DNA of 64,000 nt from Patescibacteria group bacterium (GCA_041661685.1 JBAZTY010000003.1:4606-68605), one strand, 5' to 3'; numbered from the stretch's first letter, positions 1-64,000 are shown. Notes: generated from the letters alone by a model not told the origin. Numbers and translations: made by a program.

Positions 1-40
1 GCCTTTTGAATTTTTGTTGTGTAAATCATAAATTTTAATG

Positions 41-427
41 TTAATTTTTTCCCAACCAATATACCCTTGGTTTGTCAGCGCCTTTAGGATAATCTTTTCT
101 AAGGCAAGGCTGAAATAACATAATCTCAAATATATTAGTTTTTTTTAATTTCTCAATTTCGGCAGCAGTTTTCACGGGGACATAAGTAACATATTGCGGA
201 TCATCACCGTCAACCCAATCTATTTCTTCATAAAACTCTTTAAAATATAGCTGCCCACATTCTTTACATTGGACTAGCCATCGAGAAAAGTGACTTTCAT
301 CTACAAAGGTTTCGATGAGTTCGAGATTATCGCAGCCCAGGTCATCTCTGCAGACATCATCATTCGCCCATAAATGGCATTGGATTGGTTTTACCATTTG
401 AGTTATTTCTATTTTATTGTTTTCCAT
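41..427 (-). CDS. hypothetical protein, 128 aa (ORF track 41..436 begins at an upstream GTG)
   Basis: Uninterrupted ORF. The ATG at 427 follows an AAGGGGGTGA Shine-Dalgarno-like run. Contains CKECG and other Cys, but no family recognised. Confidence 0.45.
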   Translation of the reverse strand: MENNKIEITQMVKPIQCHLWANDDVCRDDLGCDNLELIETFVDESHFSRWLVQCKECGQLYFKEFYEEIDWVDGDDPQYVTYVPVKTAAEIEKLKKTNIFEIMLFQPCLRKDYPKGADKPRVYWLGKN

Positions 428-436
428 ATTTATCAC

Positions 437-683
437 CCCCTTTCTAGCTTATCCGACAAAAAAAGCGGCTAAGAGATTTAACCAAAAGATATTGCTATCT
501 CTTAGATTGAAATCTCCCAACCGCCTTAACGATTAGTCACTTATTACATTTGGCTCTCAGCAGATTTCCCTGATTGCCTATTCACACGAGGTGAAAGAAA
601 TAAATGGTGCTGTTATGCTCCGCACTAGAGTTTGTATTGTTAACTACATTATTACTATAGCTGATAATTAGCGAAAAGTCAAA
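437..683 (-). promoter_or_regulatory. candidate promoter plus ~190-nt leader ending in a terminator-like hairpin just before the RBS of 41..427
   Basis: On the minus strand, TTGACT (682..677), a 17-nt spacer, then TATAGT (659..654). A 9-bp hairpin (505..497 with 477..469) is followed by CCGC and a U7 run (464..458), then AAGGGGG and the ATG. Confidence 0.3.
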
Positions 684-702
684 TTATTGTTATTTTAATT
701 GT

Positions 703-2208
703 TTAATTTGGAATAATATTAATAAGTTCTTTCCAAATAACATACATAGCATATGTATCTAAGCAGCAATATTTTAATAAATTTGCGGCTACCACTTGTT
801 GTTCTTCTGGCGATTTATTGCCAAAAACCATCTCATACCAGGCCTCCATCGCTGCGCCGCCTTCTTGAATTTCTAAATCTTTATAACTTAAGACTGGAGC
901 TAAGACTGGTAAAACTTTTTTTATAGATACTTTGCCCTTAAAACCAGGGTGAACATATAACTGTTTTTGGAAAATTTCCATTAAATCATATATTCTCTCA
1001 TTGATATCTCCTAAAAAATTAGCATCTTCGGGATGACGTTCTGCCAATTGGGCATTTATACTTTTTTCGAATCTTTTGCTCCAAACTATAATGCTCCCCG
1101 TTGAACCGATAAATTCTTTTAACTTGGAGATAATATGTTTTGATGGATCGGTATTTTCAGTATGCAAATATTCAAAATGTTCTAATTCTGCATCAGGACT
1201 TCGCAATACATGCAAGGAGAATTGAAAAGGAATTTGTTGATAAGGTTTAAATCCTTTAAATAATGGTATGGCTGGCGGGTATGTTTCGTAGTCTAAAAAA
1301 TATAAAGGATAGGTTAAAGATTCCAACTCTTTCTTTATTGAGTGTAAATCAATAATCGGAGTCTGCGTTTTATGAACATTTTTTTGATTTTGTTGAATAT
1401 CGGTTAATTTTATTGAATCAGGAATTTCAGCAATCTCATATATTTTAGAATCAACTAATTCAGCTAACTTCTTTTTACTTGTTCCTATTCTTGATAAATC
1501 ATGAATAGAATATTTAGGAACATCCGGATAAGAATAGCCAAAAGTAGAACAATGATTGCTTCTACCAAGATATATACACTGGCATTCTAAAGCATTTTCA
1601 TCTTCTTGAAATAAAGCCTCAGAAGCCATTTTCATTTTTATTCTAGTTGATTCAAGTCTTTTTTTAACTTGCTCGCTTATATCCTCTTTTATAAAAAGAG
1701 CATTAACATCAATTTCATCCCCCCTAATATATTCTTTATTTAAATGGACTAAATATATTTGCCCCAGCTTAATCCCAATATTATTTAATACTTCCACTTG
1801 GAAAGTAGCATCTTCAATATGATCAACCGAGTCTTCATTTTCATCTAAAGTATTTGTCCCCTTTATTTCATACAAATTCCAACAATCATTATCGGAATTG
1901 TATTCTAGAACATCATTTCTTACTAAAAATTTATCATTTATAAAAGTTGATTGAAAAATAATTTTCTTTTTTTCGCTTAAATATTGATTCGTTATAGTAT
2001 GCGCGCTTTCTCCATATTCAGAGATCAAGATTCCTTCTGGGAATAGCTTGCGTGCCCAAGATTCAACTAAATTACCTTTAGCAACTAAACTCTTATCAAA
2101 ATCTGATAATTCAAACATTTCCTTAAGCTCTGGTTTATTTAAATGTAGCCAAGCATTTTTAGGACATGAGGCAAATTGTAAATAGGTTGTTTTAGTTATT
2201 AGCTGCAT
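703..2208 (-). CDS. DUF2779-like protein (Cas4/RecB-like PD-(D/E)XK N-terminus plus RNase H-like exonuclease C-terminus)
   Basis: The N-terminal TKTTYLQFASCPKNAWL and C-terminal YFLDYETY ... KYCCLDTYAM patterns resemble DUF2779 proteins as I remember them. It is the last gene of the packed AT-rich operon. Confidence 0.55.
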   Translation of the reverse strand: MQLITKTTYLQFASCPKNAWLHLNKPELKEMFELSDFDKSLVAKGNLVESWARKLFPEGILISEYGESAHTITNQYLSEKKKIIFQSTFINDKFLVRNDVLEYNSDNDCWNLYEIKGTNTLDENEDSVDHIEDATFQVEVLNNIGIKLGQIYLVHLNKEYIRGDEIDVNALFIKEDISEQVKKRLESTRIKMKMASEALFQEDENALECQCIYLGRSNHCSTFGYSYPDVPKYSIHDLSRIGTSKKKLAELVDSKIYEIAEIPDSIKLTDIQQNQKNVHKTQTPIIDLHSIKKELESLTYPLYFLDYETYPPAIPLFKGFKPYQQIPFQFSLHVLRSPDAELEHFEYLHTENTDPSKHIISKLKEFIGSTGSIIVWSKRFEKSINAQLAERHPEDANFLGDINERIYDLMEIFQKQLYVHPGFKGKVSIKKVLPVLAPVLSYKDLEIQEGGAAMEAWYEMVFGNKSPEEQQVVAANLLKYCCLDTYAMYVIWKELINIIPN

Positions 2209-2220
2209 ACTTTATCATAT

Positions 2221-3108
2221 TTATAGCGTTTCTTCGTATGACTGTTTAATTATTTCAAAAACATCATCAACCTCTTTTAAAAATTTAACTTTTATTCTTC
2301 CTTTGTATCCCCACATATGAGTACTAATATCGGCTACTAAATTTTTTGGGTCATTATATTTAGGGCTTCTGACTAAAACATCCATAACATTTTTCCCAAA
2401 CTCAAATCTAATAAAACTTTTTGTAGTTCTATATGTTATTCCGGTTTTTTGATTAGAAAATTCCTCAACTTCTGGCAAAGATTGAATTTTTTCTTGAAAT
2501 CTATAAAAAATTTGCTTAATTTCTTCTGAAGAGTTGTGTTTTTTTAAATGGTACTCGATATCGTAAACCTCATCATTATTTGTTTTTATATGTTCTATTT
2601 CTTTTACAGCCTTTCTTGTTTGGCTTGGAACATAAACATTCTCCAAATAAAGAATATCCTGTTTATATGGCACGTATTTAATTAATTCTACACTATCAAC
2701 TTGCTGGACTGCAATTATTGTCCGGCTATCAAATCCTTGAGCGATTAAAATTACACGTGGGCTAGTCCAGTTAACTTTTTCGTCCCTCCCTAATTTATCT
2801 GCTACTAATAAATCGAAATGTTTCTTATTTTTTTTCAACCAATCTAGATAAAAAAGACCCTGAACAAAAATCGCATTATCTTGCCCCCATTTGTATTCGA
2901 TGATTACTGGTGAATTTGTTTCGTCCAATGCTATCGTATCCATTCTGCCCCCTTCGCTAGTTGGATATTCTTTAGCTAAAAATCTCATTCCAAGCAATTC
3001 TTCCAAGTTATTTGCAAAAAAATCTCGGAGTTCGGCCTCATTATTAAAATGATTAATATCTAAAAAAACTTGGCTAGCTTTTTTATTGTTCATTTGAAAT
3101 ATTGGCAT
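2221..3108 (-). CDS. NucS/DUF91-like PD-(D/E)XK nuclease domain protein with an unassigned C-terminal domain (possibly DUF5655-like)
   Basis: GRMDTIALDETNSPVIIEYKWG fits the G-x-D ... E-x-K nuclease core of NucS-type domains. There is a 12-nt gap to the downstream gene and a 1-nt gap to the upstream ORF. Confidence 0.5.
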   Translation of the reverse strand: MPIFQMNNKKASQVFLDINHFNNEAELRDFFANNLEELLGMRFLAKEYPTSEGGRMDTIALDETNSPVIIEYKWGQDNAIFVQGLFYLDWLKKNKKHFDLLVADKLGRDEKVNWTSPRVILIAQGFDSRTIIAVQQVDSVELIKYVPYKQDILYLENVYVPSQTRKAVKEIEHIKTNNDEVYDIEYHLKKHNSSEEIKQIFYRFQEKIQSLPEVEEFSNQKTGITYRTTKSFIRFEFGKNVMDVLVRSPKYNDPKNLVADISTHMWGYKGRIKVKFLKEVDDVFEIIKQSYEETL

Positions 3109-3109
3109 A

Positions 3110-3298
3110 CTATTTTTTTGTAATTAAATAGTTTTTCTGAAGTAAAATTAAATCTTTCTCCAAGTTTTTTAGTATTTTTATATTATTTTCAGTAAATTTA
3201 TTATCTCTAGAACTTTGTCTAATTAAACTTAAAATAGCCCCTAAAGTGCCAAAATAATCGTTTGATAGAATATGGAATTCAATTGATTTTTTGCTCAT
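3110..3298 (-). CDS. small hypothetical protein (62 aa)
   Basis: The ORF fills the gap between the HNH and NucS-like genes exactly (12-nt and 1-nt spacers). No recognisable motif. Confidence 0.4.
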   Translation of the reverse strand: MSKKSIEFHILSNDYFGTLGAILSLIRQSSRDNKFTENNIKILKNLEKDLILLQKNYLITKK

Positions 3299-3310
3299 AT
3301 ACCATGAATG

Positions 3311-4657
3311 CTAATATATGTATATGTGATAAAAAGAGGCAAATTTGGGAAAATTTAATTCAGGATCGACTGCCTGTAAATTATCTTTATATTTATGGAA
3401 TAATTCGGATATAACTTCGCTTTTTTGCACTGGTATAGCATTATGAATCTTGCTATGGCAGTGGGGGCACAAAGGCGTTATATTCTGCGGACAATCTAAA
3501 TTGATTTTTCTCTCAGTCCAGTATTGGTGTTGATACTCCATAGGTATCATGTGATGACCCTCAACAAAATTTTCTTTTGTCGAATTGGCTGTAAAATATA
3601 AATGTTCCTTACTATGGCAGCCGCACATATAATCGTGAGCCTCCATTGATTGAATTTTGTATCTTTTTTGCGTTGTAAATATTTTTTTACCTTTAGAATT
3701 GTATGCGGTCGTAACAGGTATTTTGAATTCTGGTAAACCAGCTATATTAATTGGCTCCTCTGCAATTTCTTCTTCCACTTCTGTTAATTCGGTGGCTACA
3801 ATTTCTAACTCAGAGCTGATATTTAAAACAGGATAAAGTTTTGAATCAATTGTTTTAATATATTCTATATATTCATTTAAAACTTTGATTGTGTAGTCTT
3901 TTGTTTGTTTCAGGGCAAGACTGATGTCAATATTTTTTCCTTTTAATATATGGGTTGTAGCCAATAATTTTAATGCAAAGGCTTTTTGTTCTTGTCCTTT
4001 AGGTTCTTTCTCAAATGAAGCTACCAATACGCCATTTTCAATTCTTAATTGTTTAAACTGCGAATTTGTAGGATAACTAGCTTGTAAAAAATTCGTATGC
4101 TCAATAATTTCTTCTACGGTATTATAACGACCAGCAATATTTAAATTTTTAATAGGAAAGACTTCTATAAACTCAAACCCTAGATTATTTGCGAAATTCA
4201 CCGTCATTTGAATATTTGAATCCCAAGTGGTTTCATTTTTTTCTTTCGACATTATCTCTGACTTATGAGTTGTCAGCAAACATATTTTTTTAATCTTATC
4301 ATCAATTAGAAAATCTTTATTTCTTGCTAATTTTGAAGTAACCATCGGCATTACTTGTTGGTTAAACCATACGTTGCCACTTTTCCCATAGAGAGTCGTA
4401 AAAGACACAACCACTTCTTTTAAGCCTTCTAAATCTCCTGACACATATCCATTATACATATGATACAAACCGCTTTCTCCACTATTAAAAAAATCATATC
4501 CGCTAATGGAAAGAAAATTATATTCATCATTTAATTTCTTTATTACATCATTAAGGAAGGATTCTCTGTCTGAATAATCATAAACTCTCAATAGTTTTAA
4601 ATTTTCTTCTTCATTCAAACTATCAAAAAATACTTTATTGATTTTTAAAATTTGCAT
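3311..4657 (-). CDS. HNH endonuclease domain protein, candidate restriction enzyme
   Basis: C-terminal CGC ... EGHHMIP ... LCPHCHSKIHN is a classic HNH zinc-finger nuclease signature. Its start overlaps the methyltransferase stop by 13 nt. The N-terminal ~330 aa are unrecognised. Confidence 0.65.
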   Translation of the reverse strand: MQILKINKVFFDSLNEEENLKLLRVYDYSDRESFLNDVIKKLNDEYNFLSISGYDFFNSGESGLYHMYNGYVSGDLEGLKEVVVSFTTLYGKSGNVWFNQQVMPMVTSKLARNKDFLIDDKIKKICLLTTHKSEIMSKEKNETTWDSNIQMTVNFANNLGFEFIEVFPIKNLNIAGRYNTVEEIIEHTNFLQASYPTNSQFKQLRIENGVLVASFEKEPKGQEQKAFALKLLATTHILKGKNIDISLALKQTKDYTIKVLNEYIEYIKTIDSKLYPVLNISSELEIVATELTEVEEEIAEEPINIAGLPEFKIPVTTAYNSKGKKIFTTQKRYKIQSMEAHDYMCGCHSKEHLYFTANSTKENFVEGHHMIPMEYQHQYWTERKINLDCPQNITPLCPHCHSKIHNAIPVQKSEVISELFHKYKDNLQAVDPELNFPKFASFYHIYIY

Positions 4658-6534
4658 ATTCTTTTTCCTCCTATTAAATTATAATTTGTTATAATAACCT
4701 CTTTTCTTATTGAATGGTCTAATTCTATAATATTAAAATTATGAGACTCAATCCATTCTAATAATAAGTGGTTTGTTTTATTTTTGTGATAAATTATGTT
4801 TGATAGGATAAACCTGCGGCCACTATCATGAAGAGCAGTTAGGTGTTTTAGTAACTTGGCCTCAGAGTCTGCATTCCAACCATTAAAACCTCTCTTTCCG
4901 TCGTTATAGGTTGCATTAGTTATGAAATATGGAGGATCAAAATAGAATAATGCTTGTTCATCGTACTCGTTAAAATTTATTTTTAAACAATCCTTATTTA
5001 AAAAATATATTTTTTTTGATTTTGGTTTAAATTTTTTTAATCTATCGCTGATTGTTCCATTGTAGGCACAGTTTCCCACGGGAGTATTGAAATTTAATTT
5101 GGAATTAAATCTAATCTGATTCTGGAAACAAAACATTGTTAAAATAAATAAATCTAAATCCTTTTTAGATTTATTGTATTTATTTCTAAATATATTATAT
5201 TTTTCAGAATTTCCTTTTTCTAAATTATAAGAATCAACCGTCTTATCTAAATATTCAATAATTTCTTTAGAGTCAGTATTTAATAATTTTTTTACTAATT
5301 TATATACAAATGGATTATATTCATTATATACTACTTTTTCTGCTACTATATTTACCCCAACGTTAAAAGCACCCCCCATCATGTCAACAAAAGAACTTAT
5401 GTGCTCTGGCAAATATTTTATCATTTGCTGCATTAAATCATTTTTACTTCCTGAGTAATTCAGCGGTGATTTTATAATCTCATTATTTTTTTTAATATAT
5501 AGTAAAACCTCAAATAATTTATCCCCTTTTTGGCTCGAATGAATATTTTTATATTCTCTGTAATCAACAAGACTTTTTATAACTTTCCCGTCTATTGCGT
5601 AACTGGATAACATTTTTTCTAACTCATCTAACGGTATCACCGATTGGTTGCTATAACTAATAACAATATCATTAAATTGTGCTTGCCTTATTAAATCTTC
5701 AAACGCGAAAAGCGCGGTTTTTTCTCGTGTATAATGAGATTTTTTATCATTTTCAGTTCTGCGTCCAGTAATACCGGCAATTCCAGGATAATCATATTTG
5801 GCTATAGTTTCTAAAACATGATAAGCGGACGAATATTCAGTAACAGTATATGGCGGATCTATATATAATATATCGCCAGATATTTTTCTTATTAATGAAT
5901 TTGCGTCCTCGTTGTAAACTAAATTTTCCTTATTTATTGATTTACAATTATTTATTTCCATCGGCAAAAATCGAAATTTTTTCAACGATCTTCTGTCCCA
6001 TTCTTTTAAAAATGCTTCGTAAGTACCAGAGGTATTAGAAAATCGCATTATGCTTTCTATTAAACTCCCTAATAAAAAATAATATTCTTTTTCATTAAAT
6101 ATTAAATTTTTATATAATTCCTCTATTTCAATTCTGATTGAATCAATGACAATAGCATTTTCTTCTGAAAAGAATTTACGGCCTCCTTTTGGTGAATAAT
6201 TATTGGTTACAAAATAATGATTTTTATACTCGTGCGTTTTTTTCCCAAAATAATCAAATGGGTCATTATTATATGTGTTTCTAAATTTTTCAAAAGTCGG
6301 TTTATTGTTGTTATATATTTTTGCTTTCGTTATAACAGAAGAACATACTAAAAAATCATTGGCAATTATTTTATAATTATGCTTAAACGCATCAGCAACG
6401 CTACCAGTTCCCGAAAATATGTCACAAAAAGATTCACCTTTAATTTTATTATCCGAAAAAAAGTCAATAATATTATTGACTAATCTGGTTTTATTGCCTA
6501 TATATCTCATAAAGTTATAATTCACGCAAAACAA
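4645..6534 (-). CDS. fused tandem N6-adenine DNA methyltransferase (two D12/Dam-class modules)
   Basis: Module 1 has YIGNKTRL, DIFSGTGSV and IDPPY. Module 2 has YSGSKNDL, DMMGGAFNVG and FDPPY. The likely true start is MRYIGNK at 6510. Confidence 0.8.
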   Translation of the reverse strand: MFCVNYNFMRYIGNKTRLVNNIIDFFSDNKIKGESFCDIFSGTGSVADAFKHNYKIIANDFLVCSSVITKAKIYNNNKPTFEKFRNTYNNDPFDYFGKKTHEYKNHYFVTNNYSPKGGRKFFSEENAIVIDSIRIEIEELYKNLIFNEKEYYFLLGSLIESIMRFSNTSGTYEAFLKEWDRRSLKKFRFLPMEINNCKSINKENLVYNEDANSLIRKISGDILYIDPPYTVTEYSSAYHVLETIAKYDYPGIAGITGRRTENDKKSHYTREKTALFAFEDLIRQAQFNDIVISYSNQSVIPLDELEKMLSSYAIDGKVIKSLVDYREYKNIHSSQKGDKLFEVLLYIKKNNEIIKSPLNYSGSKNDLMQQMIKYLPEHISSFVDMMGGAFNVGVNIVAEKVVYNEYNPFVYKLVKKLLNTDSKEIIEYLDKTVDSYNLEKGNSEKYNIFRNKYNKSKKDLDLFILTMFCFQNQIRFNSKLNFNTPVGNCAYNGTISDRLKKFKPKSKKIYFLNKDCLKINFNEYDEQALFYFDPPYFITNATYNDGKRGFNGWNADSEAKLLKHLTALHDSGRRFILSNIIYHKNKTNHLLLEWIESHNFNIIELDHSIRKEVIITNYNLIGGKRICKF

Positions 6535-6747
6535 AAAAGTGGAGCTGTTTAAATTTTACCATTTTGATGTAAAAATAACAATAAAAATAGCCCAAATCTA
6601 TCAACTTGCCGCAGATAATTATTTAAACTATAATAAAAATTACTATGAACACTACAAATCCATAAAAACATGACTTCTTGACAAATTTACATATAAAATG
6701 TTGATATTCCCTGTCGCGAGGCGGGAATATTTTTAATAAAAAACAAT

Positions 6748-7560
6748 ATGAAAGCCTATTGCTCCGGGTTGAAAGAAAAAATGCTGGAATTAACTAGGCT
6801 TTTTTGCGTAGAAAGGAACGTTTTTCAAAAATTCGTTATTATTTATAGATATATTACCCTTATCGACAAAGACCCGATCACTCATGATATTCTCCAGAAG
6901 ATATTTGATGACACGGTTAAAACCATGGGCGAAGCTGGAGATGAACTTAATGAAAACAATTTTCTAAATGTTAAAAGCGAGATAATTCATACTAATGAAT
7001 TTTGGGTGTATTATTCTAACCTTAAAATAATACATAGCCGGATGAAAAAATTAAAAGAGTGTAAAATTCACGAAAAATCAGAATTTGATAGTTTATGCCG
7101 CCTTTTTTCTAAACCCTATTCCCCTGAATCGCTTAAGCTCTCGTTTAAGGTCGTAAATAGCAATATTTTTGATCATTTAGACCAAGAGAGCTTTCTTGAG
7201 GATGACGAAGATGATAAAAAAACGTGGTTTGACGATAAAAAAAGTATTCTATACATAAAAGGCGAAAAAATAAGAATAAGAAGAAAAAGTGCAGATTCCA
7301 ACGATCATAAAATATTAAAATATATTTTTACTGACAATAAAGAAAATTTAGAAGACGATTTCTTTTTTTCCGAAATGGCCGAAGACGCATTTGGGGATGA
7401 GGAATATCGAAACGATAAAAATTCCTGGCGGCGATATCATGACGCCTGTCTTAAATTAAAAAATAAGGTTGTGGATAACACTAAAAATAGAATAAACGAT
7501 TTTTTTATTTTTAGCTCCGGTCAAAAGGGTTCGATTAAAATTAACCCTAAATACCTATAA
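6748..7560 (+). CDS. hypothetical protein (270 aa), acidic/Lys-rich
   Basis: Long AT-rich ORF divergent from the methyltransferase operon and followed by a clear terminator. No family recognised. Confidence 0.5.
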   Translation: MKAYCSGLKEKMLELTRLFCVERNVFQKFVIIYRYITLIDKDPITHDILQKIFDDTVKTMGEAGDELNENNFLNVKSEIIHTNEFWVYYSNLKIIHSRMKKLKECKIHEKSEFDSLCRLFSKPYSPESLKLSFKVVNSNIFDHLDQESFLEDDEDDKKTWFDDKKSILYIKGEKIRIRRKSADSNDHKILKYIFTDNKENLEDDFFFSEMAEDAFGDEEYRNDKNSWRRYHDACLKLKNKVVDNTKNRINDFFIFSSGQKGSIKINPKYL

Positions 7561-7623
7561 TTTTATAAAAAAACTTTGACCATTCTTTCAGCCGAAGATG
7601 GTCAAACTCCACTTTCATACAAT

Positions 7624-7652
7624 AGCCTCATAACGATTATGAGGCTTTTTTT
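7624..7652 (+). terminator. rho-independent terminator
   Basis: AGCCTCATAA / TTATGAGGCT form a 10-bp stem with a 3-nt loop, followed by a T6 run. Confidence 0.7.
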
Positions 7653-7732
7653 ATTAAGCCCCAAAACCGCTATCGCCCAGTAAAGGTCGAGGCGCAAAAA
7701 TTAATTAATAAACAAAATTAACATCTGCAATT

Positions 7733-8005
7733 ATGTTTTACATCAAAGGAACAATAAAAGACGACAAGATAGAAAACTTCACCCGCAAAGACGGAACGCC
7801 CGGCCAAAAGCGGTTGCTTTACGTCGAGCCGTTAAACAGCATTTATCCGATAACCGTTAATGTGCCTCTAAACAAGGACTACGGCAAAATCGGCGCTAAG
7901 GTGGAGGTCGAGGTAAAGGTTTACCCCTTCTCTTTCGTCAACAAAGAGCGTCAAAGGGCTTTCCTTTCGGTTTACGTTCCGGAAGACGAGACCGGTAAAA
8001 AATAG
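7733..8005 (+). CDS. hypothetical 90-aa protein, positionally equivalent to inovirus ssDNA-binding protein (gV-like)
   Basis: Its size and its position just upstream of the small coat-like ORFs match gV. The function call is positional only; no motif recognised. Confidence 0.4.
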   Translation: MFYIKGTIKDDKIENFTRKDGTPGQKRLLYVEPLNSIYPITVNVPLNKDYGKIGAKVEVEVKVYPFSFVNKERQRAFLSVYVPEDETGKK

Positions 8006-8013
8006 ATAATCAT

Positions 8014-8175
8014 ATGGATATTATAATCGCTACCACAACCGCGACTTCGACGATTTACCGCCTGACCGACGAGGCCTTAAATCTCCTGAATTTCAATTAC
8101 CAATTTTGGACGTTCGTTGTTTGCGTTGCCTTGGGATTCGCCGTGATATTTTTAATTCTTAACATCTTCGACTAA
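8014..8175 (+). CDS. small single-TM protein (53 aa), minor coat-like
   Basis: Translated by hand as MDIIIATTTATSTIYRLTDEALNLLNFNYQFWTFVVCVALGFAVIFLILNIFD. It falls below the ORF-track size cutoff. It is one of three back-to-back tiny hydrophobic ORFs. Confidence 0.45.
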   Translation: MDIIIATTTATSTIYRLTDEALNLLNFNYQFWTFVVCVALGFAVIFLILNIFD

Positions 8176-8176
8176 T

Positions 8177-8281
8177 ATGCACGCCGCGATTATAACTTTC
8201 TTTGAGTCTCTCGGGAACATCATCGTTCCCGTCCTGGCAATCGCCTTGATCGCCAAATTATTAATAAGAATTAGCAGATAA
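8177..8281 (+). CDS. small hydrophobic protein (34 aa), gVII/gIX-like by size and position
   Basis: MHAAIITFFESLGNIIVPVLAIALIAKLLIRISR. It starts 1 nt after the previous stop. Confidence 0.4.
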   Translation: MHAAIITFFESLGNIIVPVLAIALIAKLLIRISR

Positions 8282-8287
8282 TAAATT

Positions 8288-8431
8288 ATGTGCTCCGCTG
8301 AAATATTAATCTCAAACTCTTGCTACCTGGATAACTGGGTCAATATCACACACTCTTTATCCGCGGGCTTGGTTATGGGCGCGTTTCTCGGAGTAACGGT
8401 CGGCATAATTCTATTATTTCTTAAAAAATAA
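8288..8431 (+). CDS. small single-TM protein (47 aa), minor coat-like
   Basis: MCSAEILISNSCYLDNWVNITHSLSAGLVMGAFLGVTVGIILLFLKK. It is the third tiny ORF in the series before the major coat gene. Confidence 0.4.
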   Translation: MCSAEILISNSCYLDNWVNITHSLSAGLVMGAFLGVTVGIILLFLKK

Positions 8432-8448
8432 TTTTAACTGTAATTTTT

Positions 8449-8697
8449 ATGATGAATTTCATTAAGAAAATTAAAGTGGGGTTAATGGCTTTGCTGGGTA
8501 TTATCGGCTTTAGTGCCGCTAACGCTTATGCGGCCGTGGATGCGGATATCGCTTCCACAACCAGCGGAATGGCGGTAACCGTTAAGGAAAACTTAATGGG
8601 CGTCCTAATTTCCAACTTGCCGACGATAGTCATTGTCGGTGTAGCCGTCTTAGCGATCGGCTTCATTTGGAGATTATTCCGCAGATTCGCTAAATAG
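8449..8697 (+). CDS. inovirus major coat protein-like (gVIII-like)
   Basis: A signal peptide ends in AYA before AVDAD. The mature ~54 aa has an acidic N-terminus, a hydrophobic core (IVIVGVAVLAIGFIW) and a basic tail (RLFRRFAK). This is the textbook filamentous-phage coat layout. Confidence 0.65.
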   Translation: MMNFIKKIKVGLMALLGIIGFSAANAYAAVDADIASTTSGMAVTVKENLMGVLISNLPTIVIVGVAVLAIGFIWRLFRRFAK

Positions 8698-8861
8698 CCC
8701 TCGGGTTGCCTGATAATAAAAATCGGGCAACTTACAGGGAGATTAAGATATCGGTGAGAGCCGGTGATGAGGGACAAAAATGCGTTTTAAAAGTTTTATA
8801 ACTTTTAGTTCAGCAAACAAATACCCTTTCTCCTTTTAATAACATTTAACCTTTGACCGTT

Positions 8862-16791: not shown

Positions 16792-18219
16792 ATGCTTAAA
16801 AATAAACATTCCCTGACAGAAGGGCCGATCATAAAATCCCTGCTAACCCTAGCCTTACCGATAATTATCGCTAATGTCTTCCAGGCCGCCTATCAGCTCA
16901 CGGATTCTTTCTGGGTCGGGCGCTTAGGCGAAAAGGCGGTCGCGTCTGTCGCTATCAGTTCCCCGATAATTTTTTTACTGACTTCTCTGGGCATAGGCTT
17001 CGCTGTCGCCGGTTCGACTCTGACTGCTCAATATTTCGGCGCTAAGAAAGAAAAGATGGTCAACCATTCGGCTGCTCAGACATTATTAATGGTCGGCTCG
17101 GTCTCTTTATTACTCAGCCTCATCGGCCTGATTTTCGCACCGCAAATACTGAAGATAATAGGCGCTCCGGCCGACATCTATGCAACCGCACTCAGCTATA
17201 TGCGCGTCGTCTTCATCGGGCTTCTGCCTAATTTCTGCTTCTTCATGTTTCAATCCATCATGCGTAGCATCGGCAAGCCAGCCTTGCCGGTCTATATCGT
17301 CATCGGTACAGTTATCCTTAATTTTATTCTTGATCCCTTATTCATGTTCGGCTGGGGCTTTATTCCGCGCTTAGAAGTTTCCGGCGTCGCTTTTGCAACT
17401 TTAATAACGCAGACTTTAGCGGCCGTTATCGGCTTCGCTATCCTCTTCTCCGGCAAGCGCGGCATCCATTTAAAATTAAAAGATCTTATCCCTGACAAAA
17501 AATTCATCTCTCGCTCTTTCTTTCTAGGACTCCCGGCCTCAATCGAGCAATCCGCTCGCAGCCTCGGCATGGTCGTTATGACTTCTTTGATTGCCGGCTT
17601 CGGGACTTTGGCGGTCGCCTCTTACGGCGCCGCTTCCAATATTATCCAACTGATCATCATCGTTTCCATCGGCCTATCCGCTTCGACCGCGACGCTGGCG
17701 GGGCAAAATATCGGTGCCGGCAATATCGACAGAGCCGAACGCATCGTCAGCCTGAGCATGCGAATATCATTCATCGGCCTATCTATCGCGGGGCTGATGA
17801 CTTACTTCTTCGCGCCCGCTCTAATCGCTTTCTTCGTGCCTAATGACCCGGCTATTATCGCCGGCGGCGCCGCTTTCTTGCGGATTCTCGCTTTCAGTTT
17901 CGGCCTCATCGGCATCCAAATGTCAGTCAACGCGATCATGCAAGCGTCCGGCAATACCCTGACTTCAATGATTATTACCCTGACTTCACAATGGGCGCTA
18001 CAACTGCCCCTCGCTTTTGTGCTTTCCAGATACACACCGCTAGGCATAAGCGGCCTTTGGTATGCTTTCCCTGCGACCAATATCCTGATCGCCCTGATCG
18101 CTTTTCTTACCTTCAAGACCGGAAAATGGAAAAAGAAGCGCCTGACAGCTAATGACAAGCTCGCATCGGAAATATCAGAAAATATCCAGACCGAGGAACT
18201 AGTCCCTTACGATGCCTAA
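16792..18219 (+). CDS. MATE family efflux transporter
   Basis: The N-terminal LTEGPIIKSLLTLALPIIIANVFQAAYQLTDSFWVGRLG and a ~12-TM hydrophobic profile are typical of MATE/NorM-like pumps. The ATG at 16792 is preferred over 16771. Confidence 0.85.
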   Translation: MLKNKHSLTEGPIIKSLLTLALPIIIANVFQAAYQLTDSFWVGRLGEKAVASVAISSPIIFLLTSLGIGFAVAGSTLTAQYFGAKKEKMVNHSAAQTLLMVGSVSLLLSLIGLIFAPQILKIIGAPADIYATALSYMRVVFIGLLPNFCFFMFQSIMRSIGKPALPVYIVIGTVILNFILDPLFMFGWGFIPRLEVSGVAFATLITQTLAAVIGFAILFSGKRGIHLKLKDLIPDKKFISRSFFLGLPASIEQSARSLGMVVMTSLIAGFGTLAVASYGAASNIIQLIIIVSIGLSASTATLAGQNIGAGNIDRAERIVSLSMRISFIGLSIAGLMTYFFAPALIAFFVPNDPAIIAGGAAFLRILAFSFGLIGIQMSVNAIMQASGNTLTSMIITLTSQWALQLPLAFVLSRYTPLGISGLWYAFPATNILIALIAFLTFKTGKWKKKRLTANDKLASEISENIQTEELVPYDA

Positions 18220-18383
18220 TCGATAGACTGAAAAAAATCACAATGTGCGCCTGCTGGTACCTCGCTCTGAGCCTCCGAGCAGAAGCCTTTCCCGTTTTCG
18301 GAAGTAAAACTCGCGCAATGGCGGCATTGGCTCATTTCATTAGGCCAATCAGCTATGAATTCCGCCTCGATTTCGTGAGACAT
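18216..18383 (-). CDS. small Cys-rich protein (55 aa), HiPIP-like Cys spacing
   Basis: Hand translation: MSHEIEAEFIADWPNEMSQCRHCASFTSENGKGFCSEAQSEVPAGAHCDFFQSID. It starts 17 nt after the kinase stop on the same strand. It competes with the plus-strand track ORF 18243..18452. Confidence 0.35.
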   Translation of the reverse strand: MSHEIEAEFIADWPNEMSQCRHCASFTSENGKGFCSEAQSEVPAGAHCDFFQSID

Positions 18384-18400
18384 AAATTTATTAATCTAAT

Positions 18401-20350
18401 CTATTTCTTATCTTTAGTGACAACCGGAGTCTTGGCTAACGGAGCTGCCTGAACTAGCGGCAGAGTGAAGAAGAAGGTCGCGCCTTGGCCGAGCTCGCTA
18501 ATAACTCCTATCCGTCCGCCCAGGCTCTCGATATTCTGCTTACAAATATAAAGTCCTAGGCCCATGCCGTCCTGTGAGCGGGAAAGAGACGGCTCAAGCT
18601 GAGAAAATTTCAAAAACAAGCTCTTCTGTTTCTCCTTAGATATTCCCTGGCCAGCGCCGGTGACAGCCAAGCGGACAGTGTCCGCATCAGGTTTAGCTAC
18701 CGCAACAGTTATGGTCTGATTCTTCGGTCCATATTTAACGGCATTGTCGACGAAATTATAGACGACTTGCGAAATTTTTAGCTTATCGCCAGTCATTTTA
18801 ATGCCTTTAGCCTGGATATCGAAGGCGACTTTCGAATCGGATCGCTTCGCTAATACCCCCAAAGACGTTTCCATTGATAATACTAGCTCATCAAAGACTA
18901 ATTTCTCCAAAGTGACCGCGGTTTTCCCAATCTCATTGCGGCTGGCGGTAAGCATCGTCTTAATAAGATTAGTTAATTTCAAGCCCTCCGCATGGATAAG
19001 AGAAATAAAGCCTTTATAATCTTCCGGCATGGTCTTTGGTTGCTTCTCCATAACCTCGGACAAACCGACAATAGAGATAAGTGGAGTCTTGAGCTCATGA
19101 GTCGCAATATTTAAAACCTCGTTCTTCAGGCGGTCGACTTCTTTTAATTGATTGATGGTCACCTTGGCGGCGGCGAGCTCCGTCACATCCACGCCAGTGC
19201 CCAGTATCGCCTGCGAAATATTATTATCGTTCTTCAAGATACTAAAATGCCAGACTATATTCTTCTCTGACTTATCCTTGGCTATAAGCACGTTCTCGAT
19301 CTTGTCGCTCGGAGAGATATCTCCGACCAGAAAATTCAAAAGGCTGCGAGTATTAGTCTGATCGGCCTTCTTGACGAAGAGGCTGACCCAATCCTTCCCC
19401 ATAATGTCTCCGGCTTCGATTTTCAGGATTTCCCGGCCTTTCTTGTTTATGAGCAAGACATTATTATTAACATCAAAGATCAAGACGAGAACGCCGGCAA
19501 CATCCAGATATTGCTGCAATTTCCTCTTTTCCGACTTCAAGTGATTGCGTGAATTCTTTATCTCCGTATTATATTCCTGTAATTTTTGGACACTCGACTT
19601 TAAAGAGATGATCATTGTATGAAAAGAATTGGCTAAGATGGCAAATTCATCGTTACCTTCCAGGAGCGCCTTGTCCACCTCCACATCAAGATTTCCGCCT
19701 TCAATCACCCAAGCCAATTTAGTCAGCTTGATAAGCGGCATAATTAGCTTGTCGGAAAAGAAGAAGGCATACCAAATGCAGCCGCCGGTCGTAAGCACTA
19801 AGAGTAAGATAGCCAGCAACACGCTGATAAGATTAATCCGGTCAATCTCGACCTGTAAGTTCTTGGCATATTCGAACTCCTCTAAAAGCAGCTTATTGAC
19901 GTTCTCCTGGACGAAAGTGTTCTTTCGGCTCGCGGCCTCGTAGCGGCTCACCGCTTCTAAATAATCGCCAGCGCTTAAATTATTGACGCCGATCTCGATA
20001 TCGAACATGACGTCATTGATATTATTTTCCAGGCCATTAAACACCACGCGGCTTTTATTATTGACTATGGACTGGTTGAGCCGAGCCAGAATATTTTTAG
20101 TATCGGAATAAATGAGGTTAAAACGGCTTATTTCCGCGCTGTCAAAGGGCGATTTAATGCGCTTATCGAAAGAAGATACTAAGTTAGAGCTATCACCGAT
20201 GAGCGTGAATTCTGAGATCATGTTGGTAGCCAGATTGCGATATTTCGATAAGATTAGGCGATCCATGGAAATAAAAAAGCTTTCCGAAATCAACAAGACC
20301 GCGATGATGGTAAAGAATGATATTAATATTTTTTTCTTAATATTCTGCAT
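18401..20350 (-). CDS. membrane sensor histidine kinase (extracytoplasmic domain, HAMP, PAS, HisKA, HATPase_c)
   Basis: H-box ATHELKTPL, N-box NFVDNAVKYGP, G-boxes GAGQGI and GMGLGLYICK. Two TM segments flank a ~150-aa outer domain. Confidence 0.85.
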   Translation of the reverse strand: MQNIKKKILISFFTIIAVLLISESFFISMDRLILSKYRNLATNMISEFTLIGDSSNLVSSFDKRIKSPFDSAEISRFNLIYSDTKNILARLNQSIVNNKSRVVFNGLENNINDVMFDIEIGVNNLSAGDYLEAVSRYEAASRKNTFVQENVNKLLLEEFEYAKNLQVEIDRINLISVLLAILLLVLTTGGCIWYAFFFSDKLIMPLIKLTKLAWVIEGGNLDVEVDKALLEGNDEFAILANSFHTMIISLKSSVQKLQEYNTEIKNSRNHLKSEKRKLQQYLDVAGVLVLIFDVNNNVLLINKKGREILKIEAGDIMGKDWVSLFVKKADQTNTRSLLNFLVGDISPSDKIENVLIAKDKSEKNIVWHFSILKNDNNISQAILGTGVDVTELAAAKVTINQLKEVDRLKNEVLNIATHELKTPLISIVGLSEVMEKQPKTMPEDYKGFISLIHAEGLKLTNLIKTMLTASRNEIGKTAVTLEKLVFDELVLSMETSLGVLAKRSDSKVAFDIQAKGIKMTGDKLKISQVVYNFVDNAVKYGPKNQTITVAVAKPDADTVRLAVTGAGQGISKEKQKSLFLKFSQLEPSLSRSQDGMGLGLYICKQNIESLGGRIGVISELGQGATFFFTLPLVQAAPLAKTPVVTKDKK

Positions 20351-20371
20351 ATGGCGCTGCCGGAGTTTTTT

Positions 20372-21418
20372 TTATTGCTTAACCGACTTATAAACTTCAT
20401 CATAAGTATAGAACCCGTCTTTGACGACCGTACCCATTATATTCTTCTTACTCACCATGCTCGGCTTAAAAAAATACGAAGGCACTTTAATCATCCCATT
20501 ATCAACCACGTTAGTGACTTCCATGGCATCGCCTTTAACGAGCGCGACGGCGCTTTCGGCGGCTTTATAGGCCAGAGAGCTGATGGGCTTATAGACAGTA
20601 GAAAACTGGGTGCCGGCGACAATCCTTTGCACGGCCGAGAGATCAGCATCTTGGCCGGAAACCAAGACTTTCCCGTCCAACCCCTTTTCTTTAAGGGCTT
20701 GAATGACGCCGGAAGCGATACCGTCGTTAGCGGCTATGACCGCATCGACTGTCTGCCCGGAATCGAGATATTCTTTCATCGTCTTATAAGCTTCTTCCGG
20801 TTTCCAATCGTCAGTAAACTTATCGACGACCAACTCTATTTTTCCGCTGTCAATCCCAGAGGCAAGGGCATCCATCGTCCCATCCCGCAACAAATAAGAA
20901 TTATTATCGGCCGGCGAGCCGCCGATATAAGCTAAGCGCCCGTGGTCTATCACGGACAAAATGCTCTCCGCTTGCAATTGCCCGGCCATGAAGTTATCGA
21001 ACGATATATACAGATCGATATCACTATCTTTTATCAAGCGATCGTAAGAAATCACTTTTATCCCGGCCTGTTTAGCCTTCTCTATCGCCGGCCAAATAGT
21101 TTCCGAATTAGACGGCATGACAACTATCGCGCCCACGCCCTGGCTTATAAGGCTTTCAATCTGCAAAATCTCTCTCTCGATATTATAGTCAGAAGAAACG
21201 ACACTCACTTCCGCCCCCAATTCCTGGGCTCTCTTCACGAACAACTCCCGGTCCTTAGTCCATCTCTCTTCACGGGTAGCGCCCATGGAAAAACCGATGA
21301 TTATCAGTTTTTCGCCAGCCAAATATATCTGTTTTTCGTTCAATAAGCGATTAAAATAATAAATGCCGCCCGCGACCAGCACGGCTAGAAGAACCAGAAC
21401 TGCTATGATTTTTTTCAT
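20372..21418 (-). CDS. XylF-like periplasmic sugar-binding protein (membrane-anchored)
   Basis: Colinear similarity to E. coli XylF as I recall it (ERW.KDR..FVK.A..LGA.V, YDRLI.D.DID.YISFDN, SGQDADL, TVYKP). An N-terminal TM anchor replaces a cleavable signal. Confidence 0.8.
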   Translation of the reverse strand: MKKIIAVLVLLAVLVAGGIYYFNRLLNEKQIYLAGEKLIIIGFSMGATREERWTKDRELFVKRAQELGAEVSVVSSDYNIEREILQIESLISQGVGAIVVMPSNSETIWPAIEKAKQAGIKVISYDRLIKDSDIDLYISFDNFMAGQLQAESILSVIDHGRLAYIGGSPADNNSYLLRDGTMDALASGIDSGKIELVVDKFTDDWKPEEAYKTMKEYLDSGQTVDAVIAANDGIASGVIQALKEKGLDGKVLVSGQDADLSAVQRIVAGTQFSTVYKPISSLAYKAAESAVALVKGDAMEVTNVVDNGMIKVPSYFFKPSMVSKKNIMGTVVKDGFYTYDEVYKSVKQ

Positions 21419-21421
21419 ATA

Positions 21422-22228
21422 TTAAAGCTTGATCCACTTCGCCTCTATCTTTTCGAGGGCCCCATCCTCTCCAATATCCTGCAAGATAGAATTAATCTTC
21501 TGCATCAGAGACTCATTGCCGATCTTAGTTATAATTCCATAATTCTCTTTAGTAAAAGGCACTCCGACTATCTTCAGGCCCGGGTACTCTTTTATCATAT
21601 CAAGCGCCTGGATGTAGTCGACTATGATTACATCGAATTTTCCGCTTCTGAGATCGTCGATGATGCCGAGGCTGCCGTTGATCTTATCGAAGTTAAGATA
21701 GGGATATATCAGGCTGGCAGATGTATATCTTTTAGCCTCGTTATAACCAGTGGTATCCTTCTGGGCGGCGATTTTCCTATCCTCCAGATCAGCGATACCT
21801 TTTATCTCCTGATTGTCAGAGAGCGCGACTATTACCTGCCCGCCATTGAAATAAGGGCGGCTAAAAAAAACTTCTTTCTGGCGCTCAGGGGTTATGGTGA
21901 TGCTAGAAATTGCCAAATCAACCTCGCCGCTCTTGACCGCGGTAAATAATTCATCCCAGCCGTAGTTGTTCAGCTCTAACGTTACGCCTAAACGAGAAGC
22001 GATTTCTTGAGCAATATCAATATCGATGCCAACCGGCTTATTATTTTCATCAAAGCGCTCCATAACGCCAAAAGGCAGATTGCTTCCGACTTTTAGAACT
22101 TCTCTTTTTTTGATATCAGCCAAGGAACTATCGGCCGTTTTAAAATTGCCATACCATAACCATGCCCCCACAACTGTAGCAATTACTAAGACCGTTAAAA
22201 CAACGAAAAAGGTATTCTTTTTTTTCAT
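21422..22228 (-). CDS. family-3 solute-binding protein (amino-acid-type SBP)
   Basis: LKVGSNLPFGVMERFD, DIDIAQEIASRLG and ISSITITPERQKEVFFSRPYF are typical SBP_bac_3 patterns. It has an N-terminal TM/signal. Confidence 0.8.
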   Translation of the reverse strand: MKKKNTFFVVLTVLVIATVVGAWLWYGNFKTADSSLADIKKREVLKVGSNLPFGVMERFDENNKPVGIDIDIAQEIASRLGVTLELNNYGWDELFTAVKSGEVDLAISSITITPERQKEVFFSRPYFNGGQVIVALSDNQEIKGIADLEDRKIAAQKDTTGYNEAKRYTSASLIYPYLNFDKINGSLGIIDDLRSGKFDVIIVDYIQALDMIKEYPGLKIVGVPFTKENYGIITKIGNESLMQKINSILQDIGEDGALEKIEAKWIKL

Positions 22229-22393
22229 AAAATAATGCTGATTAAAGGCTCAGAGGCCCTGCTATCCCGTTATAGAACCAAGGCCCCAAAGGGATGGCTA
22301 TTAAACAATATCTAAAATAATTATACCATATTTCCAGCAATAAACAAAAAGGATTTCGGCGATTGCGAGCCACTAGATTTATCCGGTCAATTC

Positions 22394-22828
22394 ATGTTAT
22401 CCTGTGATTATATAAATCACGATATGAATATAAATTACCTCAAGAGCAGCTTTATTTTCTGGCGCAAGCTCATCAATGCCTGGTCATTCCTGTTCTTCGC
22501 CATGATCATAATAGACTTTGCCCACAATAATGCCTACGAAGATATCTTGAACGCGATAGCTACTATCTATATCACCGTCTTGGCAATCTATGTTAGCAAC
22601 AAGGAATTCGAGCGCTGGTATGACCGACACGAGGAAAGCCACCCCGGGGAAATATTTGTCATTATCTGGACTATTCTCATAATCGTACTCTTCATCCTTG
22701 ATCTTTTATACGGAAAAACTTATAGGTTGCCGGGGGCGGTAGTTTCCGCTTATATCGCCGTACTAACTATCTTAGTAATCACCCGGAAATCAAAGGAGTT
22801 ATACAAGCTACGGCGGCGGAAAAAATAA
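22394..22828 (+). CDS. hypothetical multi-TM membrane protein
   Basis: Four hydrophobic segments, followed by a strong terminator. The start is uncertain (an internal MNINYL is possible). Confidence 0.5.
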   Translation: MLSCDYINHDMNINYLKSSFIFWRKLINAWSFLFFAMIIIDFAHNNAYEDILNAIATIYITVLAIYVSNKEFERWYDRHEESHPGEIFVIIWTILIIVLFILDLLYGKTYRLPGAVVSAYIAVLTILVITRKSKELYKLRRRKK

Positions 22829-22830
22829 AA

Positions 22831-22858
22831 AACGGCCCGATAATTTGGGCCGTTTTTT
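22831..22858. terminator. bidirectional rho-independent terminator
   Basis: AACGGCCC / GGGCCGTT stem with an 8-nt loop, an A-run upstream and T4+ downstream. It lies between convergent genes. Confidence 0.75.
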
Positions 22859-22877
22859 ATATCTTACTATCAAAAAT

Positions 22878-23261
22878 TTAAAAACAGCTCTTAGCTTTCA
22901 AATAATCGCTGACGGAAGGAGCTGCCCCTGATTTTATCTGGGTGACTCTTTCTTGTCCTAAAAATTCGACAGTGCATTTCTCCTGAGCCGGAGTTATGGC
23001 CGTCGGCACGGTCTTCAGATCGACACCTAAAGTCTGGAGCGTCTTTTCCTGGGATGGCGACAAGAGGGGATGATCATAGGTTGTCTCAGAACTCTGGCCC
23101 GCTTGACCGAAGAGGTCGGCGCTTATGCCTAAAGGCTTCTTGATTATCACGTAAGCGACGAGCAGAATGGCGAGAAATATGAAAACGACCGCAATGATAC
23201 CGACGATCATGAAGAATTTTTTCAGAATCAAGAACCTGCCCGGCTTCTGGTTTTCAGACAT
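22878..23261 (-). CDS. membrane-anchored hypothetical protein (127 aa)
   Basis: Single N-terminal TM (FFMIVGIIAVVFIFLAILLVAYVII). No family recognised. Confidence 0.55.
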   Translation of the reverse strand: MSENQKPGRFLILKKFFMIVGIIAVVFIFLAILLVAYVIIKKPLGISADLFGQAGQSSETTYDHPLLSPSQEKTLQTLGVDLKTVPTAITPAQEKCTVEFLGQERVTQIKSGAAPSVSDYLKAKSCF

Positions 23262-23297
23262 ATTTTTATATTTACCGGGATAGCCCGGACATCCTAA

Positions 23298-24194
23298 TTA
23301 TTTAACGAATAATCTATTGAGCCAGCCAAACAGGCTAGCCCCTTCCTGAGCTTTTGCCAAAGATTCACCAATCTCTAAATTGGCGCGTTCAAGAAGATTG
23401 ATCTGCTCCGTCAACTGCTGCTGATCGCCCTGGTTAGCGAGTAGATTCTTAACTTGATTCAATTGCTTTATCTGCTCGCGATTCTGCTCTAATGTCTTTT
23501 CGGCATTATTTATTTCGCCATAATTAGGGCCGAAAAAGAATTTAGCCAGAGCGCCCCGATTTTGCACCTTAGCTAGGCTCGTCTCTATTTTCTCCTGATT
23601 CTGCGTCTGAGCCTGAGCGATCGTCTTTATCTGCTGGCCAATTCCGCCGTTCCTTTCAGAAATCTGCAGCATCGTTTGCACGGCGCTGGCAACCTGGCTC
23701 CTTCTTTGCTGAGCAATGGCCGATCCTGACTGATTCTGGGCTTGAGTACTAGTTCCGCTGCCATCCTGCAACTTCTGTTGCGCTTGCTGTCTAGCTTGGA
23801 CAGCAGAACTTGTCCCGGATTGAGCGGCGTTTCCAGCCTGAACCTGCGCATTATTCCCTGCTTGATTCTGGGCATTGGCACCCTGATTAACGGTTTGAAC
23901 CTGAGCCTTAACTTGGCTGCCAGCTCCGCTGCCGTCCTGAAGTTTCTGCTGAACCTGCGTCTGGACGGGCGCGACGGCTTTCGGGGCCGCTTGATTTACG
24001 GCATCGCCGCTTTGGATCCTTTCTTCGGTCATGGTCTGAACGTTTGTTTCTTCCCCCTGATTGGCGGTCTGAGCCTGAACCTGAGTCTTAACCTGGGCTT
24101 GTGCTGTGACGCCACTCTGACTAGCGGCATAAACACCGCCGGCTAAAGCAATCGCGGTCACCGCAATGCCGGCGACTAGAATTTTTTTGTTCAT
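23298..24194 (-). CDS. secreted Gln/Ala-rich repeat protein
   Basis: Signal peptide. The QQKLQDGSG segment is duplicated and runs of QAQ/VQT are low-complexity. The C-terminal part looks coiled-coil-like. Confidence 0.6.
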   Translation of the reverse strand: MNKKILVAGIAVTAIALAGGVYAASQSGVTAQAQVKTQVQAQTANQGEETNVQTMTEERIQSGDAVNQAAPKAVAPVQTQVQQKLQDGSGAGSQVKAQVQTVNQGANAQNQAGNNAQVQAGNAAQSGTSSAVQARQQAQQKLQDGSGTSTQAQNQSGSAIAQQRRSQVASAVQTMLQISERNGGIGQQIKTIAQAQTQNQEKIETSLAKVQNRGALAKFFFGPNYGEINNAEKTLEQNREQIKQLNQVKNLLANQGDQQQLTEQINLLERANLEIGESLAKAQEGASLFGWLNRLFVK

Positions 24195-24520
24195 ATTTTT
24201 TCCCCACTAAGCCCGTTTGGCAATTTAGCACAAACAAAGCATTGTGGATTAATTAACTACGAAAGTTTATTTATTATAGCATATTTTCCAAAAAACTGGA
24301 AAATTACCAAGCCGGCTCGATATTCCATATCAAACACGATGTTTAAATTTCGAGAGCCGTACCAAAATGCCAACAAAAAATTAGCTAAGATTAAATTCAA
24401 AGAACCATTTAAAGTCTTAACCAATTGCGCCGAAAATCACGATATTGACAATCTGCGGAGTGTTAGGGACTATGTCCGAACCGAAAAGAGAGAAAATACC
24501 AATGATTTTAAATAAATTAA

Positions 24521-25726
24521 CTATTTTAAATTTCTTATTAAAATATCCAAGCCCTCGTCTAAGAGTTCTTGCGGAATATTAAGTGGCGGCATAATTTGCA
24601 TGTTATTTCCACTACCCACAACCACATGAAGTCCATCAGCAAAACAGGCTTTCTGTATTTTTGAACACGTCTCAGCATCTTTAAATTGGGCACCAATTTC
24701 CGACCCCATTCCTCGCACATCAACCAAAATCTCTCCAATATGAGCTCTTAATTTTTCTTTTATATGACTTCCTTTTTTCTCCGCCATTTCCCAGGTTTTA
24801 TCTCTTAAATGAATTTGTAGTACTTTTAAAGATGCGGCACAGGCAATCGGAGCCCAACCAAAAGTTGAGACTAAAATCGATTCAGAAAAAGATTTTTCAA
24901 ATATTTTTGATTTACCAACAACGGCACCAATTGCAGATGCCCCATTAGATATTCCCTTAGCCAAAGCAATCATATCAGGAACAACATTTTCATGCTGTAT
25001 CCCAAAAAGCTTTCCGGTTCTAGATAACCCCGTTCCAACTTCATCAACGATAAGAAGTGTTCCGTATTTTAAAGTGAGTTCTCGAAGTTTTGTCAAAAAA
25101 CCAGGATAGGCGATTAGGGTTGAGCCCCAACCGGTAATAATTCCAGGCTCTGTGACAACAGCGGCGACATCTTTCTTGGTGAGTATTTCTTCAAAATCTA
25201 AAAGAAATTTTTGCCAATCTACTTCACTGATTTTATTATGAGGAAAAACAATAGGCGCAATCTCCGGAACTAAAGGTTCAAGTTTTGAATGAGAACCTTT
25301 TGGATAGCCAATTGCCAGAGTGGCAAATAGTTGCCCATGATATTGGGAATTAAAACCAATAATCTTACTTCTCCCTGTATACACGCGGGCGACTTTGATT
25401 GCCGCTTCTACAGATTCAGTCCCGCTAGTTTCTTTAATGCAGGCGTCCAACTCTTTAGGCAAAACTCCAGTTAGCGCCTTAGCATACTCCTCTTGAATCG
25501 GATCAGAACCCCAGAGAAGTCCTTGCACATTTTTCTTTACTTGTTCAATTATCGCTTCATTAACTTCGGGATGATTCCAGCCTAAATTAGTGACATTCCA
25601 AGCGGATGAAAAATCAATATATTTTTTTCCGTCTCTATCCCAAATCAAAGAACCTTCGGCTTTTGAGAGCGGAAGATAATCATATTTTCCCTTAAAATCT
25701 CGATAAACAATGCTATTTTCTATCAT
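24521..25726 (-). CDS. class-III PLP-dependent aminotransferase
   Basis: GTESVEAAIKVAR, LIVDEVGTGLSRTGKLFG and ALAKGISNG (PLP-Lys region) fit the acetylornithine/GABA aminotransferase family. The gene is visibly more AT-rich than its neighbours. Confidence 0.85.
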   Translation of the reverse strand: MIENSIVYRDFKGKYDYLPLSKAEGSLIWDRDGKKYIDFSSAWNVTNLGWNHPEVNEAIIEQVKKNVQGLLWGSDPIQEEYAKALTGVLPKELDACIKETSGTESVEAAIKVARVYTGRSKIIGFNSQYHGQLFATLAIGYPKGSHSKLEPLVPEIAPIVFPHNKISEVDWQKFLLDFEEILTKKDVAAVVTEPGIITGWGSTLIAYPGFLTKLRELTLKYGTLLIVDEVGTGLSRTGKLFGIQHENVVPDMIALAKGISNGASAIGAVVGKSKIFEKSFSESILVSTFGWAPIACAASLKVLQIHLRDKTWEMAEKKGSHIKEKLRAHIGEILVDVRGMGSEIGAQFKDAETCSKIQKACFADGLHVVVGSGNNMQIMPPLNIPQELLDEGLDILIRNLK

Positions 25727-25809
25727 ATGTGGTTATTTTATTACTTATATTAAGTATAGGCTATTTTGGCATATTCTCAAAATGTTTTAGTGATGTTATA
25801 CTAATTAAC

Positions 25810-26289
25810 ATGGAAAATTTAGCCAACTACCAAAATTTAAAAGAATCAGCTCAGGAAGTATATAATAATATTAATTCTGTCTTTTCGCCTGTTTTGCAAG
25901 CAAAAATTACTTTTCCGGCTGAAGGTTTTAATCACATAATCTTTAAAAATGCTAGATCAGAAAGAGAAAGACCTTCACAAATACTACGATTCAAACTACT
26001 GCCTCTAGCAAAAAGACTTATAGAAATATCTACTACTCATCAAGAATACGAGGAAATATCAAGAGAATTTATTGTTAAAAAATATAAGAAAAAAGTACGG
26101 GAAAATAAGTCCGTCAAATATTGGGGCATAATCGCCATCATTGATAAAAGAAAAATAAAAGTCATTGTCAGGAAAATAGGTGATAATGGATCTCTGCATT
26201 TTTGGAGTGTAATTCCCACCTGGACCACTAACAAATATCGAGACGCCAGGTTTTTTACCACAATGAAAGGCTGTCCCGAAGAAGACTAG
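25810..26289 (+). CDS. hypothetical protein (159 aa from MENLANY)
   Basis: ORF in the AT-rich patch. The track start at 25729 adds an implausible hydrophobic leader abutting the divergent gene. A hairpin lies downstream. Confidence 0.45.
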   Translation: MENLANYQNLKESAQEVYNNINSVFSPVLQAKITFPAEGFNHIIFKNARSERERPSQILRFKLLPLAKRLIEISTTHQEYEEISREFIVKKYKKKVRENKSVKYWGIIAIIDKRKIKVIVRKIGDNGSLHFWSVIPTWTTNKYRDARFFTTMKGCPEED

Positions 26290-26442
26290 TTTAATATATA
26301 TAATAAAAAAGGCTTCATTTCTGAAGTCTTTTTTATTATGCCTGCCTTCGGCTTATGATTTTAGCCGAATAGGGCTGACGCCCCACAAGCATATTATTAT
26401 AATACACAATTTTTGGTCGGAAGTCAATAAAATTTTTGACGC

Positions 26443-26617
26443 AGGCTCGAACTGGACTTTGGAACATAAAAAACTTGAAATGTTAGCTTATAAATGGTTA
26501 ATGCCGATACAAAAATCGCAAACACTCCTTAACGACGAAATAGCAAGGTTCGAACTGAGAAATACCCCCATAACAAAAGGACGAAATGAGCTTTTATGCC
26601 TACTTCGTCCTACTCTG
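26443..26617 (+). pseudogene. 3' fragment of a serine recombinase gene (direct repeat copy 2)
   Basis: It matches 15531..15705 with 4 substitutions and encodes only the last ~58 residues before the tRNA. No upstream recombinase sequence is present. Confidence 0.7.
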
Positions 26618-26702
26618 CGGAGAGAGAGGGATTCGAACCCTCGGTACCTTGCGGTACACAGACTTTCCAGGTCTGCGCACTAGACCGCTATGCGACCTCT
26701 CC
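26618..26702 (-). tRNA. tRNA-Ser (anticodon GGA)
   Basis: Minus strand reads GGAGAGG ... CAGAC-CTGGAAA-GTCTG ... long variable arm (GTACCGCAAGGTAC) ... GGGTTCGAATCCC ... TCTCTCC-G. 85 nt. Confidence 0.85.
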
Positions 26703-26734
26703 TAAATCCGCCAAAAGGCGGAAAATATTTTATT

Positions 26735-27457
26735 TTATTTGATCAATCTTACAACTACCGTCTTCAGTCCTTCAATTTTATCGCCGTTAGAATCGGTAAA
26801 ATCATCATACGGACGCGCGCCCAGAATCATCTCTTCGCCGGCAAATACCGTCGGCGCTCCTTGAACCGTATAAGTTTCCGCTTCCTGGACTAACTGTTCT
26901 ATTTTTACTGATTTTTGGCTCTTAGTCAAGCAAGCCGTAAAATCACCGTCATTCAGGCCGATTTGTTCGGCATAAGAGCTAAAATTACCGGCATTCAGCT
27001 GCTTATTGCTAGTCTGAGCGAATAATAAGGCTCTCATCTCAATCCATTTATTTTGTTCGCCGGCGCAATCAACGGCCGCCTGCGCTTGGCTAGCTAAAGG
27101 CGAATTCTTGAAATAGGGACGGATTACAATAGCGACTTTATCGTCGGATTCAACCCTGATCCTGTCCAAGGTTTCAGCTAATTTAGCGCTATAAATATTG
27201 GTGTAATCTTCGTAGACGAAGATCTTAAGCAAAGCGGTCGCCGAGCCAAAAATCTTGTCCTCCGTTTTCAACTCCGGATATTTAGCGGATACGAAACTCT
27301 GTGCCCGTGCTTCCGACGGCATCCCGACCAAAGGAGAATTCAAAGTGCCGACCTTTTCCGGCCGAATAATCATGGCGACGATGATGATTGCTAAGACGGC
27401 CGCCGCGGCAATCATGTACATGTAGATTTTTTTCATAAGAGAGATATAATTAATCAA
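26735..27457 (-). CDS. DsbA/thioredoxin-fold family protein lacking the CXXC active site
   Basis: The family blocks DCAGEQNKWIEMRALLF and VQGAPTVF are present. Where F.D.QCP.C is expected, the sequence reads YEDYTNIYSAKL. It has an N-terminal TM anchor. Confidence 0.65.
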   Translation of the reverse strand: MINYISLMKKIYMYMIAAAAVLAIIIVAMIIRPEKVGTLNSPLVGMPSEARAQSFVSAKYPELKTEDKIFGSATALLKIFVYEDYTNIYSAKLAETLDRIRVESDDKVAIVIRPYFKNSPLASQAQAAVDCAGEQNKWIEMRALLFAQTSNKQLNAGNFSSYAEQIGLNDGDFTACLTKSQKSVKIEQLVQEAETYTVQGAPTVFAGEEMILGARPYDDFTDSNGDKIEGLKTVVVRLIK

Positions 27458-27481
27458 CTGAACTGCTGATTATTTTTTATT

Positions 27482-28918
27482 TTATTCTAAAATTCTAGCT
27501 ACTTTTATGACTAAGCCTTCTTTCAGACGCGGACCGACGAGCTGCGCGCCAATCGGCATGCGCTTCCCTTCTTCGACTTCTATCGTTCCGACTGAAACGG
27601 AAATCGCCGGCAAGCCGGCCAAGCTCGCGCCGACCGCAAAGACGTCTTCCAGATACATGGCTAAAGGATCATTCACTTGCTGCCCGATTTTAAAAGCCGC
27701 GTGCGGCGATGTCGGGGTTAATAAAATATCAACTTTCTTAAAAGCCTCTTCGAAATCCTTAATAATCAAAGTGCGAACGGCCTGCGCTTTTTTGTAATAA
27801 GCATCATAATAACCGGCGCTGAGAGCGTAAGTCCCGAGCATGATGCGGCGCTTCGCTTCCGGCCCAAAACCAGCGCCGCGCGTCGCCTTATAGAACTCCT
27901 GTAGATTATCAGTTTCCGTCTTAGCTAATCCCCAACCGATGCCGTCGAAGCGCGCTAAATTAGAACTGACTTCCGAGGGCGTAATAATATAATAAACCGG
28001 AATGCCATACTTCGTATAAGGCAGGCTGACCTTAACGAGTTCAGCTCCGGCCGCTTTAAGTTTATCGGCGGCCGCAATCAATCTCGCCGCCACTTCTCCG
28101 TCTAGATCTTTCAAATAATATTCCTCCGGCAAGCCGACCCTCAGGCCTTTTAAGGATTTATTCTCGGCTTCTTTCTCATAGGCATTAATCGCTTCTGGCG
28201 CAGTCGTCGCGTCACGGTCGTCATCACCGGCAATCGCTTTCAAGACTAAGGCGGCGTCATAAACAGTTTTTGCTAGAGGCCCGACTACATCGGTAGAAGA
28301 GGTCATAGATAAGAGCCCGAAGCGAGAAACGCGCCCATAACTCGGTTTTAAGCCCACGACACCGCAGAAACTAGCTGGCTGACGAATAGAGCCCCCGGTA
28401 TCGGTTCCTAGGGCAAATAGGCACATATTAGCGGCCACAGCAGCCGCGCTGCCGCCCGATGACCCTCCGGCTACCCGGCTCAAATCATAAGGATTTTTAG
28501 TCGGTCCAAAGGCGGAGTTTTCCGTCGAAGCGCCGTGGGCGAATTCGTCTAAATTAGTCTTTCCTAACATGATTGCGCCGGCAGCTTTAAGTTTTGCGAC
28601 TACGGTCGCGTCATAAGGAGCGATATAATTTTCCAATATCTTAGAAGCGGCGGTCGTCCTGATACCTTTAGTCATCAGGATATCCTTACAGAGGTAAGGA
28701 ATACCGAGCAGATCGCCGCGCTCGCCGGACTTTATTCTCTTATCGGCCGCCTCGGCTTCAGCCAGAGCTTCTTTTTCGCAGACAGTCAGACAGGCATGAA
28801 TTTCCTGATCCGCTTCTTTTATCTTTTTAAAACAGGCTCGCGCCAAATCAACGGAGCTTATTTCTCCGCTATCCAACTTCACACGCGCTTCTTTTATTGT
28901 CAGTTCGTTTAGATTCAT
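27482..28918 (-). CDS. gatA: Asp-tRNA(Asn)/Glu-tRNA(Gln) amidotransferase subunit A
   Basis: Amidase signature GGSSGGSAAAVA, GTDTGGSIRQPA, and the typical length and N-terminus. Confidence 0.92.
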   Translation of the reverse strand: MNLNELTIKEARVKLDSGEISSVDLARACFKKIKEADQEIHACLTVCEKEALAEAEAADKRIKSGERGDLLGIPYLCKDILMTKGIRTTAASKILENYIAPYDATVVAKLKAAGAIMLGKTNLDEFAHGASTENSAFGPTKNPYDLSRVAGGSSGGSAAAVAANMCLFALGTDTGGSIRQPASFCGVVGLKPSYGRVSRFGLLSMTSSTDVVGPLAKTVYDAALVLKAIAGDDDRDATTAPEAINAYEKEAENKSLKGLRVGLPEEYYLKDLDGEVAARLIAAADKLKAAGAELVKVSLPYTKYGIPVYYIITPSEVSSNLARFDGIGWGLAKTETDNLQEFYKATRGAGFGPEAKRRIMLGTYALSAGYYDAYYKKAQAVRTLIIKDFEEAFKKVDILLTPTSPHAAFKIGQQVNDPLAMYLEDVFAVGASLAGLPAISVSVGTIEVEEGKRMPIGAQLVGPRLKEGLVIKVARILE

Positions 28919-29010
28919 AAACTGCTTTTAGCTAACTATATCAATACTTTTATTTCTCCTTTAAAAAATATTTAGTTTTATTTAATCACCTGATTGTTAA
29001 ACTTATTTTC

Positions 29011-29087
29011 GGTGTGGGCCCGGGAGTGGTCCGGAGCCAAACTTAACAATTGGCTTCCCGGGGTTCGACTCCCTGCGGGTCCACACC
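29011..29087 (+). ncRNA. tRNA-like structured element (non-canonical; not a callable tRNA)
   Basis: A 12-bp terminal stem (29011..29022 with 29076..29087, one G-T). A T-arm-like CGGGG-TTCGACT-CCCTG (29059..29075). A 6-bp stem (29035..29040 with 29050..29055) with a 9-nt loop. A TGTTAAACT extended -10-like box lies 7 nt upstream. Confidence 0.3.
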
Positions 29088-29151
29088 TGGAAGGGGAAAA
29101 TTGACAAGAAAAAATAATTTGCTATAATAATATTATTGTTAAGTTTGGCTC
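29034..29151. repeat. perfect 17-bp inverted repeat flanking an 84-bp segment that contains a promoter
   Basis: GAGCCAAACTTAACAAT (29034..29050) is the exact reverse complement of ATTGTTAAGTTTGGCTC (29135..29151). Confidence 0.85.
29101..29128 (+). promoter_or_regulatory. near-consensus sigma70-type promoter
   Basis: TTGACA (29101..29106), a 16-nt spacer, then TATAAT (29123..29128). Confidence 0.55.
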
Positions 29152-29206
29152 AACCTGAACCGCAACGGAAGTATAAAAATCTCCCATCAGGGGGATTTTT
29201 TATTTT
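29135..29206 (+). ncRNA. candidate ~70-nt small RNA with intrinsic terminator, antisense to the gatC-gatA spacer
   Basis: The predicted start is ~7 nt after the -10 box. It contains a CCG-CAA-CGG hairpin. The terminator AAATCTCCC-ATCA-GGGGGATTT plus a T-run folds better on the plus strand (G-U rather than C-A). Confidence 0.35.
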
Positions 29207-29492
29207 ACAAGACTCTCTTCACCTTAACTTGACCGCCTTCCCTCTCACCCTGATTAAGCGCGGCTTCAACCTCTTCTTGGTTCCATTCGTGCACGTCATC
29301 GGCTCGCCAAATATCGCTCAGGCCGCTAACTTGCGCTGTCGGTTCGATATTCTTCGTATCGACTTCGTTGAGCTGGCTGATATATTTCAAAATAGAGTCA
29401 AGCTGGCCGCCGAATTTAGTCATCTCTTCCTCGCTGAGCTCTAAGCGCGACAGCTCGGCGATATGTTTTATCTCTTCACGGGTTATGGACAT
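29205..29492 (-). CDS. gatC: Asp-tRNA(Asn)/Glu-tRNA(Gln) amidotransferase subunit C
   Basis: 95 aa. The patterns IKHIAELSRLELSEEE and LDSILKYISQLNEVDT are typical GatC. Confidence 0.9.
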   Translation of the reverse strand: MSITREEIKHIAELSRLELSEEEMTKFGGQLDSILKYISQLNEVDTKNIEPTAQVSGLSDIWRADDVHEWNQEEVEAALNQGEREGGQVKVKRVL

Positions 29493-29493
29493 A

Positions 29494-31623
29494 TTATTTT
29501 ATCATTTTCAAAAATTCATCTTCTTCTAATATCTTTATTCCCATCCTTTTAGCGTCTTCATATTTAGATCCGGGTTCGGCGCCGACGACGACATAATCAG
29601 TTTCGCGAACGACGCTCGTTTTGACCTTCCCGCCCGCTGCCTTAATCTTATCTTTCGCCTCATCCCTTGTCAAACCGTTTAAAGAACCGGTCAGGACAAA
29701 GTTTTTTCCAAAAAATTCGCCAGGCGCAGCATTAGGGTTAGCGTTAATTCGGCCTATCTTTAAGGACACCCCGTTATCTATGAATTTCTCCATCATTTTC
29801 AGATCGGCTTCATCGCGCCAAAAATCATGAATACTTTTCGCGACTATCGGACCGACATCCGGCATATTCTCTAAATCTTCTAAACTAAAATCTTGAAAAT
29901 ATCTGATTAACTTTTTGATAGATAGGCCATTTTTATTTATAGCAGCCCTTTCTTTTATCTTCTCCGCCAATAACCCGGCCGTCTCTTCGCCGACATGCCG
30001 AATGCCTAAACCATAGATAAAGCGATCAAGGGGTAATTCACGTCGGGAAACAATCATATTGATAACATTATCCGCCTTCTTCTCAGCAAATCTTTCTAGG
30101 CTCAATAAATCCAGTTTTTTCAGAGCATATAAATCAGCTGCGTCTTTTATCAGACTATTAGTAATAAATTGCTCAATCAGCTTCGGCCCTAGGCCATCAA
30201 TATCCGCGGCGCCTTTAGAAACAAAGTGAGTGATTCGGCGCATATTAACGGCATAGCAGCGCTTATTGGCACAGCGATAAGCGACTTCCCTGGCGGCTTT
30301 AACGACTCGGCCGCCGCAAATCGGGCATTCTTTCGGCGCCTCAATCTTTTTCTCTTTTCCGCCCCGCAAATTTTTCAAGACCTCGACGACTTTAGGAATA
30401 ACATCGCCGGAACGCTCGATGATCACAGTATCGCCCAGACGCAAATCTAAGCGCCCAATCTCATCAAAATTATGCAAAGTAGAGCGGCCGATAGTGACGC
30501 CGCCGACTTTCACTGGTTCTAAGATGGCCGTCGGCGTCAGAGCGCCGGTGCGGCCAACCTGCCAGACGACATCATTTATTCTAGTCGTCGCCTGCGCAGC
30601 CGAAAATTTATAAGCCATCATATAGCGCGGCGCCTTGCCGACTATGCCGAGCGTATTCCACATCTTAAGGTCGTTAACTTTGACGACTGTGCCGTCGATC
30701 TCAAACGCCAGCGCGGCGCGTTTCTTCTCGACCTCGGCATAGAAACGGAAGACCGCTTCCAGGTCCGGACAGATTTTATTCTGCTGCAAAGTCTTAAAGC
30801 CTAAAAGATTAGCTAGGGCATCGGCTTGATCGCGACGACGAATAAGTTCTCCTCTCTCATAGTTATCCAAAAGCAAGTCATAAGCATAAAATTCCAGTTT
30901 CCGCTCAGCCGTAATCTTCGAATCTAGCTGGCGGATAGAGCCGGCGACGCCGTTGCGCGTATTGGCCAGCGGGGCTTTACCAGCGGCGACATATTTCTTA
31001 TTCAGAGCGGTAAAAGTCTTGTTGGACATAATCGCTTCTCCGCGCAGTTCTATCGTGCCTGAATCAACCAGCTCAAAAATCTTCTTCATTTCCGCGTCAG
31101 TCAAGCCGAGCTCACGCAGCTCTTTATCAGTCGGACGGCGGAGCCGCAGCGGAATACTGTTTATCGTCTTGATATTACGGGTCACGTCTTCTCCGATCTT
31201 ACCGTCGCCACGAGTTGCTCCTTGAATCAATAAGCCGTTCTTATATCTTAAATTTATCGCCAAGCCGTCTAATTTTAACTCGCAATAATATTCCGCTTTG
31301 AGCGGCCGCTTCAAATAATTATCATTCCTTTCTTTCCAAGCGCGCATATCCCCTTCGCTAAAAGCATCGAAGAGAGAAATCATGGGACTAGAATGCGTTA
31401 CCTTCTTAAATTTATCTGAGGCCGCTCCGGCCACGCGCTGGGTTGGAGAATCAGGAGTAATGAGCTCCGGGAATTCATTTTCGAGACGGAAAAGATCATT
31501 CTTCAAGCTATCTAGAGCCGCCGGAGAGATGGTCTCCTGGTCGAGGACATGATAATTATAGCGAAGAAGATCTATCTCCGCTTTTAGCTTATCTATTCTA
31601 TTTTTAACTTCATTTTTGTTCAT
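29494..31623 (-). CDS. ligA: NAD-dependent DNA ligase
   Basis: Adenylation motif CELKLDGLA, a Zn-finger CPICGG ... C, HhH repeats and a C-terminal BRCT-like FVLTGSL. 709 aa. Confidence 0.95.
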   Translation of the reverse strand: MNKNEVKNRIDKLKAEIDLLRYNYHVLDQETISPAALDSLKNDLFRLENEFPELITPDSPTQRVAGAASDKFKKVTHSSPMISLFDAFSEGDMRAWKERNDNYLKRPLKAEYYCELKLDGLAINLRYKNGLLIQGATRGDGKIGEDVTRNIKTINSIPLRLRRPTDKELRELGLTDAEMKKIFELVDSGTIELRGEAIMSNKTFTALNKKYVAAGKAPLANTRNGVAGSIRQLDSKITAERKLEFYAYDLLLDNYERGELIRRRDQADALANLLGFKTLQQNKICPDLEAVFRFYAEVEKKRAALAFEIDGTVVKVNDLKMWNTLGIVGKAPRYMMAYKFSAAQATTRINDVVWQVGRTGALTPTAILEPVKVGGVTIGRSTLHNFDEIGRLDLRLGDTVIIERSGDVIPKVVEVLKNLRGGKEKKIEAPKECPICGGRVVKAAREVAYRCANKRCYAVNMRRITHFVSKGAADIDGLGPKLIEQFITNSLIKDAADLYALKKLDLLSLERFAEKKADNVINMIVSRRELPLDRFIYGLGIRHVGEETAGLLAEKIKERAAINKNGLSIKKLIRYFQDFSLEDLENMPDVGPIVAKSIHDFWRDEADLKMMEKFIDNGVSLKIGRINANPNAAPGEFFGKNFVLTGSLNGLTRDEAKDKIKAAGGKVKTSVVRETDYVVVGAEPGSKYEDAKRMGIKILEEDEFLKMIK

Positions 31624-31641
31624 AACCTATCTTAATTATAA

Positions 31642-31665
31642 CACAAAACCCTGCTTTTGACAGGG
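31642..31665. terminator. hairpin terminator sharing a 24-nt identical core with 32803..32826
   Basis: CACAAAACCCTGCTTTTGACAGGG has a CCCTG/CAGGG stem. On the minus strand it is followed by TTTTGTG, downstream of gene 31746..32240. Confidence 0.6.
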
Positions 31666-31745
31666 TCTAATTATGGCTAGAAACCGGCTGCGGAGAATAA
31701 AAAAGGCTTGTTTTTTCAACAAGCCTTTCACAGTTAAAATACTAT

Positions 31746-32240
31746 TCAAAAAATTCTGACTGGGTCATGATTTCGATTCGCCTTTTTAGGGGCCGACTCA
31801 TCATCCCAAGGATAAAATTGGACTTGGAAATCAAAGATGTATTTCTTGTTCGCCTGCACTATGATAGTATAGGCGTTCGGGATACGATTATAGCCTAGGG
31901 TTTGCCAAGGATACAATATCTTGTCTCTAATCCAATAAACTGCAACAATTTTAACTTTTTTTCCTATCAATATTCGAGCTTCGGCTCCTCGAAAAACTTT
32001 AGTAATTCCAGGAGTTATATCAATACCGGTGGTATCGCCACAGCCCAAATCAGTGACTATCCTGACGACCTTAACATCGACTACATAATCTGAGGTAACG
32101 GGTTGCAGCTCTTTTACGGAAAAAGTGAAAGCAACAGTATCTTCAGAAGCAGCCAGATTAAACCCATCAGAAGCGTTGACTGTATTCGCGCCGATCATGA
32201 CTATCATGATCATGGCCGAAATAAATAAATTCTTTTTCAT
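31746..32240 (-). CDS. secreted hypothetical protein (164 aa), paralog of 32259..32717
   Basis: Signal peptide. It shares architecture and blocks with its neighbour (TF..S...L.P ... ILIGKKVKIV vs MLIGKEVLIT ... YIFDFQV vs YDFNFDV). Confidence 0.6.
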   Translation of the reverse strand: MKKNLFISAMIMIVMIGANTVNASDGFNLAASEDTVAFTFSVKELQPVTSDYVVDVKVVRIVTDLGCGDTTGIDITPGITKVFRGAEARILIGKKVKIVAVYWIRDKILYPWQTLGYNRIPNAYTIIVQANKKYIFDFQVQFYPWDDESAPKKANRNHDPVRIF

Positions 32241-32258
32241 GATTTATCGTTCTTTTTT

Positions 32259-32717
32259 CTACAAGGGGGTGAAGGCAACGTCAAAATTGAAATCATAGCT
32301 CTTATTCTTCTCGACTATGAAGCGCGCGGGCGCCGGATCAAAAGAAGTCTTAAAGTATTCACTTCTAACATAAGGTTGCCACGAGTAAACATAAAAAACA
32401 TTTACTTCGGGAGTAATAAGCACTTCTTTTCCGATTAACATCTTAGCATTATCACCTTTGAGCGTTACCGCAGTGTATGAGTTAAGGTCAACCTGGAAAA
32501 AATCCGTACCGTCATCCAAGATGACGCTAACGATGCAGGCATTTGCATAATATCGATCCCAATCGAAAGGAGTCAATAAATCAAAGGAAAGACGGAAAGT
32601 TACGCTATCATTCGCTTCCTGGATAATATTATTATCCGGATTAAAGGAATCATCCTTCTTGCTGCAGCCAGTAGCGATTATCGCCACCATGGCTAAAAAG
32701 AAAAGGGTCTTTTTCAT
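32259..32717 (-). CDS. lipoprotein-like hypothetical protein (152 aa), paralog of 31746..32240
   Basis: Lipobox-like IATGC after the signal sequence. Colinear similarity to the adjacent gene. Confidence 0.6.
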   Translation of the reverse strand: MKKTLFFLAMVAIIATGCSKKDDSFNPDNNIIQEANDSVTFRLSFDLLTPFDWDRYYANACIVSVILDDGTDFFQVDLNSYTAVTLKGDNAKMLIGKEVLITPEVNVFYVYSWQPYVRSEYFKTSFDPAPARFIVEKNKSYDFNFDVAFTPL

Positions 32718-32802
32718 GACATATTCTTATTTTAAGGTTCTTTTTTCACTGTTAACTTTATACAAACATTATATAACATTTATCAGATTTTGTCAACTAA
32801 AC

Positions 32803-32832
32803 CACAAAACCCTGCTTTTGACAGGGTTTTGT
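32803..32832. terminator. perfect 11-bp hairpin terminator (second copy of the 24-nt core)
   Basis: ACAAAACCCTG-CTTTTGA-CAGGGTTTTGT, downstream of the minus-strand gene 32856..33083. Confidence 0.65.
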
Positions 32833-32855
32833 AAGTAAATTCGAGGATTTTCTTA

Positions 32856-33083
32856 TTATTTGACGTCCGGAGTGGTCGGAGTGGTCTGTTGACCCTGTCC
32901 ACTGGCATTATTGATGAAAGTGACGATATCGCTGACAGCTTTGGTATTCTGAGAAACGGCTGTTTCAATCTGAGCCATGGCATTAGCCGCATTATTCAAG
33001 CGGGTATTGAATTGCCAGAAGACCATAACTAAGCCTCCGAGGATAAGACCGACGACTAATGGAAAAACAAATTCTCTTTTCAT
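32856..33083 (-). CDS. small single-TM protein (75 aa), paralog of 33139..33345
   Basis: Internal start MKREFVFPLVVGLILGG is preferred over the 105-aa track ORF. It shares a TM plus a V.DIV.FIN-type C-terminal pattern with its neighbour. Confidence 0.5.
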   Translation of the reverse strand: MKREFVFPLVVGLILGGLVMVFWQFNTRLNNAANAMAQIETAVSQNTKAVSDIVTFINNASGQGQQTTPTTPDVK

Positions 33084-33138
33084 AGTTTTATTATTTAGTT
33101 CGCGGCGGGAAGCGAAAGCGGCCGCCGGACTGATTATA

Positions 33139-33345
33139 TTATTTTTTGTTAGTCTGGGCATTGAGGTTGGCATTAAAGAAATTAACGATCGCAGTGATCT
33201 TGCTAGAATCTTCGACAGTCGCGGTCTGAACTGCCATCAGTTTCTTCTCAATCTTATTGACAGAGAAATAGAAATAAACGAACATGGCTCCGATAAGCGC
33301 CAAACCGATGACGATTAACAGCGGACCGATTAATGATTTTTTCAT
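33139..33345 (-). CDS. small single-TM protein (68 aa)
   Basis: MKKSLIGPLLIVIGLALIGAMFVYF is a TM segment. AIVNFFNANL parallels DIVTFINNAS in the downstream paralog. Confidence 0.5.
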   Translation of the reverse strand: MKKSLIGPLLIVIGLALIGAMFVYFYFSVNKIEKKLMAVQTATVEDSSKITAIVNFFNANLNAQTNKK

Positions 33346-33433
33346 AGTAATGAAAGAAAATTTAATTTAAGAAACTTTTCCTATTATAACAATTCCGCGA
33401 ACAAGGGTCAAATATTGAGACAGAAAATGGTAA

Positions 33434-34768
33434 TTATTTATTCATCTCTAAAATCGTAATCCTAGTCTCGAGCTGATCAATCTTTTTCTGCTGCTCCTTG
33501 ACGGCTTCGATGAGCGGCGCGACTAAGTTCCCGTATTGAACCGCTTTGATATTTCCGTCTGCGGGAACTACTAGCTCTGGAAAAACCTTTTCCACTTCCT
33601 GAGCGATAAGACCGACTCCCGGCGTATTGTCTTTCTTCCAATCAAAAGTAACCCCACGCAATTGCAGTATTTTATTCAATGAGTTATCGATAGTCTTTAT
33701 ATTTTTTTTCAAATTTCTGTCAGAGATATAGACAAACGCCGTCGCTTCGACACTGCTTCCAAAATGACCTTTGCCAGTGAAATATCCAGCAAAACCATCG
33801 CTAGGCGCTTCTCCATAAATACCCTTTGATCCAGCGCCAGTCGCCACGCCATGAACGCCAATATTAGTACCGGTACCAAGCATACCTCGGTCACTACCAC
33901 TACCAACAACCCCGATTTGAGCATTTCCAGAAACACCATAACTTGAGCCGGTACCAACGACTCCCGTTCCGCTAGCGCTAGTACCCCATACCGCAATGAC
34001 TGCATCAGGAGTATTTACTTGTAACCTTGCAATAGTCGGATTAGTCGTACCGATACCGACGTTGCCACTAACCGGCATTAAAGACATATTTCCATTAGGA
34101 GCGACGGTCAGGACGTTTTGCGCCCGAGTGTAGTCATAAATACCAAAATTGTTGGTATTATTTTTAAAGATTTGCCATTTAGTAGTTCCATTATCTTTAA
34201 ACATGATTCCAAAAACTTGCGCCGAAGACGGGGTATTAAAAATAACTTCTGCTCCGGTACCACCAGCGTCCATTTGCAATTTTCCTTGAGGATTCGTCGT
34301 CCCAACCCCGACGTTCGTCCCGTTATCATAAATGATGCTGCTCCCTAAAGCGGAGGTGCCGGTCCATTTACTCATATAACTAGCCGTTCCCGATCCGGTC
34401 AGGCCACCAGTTGAAGCTAAGGTACAAGACTCAACCGCGCCGTTCGCGGCTATTCCCAGAGGGTAATAGCCGGCCGAACAATTAGCCGGATTAGCAGCTA
34501 AAGCATTGGCGGTCGTAGCTGAACCGGCGGTCGTAGCTGAACCGGCGGTCGTAGCTGAACCGGCAGTGGCCGCATAAGTCGCCGTGACCGCATTCCCCTC
34601 ATAACTAGCCCAATTAATGATGCGATTCGGCGAGCCGGTAAAAGTAATGGATTGGCTCGGAGCGATGACTGCGCCCGACTGAAAAGTCGGAGCGACTGCC
34701 CGAACGATCAGGAAACCAAAAAAGATTACCAGCCCCGACGCAAAAAAAATGAAAGTTTTTTTTGACAT
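33434..34768 (-). CDS. tail-fibre-like surface protein with C-terminal S74-type intramolecular chaperone domain
   Basis: C-terminal SDRNLKKNI...LRGVTFDWK...GLIAQEVEKVFPELV...YGNLVAPLIEAVKEQQ matches the endosialidase/tail-spike chaperone domain. It has an N-terminal TM/signal and GNVGIGTTNP motifs. Confidence 0.75.
   Translation of the reverse strand: MSKKTFIFFASGLVIFFGFLIVRAVAPTFQSGAVIAPSQSITFTGSPNRIINWASYEGNAVTATYAATAGSATTAGSATTAGSATTANALAANPANCSAGYYPLGIAANGAVESCTLASTGGLTGSGTASYMSKWTGTSALGSSIIYDNGTNVGVGTTNPQGKLQMDAGGTGAEVIFNTPSSAQVFGIMFKDNGTTKWQIFKNNTNNFGIYDYTRAQNVLTVAPNGNMSLMPVSGNVGIGTTNPTIARLQVNTPDAVIAVWGTSASGTGVVGTGSSYGVSGNAQIGVVGSGSDRGMLGTGTNIGVHGVATGAGSKGIYGEAPSDGFAGYFTGKGHFGSSVEATAFVYISDRNLKKNIKTIDNSLNKILQLRGVTFDWKKDNTPGVGLIAQEVEKVFPELVVPADGNIKAVQYGNLVAPLIEAVKEQQKKIDQLETRITILEMNK
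34509..34562. repeat. perfect 3 x 18-bp tandem repeat inside the coding sequence
   Basis: GCGGTCGTAGCTGAACCG x3 on the plus strand, encoding (GSATTA)3 in the minus-strand gene. Confidence 0.9.
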
Positions 34769-34797
34769 AATATTATTTGAAATAATAAGCTACGAAA

Positions 34798-35355
34798 TTA
34801 CTCGACGATCATCGTTCCGATATTTTCACGGAAACCGGGAATATCATCGCGGAATGAGAACGAGCCGGCCGCCGGCGCCGTGAAAGTAATAATCTTAGTT
34901 TCGCCGGCCAAAACCATCGTCGTCAATCCCATTAAGGAAGCGTTCGGAAAAATAAAGACATGGGCATTGCCGTCAGTAGCAGCCAAGGCTAGAACCACTT
35001 CCGCGCCGGCCTTAATGCGGAATTCTTTAGGAGAAAAACCATCGCTAGATATATCTAACCTGATAGCGGCGGCGGGAATATCATTATTATTTACCAACTC
35101 TTTTTTTGGCGCTTCAGGCGCATTCGGCAAAGCCTTCAGGCTCAGGTCGGCGACACTGAGAGGTTGAGCGACCGGAGAAACTAGAACGGACTCATCGGAA
35201 GTACTGGAAATATTCAGGTTCTCCAAAATAGGCGTCTTTTCTGGAATCAAAACAACCGCCTCGGAACCAATTCGCGCCTTTAAAACTAAAGAGACTATCG
35301 CCACTAAAACGATAGAAACAACCAAGACGATGATAGCTATTTTCTTTCTGCTCAT
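34798..35355 (-). CDS. membrane-anchored cupredoxin-like domain protein with degenerate metal site
   Basis: The C-terminal domain aligns with 37154..37789 (DGFSPKEF.IKAGAEV ... GTMIVE). It lacks the Cys and the second His seen there. Confidence 0.5.
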   Translation of the reverse strand: MSRKKIAIIVLVVSIVLVAIVSLVLKARIGSEAVVLIPEKTPILENLNISSTSDESVLVSPVAQPLSVADLSLKALPNAPEAPKKELVNNNDIPAAAIRLDISSDGFSPKEFRIKAGAEVVLALAATDGNAHVFIFPNASLMGLTTMVLAGETKIITFTAPAAGSFSFRDDIPGFRENIGTMIVE

Positions 35356-35388
35356 ATGTCTTCTTTTCTTAAATTATACCATATTCCA

Positions 35389-37011
35389 TTATTTACGACA
35401 ATAATAATTAAACAGGATATCGCTGACAAAAGGAGAATAAAATTTGTCGCTAACCCTAGGCAAGGCGACCTTTAGAAGAAAATAACGAGTCGCGAGCACG
35501 CTGATAGCGACATTCTGCTCGTTCCCCAGCTTGATCCATTGCTGGCTATCGGCGGAAAATGAGAATTCTTCCTTGTCGACGCTCGCTTTATCAATGCCTA
35601 AAGAACTCTTAGCGATCTTAACGATAGTTATCAGCGAAGCGTAACCATCATGGGCTATGGGTAAAGAAACTAGCGAACCTCCGTTCTCATTCTTAAATCC
35701 TTGGTCCCGAAAATTAAACCAATGATCACGGCCGCTCCTCTTTAGCTTTGCTAATAAGGTAATCGCATTGCCGTCTGCCAGGCTCAACCTAAAAACGGCC
35801 GATTCGTCATATCTCTGGAAGAGGCTATTGAGGATCATTTCCCCGGCGATATCCGGTCCTTGATTCTGCCATAATTTTATCAGGACAGGGCGATATGAGG
35901 TCAAGCTATAGACATACCAATTGATATTAGTCTCGAAAGCGGTAAACAAGACTTCGGCTTTAAAGCCGCCGTTCATGACGCGGGTATCGAAGAAACGGCT
36001 GATATCGGAAATCTTATCGCCTTGAATATGGTAAGCTATGCCTTTATAAGCGCCATAAATGACCAGAAAATTATTTTCGCCGCCGCCGAAGCCAAGAAGC
36101 CCGAAATAAGGGGATACCATCGGCGCCGGAGTCTGGAGCCTAAAAAAATCATGACCGTCGAAATAATAGGCTATACCTTCATACCCCGCTTCATTCTTAA
36201 TGGTAAACCCCACGAGCCAGCGTTTTGTTAAATTTCCGATAGAGACCGCGGCGATATTCGAACCCGACAATTCCCCGGGCAAACCCAATTTCTTGTTCTC
36301 AAAAAACAGGTCGCTTCCCTTCTGTTCCAGGCAACGATCTTCCAGGCAGCGCTTATCGCCGTAAGGGCCTTCAAAATTATTCAGGCTGACCGCATTGAGA
36401 AGTTCTTGATCGGCCGCATCGACATCCGCTTCTATCTCCGTGAAAGCATAATCGGGTGGAAAGAAATAGGCGGCGGCGATTTCATCGTAGTAGAGAGTCG
36501 TCTGCGCAGAATCGACATATTTATTGTTCGAAAAAGTATCAAAATAAGACCCGAAGAACAAGGCGGGGTCAGAAACATTCGGAGCTGAATCCGGCTGGGG
36601 CGGAACGGCGACGGTAGAAGATTCTATCGAAAGAGGAGCGATCGACGGACCAGGAACGGAAACATCGGGCGAAGAAGTGGCCGGAGTATCGGCAGCCGGA
36701 AGAGAGGTCGACGCCGGAGTCGGAGCGGAAACAGAGTCGAGCGGGCTGACAACTTCAAAATTATTGCTCCAATCGGATGAAGTAGCCACGGCAACTGTCG
36801 GTTTTTCCTGATCGCCTTTCGTGATTTCCGCTATCTTCACGGCTAGAGGATTATAAAAATTATCACTGGAATCAACGGCGGAAATAAGGCCAATATTAAT
36901 CAAGAAATAACAAAAAAAATAAGAAATAAAATAATAAGCGACGGCGATAATAATGGCGATAATTGCGAGCGTTATTTTTTTTACGGTGGCCAGGGATAGC
37001 TTAATAGCCAT
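35389..37011 (-). CDS. membrane-anchored hypothetical protein (540 aa)
   Basis: N-terminal TM segments, a Pro/Ser/Ala-rich linker and a large unrecognised extracytoplasmic domain. Confidence 0.6.
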   Translation of the reverse strand: MAIKLSLATVKKITLAIIAIIIAVAYYFISYFFCYFLINIGLISAVDSSDNFYNPLAVKIAEITKGDQEKPTVAVATSSDWSNNFEVVSPLDSVSAPTPASTSLPAADTPATSSPDVSVPGPSIAPLSIESSTVAVPPQPDSAPNVSDPALFFGSYFDTFSNNKYVDSAQTTLYYDEIAAAYFFPPDYAFTEIEADVDAADQELLNAVSLNNFEGPYGDKRCLEDRCLEQKGSDLFFENKKLGLPGELSGSNIAAVSIGNLTKRWLVGFTIKNEAGYEGIAYYFDGHDFFRLQTPAPMVSPYFGLLGFGGGENNFLVIYGAYKGIAYHIQGDKISDISRFFDTRVMNGGFKAEVLFTAFETNINWYVYSLTSYRPVLIKLWQNQGPDIAGEMILNSLFQRYDESAVFRLSLADGNAITLLAKLKRSGRDHWFNFRDQGFKNENGGSLVSLPIAHDGYASLITIVKIAKSSLGIDKASVDKEEFSFSADSQQWIKLGNEQNVAISVLATRYFLLKVALPRVSDKFYSPFVSDILFNYYCRK

Positions 37012-37089
37012 AAATAAAAATTATTCTAATAATATGTAACCTGGGTCAGCTAATCAGATTATAACATAACGGAAACCTAAATAACATCT

Positions 37090-37119
37090 AAAAACATCGG
37101 CCTTAGAGCCGATGTTTTT
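37090..37119. terminator. bidirectional rho-independent terminator
   Basis: AAAAACATCGGC-CTTAGA-GCCGATGTTTTT is a perfect 12-bp stem including the A/T runs. It lies downstream of 37154..37789. Confidence 0.8.
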
Positions 37120-37153
37120 AAATAATTGTCCTTATAGAAATTTGGAGTTGCCG

Positions 37154-37789
37154 TTATTTGACGATCATCGTGCCGACCTCGCCGCGAGAGCGATGGTTGC
37201 CGACATTGCAGAAGAAAATATAGCTGCCCGCTTTTTCCGGGGCATTAAAAGAGATAACTCTCGTTTCCTTAGCATAAACGCCGATACCGATAGCGGCTAA
37301 GGATGGGTCCTCAAAAACTAAGGCATGAGCGAAGTCAATGCCAGTAATAGAGACGGAAACGGCTGCCCCCGGCTTAACGGTGAATGAATTCGGGCTGAAA
37401 CCGGCCGCACTCACTTCTAATTTAATAACGCTAGGAGCTAACGTTTCCTTCTTGACCGGACCGCTTTCGGACGGAGCTAAAGGAGATGTTTGCGCGACAT
37501 TATTTACGGTCTGCTGGCCATCGAGAGTAACGACCTTGTTATCTTTAGTGATGGCGCTCGCTCCGGGAGCCGCAATCGTCGCGTCCTTCAATATTTCGTT
37601 GACGACAGGCGCCGGAGCCTCGGCCATTGGGGTCTCGCCTGCGACCGCGCCAGTCGTGTCAGCCGGCTGGCCTGTCTGAACCTCCTGCGTGCCAGCCTTC
37701 TTGCCCTGAAGAGCGGCCACCACGATAATCAGGACTATGACCACAATTACCCCCAGGAGAATCAGCATCTTTTTAGATTTGTTTTCCAT
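37154..37789 (-). CDS. membrane-anchored cupredoxin domain protein (candidate type-1 copper site)
   Basis: The C-terminal FSPNSFTVKPGA ... AHALVF ... YIFFCNVGNH ... GTMIVK provides a His/Cys/His/Met ligand pattern typical of plastocyanin-like folds. Confidence 0.6.
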   Translation of the reverse strand: MENKSKKMLILLGVIVVIVLIIVVAALQGKKAGTQEVQTGQPADTTGAVAGETPMAEAPAPVVNEILKDATIAAPGASAITKDNKVVTLDGQQTVNNVAQTSPLAPSESGPVKKETLAPSVIKLEVSAAGFSPNSFTVKPGAAVSVSITGIDFAHALVFEDPSLAAIGIGVYAKETRVISFNAPEKAGSYIFFCNVGNHRSRGEVGTMIVK

Positions 37790-37829
37790 ATTTTTTAAAT
37801 TATGTTAATTGCTATATATTATAGCATAA

Positions 37830-40577
37830 TTAATAGTCGACCTTCAACCCGGACGTCGTCTGATCGTTAGAAAGAGTCGGCCAGTCGCGCCAGTCAAAGC
37901 GCTTAGCTGTTAAGCGATAAGAGACCTCTACCGCCTTATCGGAACGGAAAATCAATTTATTCCCGTCGACAAGATAATAAACCTGAGCAAAACGGCCATA
38001 AGGAGCAATAGCGACATCGACTGAACTCTTATCATAATCGATAACTTGGCGCCAGAGCCAAAGATCACTGCCTTCTTTCACAGCGGAAAAATCAATAACG
38101 GCTTCATACTCGTGCGTAGCGATAGGCTTATATATTCCAATCTTGCCGGTATATTCTTCCTTAACGCCGCCGGCGATAGAAGGAGCGAAAGTAGAGTAGT
38201 TGATTCCTTTTATATTATAGAGAGGATCGATAGTCGTCGCCGTTATCTTATTGACTGTCAGATTATTAAGGTTCGTGATATTATTGTTTCCCATATCAAT
38301 AGAGCCTGTCATCGTTCCGCCAGAGAGAGGCAGGAATCCGACAGCCGTCGATGTCCCTAAGACAGAATCGACATACCCCTTCGTGGCGGCATCAGCGTTC
38401 GCTGTCGGCAAAGCAACGTTGCCGATTTTATAATTCCCGGCCAAAATAGAATAGCCGGTTGAAGGGACGACTTCTAATTTGGCCAGCGGAGTGGTCGTGC
38501 CGATGCCGACATTGCCGGTGCCATTAATTGTCATTCGTACAGTTGGTGTTATTGTCGCGTCTGCTACTGTAGCAATACCGGAAAGAGTATAAAAAGTAAG
38601 TGCCCCCCAACTTGCTACCATACCTGAATAACCGTAACTAGCATGAGTACCCACCGTTCTAAAAATTGCATCATTATCATACCTAAAATTTGAACCAAAA
38701 GATCTATATCCTATATATGCTCCGTACGAATCGTAAGTTTTAATATTCCCGCTTACATCAAGTTTTACCCCCGGCGCTGTCGTCCCAATCCCGACGTTGC
38801 CGTCATATTGGATCCTCATCCTCTCTACCGGCGCAGTCACGGTCGACGAGTCAGCGACGTTTTGAAATATGATAGATGATCCGGTATTAGTGGCCGAATC
38901 ATCAGTCAAAACGGTCGCTATCCGACCCAAACTTCGGATTGTGCCATTGGAATATGTTCTTCCTCGGAACTCGATACCCTGCCCAAATCCTCTATAAGGC
39001 GCGGAGGCGGTATTAGTAGTCTCTAGAGTCAAAACATCAATGATACTGGTCCTACCCGGAGCGGTGCCATCCGCGCTGAAGTTATAGCTATGTAGACGAG
39101 AGACCGGGTTGTTTGTCCCGATTCCGACATTCCCGCTATTCAAATTCCAGATACTCCCGGCCGTCGTTCCGCCCCAAAGAGTGATACTGCTGGTGGCGGA
39201 GGCGATAGTCGAATCAACATAACCTTTCGTCGCCGCGTCAGAATCAACAGTCGGCAAAGCGACATTGCCGATCTTATAATTTCCGGCGAGAATCGAGTAG
39301 CCGGTTGAGGGGACGACTTCTAATTTCGCCGTCGGAGATGTCGTGCCGATACCGACATTGCCATTTGCCTGGATTACCATCTTAGCCATACTGATTTGAT
39401 TTGGCGCCAGAATGCTCACATTGCTACTATTTACAGCCCCAGAGACTCCAAACGCTAACATGTCAGTGCCTGGTGTGCTATTGCGATAATGAAATATAGC
39501 ACTGGCTCTTGTATCGGTGTTAGAAACCCAATAGCGAGACAAGACAATATCACTACCGACACTATCAGTCACGTTATTACCCGCTATATGCAACTTCGCT
39601 CCGGGAATATTGGTCCCGATACCAACATTGCCGGAACTGCGAATATTCAGGCTATCCGTATTGCCGACGTTAATTGAGAATAAATCATCTTCGCCGTAAG
39701 ATTTCAGGGTCGAAACAAAGCTGCCCGACGCTAAAGTCAATGAGGCGAAAGCCGGCGTATCCCCTGTTTGAACTAAAATATCAGTCGGCTCGCTCACCGC
39801 CAGAGACCCGACGGTCAATTTGCTAGTCGGATTATCAGTCCCCACGCCCGCGTTCCCGCTATTCAGGCTCCAAATATTTCCCGTCGTCGTTCCGCCCCAA
39901 AGAGTGCCAATGCTGCTAGTCGCGGCGGAAACCACGGAATCGACATATCCCTTAGTGGCCGCGTCAGAATTAACAGTCGGTAAAGCGACATTGCCGATCT
40001 TAAAATTCCCGGCAAGAATCGAATAACCGGAGGCCGGGATAATCTCTAATTTAGCTATCGGAGTGGTCGTGCCGATGCCGACGTTGCCGGTACTCGGAAT
40101 CGTTAAGACGGGAGTGGCTGTCTGGAAAATATAATTAGAAACGCCGACTGAGTCGCTGCTCAGCTTTAAGGTCGCGCCGATGCAAACCCCGCCGGACAAT
40201 TCATAGCCTTGAGCGCAAGCCGAGCAAACTGCGGTGCATTGATCATAAGAAGTGCAATTGCTAGGCACGGACACATTCAATTGGCAGGCGCCGGAACAAT
40301 TAGTATAGCCGGTATTGCAAGTCAGGACGCAGGTATTGGTATTGCAGCTGAAAGCATAAGTTCCGCCGGTCGGGTTAGCTGGACAAGCGGTCGTAGATTC
40401 GACTTCGCAAGTAAGGGTATTGCCATTACACCAAGATTTTAATTCCGCCCAATTACAGAATACGCCGGATTTCATCGTATTAGTTTCGCAGCCTCGCGTC
40501 GAAGTGTCCGCCCGCGCCGCCGCCGCCGACAATAAGCCGAAGAGCAGTATAATCGAGATTAGGAATTTATTTTTCAT
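37830..40577 (-). CDS. giant secreted tail-fibre-like protein (915 aa) with N-terminal Cys-rich domain and three 51-aa modules
   Basis: Signal peptide and a ~100-aa region dense in Cys. The module GNVGIGTT.P.AKLE..P..GYSILAGN.KIGNVALPT...DAATKGYVDS occurs 3 times. The DAxxKxYVD motif is common in phage fibre proteins. Confidence 0.7.
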   Translation of the reverse strand: MKNKFLISIILLFGLLSAAAARADTSTRGCETNTMKSGVFCNWAELKSWCNGNTLTCEVESTTACPANPTGGTYAFSCNTNTCVLTCNTGYTNCSGACQLNVSVPSNCTSYDQCTAVCSACAQGYELSGGVCIGATLKLSSDSVGVSNYIFQTATPVLTIPSTGNVGIGTTTPIAKLEIIPASGYSILAGNFKIGNVALPTVNSDAATKGYVDSVVSAATSSIGTLWGGTTTGNIWSLNSGNAGVGTDNPTSKLTVGSLAVSEPTDILVQTGDTPAFASLTLASGSFVSTLKSYGEDDLFSINVGNTDSLNIRSSGNVGIGTNIPGAKLHIAGNNVTDSVGSDIVLSRYWVSNTDTRASAIFHYRNSTPGTDMLAFGVSGAVNSSNVSILAPNQISMAKMVIQANGNVGIGTTSPTAKLEVVPSTGYSILAGNYKIGNVALPTVDSDAATKGYVDSTIASATSSITLWGGTTAGSIWNLNSGNVGIGTNNPVSRLHSYNFSADGTAPGRTSIIDVLTLETTNTASAPYRGFGQGIEFRGRTYSNGTIRSLGRIATVLTDDSATNTGSSIIFQNVADSSTVTAPVERMRIQYDGNVGIGTTAPGVKLDVSGNIKTYDSYGAYIGYRSFGSNFRYDNDAIFRTVGTHASYGYSGMVASWGALTFYTLSGIATVADATITPTVRMTINGTGNVGIGTTTPLAKLEVVPSTGYSILAGNYKIGNVALPTANADAATKGYVDSVLGTSTAVGFLPLSGGTMTGSIDMGNNNITNLNNLTVNKITATTIDPLYNIKGINYSTFAPSIAGGVKEEYTGKIGIYKPIATHEYEAVIDFSAVKEGSDLWLWRQVIDYDKSSVDVAIAPYGRFAQVYYLVDGNKLIFRSDKAVEVSYRLTAKRFDWRDWPTLSNDQTTSGLKVDY

Positions 40578-43500
40578 ATTTTTCTATATTATAAATTTAT
40601 TGGCAGCAAGCGAAGCTGCGTGCCGTATTGCAGACATTTAATGACCCAAAACCGTCTCCAGTCGCTAGCTTGACCCAAACCGTCCCATAATTACCGGCGA
40701 CGGCGCTAGTCCAACCCATGCAATCATTGGCGTTAGCGGTATAACCCGGAGGACCATTAGAAACCCAGAGGGTGGTTCCGGAAGGAATAGTCGCGCCCGC
40801 GCCAGTATTGATGGTGTTAAATATTTCTCCGGTCGTACAAGCGTGCGTACCGGCGACGACCGCGGCGCAGAGAGCATTAGCTCCGGAATATCCGCTCTGA
40901 GATCCAGCATAAGTCGCGGGAGTAGAAGTCGAATAAACAGCGGCGGCGCTGACAGAAGACAGGGCGGAATTAACCCAGCCCATAGTTACGACATCGGAAT
41001 CGGCCGTCGGCGAAGCGACATTGCCGATTTTATAATTTCCGGCGAGAATAGAATAGCCGGATGCTGGAATGACTTCTAATTTAGCATTCGGAGTAGACGT
41101 TCCGACGCCGACATTGCCATTTAATACCGTTTTGGTAACGCTGCTATTGCCAAGCATAACGCTGTTGCTGCCAGCTCCGATAGCCAAATGCCCAATAACT
41201 ATTTCATTCGTGTCGCCATCGGCTAACGGCCTGGTATCATAACCCAAAAAGATAGAATTAGCTGAAGTAGTATTATTGCCCCCGCCAGAGATAAGTTGCC
41301 CCGCCGCTCCGCCGATCGCAATATTATAACTCAGGGTAGAACGCAAAAGAGCATAATTACCAATAGCTACATTATAATTACCCGTAATATTACTATTAAG
41401 GGCAAAGGATCCGAGAGCAAAATTACGATAACCCGTGGTATTCACAGACATCGCTAAATATCCTATGCCGAAATTATGGTATCCAGTAGTATTCCTACTC
41501 AAGGCGGAAGTACCTATAGCAACATTGGCATAACCAGTAGTATTAACATACAAAGCCTGATGACCAATACCAATATTATGATCTGCTAATGAAGTGCCGA
41601 GAGTGGCGCTAGATAAACCTGCTTGATAACCAATATAAGTATTACTAACAGCTCCAGAGACAATATTCTTTCCTGATTGATATCCTATTTTAGTATTATA
41701 CTCTATGTTATCAAAATCAATTAAATCGTAAACTTGAATTAAATTATTAGGAGTAGTCGTGCCGATGCCGATATTCACTCCGTTATTATATAGGACGGAA
41801 TTAGCCGTCCAACTCGCCCCGTCATAGCGCAAGGTCTGGCCGGAGCTGCCTGTCGGCAAGCCAGTAATAGAAGAAGTCGCCGCGGCAATAGCAGAATCAA
41901 TATATCCCTTAGTGGCCGCATCGGAATCGACGGTCGGCGAAGCGACGTGGCCGATCTTGAAATTGCCGGCGAGAATCGAATAGCCGGAAGTCGGAATTAT
42001 TTCTAATTTAGCGAGCGGAGTAGAGGTGCCGATGCCGACATTCCCGGCACTGATTGTCATCGCCGGAGAATTCAACGGAGAATCAAATGTATGGACCGCG
42101 GCCGTACTCACGGAATAATATTTATTACCATTTACATCTGTTAATTGAAATGCCCCGCCATTAATGTTCTCTATAAACGAATCGGTTTGATTTGTAAAAA
42201 GAAGCGCCGGAGAATAAGCCTGGCTCGGCGTCGCCAGAGTAGCCGTGAAATCGGTTGTTCCATAAACATGTAATCTTGAAGTCGGCGTAGTTGTCCCAAT
42301 TCCCACATTGCCGCTATTCAAGCTCCAAATATTTCCAGTAGCGGTTCCACCCCAAAAAGATTCTAGGCTGCTGGTCGCCGAGGAGATTACTGAGTCGACA
42401 TAGCCTTTCGTCGCCGCATCGGCGTCGGCCGTCGGCATGGCAACATTGCCGATTTTGAAATTACCGGCGAGAATCGAATAGCCGGAAGTCGGAATTATTT
42501 CTAATTTCGCCGCCGGAGTAGAGGTGCCGATGCCGACATTGCTGGAAGATGGAATATATAAAGTCGGATAAGCCGCGCTCTGGATGACGGATGTGCCGGA
42601 AACGGAATCATAACCGAGTTTCAGCATTGAGACTGTTCCCTCGCAAGCGGCCGTACAAGCATTAAAAGTCTGACCGGGCAGACAACCAGGGTTAGCGACA
42701 CAAGTATGCGTCGTGGAGCATAATGCATAACCGGAGATACAAGCCGTACAATAATTATTGCAAGTATCATAGGTACTGCAAGGAGAAACCGGCGCGATTG
42801 TCGCGGTGCAAACATAATTCGGCCAAGCGCCGCAACGAGTGTAGCCGCTAGAACAAGTCGCACCATAGCCGCAAGCGTCAGCGGTCGCAAAATTAGTACA
42901 TGTAAAAATCGAGGCACAGATCGGCGACGGCGTCCAAGTCAAGCATTGCGGCTGATTGGTCCGACAAGCGCCGCCGCAATAATATTCGCCGATACCGATA
43001 TTGCAGCCCACGCCCGCCCCGTTATCAGTCGGACAATCGTTCGCGCGCGCGGAAAAACCGACTATCAAGCCGAGAGTGATGACTAAAATGGCTAACGATT
43101 TGTTCAGCATAACTTGATTAAATTATAACAGCCCTTATTAGCGGCAACAAGCTATTCTTAAAGAGTTATTGCAGGTCATCAGCAAACCGCGGCCTTGCGG
43201 CCGTCCGGACATCGCAATTTGCCAATAAGTTCCATAAGCGGCCGTAGTAGCGACCGACCTGCCTTCGCAGTCATTCGCCGCCGCCGTATATCCCGGAGGG
43301 CCGGCAAAGATCCAGACATCTTCGGCGGCCAAAGTTATTCCGGCCGCGATTGATCCTAAAATATTATCGGGCGTACAGACAGAAGAACTGGCATAGGCGG
43401 CCTTACAAGCATTTTGAGCAGTCGTGTACCCAGCCGAACCGTTGTTATCGCCGGTATAGGCGGTGGGAGTTATGCCCACATAGAGAGCGGACGAAACGAC

Positions 43501-44466
43501 TCCAGTTGAAGAAGCGACATAAGAAACGACGAAAGAATCGACATAGCCTTTCGTAGCCGCGTCAGAATCGACGGTCGGAATAGCGACATTTCCAATCTTA
43601 TAATTTCCGGCCAAGATAGAGTAGCCGGAAGCCGGAACGACTTCTAACTTAGCTAGGGGGCTAGTCGTACCGATGCCGACGTTGCCGGCATTCAAGATAA
43701 TGTTTCCTGTTCCCTCAACATGCAGGAACCCGGCCGGACTGGTCGTGCCTATACCAAATCTGCCCGTGGCAGTCGCATAGAACATTGGGACTCCTGTATT
43801 AGTATAAAACCCGCCGGTAGAATTATATAAATAGAAACCATTTCCCTTAACCGCGCTATTAGTTCTTAGCCCGTATGCGCCATTATTATTAGAATTAATC
43901 TCAGTTAATATAGAGCTATACGAGAATCTGCCATAAGAATTACCATCAATCACTACTTTTGAGGTTCCGCTGATCGTAAATGGGCTGTCGGTATAGGCAT
44001 TTGTAAACGCAGCAGATACATTCAGAGATGTGTCGTTAATGGCAACAGTAATAGTTCTCGTTTCTGCGCCAATTGTTATTGTAAAGCCTCCCTGATGAGT
44101 TTGATTTAAAAATTTTGTCCCAACTCCCGTAACTACCGTTCCTCCTGCTGGGACAGACACCGTTCCTATCCCAACATTATTCAACCCAATATGTAATTGG
44201 GATGTTGGGGCAGTTGTTCCGATCCCCACATTACCGCTATTTAAACTCCAGATATTTCCGCCAATCAATCCACCCCAAAGCGTAGATATCGAGCTAGTCG
44301 CGGAAGCGACGAAAGAATCGACATAGCCCTTGGTCGCGGCGTCAGAATCGACAGTGGGCAGAGCTACGTTGCCGATCTTGAAATTTCCAGCGAGAACTGA
44401 ATAGCCGGAAGCTGGGACAACTTCGAGGCGAGCTGTCGGCACGGCCGTGCCAAAACCGACATTCCC
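38364..44466. repeat. eight dispersed copies of a 153-bp (51-aa) coding module across three adjacent genes
   Basis: Module coordinates derived from residue counts: 38364..38516, 39210..39362, 39936..40088, 40966..41118, 41893..42045, 42391..42543, 43534..43686, 44314..44466. Confidence 0.85.
40597..43110 (-). CDS. giant secreted tail-fibre-like protein (837 aa): Cys-rich N-domain, three modules, YadA-head-like repeats, Cys-containing C-domain
   Basis: Same modules x3. Central N.AIG..AL..NTTG..N repeats (aa ~475-650) resemble left-handed beta-roll adhesin heads. The C-terminal domain is homologous to that of 43138..44760. Confidence 0.7.
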   Translation of the reverse strand: MLNKSLAILVITLGLIVGFSARANDCPTDNGAGVGCNIGIGEYYCGGACRTNQPQCLTWTPSPICASIFTCTNFATADACGYGATCSSGYTRCGAWPNYVCTATIAPVSPCSTYDTCNNYCTACISGYALCSTTHTCVANPGCLPGQTFNACTAACEGTVSMLKLGYDSVSGTSVIQSAAYPTLYIPSSSNVGIGTSTPAAKLEIIPTSGYSILAGNFKIGNVAMPTADADAATKGYVDSVISSATSSLESFWGGTATGNIWSLNSGNVGIGTTTPTSRLHVYGTTDFTATLATPSQAYSPALLFTNQTDSFIENINGGAFQLTDVNGNKYYSVSTAAVHTFDSPLNSPAMTISAGNVGIGTSTPLAKLEIIPTSGYSILAGNFKIGHVASPTVDSDAATKGYIDSAIAAATSSITGLPTGSSGQTLRYDGASWTANSVLYNNGVNIGIGTTTPNNLIQVYDLIDFDNIEYNTKIGYQSGKNIVSGAVSNTYIGYQAGLSSATLGTSLADHNIGIGHQALYVNTTGYANVAIGTSALSRNTTGYHNFGIGYLAMSVNTTGYRNFALGSFALNSNITGNYNVAIGNYALLRSTLSYNIAIGGAAGQLISGGGNNTTSANSIFLGYDTRPLADGDTNEIVIGHLAIGAGSNSVMLGNSSVTKTVLNGNVGVGTSTPNAKLEVIPASGYSILAGNYKIGNVASPTADSDVVTMGWVNSALSSVSAAAVYSTSTPATYAGSQSGYSGANALCAAVVAGTHACTTGEIFNTINTGAGATIPSGTTLWVSNGPPGYTANANDCMGWTSAVAGNYGTVWVKLATGDGFGSLNVCNTARSFACCQ

Positions 44467-44760
44467 GGATGAAAATATCGAACTGCCACTGATGAGACCA
44501 TTGACTTCCAACCCTACGGCGGGAGCGCTCGTCGCGATGCCGACCGGGCCGTTCAAAGAAACTGGCAGCCAAGTATTGACGAAGTCGGCGAACAGATCGT
44601 TCCAGTTGTCAGAAGTCAGAGTATCATTGTAGAGCTTATCGTAGCTGGAAGTCGAATGATAAGCTTGAACCATCTTCGGATTGATAGCTAACAAAAAAAT
44701 ACCGTTTATTACAAAAACAGCTAGAAAAATTTTTGATTTTTGTCCTGAAAATAGGAACAT
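43138..44760 (-). CDS. secreted tail-fibre-like protein (540 aa) with two modules and Cys-containing C-domain
   Basis: Signal/TM at the N-terminus and two copies of the module. The C-terminal block PPGYTAAANDCEGRS ... CNNSLRIACCR parallels PPGYTANANDCMGWTS ... CNTARSFACCQ in the 837-aa protein. Confidence 0.7.
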   Translation of the reverse strand: MFLFSGQKSKIFLAVFVINGIFLLAINPKMVQAYHSTSSYDKLYNDTLTSDNWNDLFADFVNTWLPVSLNGPVGIATSAPAVGLEVNGLISGSSIFSSGNVGFGTAVPTARLEVVPASGYSVLAGNFKIGNVALPTVDSDAATKGYVDSFVASATSSISTLWGGLIGGNIWSLNSGNVGIGTTAPTSQLHIGLNNVGIGTVSVPAGGTVVTGVGTKFLNQTHQGGFTITIGAETRTITVAINDTSLNVSAAFTNAYTDSPFTISGTSKVVIDGNSYGRFSYSSILTEINSNNNGAYGLRTNSAVKGNGFYLYNSTGGFYTNTGVPMFYATATGRFGIGTTSPAGFLHVEGTGNIILNAGNVGIGTTSPLAKLEVVPASGYSILAGNYKIGNVAIPTVDSDAATKGYVDSFVVSYVASSTGVVSSALYVGITPTAYTGDNNGSAGYTTAQNACKAAYASSSVCTPDNILGSIAAGITLAAEDVWIFAGPPGYTAAANDCEGRSVATTAAYGTYWQIAMSGRPQGRGLLMTCNNSLRIACCR

Positions 44761-44795
44761 TAAAAATTTATATTTTTCAATTATTTCTTGCTTAA

Positions 44796-44824
44796 ATTAT
44801 AGCATTTTCTCAAATACCTGCCAA
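44796..44824 (-). promoter_or_regulatory. sigma70-type promoter for the tail-fibre-like gene cluster
   Basis: On the minus strand, TTGGCA (44824..44819), a 17-nt spacer, then TATAAT (44801..44796), ~35 nt upstream of the ATG at 44760. Confidence 0.55.
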
Positions 44825-44840
44825 GGATATAGCAGACTTC

Positions 44841-44865
44841 AAAAAATCCGGATCAGATCCGGATT
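44841..44865 (-). terminator. intrinsic terminator overlapping the stop codon of 44853..45212
   Basis: AATCCGGA / TCCGGATT form an 8-bp stem with a 5-nt loop containing the stop codon. A T-run follows on the minus strand. Confidence 0.5.
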
Positions 44866-45212
44866 TCGACGCTGCGCCTCGAGTTCTGATATTCACCAAT
44901 AGCTCTGAAAACCAGGGGAGGAAAATCGATAAAGTAGACGTCATAACGGCTCTCTCCGACCAAATCTCCCTGAAATATTAGAGTCCCCGGTTCATCTTCA
45001 TAAGAATAGCTGTTCTGCCTCAGCTCCCAAAGCAATCTCTCCGCTCCAGTCTCGGCCGCATAATAAGCTTTGGTAGACTGCGCTTGAATGCCACCGGCCT
45101 TGATGCCTAAAAAAACGACATAAGCGCCGCTCAGGGCGACTATCAGCATCCCGGCCATGATAAACATGGTCAGAATTAAAGCGCTCCCTGATTTATGGGC
45201 GGATATTTTCAT
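44853..45212 (-). CDS. PilX-N-like minor pilin/pilus assembly protein
   Basis: GSALILTMFIMAGMLIVALSG followed by QSTKAYYAAETGAE resembles the PilX N-terminal domain pattern. Confidence 0.55.
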   Translation of the reverse strand: MKISAHKSGSALILTMFIMAGMLIVALSGAYVVFLGIKAGGIQAQSTKAYYAAETGAERLLWELRQNSYSYEDEPGTLIFQGDLVGESRYDVYFIDFPPLVFRAIGEYQNSRRSVEIRI

Positions 45213-45214
45213 AA

Positions 45215-45775
45215 TTATTTATAATATCTCGAAGTCATCGTCGTCTGAATGTCCATTTCTGACTTGAATTCTCCCTGCCCGAGAGCATAAGCCTTAATAT
45301 TTAGGGTAATCGCCGGCTGAGTCGTCGAAGCTAGACTGGCGTTGATGAAAGACAAGCCTTCGATTCGGATCTTGGCCGGCGAGATGAAATCAGAAACAGA
45401 ACCGCGCGACACCCGAAAACGCTGCCTGTCGCCAGTGCCGTCTTGATCCAAAGAATAAGTGACGCATTGATTATAATAATTCTTGAAATAAAGAGTGCCG
45501 CCATAAGCGTTGCTGCTAATGACATATATCTCATCATCCGGTATCCCCGAACAGACGCCTTCATTCTTCTGCGCCATCCTGATTTCCTTGCCGATAACTT
45601 CTAAGAAATACTTCAAGCTCTCTTGGACATTTTGCGTCGCCAGAGCGCTCCGCTGGCTGTCTATGACCATCTTAAAAATCTGCGTCATAGATAAAATAAT
45701 CACCGAGAATAATGCTACGGAAACTATTACTTCGACCAGAGAGAATCCGCTTGTTTGTAATTTATATTTTTTCAT
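45215..45775 (-). CDS. minor pilin with prepilin-type N-terminal cleavage/methylation motif (PilW-like position)
   Basis: SGFSLVEVIVSVALFSVIILS is a class III signal with G-F-S-L-V-E. Confidence 0.6.
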   Translation of the reverse strand: MKKYKLQTSGFSLVEVIVSVALFSVIILSMTQIFKMVIDSQRSALATQNVQESLKYFLEVIGKEIRMAQKNEGVCSGIPDDEIYVISSNAYGGTLYFKNYYNQCVTYSLDQDGTGDRQRFRVSRGSVSDFISPAKIRIEGLSFINASLASTTQPAITLNIKAYALGQGEFKSEMDIQTTMTSRYYK

Positions 45776-45781
45776 GGGATT

Positions 45782-46279
45782 TTAACGCCAATTATACAGG
45801 ATCGTTTCTAAATCATAGACGTAATTCCGGCCATGCTCCGCCCAGGTAATACTGGAATCTACCCGAAAAGAATGGTCATCTATCGTCTGGATGGTTATAA
45901 GCCGGGAGAACGGCGTAGCCGTCGCAGTCGTATCATGGATATAAAAATTAGCGGCATTCTTTCCCATGATAATCTGCTCAACCATGGCCGGATTATACGC
46001 GTTCGGAGCCGCGTCTTCATAATCCATATAGTACTGGCCGGCCGCCAGCTTATCGTCATAGGGCAGGCTCGCGCGCCAATTAGAATCGCGGACCCGGCGG
46101 ATAAGCTCAATGCCCTCTTGCGCCAGCTGATAGGCGATCAGATTGCTCTTATTATAGCTCTGGCTCTGGATATTCTGGACGATAAGCCCTAAAATTCCGA
46201 CCAGGCCCATGGACATGATGAATAATATGACGATTACCTCGACGAGCGTAAACCCTGATTTTAAAAAATTTCCTTTCAT
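45782..46279 (-). CDS. minor pilin with prepilin-type N-terminal motif (PilV-like position)
   Basis: SGFTLVEVIVILFIMSMGLVG is a prepilin signal. Confidence 0.6.
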   Translation of the reverse strand: MKGNFLKSGFTLVEVIVILFIMSMGLVGILGLIVQNIQSQSYNKSNLIAYQLAQEGIELIRRVRDSNWRASLPYDDKLAAGQYYMDYEDAAPNAYNPAMVEQIIMGKNAANFYIHDTTATATPFSRLITIQTIDDHSFRVDSSITWAEHGRNYVYDLETILYNWR

Positions 46280-46286
46280 ATCTAGA

Positions 46287-46859
46287 TTAATCTAAAACTT
46301 CAACCAATCCCAAAAAATTAACGCGGACCGTCTTGATGCTATTATTTCTTCCCTCGGTCAGCTCTATCTCTAGAGCGGAAGAGGTCGCGGTATTAGTATC
46401 GAAGATATTAGTTCTGGGATCAGGCGGCAAAAAAGTAACGCTAGCCGCATTGACTTCGGTTCCGCCATCAAGAGTTAATTTCGATATCCTGATGTCTGGC
46501 GCTAACTGCGTCGTGCGCCCGCCGTACTCGGGGCGTGCCTCCGTCGCCTCGTCCATGCTCATATAGCCCGCGTCCTCGGGCGAATCTAAATCAGCGAATA
46601 GAATATAATGATCATTATCGACATCGAAAGATATCCCCCAACCGCCGGCCGGAACCGTATCGTTATATTTGACGAGACCCAAAGTATTATTCTGCGCCAG
46701 GTGAATATCGGCAACTAAATTTTGCGCCGTCATGATAAGATCCGTCCGCTTATTAGCCGAACGGTAATTGACTATGAAAAGAGCGGTCACAATAGTGATC
46801 ATGGAGATGCTGACAACCATTTCTATCAAGGTGAAGGCCTTCTTATCGATTGATTTCAT
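46287..46859 (-). CDS. minor pilin with prepilin-type N-terminal motif (GspH/FimT-like position)
   Basis: KAFTLIEMVVSISMITIV is a prepilin signal. It is the first pilin gene after the 484-aa ORF. Confidence 0.6.
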   Translation of the reverse strand: MKSIDKKAFTLIEMVVSISMITIVTALFIVNYRSANKRTDLIMTAQNLVADIHLAQNNTLGLVKYNDTVPAGGWGISFDVDNDHYILFADLDSPEDAGYMSMDEATEARPEYGGRTTQLAPDIRISKLTLDGGTEVNAASVTFLPPDPRTNIFDTNTATSSALEIELTEGRNNSIKTVRVNFLGLVEVLD

Positions 46860-46860
46860 A

Positions 46861-48315
46861 TTATTCTGCTTTGACTTCCCGCCAGATAGGCAGGCCGTAA
46901 TTTATCCTCAGAGTCGTCGACAGGCTGCAAACATAATTATCATTATCCGTTAGTCGCAAAGTTATGGTCGTACCGGTAGCGGAAAAAAAAGTGATTGCGG
47001 TCGTCGCGTTAGTCGGATCGCCGATAATCGCCGAAGCGTCGGTCGTAGTCCATAAATAACGGCAACTAGATTCATAGCAGCTCTGCGGTAAAGCCGGAGA
47101 TATGCTCGAATAGAAGACGGAGCCGCTGCTAGTAAAATCGGTTGATGTTCCGACTAGGACGTCAAAGGGGGACCAGCTGAAGAAAGGAGTGGGAAACTCA
47201 TGGCGGTAGGTCGTAAAAGTTTCAATGTTGCCGTCCGGATTGCCGTCCGTCTGGTCGTCTTCCGCACCGTCTCCATCGTACCGATTATCATCGGTGCCAT
47301 ATCGGTACCATGGCGTCGGCTTATATTCGCCGCCGTCCAGATAATATAATCTCACCCACCAATAATAATTCGAATTATAACTGAGGTTCTGGCAATTCGC
47401 ATCGGTATTCGGAATGATATATTGCGAGGCGACCGCAGGCGCCTTGATTCCGCTCCAGCAGATATAATCGCCGGTCGAGGTCGCGAAAGTCGGACTGTCA
47501 TTAACGACGACTTCATAGCCGGCCTGCACGCCGCTTCTGAGATACCATTTCAAGACTGCCTTCAACGCTCCTTCGCTACAAGCATCATTATAGCTCCAAT
47601 TCGGAGCCGATAAATGCCCTAACTGCAGAGTCTCGATATAAACCTTGTAGTCTCGCGTCGCACAATTTCCGATTCCGCCAAGCTCGCTCTCGCAATTAAA
47701 GCTTAGCCAGCCGAGATTACTCGAAGCGTCGCCAACAAAATCTCCCGGCATGACTCCGTGTCCGGGCAAAGTAGAGCTAGCCAGATAATTCCAGCCTTGA
47801 TTTAGGATTGGAGTAGTGGTCGCGCTATCCAGCCTAATCCAGTCTCCGCTGCCGTCGACTCGCGCCCAGCCATAAACTTTCTGGTCGGCCGGGTTATAAC
47901 AGGCCCAGCAATTATTACTGGGGTTGCAAGTACTCGGACAATAAGCGCTGATGCTGGCGCCGCCGTCCGGCGGCATATCCAATCCGTCCATAGAGATGAG
48001 CCCGAGCGAATAATTCCAGGCGTCACCGGAAAAATTATTGTTTGAATCAATGGAGACATGGTGAACTATGTTAGTGCAAGGCGGGGCATAAAACCGAAAG
48101 CCGGGCGGCGTCGTCAGATTGCCGGCAACGTCTAAGCGGTCGCCGGTCACATCATCTAAGCAATCAAAATATACATATTTATATTGAGTTCCCCACCAAG
48201 CCGCCCCGCGTACGGTCGAGGTCGCGGCTTGTGCGTTATCGGGCGCGAAAAAACAAACGATTAAAAGAATCGCACTAATAAAAATCAACTTATTTTTTCC
48301 CGGAATCAGAATCAT
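46861..48315 (-). CDS. secreted Trp/Cys-rich protein with repeated G.AW...G(W)I.F-type motifs
   Basis: Signal peptide. Repeats RGAAWWGTQYKYVYFDC, SGDAWNYSLGLISMDG, GWARVDGSGDWIRLD and SSNLGWLSFNCE. A 1-nt gap separates it from the minor pilin genes. Confidence 0.55.
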   Translation of the reverse strand: MILIPGKNKLIFISAILLIVCFFAPDNAQAATSTVRGAAWWGTQYKYVYFDCLDDVTGDRLDVAGNLTTPPGFRFYAPPCTNIVHHVSIDSNNNFSGDAWNYSLGLISMDGLDMPPDGGASISAYCPSTCNPSNNCWACYNPADQKVYGWARVDGSGDWIRLDSATTTPILNQGWNYLASSTLPGHGVMPGDFVGDASSNLGWLSFNCESELGGIGNCATRDYKVYIETLQLGHLSAPNWSYNDACSEGALKAVLKWYLRSGVQAGYEVVVNDSPTFATSTGDYICWSGIKAPAVASQYIIPNTDANCQNLSYNSNYYWWVRLYYLDGGEYKPTPWYRYGTDDNRYDGDGAEDDQTDGNPDGNIETFTTYRHEFPTPFFSWSPFDVLVGTSTDFTSSGSVFYSSISPALPQSCYESSCRYLWTTTDASAIIGDPTNATTAITFFSATGTTITLRLTDNDNYVCSLSTTLRINYGLPIWREVKAE

Positions 48316-48327
48316 AATATGTTGTTA

Positions 48328-48780
48328 TTATAGCACTAATCCGATCTTTTTTAGAAAACCCCTTCCCTTTCTGACCATTTCCAGCCGTCCCGCTTCTGTC
48401 TTATCGTCATAGCCGGCTAAATGCAATAATCCGTGGACGAATAAGAAATAAAGGAGATATTCACTTAATCTCTTTTTCTGAACTGCAGATTTTAAAACGC
48501 TGATATCCATTCCGATCTCCAAAAACATTTCTTGATATTTTCGATAGCTTTTCGTATCCGCGATATTAATGATTACTTCATTCTCTTCCGTAAAAGACAG
48601 GACATCCGTCGCCTTATCCAAGCCGCGATAATCACGGTTAAGACTCTTGATTCGCGCCGGCCCGACAATTGCCAGAGAAACATCGCTCTTCTTCTTATAA
48701 GCGCGCGCGAACTTATCCGCGATGTCTTCAAGCCTCTTCGCGTTTATTCTTTCTTTAGTAGTATTATTTATTTCTAACAT
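48328..48780 (-). CDS. ybeY: rRNA maturation endoribonuclease YbeY
   Basis: The metal-binding motif HGLLHLAGYDD and the ~150-aa size. Confidence 0.85.
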   Translation of the reverse strand: MLEINNTTKERINAKRLEDIADKFARAYKKKSDVSLAIVGPARIKSLNRDYRGLDKATDVLSFTEENEVIINIADTKSYRKYQEMFLEIGMDISVLKSAVQKKRLSEYLLYFLFVHGLLHLAGYDDKTEAGRLEMVRKGRGFLKKIGLVL

Positions 48781-48794
48781 AGAGGATTTTTTAT

Positions 48795-49823
48795 TTATAT
48801 CAATCTTCTTATTTTTCTAATAAATTCATAAAAACCATATAAAACAGGGGAAAAAATCACATCATGAGTTCCGGAATAATTCTCGATTCGACCGCCGAAA
48901 CCGAGCTTAAAGCGCGTTACCCCCGGCCACTTCTTCTCGTCGATGCCATAAAAATCATAGTATTTATAGCCTTCTTTTTTAGCTATTTTTATCAGAGACC
49001 ACTGTAATAAATATGGCGCCATAACATTGCGGAATTCGTTATCGCTCGCACCATGCATATAGGTTACTTTATCACCCCAGAAACAGAACATGCCGGCGGC
49101 AATATTCCTGCCCTCATAAGAAGCAAAAAATAATCTAATAAAATTCGAATTAGCCTGCCCGCTCAAACCGCTCTTAACATTCCTGTCCGTTGCTCGATTT
49201 TCTAGTAAACTGCGATAATGCTCGGCGCTATGCAGACGAAAATCATCGCGCTCTCCGGTCAAATTCATCAGGCGCCAGAATTCCGGAAAATCTTCGCTGC
49301 TTCCCTCTTTTATCTCTATGCCCTTCTTAGTGGCCAGATTAATATTATAGCGGGTCTTCTGATGCATGGCTTTGAGCAGGTCATCTTCATTTAAAGTTAA
49401 ATCTAAAATCAGGGTCTGCTTGGGTTGCAAGTCCAGAGTCTTCTCGATTTTGAAACGGCGGCTCGCGATCTTTTCTTTCGGCTCTATCCTGAAAAAAACC
49501 GCGCGCTTATCCAGCTTTTTCAATTCCAATAGTAAAAAATCTTCAGCTTTCGCCCTCTCTTCTTTTGACAAGCCAGATTTAAAAACGATTCCGCGCGGCG
49601 AATACCAATAGTGATAACCGCCTGGAAGCGAATTCTTGATGATGGTCGCGGCGGCTAAAATATTCCCTTCCGATCGCGCCCCGATCCGAAGAATTTCAGC
49701 TTTTTCCGCTTGCAATAATTCGCCCCATTGCCAAGACTGCAGGAACTCAGCTCCGCGCGCGTCAGCGATACCTTCAATAAAAGCGTCTAGCTCTTCTTTT
49801 TTCGTGAAATAAAACGATTCCAT
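48795..49823 (-). CDS. FemAB-family peptidoglycan interpeptide bridge aminoacyltransferase
   Basis: FLQSWQWGE, the HQKTRYNI region and APYLLQWSLIKIAKKEGYKYYDFYGI are typical FemX/FemAB patterns. Start MESFYF at 49823 is preferred. Confidence 0.8.
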   Translation of the reverse strand: MESFYFTKKEELDAFIEGIADARGAEFLQSWQWGELLQAEKAEILRIGARSEGNILAAATIIKNSLPGGYHYWYSPRGIVFKSGLSKEERAKAEDFLLLELKKLDKRAVFFRIEPKEKIASRRFKIEKTLDLQPKQTLILDLTLNEDDLLKAMHQKTRYNINLATKKGIEIKEGSSEDFPEFWRLMNLTGERDDFRLHSAEHYRSLLENRATDRNVKSGLSGQANSNFIRLFFASYEGRNIAAGMFCFWGDKVTYMHGASDNEFRNVMAPYLLQWSLIKIAKKEGYKYYDFYGIDEKKWPGVTRFKLGFGGRIENYSGTHDVIFSPVLYGFYEFIRKIRRLI

Positions 49824-49921
49824 ACTCCGATTATAGCATACAATCTTCAATCTTTTCCAGCCGACAGAATACAAAAAGAGCCGAAAAACGGCTCTTTTAG
49901 AAGTCCTAAATTATAGTATCC

Positions 49922-50368
49922 TTAGTTAATGCCAGCCGGAGTAGCCGTTTGCATCACATTACCGGTAATGGCATTAACGGTCGCGCCTAGGCAGTATCTA
50001 ATAGTATAAGATACGTTACCGCCGGTCGTGGCTGTCTGTCTGGCATAAGTATAAGCCGTTACGTCGCTGCCGCAAACCGAGCCATCGGTCGGAAGCGGAG
50101 CGCTAGGAACCTGGCGAAGGAAGACGCCGTTGCCGCTGGCGATAGCTTGGCCCGGAGCCACAGAAGCGTCGACCGGGTAATCGCTCGTATCGTTGTAATA
50201 CATTTCTAGAGCAGTCTGGATCTGCTTAACGTCAGAGATACGCTTAGCATCGCGCGCTCTGGCTCTGGCCGTGTTCAAGGCTAGAATAGAAAGGGTCGAT
50301 AGCAAGCCGATAATGGCGATAACTACCAACAATTCAATTAAAGTAAAGCCTGATTTATTATTTTTCAT
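49922..50368 (-). CDS. type IV pilin (major pilin candidate)
   Basis: MKNNKSGFTLIELLVVIAIIGLLSTL is a canonical class III signal. GAGAGGAGG lies 7 nt upstream of the ATG at 50368. Confidence 0.8.
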   Translation of the reverse strand: MKNNKSGFTLIELLVVIAIIGLLSTLSILALNTARARARDAKRISDVKQIQTALEMYYNDTSDYPVDASVAPGQAIASGNGVFLRQVPSAPLPTDGSVCGSDVTAYTYARQTATTGGNVSYTIRYCLGATVNAITGNVMQTATPAGIN

Positions 50369-50548
50369 ATTAGAGCCTCCTCTCAAAATTAGCGATTCTA
50401 GCCTTAATTAAAAAATTAAGAGAATGGCTAAAGATGAATTTAATTTTTAATATTTATGTTAACAAATTTTATAATTTCGCTCATTAACAGCAATTATCTA
50501 TAGTATAACATTATTAATATCCGGACGCAATACTTCCGAGGACTTGGG

Positions 50549-51754
50549 CTAGAACTGGCTAGCTAAGTTATACATCGGCAAGAGCACGGCCGCGACCATG
50601 ACACCGACGCCGGCGCCCATCAGGACCATGATGAGCGGCTCCATTAATTTACTCAGATTATCTAGCATATTACTACTTTCTCTGGTATAAAATGAGGTAA
50701 TGCGATCCAGCACAGAATCAATCTTACCGGTCTTTTCTCCGACGGAGATCATTTGCGGCACCATTTTCGGGACATAGCTGGAGGCCTCAAAAACAGTCGA
50801 GAAAGGATTACCATCATTGATTGATTCCAAAGTTTCTAGAATCAATTCCTTATAGATAAGGTTGCCGACGACTTCTGCGACTATCTCTAAGCTGCGCGTA
50901 ATCGTGACGCCGCCTTTTAATAAAGTCGACAAAGAGCGGGAAAAGCGCATCAGGTATATATATTGGAAGAGCTTGCCAAAGATCGGCATCTTTAATTTCA
51001 TTATATCAATGTTCCTCCGTCCGTTATAAGTCTTGAGATAAAACTTAATAGCGATGACGAGCCCGATTAGAGCAGAGATTATCAGCACCGAATAATTTCT
51101 GAGAAAATCAGAAGCGCCGATGACTATGCGGGTCGAGAGTGGCAGCTCAGCCCCAGTTTCCGTTAAAATCGCGGTCAGATTAGGAATGACATAAACCATC
51201 AAGACGATACCGACTCCGAATAAGGCGGAAATAATAAAAATAGGGTATATCATCGCTCCCTTGATCTTAGACGCCATGTCATAGCTCTTTTCCATCTCGT
51301 CAGCTAAATAGCTCAAAACTTCATCTAATTTTCCCGAGGTTTCGCCGGACCTGACGATATTGATAAAAAATTCAGAAAATACTTTCGGCCGCTTCGCCAA
51401 GGCGTCAGACAAGAAAGCGCCGCCATCGACTTCAAAAGCGATTTCCGAAATCATGTTCTTAAGCGAGATATTATTCGTCTGATCGATTAGAATCATGAGC
51501 GACTCCACGACCGGAACGCTGGCCGAAATCATGACCGAGAATTGGCGCGAAAAAATGACTAAGTCCTTGGTCTTGATCGGAGCGATCAGCCGAGACATCT
51601 TATTCAACGGTGTGTTCGTAATATCCGCTAAACTGACGATGGCCAAATCTTTCTTGCTTAATTTGGCGGATACTTCACTTTCCGACAAGCCGACGACGGT
51701 CCCGCTTTTCGCTTTTCCGTTAGAGTCTTTAGCTTGATATTTAAAAATCGGCAT
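50549..51754 (-). CDS. pilC: type IV pilus platform protein (GspF/PilC family)
   Basis: MPIFKYQAKDSNGK start, two T2SS-F repeats (SRQFSVMISASVPV and FSRSLSTLLKGGVTI) and three TM regions. Confidence 0.88.
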   Translation of the reverse strand: MPIFKYQAKDSNGKAKSGTVVGLSESEVSAKLSKKDLAIVSLADITNTPLNKMSRLIAPIKTKDLVIFSRQFSVMISASVPVVESLMILIDQTNNISLKNMISEIAFEVDGGAFLSDALAKRPKVFSEFFINIVRSGETSGKLDEVLSYLADEMEKSYDMASKIKGAMIYPIFIISALFGVGIVLMVYVIPNLTAILTETGAELPLSTRIVIGASDFLRNYSVLIISALIGLVIAIKFYLKTYNGRRNIDIMKLKMPIFGKLFQYIYLMRFSRSLSTLLKGGVTITRSLEIVAEVVGNLIYKELILETLESINDGNPFSTVFEASSYVPKMVPQMISVGEKTGKIDSVLDRITSFYTRESSNMLDNLSKLMEPLIMVLMGAGVGVMVAAVLLPMYNLASQF

Positions 51755-51764
51755 AAAACAGAGG

Positions 51765-53522
51765 TTAGCTTTCAATTACTCTTAAAACTTCTTCCATCGT
51801 GGTCTTCCCTTGCAAAATCTTAATAATTCCATCCTGTTTAATCGACAGGAAGTCCTCGGTCTGCTTAACCGTATTGATATCGAGATTAACCTTACCCTCG
51901 TCGATGATCTGGCGCAGCTTATCATTTATTTCAATCACTTCCGCGATCGCGACGCGACTGGAATAGCCGGTCATCTCGCAGCGCGGACAGCCGACCGCCT
52001 TATAAACCTTATAGCTATCTAGAGGCCTATCGATATCCTTTAAACCAGGCAATTCATCCTGGACTATCTTTAGAGGGGCATTTTTCAATTCAGCGATGAC
52101 TTCATTAACCGCTTCATCAGTCAGCTTCGTCTCTTGCTTGCAATTCTCGCATAAGCGACGCGCCAAGCGCTGGGCCACAACAGTTTTTAGGGTTGAAGAC
52201 AGCAAGAAGCGTTCAATCTTCATATCTAGAAGACGGAAGACGGCCCCCAAAGCATCGTTAGTATGCAGAGTCGATAAGACGAGATGGCCGGTAAGCGAGG
52301 CATTAATAGAGAGATCGGCCGTTTCTTCATCGCGGACTTCGCCGACCATGATGATGTTCGGATCTTGGCGCAAAAGAGAGCGCAAACCATTAGCGAAAGA
52401 GAAGCCGATCTTCGGCCGGACCTGCGACTGATTGATGCCTTTAATCTCATATTCGATCGGATCTTCGAGGGTTGAGATATTTACCCCTTCCTGATTCAAT
52501 ATTTCGAGCATCGCATAAAGAGTGGTAGTTTTACCGCTGCCAGTCGGGCCGGTGACTAGAAAAATCCCGCTCGTTTTTTTAATGCCCTCATTGATGCGCT
52601 TTAACGCCAACTTATTGAACCCCAATTCTTCAAGGCCGGGAGCGCCCTTAGAAACATCAAGAATTCTCATAACGACCTTCTCATTGCTAGCGAGCGGCAA
52701 AGTCGAGACGCGGAAATCGATTTCCCGATTATTGACGATCAGGCGGATGCGGCCGTCCTGCGGCACGCGCGTCTCGTCTAATTTAAGCTTGCCCAAGACC
52801 TTGATGCGGGCGATAATCGCGTTATGGATGCTTTTGGGTAGAGTCAGCGAAGTATGCAAGATACCGTCGATACGATAGCGGACGCGGCTTTCCTTAGCGA
52901 ACGGCTCGATATGGATATCGGAAGCGCGCGCTTCCACGGCGTGACGGATAATGACGGAAACGATGCGTGAAACCGGAGCGCTATTGATATCCTCCGTGCT
53001 AAGCTCTTCATTTTCAGTCTTGACAGCCACCAACTCATCCCCCTCTTCCTTAGCTTTTATTTCTAAGGCGCTAGAGATTTCTTCTTCAATCTTCTGATAT
53101 TGCTTGAAAATCTTCTGCCAGCTGGCGTTAGATATAAGGAAATATCTGACTTGGAGCTTCTCATCGGCCGCCAAGAAATTAACTGCTTCCATCGCCTTCA
53201 GATTAGGCTCGACGAGGCCAATTTTCAAAACATTGCCCTCCCGGCCGAAGCAGATAACCTTATAAGTCTTAGCAATCTCTTCCGGCAAAAACCTAACCGT
53301 CTCTTCTGGGACTTCTTCATTCATCAGGTTATAGAAAGGCATGCCATAAAGATCAGCGCGTGCTTCGGTCAGCTGCTCGTCAGAAACTATCTTCTGAGCT
53401 AACAAAAAAGAACCTAGGTCTTCCTTGTTCTTCAAAGGAGCTTGCTTGATCTCTTCCGCCTTGGCGGCATCAATCAGCTTCTTGGATAATAATAGATTGA
53501 TCAGCTGTTCATTCTTATCCAT
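51765..53522 (-). CDS. pilB: type IV pilus assembly ATPase (GspE/PilB family)
   Basis: Walker A GPTGSGKTTT, Asp box, Walker B MVGEVRD, His box and the tetracysteine CENC ... CPRC. The ATG at 53522 is preferred to the 53678 track start. Confidence 0.9.
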   Translation of the reverse strand: MDKNEQLINLLLSKKLIDAAKAEEIKQAPLKNKEDLGSFLLAQKIVSDEQLTEARADLYGMPFYNLMNEEVPEETVRFLPEEIAKTYKVICFGREGNVLKIGLVEPNLKAMEAVNFLAADEKLQVRYFLISNASWQKIFKQYQKIEEEISSALEIKAKEEGDELVAVKTENEELSTEDINSAPVSRIVSVIIRHAVEARASDIHIEPFAKESRVRYRIDGILHTSLTLPKSIHNAIIARIKVLGKLKLDETRVPQDGRIRLIVNNREIDFRVSTLPLASNEKVVMRILDVSKGAPGLEELGFNKLALKRINEGIKKTSGIFLVTGPTGSGKTTTLYAMLEILNQEGVNISTLEDPIEYEIKGINQSQVRPKIGFSFANGLRSLLRQDPNIIMVGEVRDEETADLSINASLTGHLVLSTLHTNDALGAVFRLLDMKIERFLLSSTLKTVVAQRLARRLCENCKQETKLTDEAVNEVIAELKNAPLKIVQDELPGLKDIDRPLDSYKVYKAVGCPRCEMTGYSSRVAIAEVIEINDKLRQIIDEGKVNLDINTVKQTEDFLSIKQDGIIKILQGKTTMEEVLRVIES

Positions 53523-53526
53523 AAGG

Positions 53527-53928
53527 TTATTTCTTCTCGACATTGAAAGGCAGGCTATTCCCCTGGACGCAGCTGGCCGCGGCCGCTTCTTCCGTGCTCG
53601 TCGCCGCCATGCCGGAAACAGTCTGAGGAGAGACAGTCTTGCTGGTAACAACATCCGGACGCCAACAAATATTGTCAAAATTAAAATTAGTGACTTGATT
53701 GACCAACGCGGTAAAGCGCGGTAATTTCAGAATGCTCGTATCAAGCGCGCTCGAGCTCGCTACCGTCACTACAGTCGCGCTAATATCGCTGACCTTGGCG
53801 GCCGAGTCCACGCCTGTCTGCTGGCGCAGGACCCCTAAGATAGAATCCTTAAAAATAAAAAGCGCCAGTCCTCCTAAGATGACTAGGATAATGATAACAT
53901 AGAGGATGACAGGAGAATTCTTTTTCAT
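53527..53928 (-). CDS. membrane-anchored hypothetical protein (133 aa) within the pilus operon
   Basis: The start MKKNSPVILYVIIILVILGG lies just after the PilO-like stop. No family recognised (positionally PilP-like). Confidence 0.45.
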   Translation of the reverse strand: MKKNSPVILYVIIILVILGGLALFIFKDSILGVLRQQTGVDSAAKVSDISATVVTVASSSALDTSILKLPRFTALVNQVTNFNFDNICWRPDVVTSKTVSPQTVSGMAATSTEEAAAASCVQGNSLPFNVEKK

Positions 53929-53932
53929 ATCT

Positions 53933-54574
53933 CTAGACGGACTGATAATAATAAGTAGTAATAGTGACGGCGGCGGAATCATCGGCGGGCGAGAATTCTA
54001 TGCTCGTCACGTCGAAGAGGCGGAGATTGCTTTCGAGCAAGCGCAATAGATTCTTGAATCCGGGATAATCAATCGAGCTGATATTAAGCTGTAGGCTGAT
54101 AGTACCAATCTTCTTATTCAGAATCGGGGCCGAGGCGGCCGTAGCCGTGCCTTCTTCGGTAACTATAGGCGCTGCGGCCTTCTTTCCCTCGTCCTGAGAG
54201 ATGGCGATATCAGAAATCAGCCAGCCGCCGCGGCCGATAATCTCCTCTAGCTCCCCGAACAGCCTTTCCCGGACATAGGCATCCGGCAAAACACTGTTGA
54301 ATTTTTGCAGATCAGCCGGACTTATCTTCTTATATATCTCGGAAACGGCTTTAAGGCTAGCTAGCCTCTTCTGAGTCGTCTCGAACAAGATCTGTTTTTC
54401 TTCGGTGTTCACGCTAATCGCCGCTTGCGTCGCGCGAAATTTCGGTCCCAAAAATACTAAATAAGCGATAAACAAGAAAAATATCAAGGCGGCCGCCAAC
54501 ATGATATTGAAATAATCATTCAGAAACACATTCAGGCTATTCTGTTTTTTAACCGGCTGGTTAGACATAATCAT
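53933..54574 (-). CDS. PilO-like pilus alignment protein
   Basis: Single TM, then a coiled-coil and an alpha/beta domain. A 4-nt start/stop overlap with the upstream PilN-like gene. The call rests on position and topology. Confidence 0.5.
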   Translation of the reverse strand: MIMSNQPVKKQNSLNVFLNDYFNIMLAAALIFFLFIAYLVFLGPKFRATQAAISVNTEEKQILFETTQKRLASLKAVSEIYKKISPADLQKFNSVLPDAYVRERLFGELEEIIGRGGWLISDIAISQDEGKKAAAPIVTEEGTATAASAPILNKKIGTISLQLNISSIDYPGFKNLLRLLESNLRLFDVTSIEFSPADDSAAVTITTYYYQSV

Positions 54575-55197
54575 TTCTTAAAGATAGTCGGATTAACCTT
54601 GAGTAGGATACTGAAACTGACGCGATTAGCTTTAGTTTTACTTTTGGCGGACGCGGCGTTAACCACTTGAACCTGCTGGACTATAGGGTCATTCAAAAAG
54701 GCTTTAACCTGCCAAGAGATATCCGCATAGGAATCCGCTGTCGCTGACAAGGAATAGACGCCATCGATACTGCCAGCAAACCCTTCATAACGGACGGAGC
54801 TGAGGGTGTTTTTCTCCAGCCAGCTAAAAAAATTGCTCCAGTAAATATGGTTATTAAGCAAATCGGTAAAGACGGCTGATTTTTCTTTGTAGGACAGGGC
54901 GGTACTAGCCGACTTCTTAAAAGCGGCTGCTTCCGCGTCTAATTTAACAACCTTATCGCTCAGAACCTGAAGCTGAGCCGCTTCTTGCGCCTCCCACCAA
55001 TTGAGACCGAAATAGACTTCCGTCACCAACAGTCCAGCTAAGAATAGAACGAGCGCCAAAACCAAAAGATTCTTATTCCAATCGAAAGAAATATCCGCTT
55101 CCTCCTTGATCAAGTTGACTTCCAAGATCTTTGGATTCTGCAGCTCATGCTTCCTCATCTCCTCTTTCTTATTAAGTTTCCCTTTTTGCAAAAACAT
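54571..55197 (-). CDS. PilN-like pilus alignment protein
   Basis: A short cytoplasmic N-terminus, a single TM and a coiled-coil. It sits immediately downstream of pilM. Confidence 0.5.
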   Translation of the reverse strand: MFLQKGKLNKKEEMRKHELQNPKILEVNLIKEEADISFDWNKNLLVLALVLFLAGLLVTEVYFGLNWWEAQEAAQLQVLSDKVVKLDAEAAAFKKSASTALSYKEKSAVFTDLLNNHIYWSNFFSWLEKNTLSSVRYEGFAGSIDGVYSLSATADSYADISWQVKAFLNDPIVQQVQVVNAASAKSKTKANRVSFSILLKVNPTIFKK

Positions 55198-55203
55198 TTA
55201 TTT

Positions 55204-56256
55204 TTATTCGATTTCTCGCATGGCTAAACCAATAGCAACCGCTAGGCGCGGCCCGACTTCGCTGAGCACCGGCTTTAGCTCCTCCGGATAGCGGACGCGA
55301 TTCCAAGGATCGCCGATGATAACTTTTATATTCAAGCGCTTAGACAGATAATCAGCTAAATTAAGCAGTAAGGCGCCGCCGCCGGAAAGGATAATTTTTT
55401 CGACATTGCCTTTATTCTGCGACTGAAAAAACTCCAGCATGTATTCCATTTCCGTGACAATCGGCTCTAAAGTCTTGATCAGAAGCTGCGGCAATTCTTC
55501 ATTAGTATCGGCATTAAGGGTAACACTCAGATCAAATTTAAATTGTTCTGCTTGAGCATATGAGAGGCCGAGCTTCTCCGCCAAGATGCGCGTAACCGTG
55601 GAAGCGCAGACCGCTAAGCTACGATTAAGCACCGGGATACTTTCTTTGACGATGAATAGATCCGTGCTATTGGCGCCGATCTCGACAATCATAACCGTCG
55701 ACTTATCGTCGCCGACGAGCGAGCGCACGAGCGAGAAGGTTTCCGTTTCCAAGCTAGCTAATTCTAGTTTAGCCGCCTTGAAAATATCGATATATTTACG
55801 AACCAGCTTTTTCGGGCTGCCGGTCAAAAACACTTGAAGATTGCCCTTGGTCTGAATCTTGCCATTCTGATCCGGAATTATCTTCCAATCTAGAGTCATT
55901 TCGTCGAGCGGCAAAGGAATAACTTTCTTAGCCTCTTCATTAACCGCTTCGGCCATGCCTTTCTTATCGACATTATTGACGCTGATAATCGATGAAAAGA
56001 CGGCAAAGGTCGGAAGCGAGGCTGTTACCTTTTTGGCAGTTATGCCTGCTTCGGTCCTAACCTTATTTATCGCCCGCGCCAAATAATTAGCGTCATCAAC
56101 CTTCATGAAGTTAACTTCCGAGACATTCTCGCTAAAAGCGTAGTTGGAAAGATAGATCCGGCGATTCTTTTTCTTAAGTTCAACCATCTTCAATGACGAA
56201 TCACCGATATCAATTCCTAAAAAAAGGTTGTCGCCACCCAAGGAAAAAGAGCTCAT
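55204..56256 (-). CDS. pilM: type IV pilus assembly protein PilM (actin-like ATPase fold)
   Basis: LGIDIGDSSLKMVEL, the IVEIGANSTDL region and ILSGGGALL are typical PilM/FtsA-like motifs. Confidence 0.85.
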   Translation of the reverse strand: MSSFSLGGDNLFLGIDIGDSSLKMVELKKKNRRIYLSNYAFSENVSEVNFMKVDDANYLARAINKVRTEAGITAKKVTASLPTFAVFSSIISVNNVDKKGMAEAVNEEAKKVIPLPLDEMTLDWKIIPDQNGKIQTKGNLQVFLTGSPKKLVRKYIDIFKAAKLELASLETETFSLVRSLVGDDKSTVMIVEIGANSTDLFIVKESIPVLNRSLAVCASTVTRILAEKLGLSYAQAEQFKFDLSVTLNADTNEELPQLLIKTLEPIVTEMEYMLEFFQSQNKGNVEKIILSGGGALLLNLADYLSKRLNIKVIIGDPWNRVRYPEELKPVLSEVGPRLAVAIGLAMREIE

Positions 56257-56352
56257 AAACTTTGCGGGGCTTTCCCCGTTTTAAATTGAATTATCCCAAA
56301 TGTTAGTATATAATAATTATATATTATTTAGAAACATTAAACAAGCGAACAT

Positions 56353-57597
56353 ATGAACTTTTTCAGCCGCTTCAAGAAGGTTTTTCTAATCATCGGCTTT
56401 CTCGCTCTCGTCTTTATCCTTGGCTATCTTTTGTGGAGTTTTTTCTTTAAAGCGGGCGTCATAACGCCGACGGCGACAACGACTCCAGGAACTGTCGGCG
56501 GCTTGCCCTCTGCCGGCGTCGGAACTACGACTGGAACTACTGTCGGCGAGGGCAGCGGCCTGCCTGGCGGAATAACTATCCCGACCGAGGTCTCGCCCGC
56601 AGGCGGAATCAGCCCGACCGCGGTCGGCGGATTAACTAAGACAAGCGCTATCACTAAGAGCCCAACCCTCGGATCGACTTTATCTAGCGACGGCAAGGTC
56701 CAGTATTACGACAAGAACGACGGAAAATTCTATAAAGTCGATGACCAGGGCAACGTCGTCGCCTTGAGTGATAAGGTTTTTTATGGAGTCGATAGCATCG
56801 TCTGGGCGCCGGACAAGAACCAGGCCGTAATCGTATATCCGGATGGCAACAAGATTCTCTATAATTTTCAAACTAAATCTCAAGTAACCCTTCCCTCTCA
56901 TTGGCAGGATTTCTCTTTCTCTCCAGACAGCAATCAGATAGTCTCCAAGAGTCTGGGATTAGACGAGGAAAATCGCTACCTCGTAGTTTCTAACGATGAC
57001 GGCTCTAAGGCGACTGCTCTAGAAAATATCGGCACCAACGATAAGACTGTCTATCCTTCTTGGTCCCCGAATAATCAAATCGTCGCGATGTATACCGAGG
57101 GCGTCGATTTCAACCGCCAAGAAGTTTATTTCGTCGGCCTTAATGGTGAAAATTTTAAATCCACGACCGTCGAGGGCCGTGGTTTCGAATCAAAATGGTC
57201 GACAACCGGCGATAAACTCTTATACAGCGTCTACAGCACCGCTACTAATCTTAACCCGCAACTATGGGTAGTCGGCGCCAGTGGCGACACTATCGGCCAG
57301 AACCGCCAGAGCATTAGTCTGAGCACTTGGGCGAATAAATGCACCTTCGCCTCCAATAACGAAGTTTATTGCGCCGTTCCGGAAAACTTAAGTAAGGGCG
57401 CAGGCATGTTCCCAGAATTAGCCGACAAGACCAAGGATAACTTATACAAGATAAATCTGACGACCGGGTCTAAAGAATTAATCGCCATCCCTGACGGCGC
57501 TTATAATATTTCCGAAGTCATAGTCCCGACCAGCAAAGACTCTTTATACTTTACCGATAAAACGACGGATCAGATTTATAAGATTGATTTGCCATAG
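56353..57597 (+). CDS. membrane-anchored PD40/TolB-like beta-propeller repeat protein
   Basis: N-terminal TM, a Thr/Gly/Pro linker and repeated WAPD/FSPDSNQIV/PSWSPNNQIV PD40-type motifs. Confidence 0.7.
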   Translation: MNFFSRFKKVFLIIGFLALVFILGYLLWSFFFKAGVITPTATTTPGTVGGLPSAGVGTTTGTTVGEGSGLPGGITIPTEVSPAGGISPTAVGGLTKTSAITKSPTLGSTLSSDGKVQYYDKNDGKFYKVDDQGNVVALSDKVFYGVDSIVWAPDKNQAVIVYPDGNKILYNFQTKSQVTLPSHWQDFSFSPDSNQIVSKSLGLDEENRYLVVSNDDGSKATALENIGTNDKTVYPSWSPNNQIVAMYTEGVDFNRQEVYFVGLNGENFKSTTVEGRGFESKWSTTGDKLLYSVYSTATNLNPQLWVVGASGDTIGQNRQSISLSTWANKCTFASNNEVYCAVPENLSKGAGMFPELADKTKDNLYKINLTTGSKELIAIPDGAYNISEVIVPTSKDSLYFTDKTTDQIYKIDLP

Positions 57598-57635
57598 AGT
57601 TTAATGAATATTTTTTTATTTAGATGATTTTTGGC

Positions 57636-57666
57636 AAAAAATTCAGGCACAAATGCCTGAATTTTT
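57636..57666. terminator. rho-independent terminator
   Basis: AAAAATTCAGGCA-CAAA-TGCCTGAATTTTT is a perfect 13-bp stem including the A/T runs. Confidence 0.75.
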
Positions 57667-57680
57667 AGAAACAAAACTAT

Positions 57681-58433
57681 ATGCATTCAAAAATATTAAC
57701 TCAATTTAAAAAATTCGCCCTGAATCTCTTATTCCCTATTGAATGTCTGGGGTGCGGACGCGAGGGCCTTTGGCTCTGCCAGGATTGTTTGCGGCGCTTA
57801 AGATTCGGAACTGATAAAAAAACTGATGGAAATGAAAAAAAATATAATAATTTAAAAACCCCGGCTTTAGATAAGATTTATATCGCCGGCGATTACGATG
57901 ACACGCTCCTGGCGGATATGATTAAGAAATTTAAATATCATTTCGTAAGCTCCTTAGGGAAGCCGCTGGCAAATTTCTTATCGTTATACTGGTCCGGACA
58001 ACTAGCGCTAACGGATCTCCATAATCATTATGATCATAATGACGTCCAAACTAGCGGACTAACCGAAGACCCAGGCGACAACAAAGATATTCCCCTCATA
58101 ATTCCCATCCCTCTATCTAAAAAACGTCGACGCTGGCGCGGCTTCAATCAAGCGGAATTATTGGCCCATGAATTCGCCGCTAATTTCTCCTATCCTGTCT
58201 CTGACGGATTGAAAAGAATAAAACATGGCCGCGCTCAAGCGTCCTTAAACGAAACCGAACGGCTTAATAATCTTTTTGGTGCCTTCGTTTACAGAGGTCC
58301 GAGTCTAAATGGTCGAACCATAATCCTGATTGATGATGTCGCGACGACCGGCGCGACCCTGAATGAAGCCGCCCTGGCATTGCGTGCTAAAGGCGCAAAA
58401 ATAATATATGGGCTAGTCTTAGCCAAAGGCTAA
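57681..58433 (+). CDS. comFC: ComF-family phosphoribosyltransferase-domain protein
   Basis: N-terminal zinc-finger CLGC ... CQDC and a C-terminal PRTase motif ILIDDVATTGATL. Confidence 0.8.
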   Translation: MHSKILTQFKKFALNLLFPIECLGCGREGLWLCQDCLRRLRFGTDKKTDGNEKKYNNLKTPALDKIYIAGDYDDTLLADMIKKFKYHFVSSLGKPLANFLSLYWSGQLALTDLHNHYDHNDVQTSGLTEDPGDNKDIPLIIPIPLSKKRRRWRGFNQAELLAHEFAANFSYPVSDGLKRIKHGRAQASLNETERLNNLFGAFVYRGPSLNGRTIILIDDVATTGATLNEAALALRAKGAKIIYGLVLAKG

Positions 58434-58453
58434 AAGCCAGCTTTTCTTATATC

Positions 58454-58482
58454 TTTACAAAAAAACTTGCCGATACTATAAT
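58454..58482 (+). promoter_or_regulatory. sigma70-type promoter upstream of the T-box leader
   Basis: TTTACA (58454..58459), a 17-nt spacer, then TATAAT (58477..58482). Confidence 0.55.
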
Positions 58483-58488
58483 AAGAAT

Positions 58489-58718
58489 ACTTTAAGCCAG
58501 CGCCCGAGCCCACCAAACTCGGTTGGAAAAACATCTTTTTCTAAATAAAGCGCCCGCTTATCCTAAAAGAGTTTTCGTTTCTCATGGCCTGCGCCATGCG
58601 TGAGATGGAAAAAGCTAGGTGGAACCGCGAGACCTCGATTTCGGCGCCAGTCGCGCCCGATAAGTCCCGTCCTAGCAAAAGCAGTCTTGACTGTTTTTGC
58701 GAGGAGGGGACTTTTTTT
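58489..58718 (+). promoter_or_regulatory. T-box riboswitch-like leader with terminator/antiterminator
   Basis: AGCTAGGTGGAACCGCGAG (58613..58631) matches the T-box consensus. GCTAGG (58614..58619) pairs with CCTAGC (58671..58676). A competing terminator pairs 58662..58676 with 58699..58713, followed by T7. Confidence 0.6.
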
Positions 58719-58742
58719 ATAAAAAATTATAAAAATAAAATT

Positions 58743-59372
58743 ATGGCTTTAGAAGCGACACACATGAGATTTGCGCTTGATCTCCAAGACAAATACCAAG
58801 TCAAAGATACAGAAAAATATGTTGTCGGAGCTATTTATCCCGATAGCCGATATTTTACTGGGATTGACCGATTATTAACGCATCCGACTGACTATGCTGA
58901 TTGGAACTGGCAAGAGGCTGACGACTTTAAGAAAGGCTGGCTGGCACATTTGCTAGCCGATAAAATCCAATGGCAAGTAATTCGAGAGGTTCTGCCCGAT
59001 ATTTTTACGGACGATTATGGCCATGATCGTGAAACCTGGGTCAAACATACCGCGATAAAGATTCTTCAGGACATTGAAGACGCCAAGAAATTTAATATTA
59101 AACTCTATCTGCCATATTTGGAATTCACCGCTAACCCGAATGGAGAAGATATGGAAAAAGTTAAAGAATCTAATCAAGTAATCGCTAGGCTTTATACTGA
59201 ACCGGATAAATTAGACATCAACAGTTATCACGAGTTCTGGGAAGGTTTCGGAATCGGCAACGAATTAACAAAAAAGCTTATCAGCCAAACTGAACAATAC
59301 CGCGCTGATAAAAAAATAATGACAGTAGTCAATAATCTCTATCAAAAAATGTTAGACAAAATTAATCTATAA
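58743..59372 (+). CDS. hypothetical protein (209 aa), possible metal-dependent hydrolase
   Basis: The ATG at 58743 after the leader terminator is preferred over 58584. The spacing of His/Asp residues (THMRF, YPDSRY, THP, GWLAHLLAD) is reminiscent of zinc-dependent phospholipase C-like folds. Weak call. Confidence 0.5.
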   Translation: MALEATHMRFALDLQDKYQVKDTEKYVVGAIYPDSRYFTGIDRLLTHPTDYADWNWQEADDFKKGWLAHLLADKIQWQVIREVLPDIFTDDYGHDRETWVKHTAIKILQDIEDAKKFNIKLYLPYLEFTANPNGEDMEKVKESNQVIARLYTEPDKLDINSYHEFWEGFGIGNELTKKLISQTEQYRADKKIMTVVNNLYQKMLDKINL

Positions 59373-59383
59373 TAATCAACTAT

Positions 59384-61129
59384 ATGAAAAACGAAATCAG
59401 CATCGAAGTGAAACGCCATTCCCTGTCGCATCTCCTAGCCGCCGCCATCAAAGAATTGTGGCCGAACGCGAAACTCGCTATCGGTCCGGCGATTGAAAAC
59501 GGCTTCTATTATGACATTGACTGCGGCGAGGAGAAAATCAGCGATACCAACCTTAAGGAGATCGAGAAGAAGATGGCGCATCTCTTGAAGCAGAACCTCA
59601 AATTCGAACGCAGCGAAATGACCGTCGATGAAGGAATAAAGAAAGCCAAGGCTGAAGGAGAAATCTATAAAGCCGAGCTCATCAGCGACTTAAAAGCTAA
59701 GGGTGAAACAATCGTCAGTTATTATACCGTCGGAAAATTCACCGATCTCTGCCGCGGCCCGCACATAGAAAACACCAATCAAATCAAACCAGGCAGCTTC
59801 AAGCTGGACAAGCTCGCTGGCGCTTATTGGCGCGGCGACGAGAAAAACAAAATGCTCACCCGCATTTACGGCTTAGCGTTTGATACTAAAGAAGAATTAG
59901 ACGCTTACTTAAAGATGATGGCCGAAGCAGAAAAAAGAGACCATCGCAAGATCGGCAAAGAACAAGACTTATTCATGCTCCACGAATGGGCTCCGGGAAT
60001 CCCCTTCTTCCTGCCTAAAGGCATGACCATGCTGATAGAACTCTTAAAATTCATCCGCGAATATTCTTATGGCGATGGCTACCGCGAAGTCAGGACGCCG
60101 CAATTATTGAATGCCGAGCTTTGGAAGACTTCCGGCCATTGGGATCATTACCAGGAAGATATGTTCATCCTCCACCATGCCGACGATGAGTGCGACCTGG
60201 GTATCAAGCCGATGAATTGTCCGGCGCACATGCTCGTCTTTAAGCGCGATATCCATTCTTATCGCGATCTGCCCTTACGTTTAGCCGAAACGACGACGCT
60301 ATATCGCAATGAAAAATCCGGCACCTTGCACGGCCTGACTCGCGTTCGCAGCCTATCCCAAGACGATTCCCATATTTTCGCCCGCCCCGATCAAATTCTT
60401 GATGAGATTTCTACCTTATTAGGAAAGATCAAAGACATCTACCGAATTTTCAACCTGAATATCGATGAGATTCATCTATCGACTCGCCCGGAACATTTCA
60501 TGGGTGAAAAAGCTGTCTGGGATCAAGCCGAAAATAATTTAAAAACTGCTCTTGAAAACGCAAAATTAGATTATAAGATTAATGAGGGCGATGGTGCCTT
60601 CTATGGACCGAAAATAGATGTGAAAGTTAAAGATGCCATCGGCCGCCAATGGCAATTAGCGACCATCCAATTAGATTTCCAGCTGCCGGGACGTTTTGAG
60701 CTGGCTTATACCGATGCCGATGGCAGCAAGAAAACTCCAGTTGTTATCCATCGCGCCCTGCTCGGCTCCATGGAAAGATTCCTGGGCGTCATTATTGAGC
60801 ATTATTCCGGCGTTTTCCCGGTCTGGCTGGCTCCTGTCCAAGTAAAAATCGTCTCGGTCGCCGAAACTCATATTCCAGCTTGTGAGAAATTAGCCGCTGA
60901 ATTCAAGCAAGCCGGCATCCGCGTCGAGATAGACGACGCCAATGAGACTGTCGGCAATAAGATCCGCAAAGCGGCTAACGAAAAAGTTCCTTACATGCTC
61001 GTTATCGGCGACAAGGAAGCTAGTTCCCCGACTTTAGCGGTCCGCGACCGCGGCGCCATGGACACCAGAGACATATCCAAGGACGATTTTATCGCAGAAA
61101 TCCTAGATAATATCAAGAATCATCGCTAA
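59384..61129 (+). CDS. thrS: threonine--tRNA ligase (no N-terminal TGS domain)
   Basis: RHSLSHLLAAAIKELWP (editing domain), class II motifs (FRNE-like LYRNEKSG, HRALLGSMERF) and an anticodon-binding C-terminus. 581 aa. Confidence 0.95.
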   Translation: MKNEISIEVKRHSLSHLLAAAIKELWPNAKLAIGPAIENGFYYDIDCGEEKISDTNLKEIEKKMAHLLKQNLKFERSEMTVDEGIKKAKAEGEIYKAELISDLKAKGETIVSYYTVGKFTDLCRGPHIENTNQIKPGSFKLDKLAGAYWRGDEKNKMLTRIYGLAFDTKEELDAYLKMMAEAEKRDHRKIGKEQDLFMLHEWAPGIPFFLPKGMTMLIELLKFIREYSYGDGYREVRTPQLLNAELWKTSGHWDHYQEDMFILHHADDECDLGIKPMNCPAHMLVFKRDIHSYRDLPLRLAETTTLYRNEKSGTLHGLTRVRSLSQDDSHIFARPDQILDEISTLLGKIKDIYRIFNLNIDEIHLSTRPEHFMGEKAVWDQAENNLKTALENAKLDYKINEGDGAFYGPKIDVKVKDAIGRQWQLATIQLDFQLPGRFELAYTDADGSKKTPVVIHRALLGSMERFLGVIIEHYSGVFPVWLAPVQVKIVSVAETHIPACEKLAAEFKQAGIRVEIDDANETVGNKIRKAANEKVPYMLVIGDKEASSPTLAVRDRGAMDTRDISKDDFIAEILDNIKNHR

Positions 61130-61181
61130 ACAACCTAGAATATGTTATTATAAATTTACGTCAAAATTAAAAAATCTATCT

Positions 61182-61547
61182 ATGGATAAGATAAAGAGAT
61201 TCTTCAAGAAAAATTGGACGCTGATAATATTAGTGATCGTCATAATGTTCATTCTAGCGATCGTGCGCGCTAAAAGCCAGGTCAATATGATCCTCTTCTA
61301 TAGCGATTCGTGCCCGCATTGTAAAAATGTCGAAGCCTATATCAACGAGAATGGGATAAGCGACAAGATAAAGTTCGACCAGAAAGAAGTTTCCCAGAAT
61401 CAAGCTAACGCTACTCTCATGGAGCGCAAAGCGAACGACTGCGGACTAGATACTACTCAGGGTCTCGGCGTTCCCTTCTTCTTCAATGGCCAAGAATGCT
61501 TAATGGGCGACGAGCCGATTATAAATTATTTCAAAACTTTGAAATAA
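61182..61547 (+). CDS. membrane-anchored thioredoxin/glutaredoxin-fold protein (CPHC)
   Basis: N-terminal TM, then ILFYSDSCPHCKNVE, a redox CXXC motif in thioredoxin-fold context. Confidence 0.6.
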   Translation: MDKIKRFFKKNWTLIILVIVIMFILAIVRAKSQVNMILFYSDSCPHCKNVEAYINENGISDKIKFDQKEVSQNQANATLMERKANDCGLDTTQGLGVPFFFNGQECLMGDEPIINYFKTLK

Positions 61548-61568
61548 AAAATCTTACTGACTCTTAAT

Positions 61569-62093
61569 ATGCTGACTAACCGCAACCAAAATAAAATTAT
61601 TGCTTTGGCCTCTGCTAGCGGCCTGGCTTTCGCGTTGAAAGCTCAAGCAGTCTGTCCGGTCTGCGTCATCGCCGTCGGCGCCGGCCTCGGGCTGAGCGAA
61701 TATTTAGGCATCGACGATACTGTCGCCGGCGTCTGGATAGGCGGCATGCTGGTCGCAGTTACTATCTGGACTATCAATTGGCTGAACAAGAAAAATTGGT
61801 CCTTAGGCAATAAAGATTTGCGCGATATCTTAATCGCCATCCTCTACTATGGCTTAACTCTCTGGCCGCTCTGGGGACAAGGCTTTATCGGCAATCCGTC
61901 TAATCGCCTCTGGGGACTAGACAAGCTGATTATCGGCATCGGCGCCGGCAGCCTCGGTTTCCTGATCTTCACCCTTTGGTATGATCGAATTAAGAAGCGC
62001 CGCGGCCACGCGCATTTTCCTTTTGAGAAAGTTGCTATGCCGATCGAAGCTTTGATTGTCTTAAGCTTAGTATTTTATTTTTTAACTAGATAA
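61569..62093 (+). CDS. multi-TM membrane protein with CPVC motif
   Basis: Four or five hydrophobic segments with CPVC at the start of the first. No family recognised. Confidence 0.5.
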   Translation: MLTNRNQNKIIALASASGLAFALKAQAVCPVCVIAVGAGLGLSEYLGIDDTVAGVWIGGMLVAVTIWTINWLNKKNWSLGNKDLRDILIAILYYGLTLWPLWGQGFIGNPSNRLWGLDKLIIGIGAGSLGFLIFTLWYDRIKKRRGHAHFPFEKVAMPIEALIVLSLVFYFLTR

Positions 62094-62097
62094 AAAT

Positions 62098-62625
62098 ATG
62101 TCTGATATCTTAAGCCTGCATGACATGATCGAAAAAGTCGACCAGCTCAAGAAGGATAACGTCCTCGACCTTTCTTCTGATCAGGATCTCTCCATCGCGA
62201 TCATGAATCTCGTCAGCATTGAGGAGCATTTCTTCTTTACGGGAGCTAAGACCGGCAATCCAAAATATTATGACCTGCTCGCCGAAGTCCGCGAAATGCG
62301 CAAAGACTTGCTGAAGAAAATAATCAAAGACTATGAAGGCGAGGTCTGGTGCATCTCCAAGCATCTCTTGGGCGCTTCTTACCGCTTAATGGAAGTCGGG
62401 ACTAAAGCGCAAGGAAAAGGCGATAAGAAGGAGGCGGAAGAAATGTTTAAGAAAGCCTACGAATTATATTCCATGTTCTGGGGCTTAAATATGAAATTGA
62501 TTAATCTCGGCGATATCAAGAAAATCGAAGAAGGAGCCTTGAATAACGAAGACAAGGAACCGATTGGATTCGCCGGCAAGCTCGGCGCGCTCGTCAAGAA
62601 GGTCATCAATTGCTGCATCGAGTAA
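62098..62625 (+). CDS. hypothetical soluble protein (175 aa)
   Basis: Intact ORF 4 nt after the previous stop, followed by a strong terminator. No family recognised. Confidence 0.5.
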   Translation: MSDILSLHDMIEKVDQLKKDNVLDLSSDQDLSIAIMNLVSIEEHFFFTGAKTGNPKYYDLLAEVREMRKDLLKKIIKDYEGEVWCISKHLLGASYRLMEVGTKAQGKGDKKEAEEMFKKAYELYSMFWGLNMKLINLGDIKKIEEGALNNEDKEPIGFAGKLGALVKKVINCCIE

Positions 62626-62660
62626 ATAAAAATAACCAAAAAAAACTTTATCAACATAAA

Positions 62661-62686
62661 AGACTGCCTCGGGCAGTCTTTTTTTA
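62661..62686. terminator. bidirectional rho-independent terminator
   Basis: AGACTGCC-TCG-GGCAGTCT stem flanked by an A-run and T7, between convergent genes. Confidence 0.8.
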
Positions 62687-62707
62687 TTTTCTAATTTTAG
62701 CGTCCGA

Positions 62708-63604
62708 TTACTTCTCGACTACGATCATCTCCCTAACGAGCGTCTTCGGGAAAGGTAACTTGTATCCGGTTTCATAAGGACGGATAGCAGAAAAGATGAC
62801 GGCCGAGCTATAACGATAGTTCTCTCCCAAGCGCGTACCTGGGTCGTTAGTGATGAATTGCTCCGCCTTATAATCATAGCCCTTGATGAGAATCATGTGC
62901 TCCTCCGGACCGGGAGATTTAAAATTCGGATTTTTCAAAGCGCGACCGTTAGTCGGAATCAGAACGATATTCCCCCGCTCTAATTCCTTGAGAATATCAG
63001 AGGAGCTCGCTACCGGCTTGATAGCCACTTTTTCATAACTAAAATAATCATTGAACATCCAGCTGACGACGTCAGCGAGAGCGACATCGCGATGTTCGCC
63101 ATACTTCTCTTCTTCAAAATCAGACAAAGCCAGTATCCGCGCCAGCCACTCTTCTTTGGCAATATTTTTTTCTCCATTGACCCAAGCCATAGCCATAGCG
63201 ACGCTTGCTTCTTCGCAGCCGTCTTGCTGGCGCTCATCGCTCCATTCGCCTAGCGGCGCTTGAGAAGTAAACGGAACCGGGATGATGAAGCTAGATGATG
63301 AGGCTTTCGGAATCGCGACTGGAGCCGAACTTGCAACCACCTCTGAAGCGGGAGCGACTAACACAATCGAGCTTGTAGCCGAAGAGGAAGCCGCGGATAA
63401 TGGCAACAATGAGATGGAAGGCAAGGAAATAGTAGAAGACGAAGTAGAAACTGGGACAGAAGAAGATCCTGTCTCCCTATCAGCCTCGCCAATCACTTCC
63501 GAGTCGTCTTCAATCTTCAAACTCGGCATGAAACGGATGGCCGCTAAACCGATAAGCGCTAACCCGGAAACTAAAAATAAATATTTTAAAACTTTATTCA
63601 TCAT
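62708..63604 (-). CDS. secreted C39-like cysteine peptidase domain protein
   Basis: TM/signal, a Ser-rich linker, then VPFTSQAPLGEW...QDGCEEASVAMAMAW, which resembles the catalytic-Cys region of Peptidase_C39_2/YvpB-like proteins. Confidence 0.55.
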   Translation of the reverse strand: MMNKVLKYLFLVSGLALIGLAAIRFMPSLKIEDDSEVIGEADRETGSSSVPVSTSSSTISLPSISLLPLSAASSSATSSIVLVAPASEVVASSAPVAIPKASSSSFIIPVPFTSQAPLGEWSDERQQDGCEEASVAMAMAWVNGEKNIAKEEWLARILALSDFEEEKYGEHRDVALADVVSWMFNDYFSYEKVAIKPVASSSDILKELERGNIVLIPTNGRALKNPNFKSPGPEEHMILIKGYDYKAEQFITNDPGTRLGENYRYSSAVIFSAIRPYETGYKLPFPKTLVREMIVVEK

Positions 63605-63993
63605 ATCTTATTTTCTTTCTTTTCCTGCCTATACAAAACATAAGAATAAATAGTAATCCAGGCAATCAAAGCTACTAACCCGCCGATAAGGATTACGAAA
63701 GCGACGGTCGGCGCGAGCCAAGGCGCAAAAATTAAGCCCAGACCCCAAATCATGAACAAGCGGCCGCCGAGACGATGCGTCTTGTTCCAGACATTATCCG
63801 AAGACAGGGTCCAAGGTGTCTTTATCCCGACGAACCAGTTGCGCTTCAGCTTGCCAAAATAATTTCCTAGAATGATCATCATCAATCCGATAGTGCCCGA
63901 GACAATTACTCCGATATTAACTGCGTAACCTAAATTAGAAAAAGTCGCAGCCATGAAGACTACCAGGAAGACTGATAATATTAAATTGCGCAT
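63601..63993 (-). CDS. SdpI/YhfL-family membrane protein
   Basis: NWFVGIKTPWTLSSDNVWNKTHRLGG matches the conserved SdpI-family block. Four TM segments. A 4-nt overlap with the downstream gene. Confidence 0.7.
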   Translation of the reverse strand: MRNLILSVFLVVFMAATFSNLGYAVNIGVIVSGTIGLMMIILGNYFGKLKRNWFVGIKTPWTLSSDNVWNKTHRLGGRLFMIWGLGLIFAPWLAPTVAFVILIGGLVALIAWITIYSYVLYRQEKKENKI

Positions 63994-64000
63994 TATCAGA

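Follow-up and report, generated by a model that had tools for sequence, protein, structure and literature searches.

The gatC-gatA spacer and its contents

The window considered here (the whole 64,000-nucleotide stretch of DNA that was analysed) belongs to a Patescibacteria (CPR) genome, as judged from its GatA homologues and the closest GTDB species, and carries ligA, gatC and gatA on its minus strand, with a DsbA-like gene and a tRNA-Ser gene also on that strand beside them; the gene identities around the spacer are Pfam-based. The initial annotation had described four elements on the plus strand of the gatC-gatA spacer, namely a tRNA-like element, a near-consensus promoter, a short terminated transcript and a stretch of complementarity between that transcript and the tRNA-like element. 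All four are present where that annotation had placed them, and the features of the locus are as follows.

29494-31623, minus strand: ligA
29205-29492, minus strand: gatC (stop codon 29205-29207)
28919-29204: gatC-gatA spacer, 286 nt
27482-28918, minus strand: gatA (start codon 28916-28918)
28919-28994: AT-rich filler between the gatA start and P1, variable and outside the conserved cassette
28995-29003, plus strand: P1, extended -10 promoter-like motif TGTTAAACT (TGnTAnnnT), 12 nt before G1
29011-29087, plus strand: precursor-like helix, in which a 5-nt leader (GGTGT) pairs with a 5-nt trailer (ACACC)
29016-29083, plus strand: tRNA-like RNA, 68 nt, no encoded CCA (constrained fold)
29016-29022/29076-29082, plus strand: acceptor stem, 7 bp
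29023-29032, plus strand: D hairpin (GGA-GUGG-UCC), 3-bp stem with loop GUGG, directly abutting the acceptor stem
29033-29040/29050-29057, plus strand: anticodon-like arm, 8-bp stem with a 9-nt loop at 29041-29049 (ACUUAACAA)
29034-29050, plus strand: duplex target arm, taking in the 5' side of the anticodon-like stem, all of the loop and a single nt of the 3' side
29059-29063/29071-29075, plus strand: T arm (CGGGG-TTCGACT-CCCTG), loop UUCGACU
29101-29128, plus strand: P2, predicted sRNA promoter (TTGACA-16-TGcTATAAT), 12/12 match, TG extended -10
29135-29204, plus strand: predicted antisense sRNA, about 70 nt, start inferred 7 nt after the -10
29135-29151, plus strand: sRNA seed, complement of the anticodon-like arm
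29175-29200 (hairpin) with T-run to 29204, plus strand: intrinsic terminator, abutting the gatC stop codon

The terminal stem and canonical-looking T arm noted in the initial annotation were both confirmed. The terminal helix (29011-29022/29076-29087) comprises 12 bp with one G.U pair, and can be divided into the 7-bp acceptor stem and a 5-bp extension formed by the leader and trailer. G1-C72, G2-C71, G3.U70 and A73 make up the alanine identity set common to tRNA-Ala and tmRNA, and the window copy carries this set in full, with the G3.U70 pair (29018.29080) inside a 7-bp acceptor stem and A73 at 29083. The element folds at -49.7 kcal/mol (z = -4.6). The host's two tRNA-Ser genes likewise do not encode CCA.

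The element had also been judged not to be a normal tRNA, and this was borne out by its 3-bp D stem and 9-nt loop, by ARAGORN, which called neither a tRNA nor a tmRNA, and by a score below the Rfam gathering threshold for tRNA. The window copy has no 7-nt anticodon loop with U33, no 8-9 linker and no variable region, and these departures, together with the short D stem and enlarged loop, make decoding on the ribosome doubtful. When Rfam was run in E-value mode, both ends of the tmRNA model aligned to 29016-29086 at 24.5 bits (gathering score 47) with 310 model positions deleted, and mascRNA was returned at 38.8 bits (gathering score 42.5). As regards tmRNA, the tRNA-like domain is present, and neither an mRNA-like domain with a tag frame nor pseudoknots were found. 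An identical copy of the element's 3' half forms the 3' end of phage tmRNAs and is also part of one tRNA-Ala.

The TTGACA-16-TATAAT promoter of the initial annotation was recovered with all 12 positions matching and, in addition, a TG extension. The position of P1 implies that the tRNA-like RNA would bear a 5' leader of 2-5 nt, and the predicted P1 transcripts have no terminator of their own, hence pairing by the sRNA could also act in cis. A terminator scan returned a call on the plus strand only, as the annotation had held for the terminator abutting the gatC stop codon; the single G.U pair of the hairpin becomes A.C on the minus strand. No start codon, ribosome-binding site or open reading frame was conserved on the cassette strand, and the peptides of the sRNA tail are ATEV-stop in the window, ATKV-stop at the related locus L337, and unrelated at locus L342a. 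The AT-rich filler has a 27-nt deletion at L337 and an unlike sequence at L342a, and no such region accompanies the L222 cassette. A minus-strand TGaTATAGT motif in the left part of the spacer was considered as an outward promoter for gatA and rejected, as it is deleted at L337.

The exact complementarity between the first 17 nt of the predicted sRNA and the anticodon-like arm was likewise verified (29034-29050 against 29135-29151, 17/17, with 84 nt between the arms). A 17-nt repeat of this kind has a chance expectation of approximately 2e-6 (about 4e4 arm placements multiplied by 4^-17), yet the decisive point in favour of its reality is that the same arrangement recurs, with different sequences, in about 20 other cassettes.

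A family of inserted cassettes

Comparison of gatC-gatA spacers revealed that the two genes are separated by 1-12 nt in genomes in which GatA is 93, 91, 90, 87, 87, 86, 85 and 75% identical to that of the window. The window spacer itself was found 100% identical and in the same orientation in two other assemblies (three of one strain). An orthologous cassette occupies the gatC-gatA site of L337 (GatA 88% identical), L095 (GatA 91%) harbours a homologous cassette between ligA and gatC, as does L327, and L342 (GatA 84%) has cassettes in both spacers, of which L342a is the orthologue of the window copy. Alignment of filled and empty sites placed an insert of about 282 nt within CAT-AATT-TTA, between AA and TT, and its boundaries showed neither terminal repeats nor target duplications that could be defined. 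The four elements had been presented as a feature of the gatCA operon, and this proved wrong, since they are missing from close relatives and stand beside unrelated genes elsewhere. The content of the spacer is best described as an inserted, self-contained and horizontally mobile cassette of approximately 210 bases holding two RNA genes, which lie on the strand opposite to the operon, and not as part of the operon; its patchy presence at several sites indicates that the cassette is dynamic.

Other cassettes were retrieved from metagenomes with a pattern consisting of a T arm, UCCA and then TTGAC-N-TATAAT, which gave at least 120 matches. Among the matches listed, the majority were ordinary genes for tRNA or tmRNA with a promoter downstream, and cassettes were picked from among them by a script that scored complementarity between sequence upstream of the T arm and sequence downstream of the promoter. 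About 21 distinct cassettes, from many Patescibacteria-type contigs, were present among the matches listed and the copies found by synteny, all with one order and spacing: an extended -10 motif, a tRNA-like RNA of 68-72 nt whose short leader pairs with its trailer, a near-consensus promoter, and an sRNA of 60-79 nt with a terminator. Most cassettes, L342a, L342b and L095 included, have a TGnTAnnnT motif or a TATAAT-like hexamer 17-21 nt ahead of G1. The complement of the arm begins 1-9 nt (mostly 5-8) after the -10 of P2, and a hairpin with a T-run follows 60-79 nt after the start of the complement in every cassette. Most members have a mini D arm, an anticodon-like loop of 8-10 nt and a canonical T arm; in two of them the anticodon-like triplet is that of Ala (AGC), with which no mistranslation would be expected.

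The scan pattern specified P2, the T loop and UCCA, so that the invariance of the latter two is partly one of ascertainment, and it left free P1, the spacing between the -10 and the complement, and the terminator. Only five members were obtained independently of it (the copy in the window and, through synteny, L095, L337, L342a and L342b), and all of the features are kept in these five; the T loops of the L342 copies would have escaped the pattern, and these copies nonetheless have GGG...UCCA. Near-consensus P2 promoters were present in six of the six cassettes not selected by promoter (the same five and L239a).

The cassettes adjoin miaA, murA/priA, rsmA, leuS, hisS, comF, dprA, gatC/ligA, a glycosyltransferase gene and others; these neighbours are unrelated housekeeping genes, and no cassette-associated protein was identified among them. 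L342, L292 and L239 each have two adjacent copies. Approximately 17 of the 21 cassettes (among the matches listed and the synteny copies) are antisense to every visible neighbour, for which the simplest reason lies in the one-directional terminator, as a sense insertion would be polar and read-through from the host gene would lead to uncontrolled expression. A motif search and a covariance model both returned only this single cassette in the 64-kb window, and no recombinase gene lies within approximately 10 kb of it. With respect to a phage or plasmid origin, the family-specific pattern gave no matches in IMG/VR, BLAST searches against phages and plasmids returned only AT-rich chance matches, and a broader T-arm pattern in IMG/VR recovered genes for tmRNA and tRNA that in no instance had the layout of the cassette.

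No Rfam family was reported at the gathering threshold for the window cassette or 16 other cassette loci, the exception being tRNA for the L239 members. Nor was the cassette family described in the literature searched on tRNA-like RNAs in Patescibacteria/CPR, two-piece tmRNA and RNA toxins, or in that on mistranslating, hybrid or toxic tRNAs and structured RNAs.

Selection on structure and on pairing

G1-C72, G2-C71, G3.U70 and A73 were invariant in all 18 members of a structural alignment, and also at L337 and in both L342 copies. A3-U70 was absent from the 18 sequences, although the 5' side had not been constrained by the search. Co-variation was seen in acceptor pairs 4-7, the outer pairs of the T stem, the anticodon-like stem and the leader/trailer pairs. 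Paired cells made up 90.8% of the alignment, against 71% in shuffles, and double-change cells numbered 65 against 18.8; controls in which the partner strand was slid were 41-54% paired. A covariance model scored the window copy at 77.9 bits and members at 55.7 bits or more, compared with at most 51.6 bits for ordinary tRNAs, with two divergent candidates falling just below the members (L293 at 49.1 bits and L336 at 51.5 bits). The same model found no copies at 80 GatA loci of other lineages. Taken together, the alignment statistics indicate that the tRNA-like structure is under purifying and compensatory selection.

The pairing between the two RNAs is similarly maintained. In every member the sRNA opens with 15-24 nt that pair with the loop and the 5' side of the cognate anticodon-like stem; no two cassettes share an arm sequence, and changes in the arm are matched by changes in the sRNA. 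Across the family the predicted duplexes contain 300 Watson-Crick, 21 G.U, 5 A.C and 5 other cells; as the duplex search had scored G.U and A.C equally, the excess of G.U over A.C on the cassette strand (binomial p=0.0025) points to a constraint on RNA and not to symmetry in DNA. Cognate duplexes averaged -31.2 kcal/mol, against -16.3 +/- 5.2 kcal/mol for non-cognate combinations, and the two L292 cassettes were mutually orthogonal, with no cross-pairing.

Compensated changes were also evident between orthologues, with ACTTAACAA/ATTGTT in the window corresponding to ACTTAACAG/ACTGTT at L342. Between the window and L342a the loop changes from ...CAA to ...CAG as the sRNA changes from AUUG to ACUG, and a three-way substitution accompanies it, in which the stem strand CCAA becomes CCGA and the matching UUGG, in the 3' strand as well as in the sRNA, becomes UCGG. 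A further stretch of the sRNA, set off from the first by a short bulge, pairs with the D arm in many members (-12.2 vs -8.1 kcal/mol, p=3e-5), a contact that is weak in the window copy (rank 11 of 18). The loops usually conform to NN-YU-NNN-A-N, that is, to an anticodon-loop or YUNR-type U-turn; U-turns of the YUNR type speed antisense recognition. Base pairing between an sRNA and a tRNA-like RNA had been one of several readings offered initially, and it is supported by complementarity kept in all members, by the compensated changes and by the ratio of 21 G.U to 5 A.C. It is very probable that the cassette is a real, conserved RNA-RNA module.

Proposed function, alternatives and known systems

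As to what such a module may do, we favour an antisense-controlled, alanine-chargeable tRNA mimic with toxin-antitoxin-like logic, a reading to which we give an even chance of being correct. The invariant alanine identity set, T arm and D-loop GG suggest that the mimic is handled as a tRNA, and we infer transcription, processing, aminoacylation, toxicity and an antitoxin role for the cassette RNAs along the following lines. The first gene, read from the extended -10 promoter, would yield a 68-nt mimic with a canonical acceptor/T-arm half, which would be processed in the manner of the host's CCA-less tRNAs (by RNase P and RNase Z), receive CCA, and be charged by AlaRS. The second gene, read from the near-consensus and presumably stronger promoter, would yield the terminated sRNA of about 70 nt with its 5' end complementary to an arm of the mimic. 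Pairing would open the anticodon-like and D arms, either inactivating the mimic or exposing it to duplex-specific cleavage, such that a stable and potentially harmful alanine-charged mimic would be held in check by an abundant cognate antisense RNA, with each cassette having its own private pairing address. The harmful activity of the window mimic might consist in titration of tRNA-handling factors or, alternatively, in tmRNA-like entry into the ribosome. An RNA-only module resembling a toxin-antitoxin system is the best fit to the private and diverging addresses, the orthogonal copies in tandem, the mobility and the lack of any protein, with the asymmetry of the two promoters as a further, indirect argument. 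The cassette has the adjacent antisense sRNA with short complementarity to a partner transcript that is expected of a type I system, and no toxin mRNA for a small, usually hydrophobic, peptide was found in it.

The two L239 members suggest a more specific variant of this proposal. Both fold as full cloverleafs, to which ARAGORN assigns tRNA-Glu(UUC) and Rfam its tRNA family, and combine the alanine identity set with a tRNAGlu-like D arm and a UUC anticodon; downstream of each stand a separate promoter, an antisense sRNA that spans the entire anticodon loop, and a terminator. Mistranslation is known for tRNAAla variants that carry non-Ala anticodons, and 36 of 60 such variants reduce growth in yeast (PMC10543346). 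The cassettes might accordingly be RNA-only addiction or defence modules with a mis-decoding, alanine-charged tRNA as toxin, a tentative notion that we hold to be unlikely for the family. Under it, the canonical L239 tRNAs (UUC) would insert alanine at Glu codons, and members with an expanded 9-nt loop, such as the window copy, would miscode or shift the frame. The adjacent sRNA would act as the antitoxin by masking the anticodon and D arms, and loss of this labile RNA, for example through loss of the cassette or a shut-off of transcription in phage infection, would result in proteome-wide mistranslation.

The roles of the two RNAs could also be reversed, with the sRNA as an effector that acts on mRNAs through its 5' seed and the tRNA-like RNA as a sponge, decoy, or stabilising or processing module. 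The complement does lie at the exact 5' end of the sRNA, where many sRNA seeds sit, and sponges derived from tRNA precursors are known (3'ETS-leuZ). However, a seed that is unlike in every cassette can have no common target, and it co-varies instead with the adjacent arm; a sponge would need no invariant alanine identity set, T arm or D-loop GG, and the sole additional near-match to the seed in the 64-kb window is within chance. We regard this reversal as improbable.

It appears distinctly less probable that the tRNA-like RNA is a minimal or split tmRNA-like ribosome-rescue RNA with the sRNA as its separate partner piece, notwithstanding the alignment to both ends of the Rfam tmRNA model, the exact match of its 3' half to the 3' ends of phage tmRNAs and one tRNA-Ala, and the precedent of jakobid mitochondria, in which tmRNAs consisting of the tRNA-like domain only exist. 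The element is multi-copy, variable and mobile, is adjacent to a second copy in L342, L292 and L239, and is missing in close relatives. Only about 20-45 nt separate the duplex from the terminator, often complementary to the D arm and with no conserved frame, and the 3' part of the sRNA would emerge at the core end of the helix and not where a message enters the decoding site.

That the hairpins act in DNA, as those of a small non-autonomous transposon or a recombination substrate with the RNAs incidental, is very unlikely. Patchy presence or absence at several insertion sites would suit such an element, as would the strong orientation bias, which is shared by some single-strand DNA transposons, but the 21 to 5 preponderance of G.U over A.C, the invariance of tRNA identity nucleotides and the precise placement of promoters and terminator around the paired segments are not expected of it, and no terminal repeats, target duplication or transposase were found.

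An invertible cassette, whose promoter once flipped would drive gatA, had been put forward initially because a perfect 17-bp inverted repeat flanks a consensus promoter. This interpretation did not hold up and is now scarcely probable, given that the arms are unlike in every copy, as the sites of a recombinase would not be, that the G.U/A.C asymmetry points to RNA, that one orientation only was seen in the three assemblies and the L337 and L342 orthologues, that the surrounding 10 kb or so encode no recombinase, and that inversion would destroy the conserved tRNA-like gene. Equally remote is a minus-strand cis-regulatory leader for gatA (a tRNA mimic sensed by GatCAB, or an attenuator). In its favour are the position inside the operon of a tRNA-dependent amidotransferase and a partial third copy of the repeat (28993-29004), for which minus-strand pairing with two G.U pairs would be possible. 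Close relatives, however, have gat operons free of the cassette, unrelated genes adjoin it elsewhere, and its structure and pairing signals lie on the plus strand; the third copy, rejected as a minus-strand partner, coincides with the -10 region of P1 and is not kept in L342a. The decayed tRNA or tmRNA integration scar also suggested initially is just as poorly placed, since the element is intact, its pairs co-vary, and both purifying and compensatory selection act on it.

Returning to the antisense-controlled tRNA mimic, the closest known systems each share one aspect only with the cassette. tRNA-Ala and the tRNA-like domain of tmRNA have the same 7-bp acceptor stem with the alanine identity set and a canonical T arm, and the tmRNA likeness extends to a reduced D region that keeps GG and to the 3' half identical to phage tmRNA 3' ends. 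In contrast to both, the element, at 68-72 nt, is without an Ala anticodon, mRNA-like domain or pseudoknots, and is multi-copy, mobile, variable and paired with a dedicated antisense gene. Type I toxin-antitoxin systems such as tisB/istR-1, zorO/orzO and shoB/ohsC are likewise small two-gene modules with a separately transcribed adjacent antisense RNA, in which an sRNA from a strong promoter pairs with the other transcript through approximately 17-20 complementary nt at its 5' end; the target loop is YUNR-like, as in the U-turn loops of hok/sok-like systems, and the pairs diversify into private specificities. The partner in the cassette, however, is not the mRNA of a toxic peptide, and the genes are in tandem rather than divergent or overlapping.

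Type VIII systems (creTA, SdsR/RyeA) are alike in that both components would be RNAs and the likely target is translation or tRNA supply; CreT is reported to sequester a rare tRNA (PMC8501985). CreA acts through Cascade on the creT promoter, whereas the cassette would involve direct RNA-RNA pairing with no protein partner and a putative toxin that is itself a tRNA mimic. The uncoupling of acceptor identity from the anticodon is shared with tRNAProX of Streptomyces (PMC11415595), allo-tRNAs and G3:U70 non-Ala tRNAs, but no description of these hybrid-identity tRNAs gives them an antisense sRNA of their own or places them in a mobile intergenic cassette, and most cassette members differ from them in their non-canonical 8-10 nt loops and mini D arms. 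Finally, mascRNA/MEN-beta (RF01684) has an acceptor stem, an abutting 3-bp D stem with a 4-nt loop and no variable loop, as does the element; the known examples come from vertebrates, where they are cleaved from long non-coding RNAs, the score lies below the gathering threshold, and the resemblance is one of convergent tRNA mimicry.

Should the proposed function hold, the cassettes would represent a class of bacterial genetic element consisting of two small RNA genes only, and would link tRNA identity and mistranslation, antisense control and selfish toxin-antitoxin-like elements, fields so far apart. Patescibacteria have tiny genomes and are thought to carry little accessory baggage, and a selfish-type RNA module would exist in them nonetheless. 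The model lends itself to direct testing, as it involves a pair of RNAs of about 70 nt, a single enzyme (AlaRS) and a single predicted duplex. For genome annotation, the cassettes break apparently tight operons, and are either missed by ARAGORN and Rfam or, as at L239, taken for ordinary tRNA-Glu genes.

Cassettes in a coding sequence and around gatC

Amongst the contigs compared with the window, L222 carried its cassette within a protein-coding gene, whilst the genome GCA_009885285.1 (L342) carried two.

L222:2135-2340, cassette; host ORF 1157-2672, minus strand
L342:2680-2935 and 3224-3500, two cassettes, antisense

The L222 ORF is a MiaB-like gene (504-aa frame) with a UPF0004 domain at aa 3-94 and a radical SAM domain at aa 213-385, and the cassette occupies the linker that joins the two. 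The reading frame contains no stop across the antisense of the entire cassette, gaining approximately 70 residues. Insertion is therefore also found outside intergenic DNA, and from the extent of this copy the minimal cassette is approximately 205 nt. In L342, both gatC-flanking spacers of a single genome were occupied, and the pairing addresses of the two cassettes, comprising the sRNA seed and the complementary anticodon-like arm, differed from each other.

Cloverleaf and divergent members

Two further cassette members, 725 nt apart in L239, and two divergent elements, scored against the covariance model of the tRNA-like family, were located as follows.

L239:945-1028 and 1670-1753, minus strand, cassette members
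L336:1053-1132, plus strand, divergent tRNA-like element (51.5 bits), followed by a promoter
L293:6624-6703, minus strand, divergent tRNA-like element (49.1 bits), followed by a promoter

Both L239 members were canonical cloverleaf tRNAs, called as tRNA-Glu(ttc), and would pass as ordinary tRNA-Glu genes under standard annotation. Their D arm is tRNAGlu-like, yet G3.U70/A73, part of the alanine identity set, is present, and their sRNAs harbour a GGGAGUCGRACUCC hairpin in place of the D-arm complement. The RNA downstream of the L336 element is an apparent complement of the 3' acceptor strand (GGTGGAGCTCA) and not of the anticodon-like arm; the L336 and L293 elements may represent a variant subfamily.

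Near-matches and other features

Within the window, the tRNA-like gene is preceded by ATTGTTAAACTT (28993-29004), which is similar to the seed of the sRNA; it coincides, however, with the -10 element of P1, the promoter of that gene, and is not retained in L342a. A match to the target arm with two mismatches (59282-59298) is no more than chance would predict.

Above-threshold Rfam matches were obtained on two cassette-bearing contigs, and a recombinase gene was identified in a relative.

L290:2768-2860, plus strand, DUF3800-V RNA
L326:5337-5752, plus strand, RNase P RNA class A
L094:5214-6761, minus strand, large serine recombinase (Resolvase, Recombinase and Zn_ribbon_recom domains)

The recombinase of L094 (OW818634.1, a 90%-identity relative) follows a DsbA-like gene at the position corresponding to tRNA-Ser(gga) of the window (26617-26702), and may represent an element integrated at this tRNA. 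The first 8,000 nt of the window (1-8000) have a G+C content of 0.28-0.32, compared with approximately 0.45 elsewhere in the window, and may be of foreign origin or atypical in some other way. On the minus strand (33434-43110), several consecutive large proteins lacking Pfam matches (540, 915 and 837 aa) adjoin a protein with a Peptidase_S74 (endosialidase chaperone) domain, and a similar S74 protein is encoded close to ligA in the relative L339.
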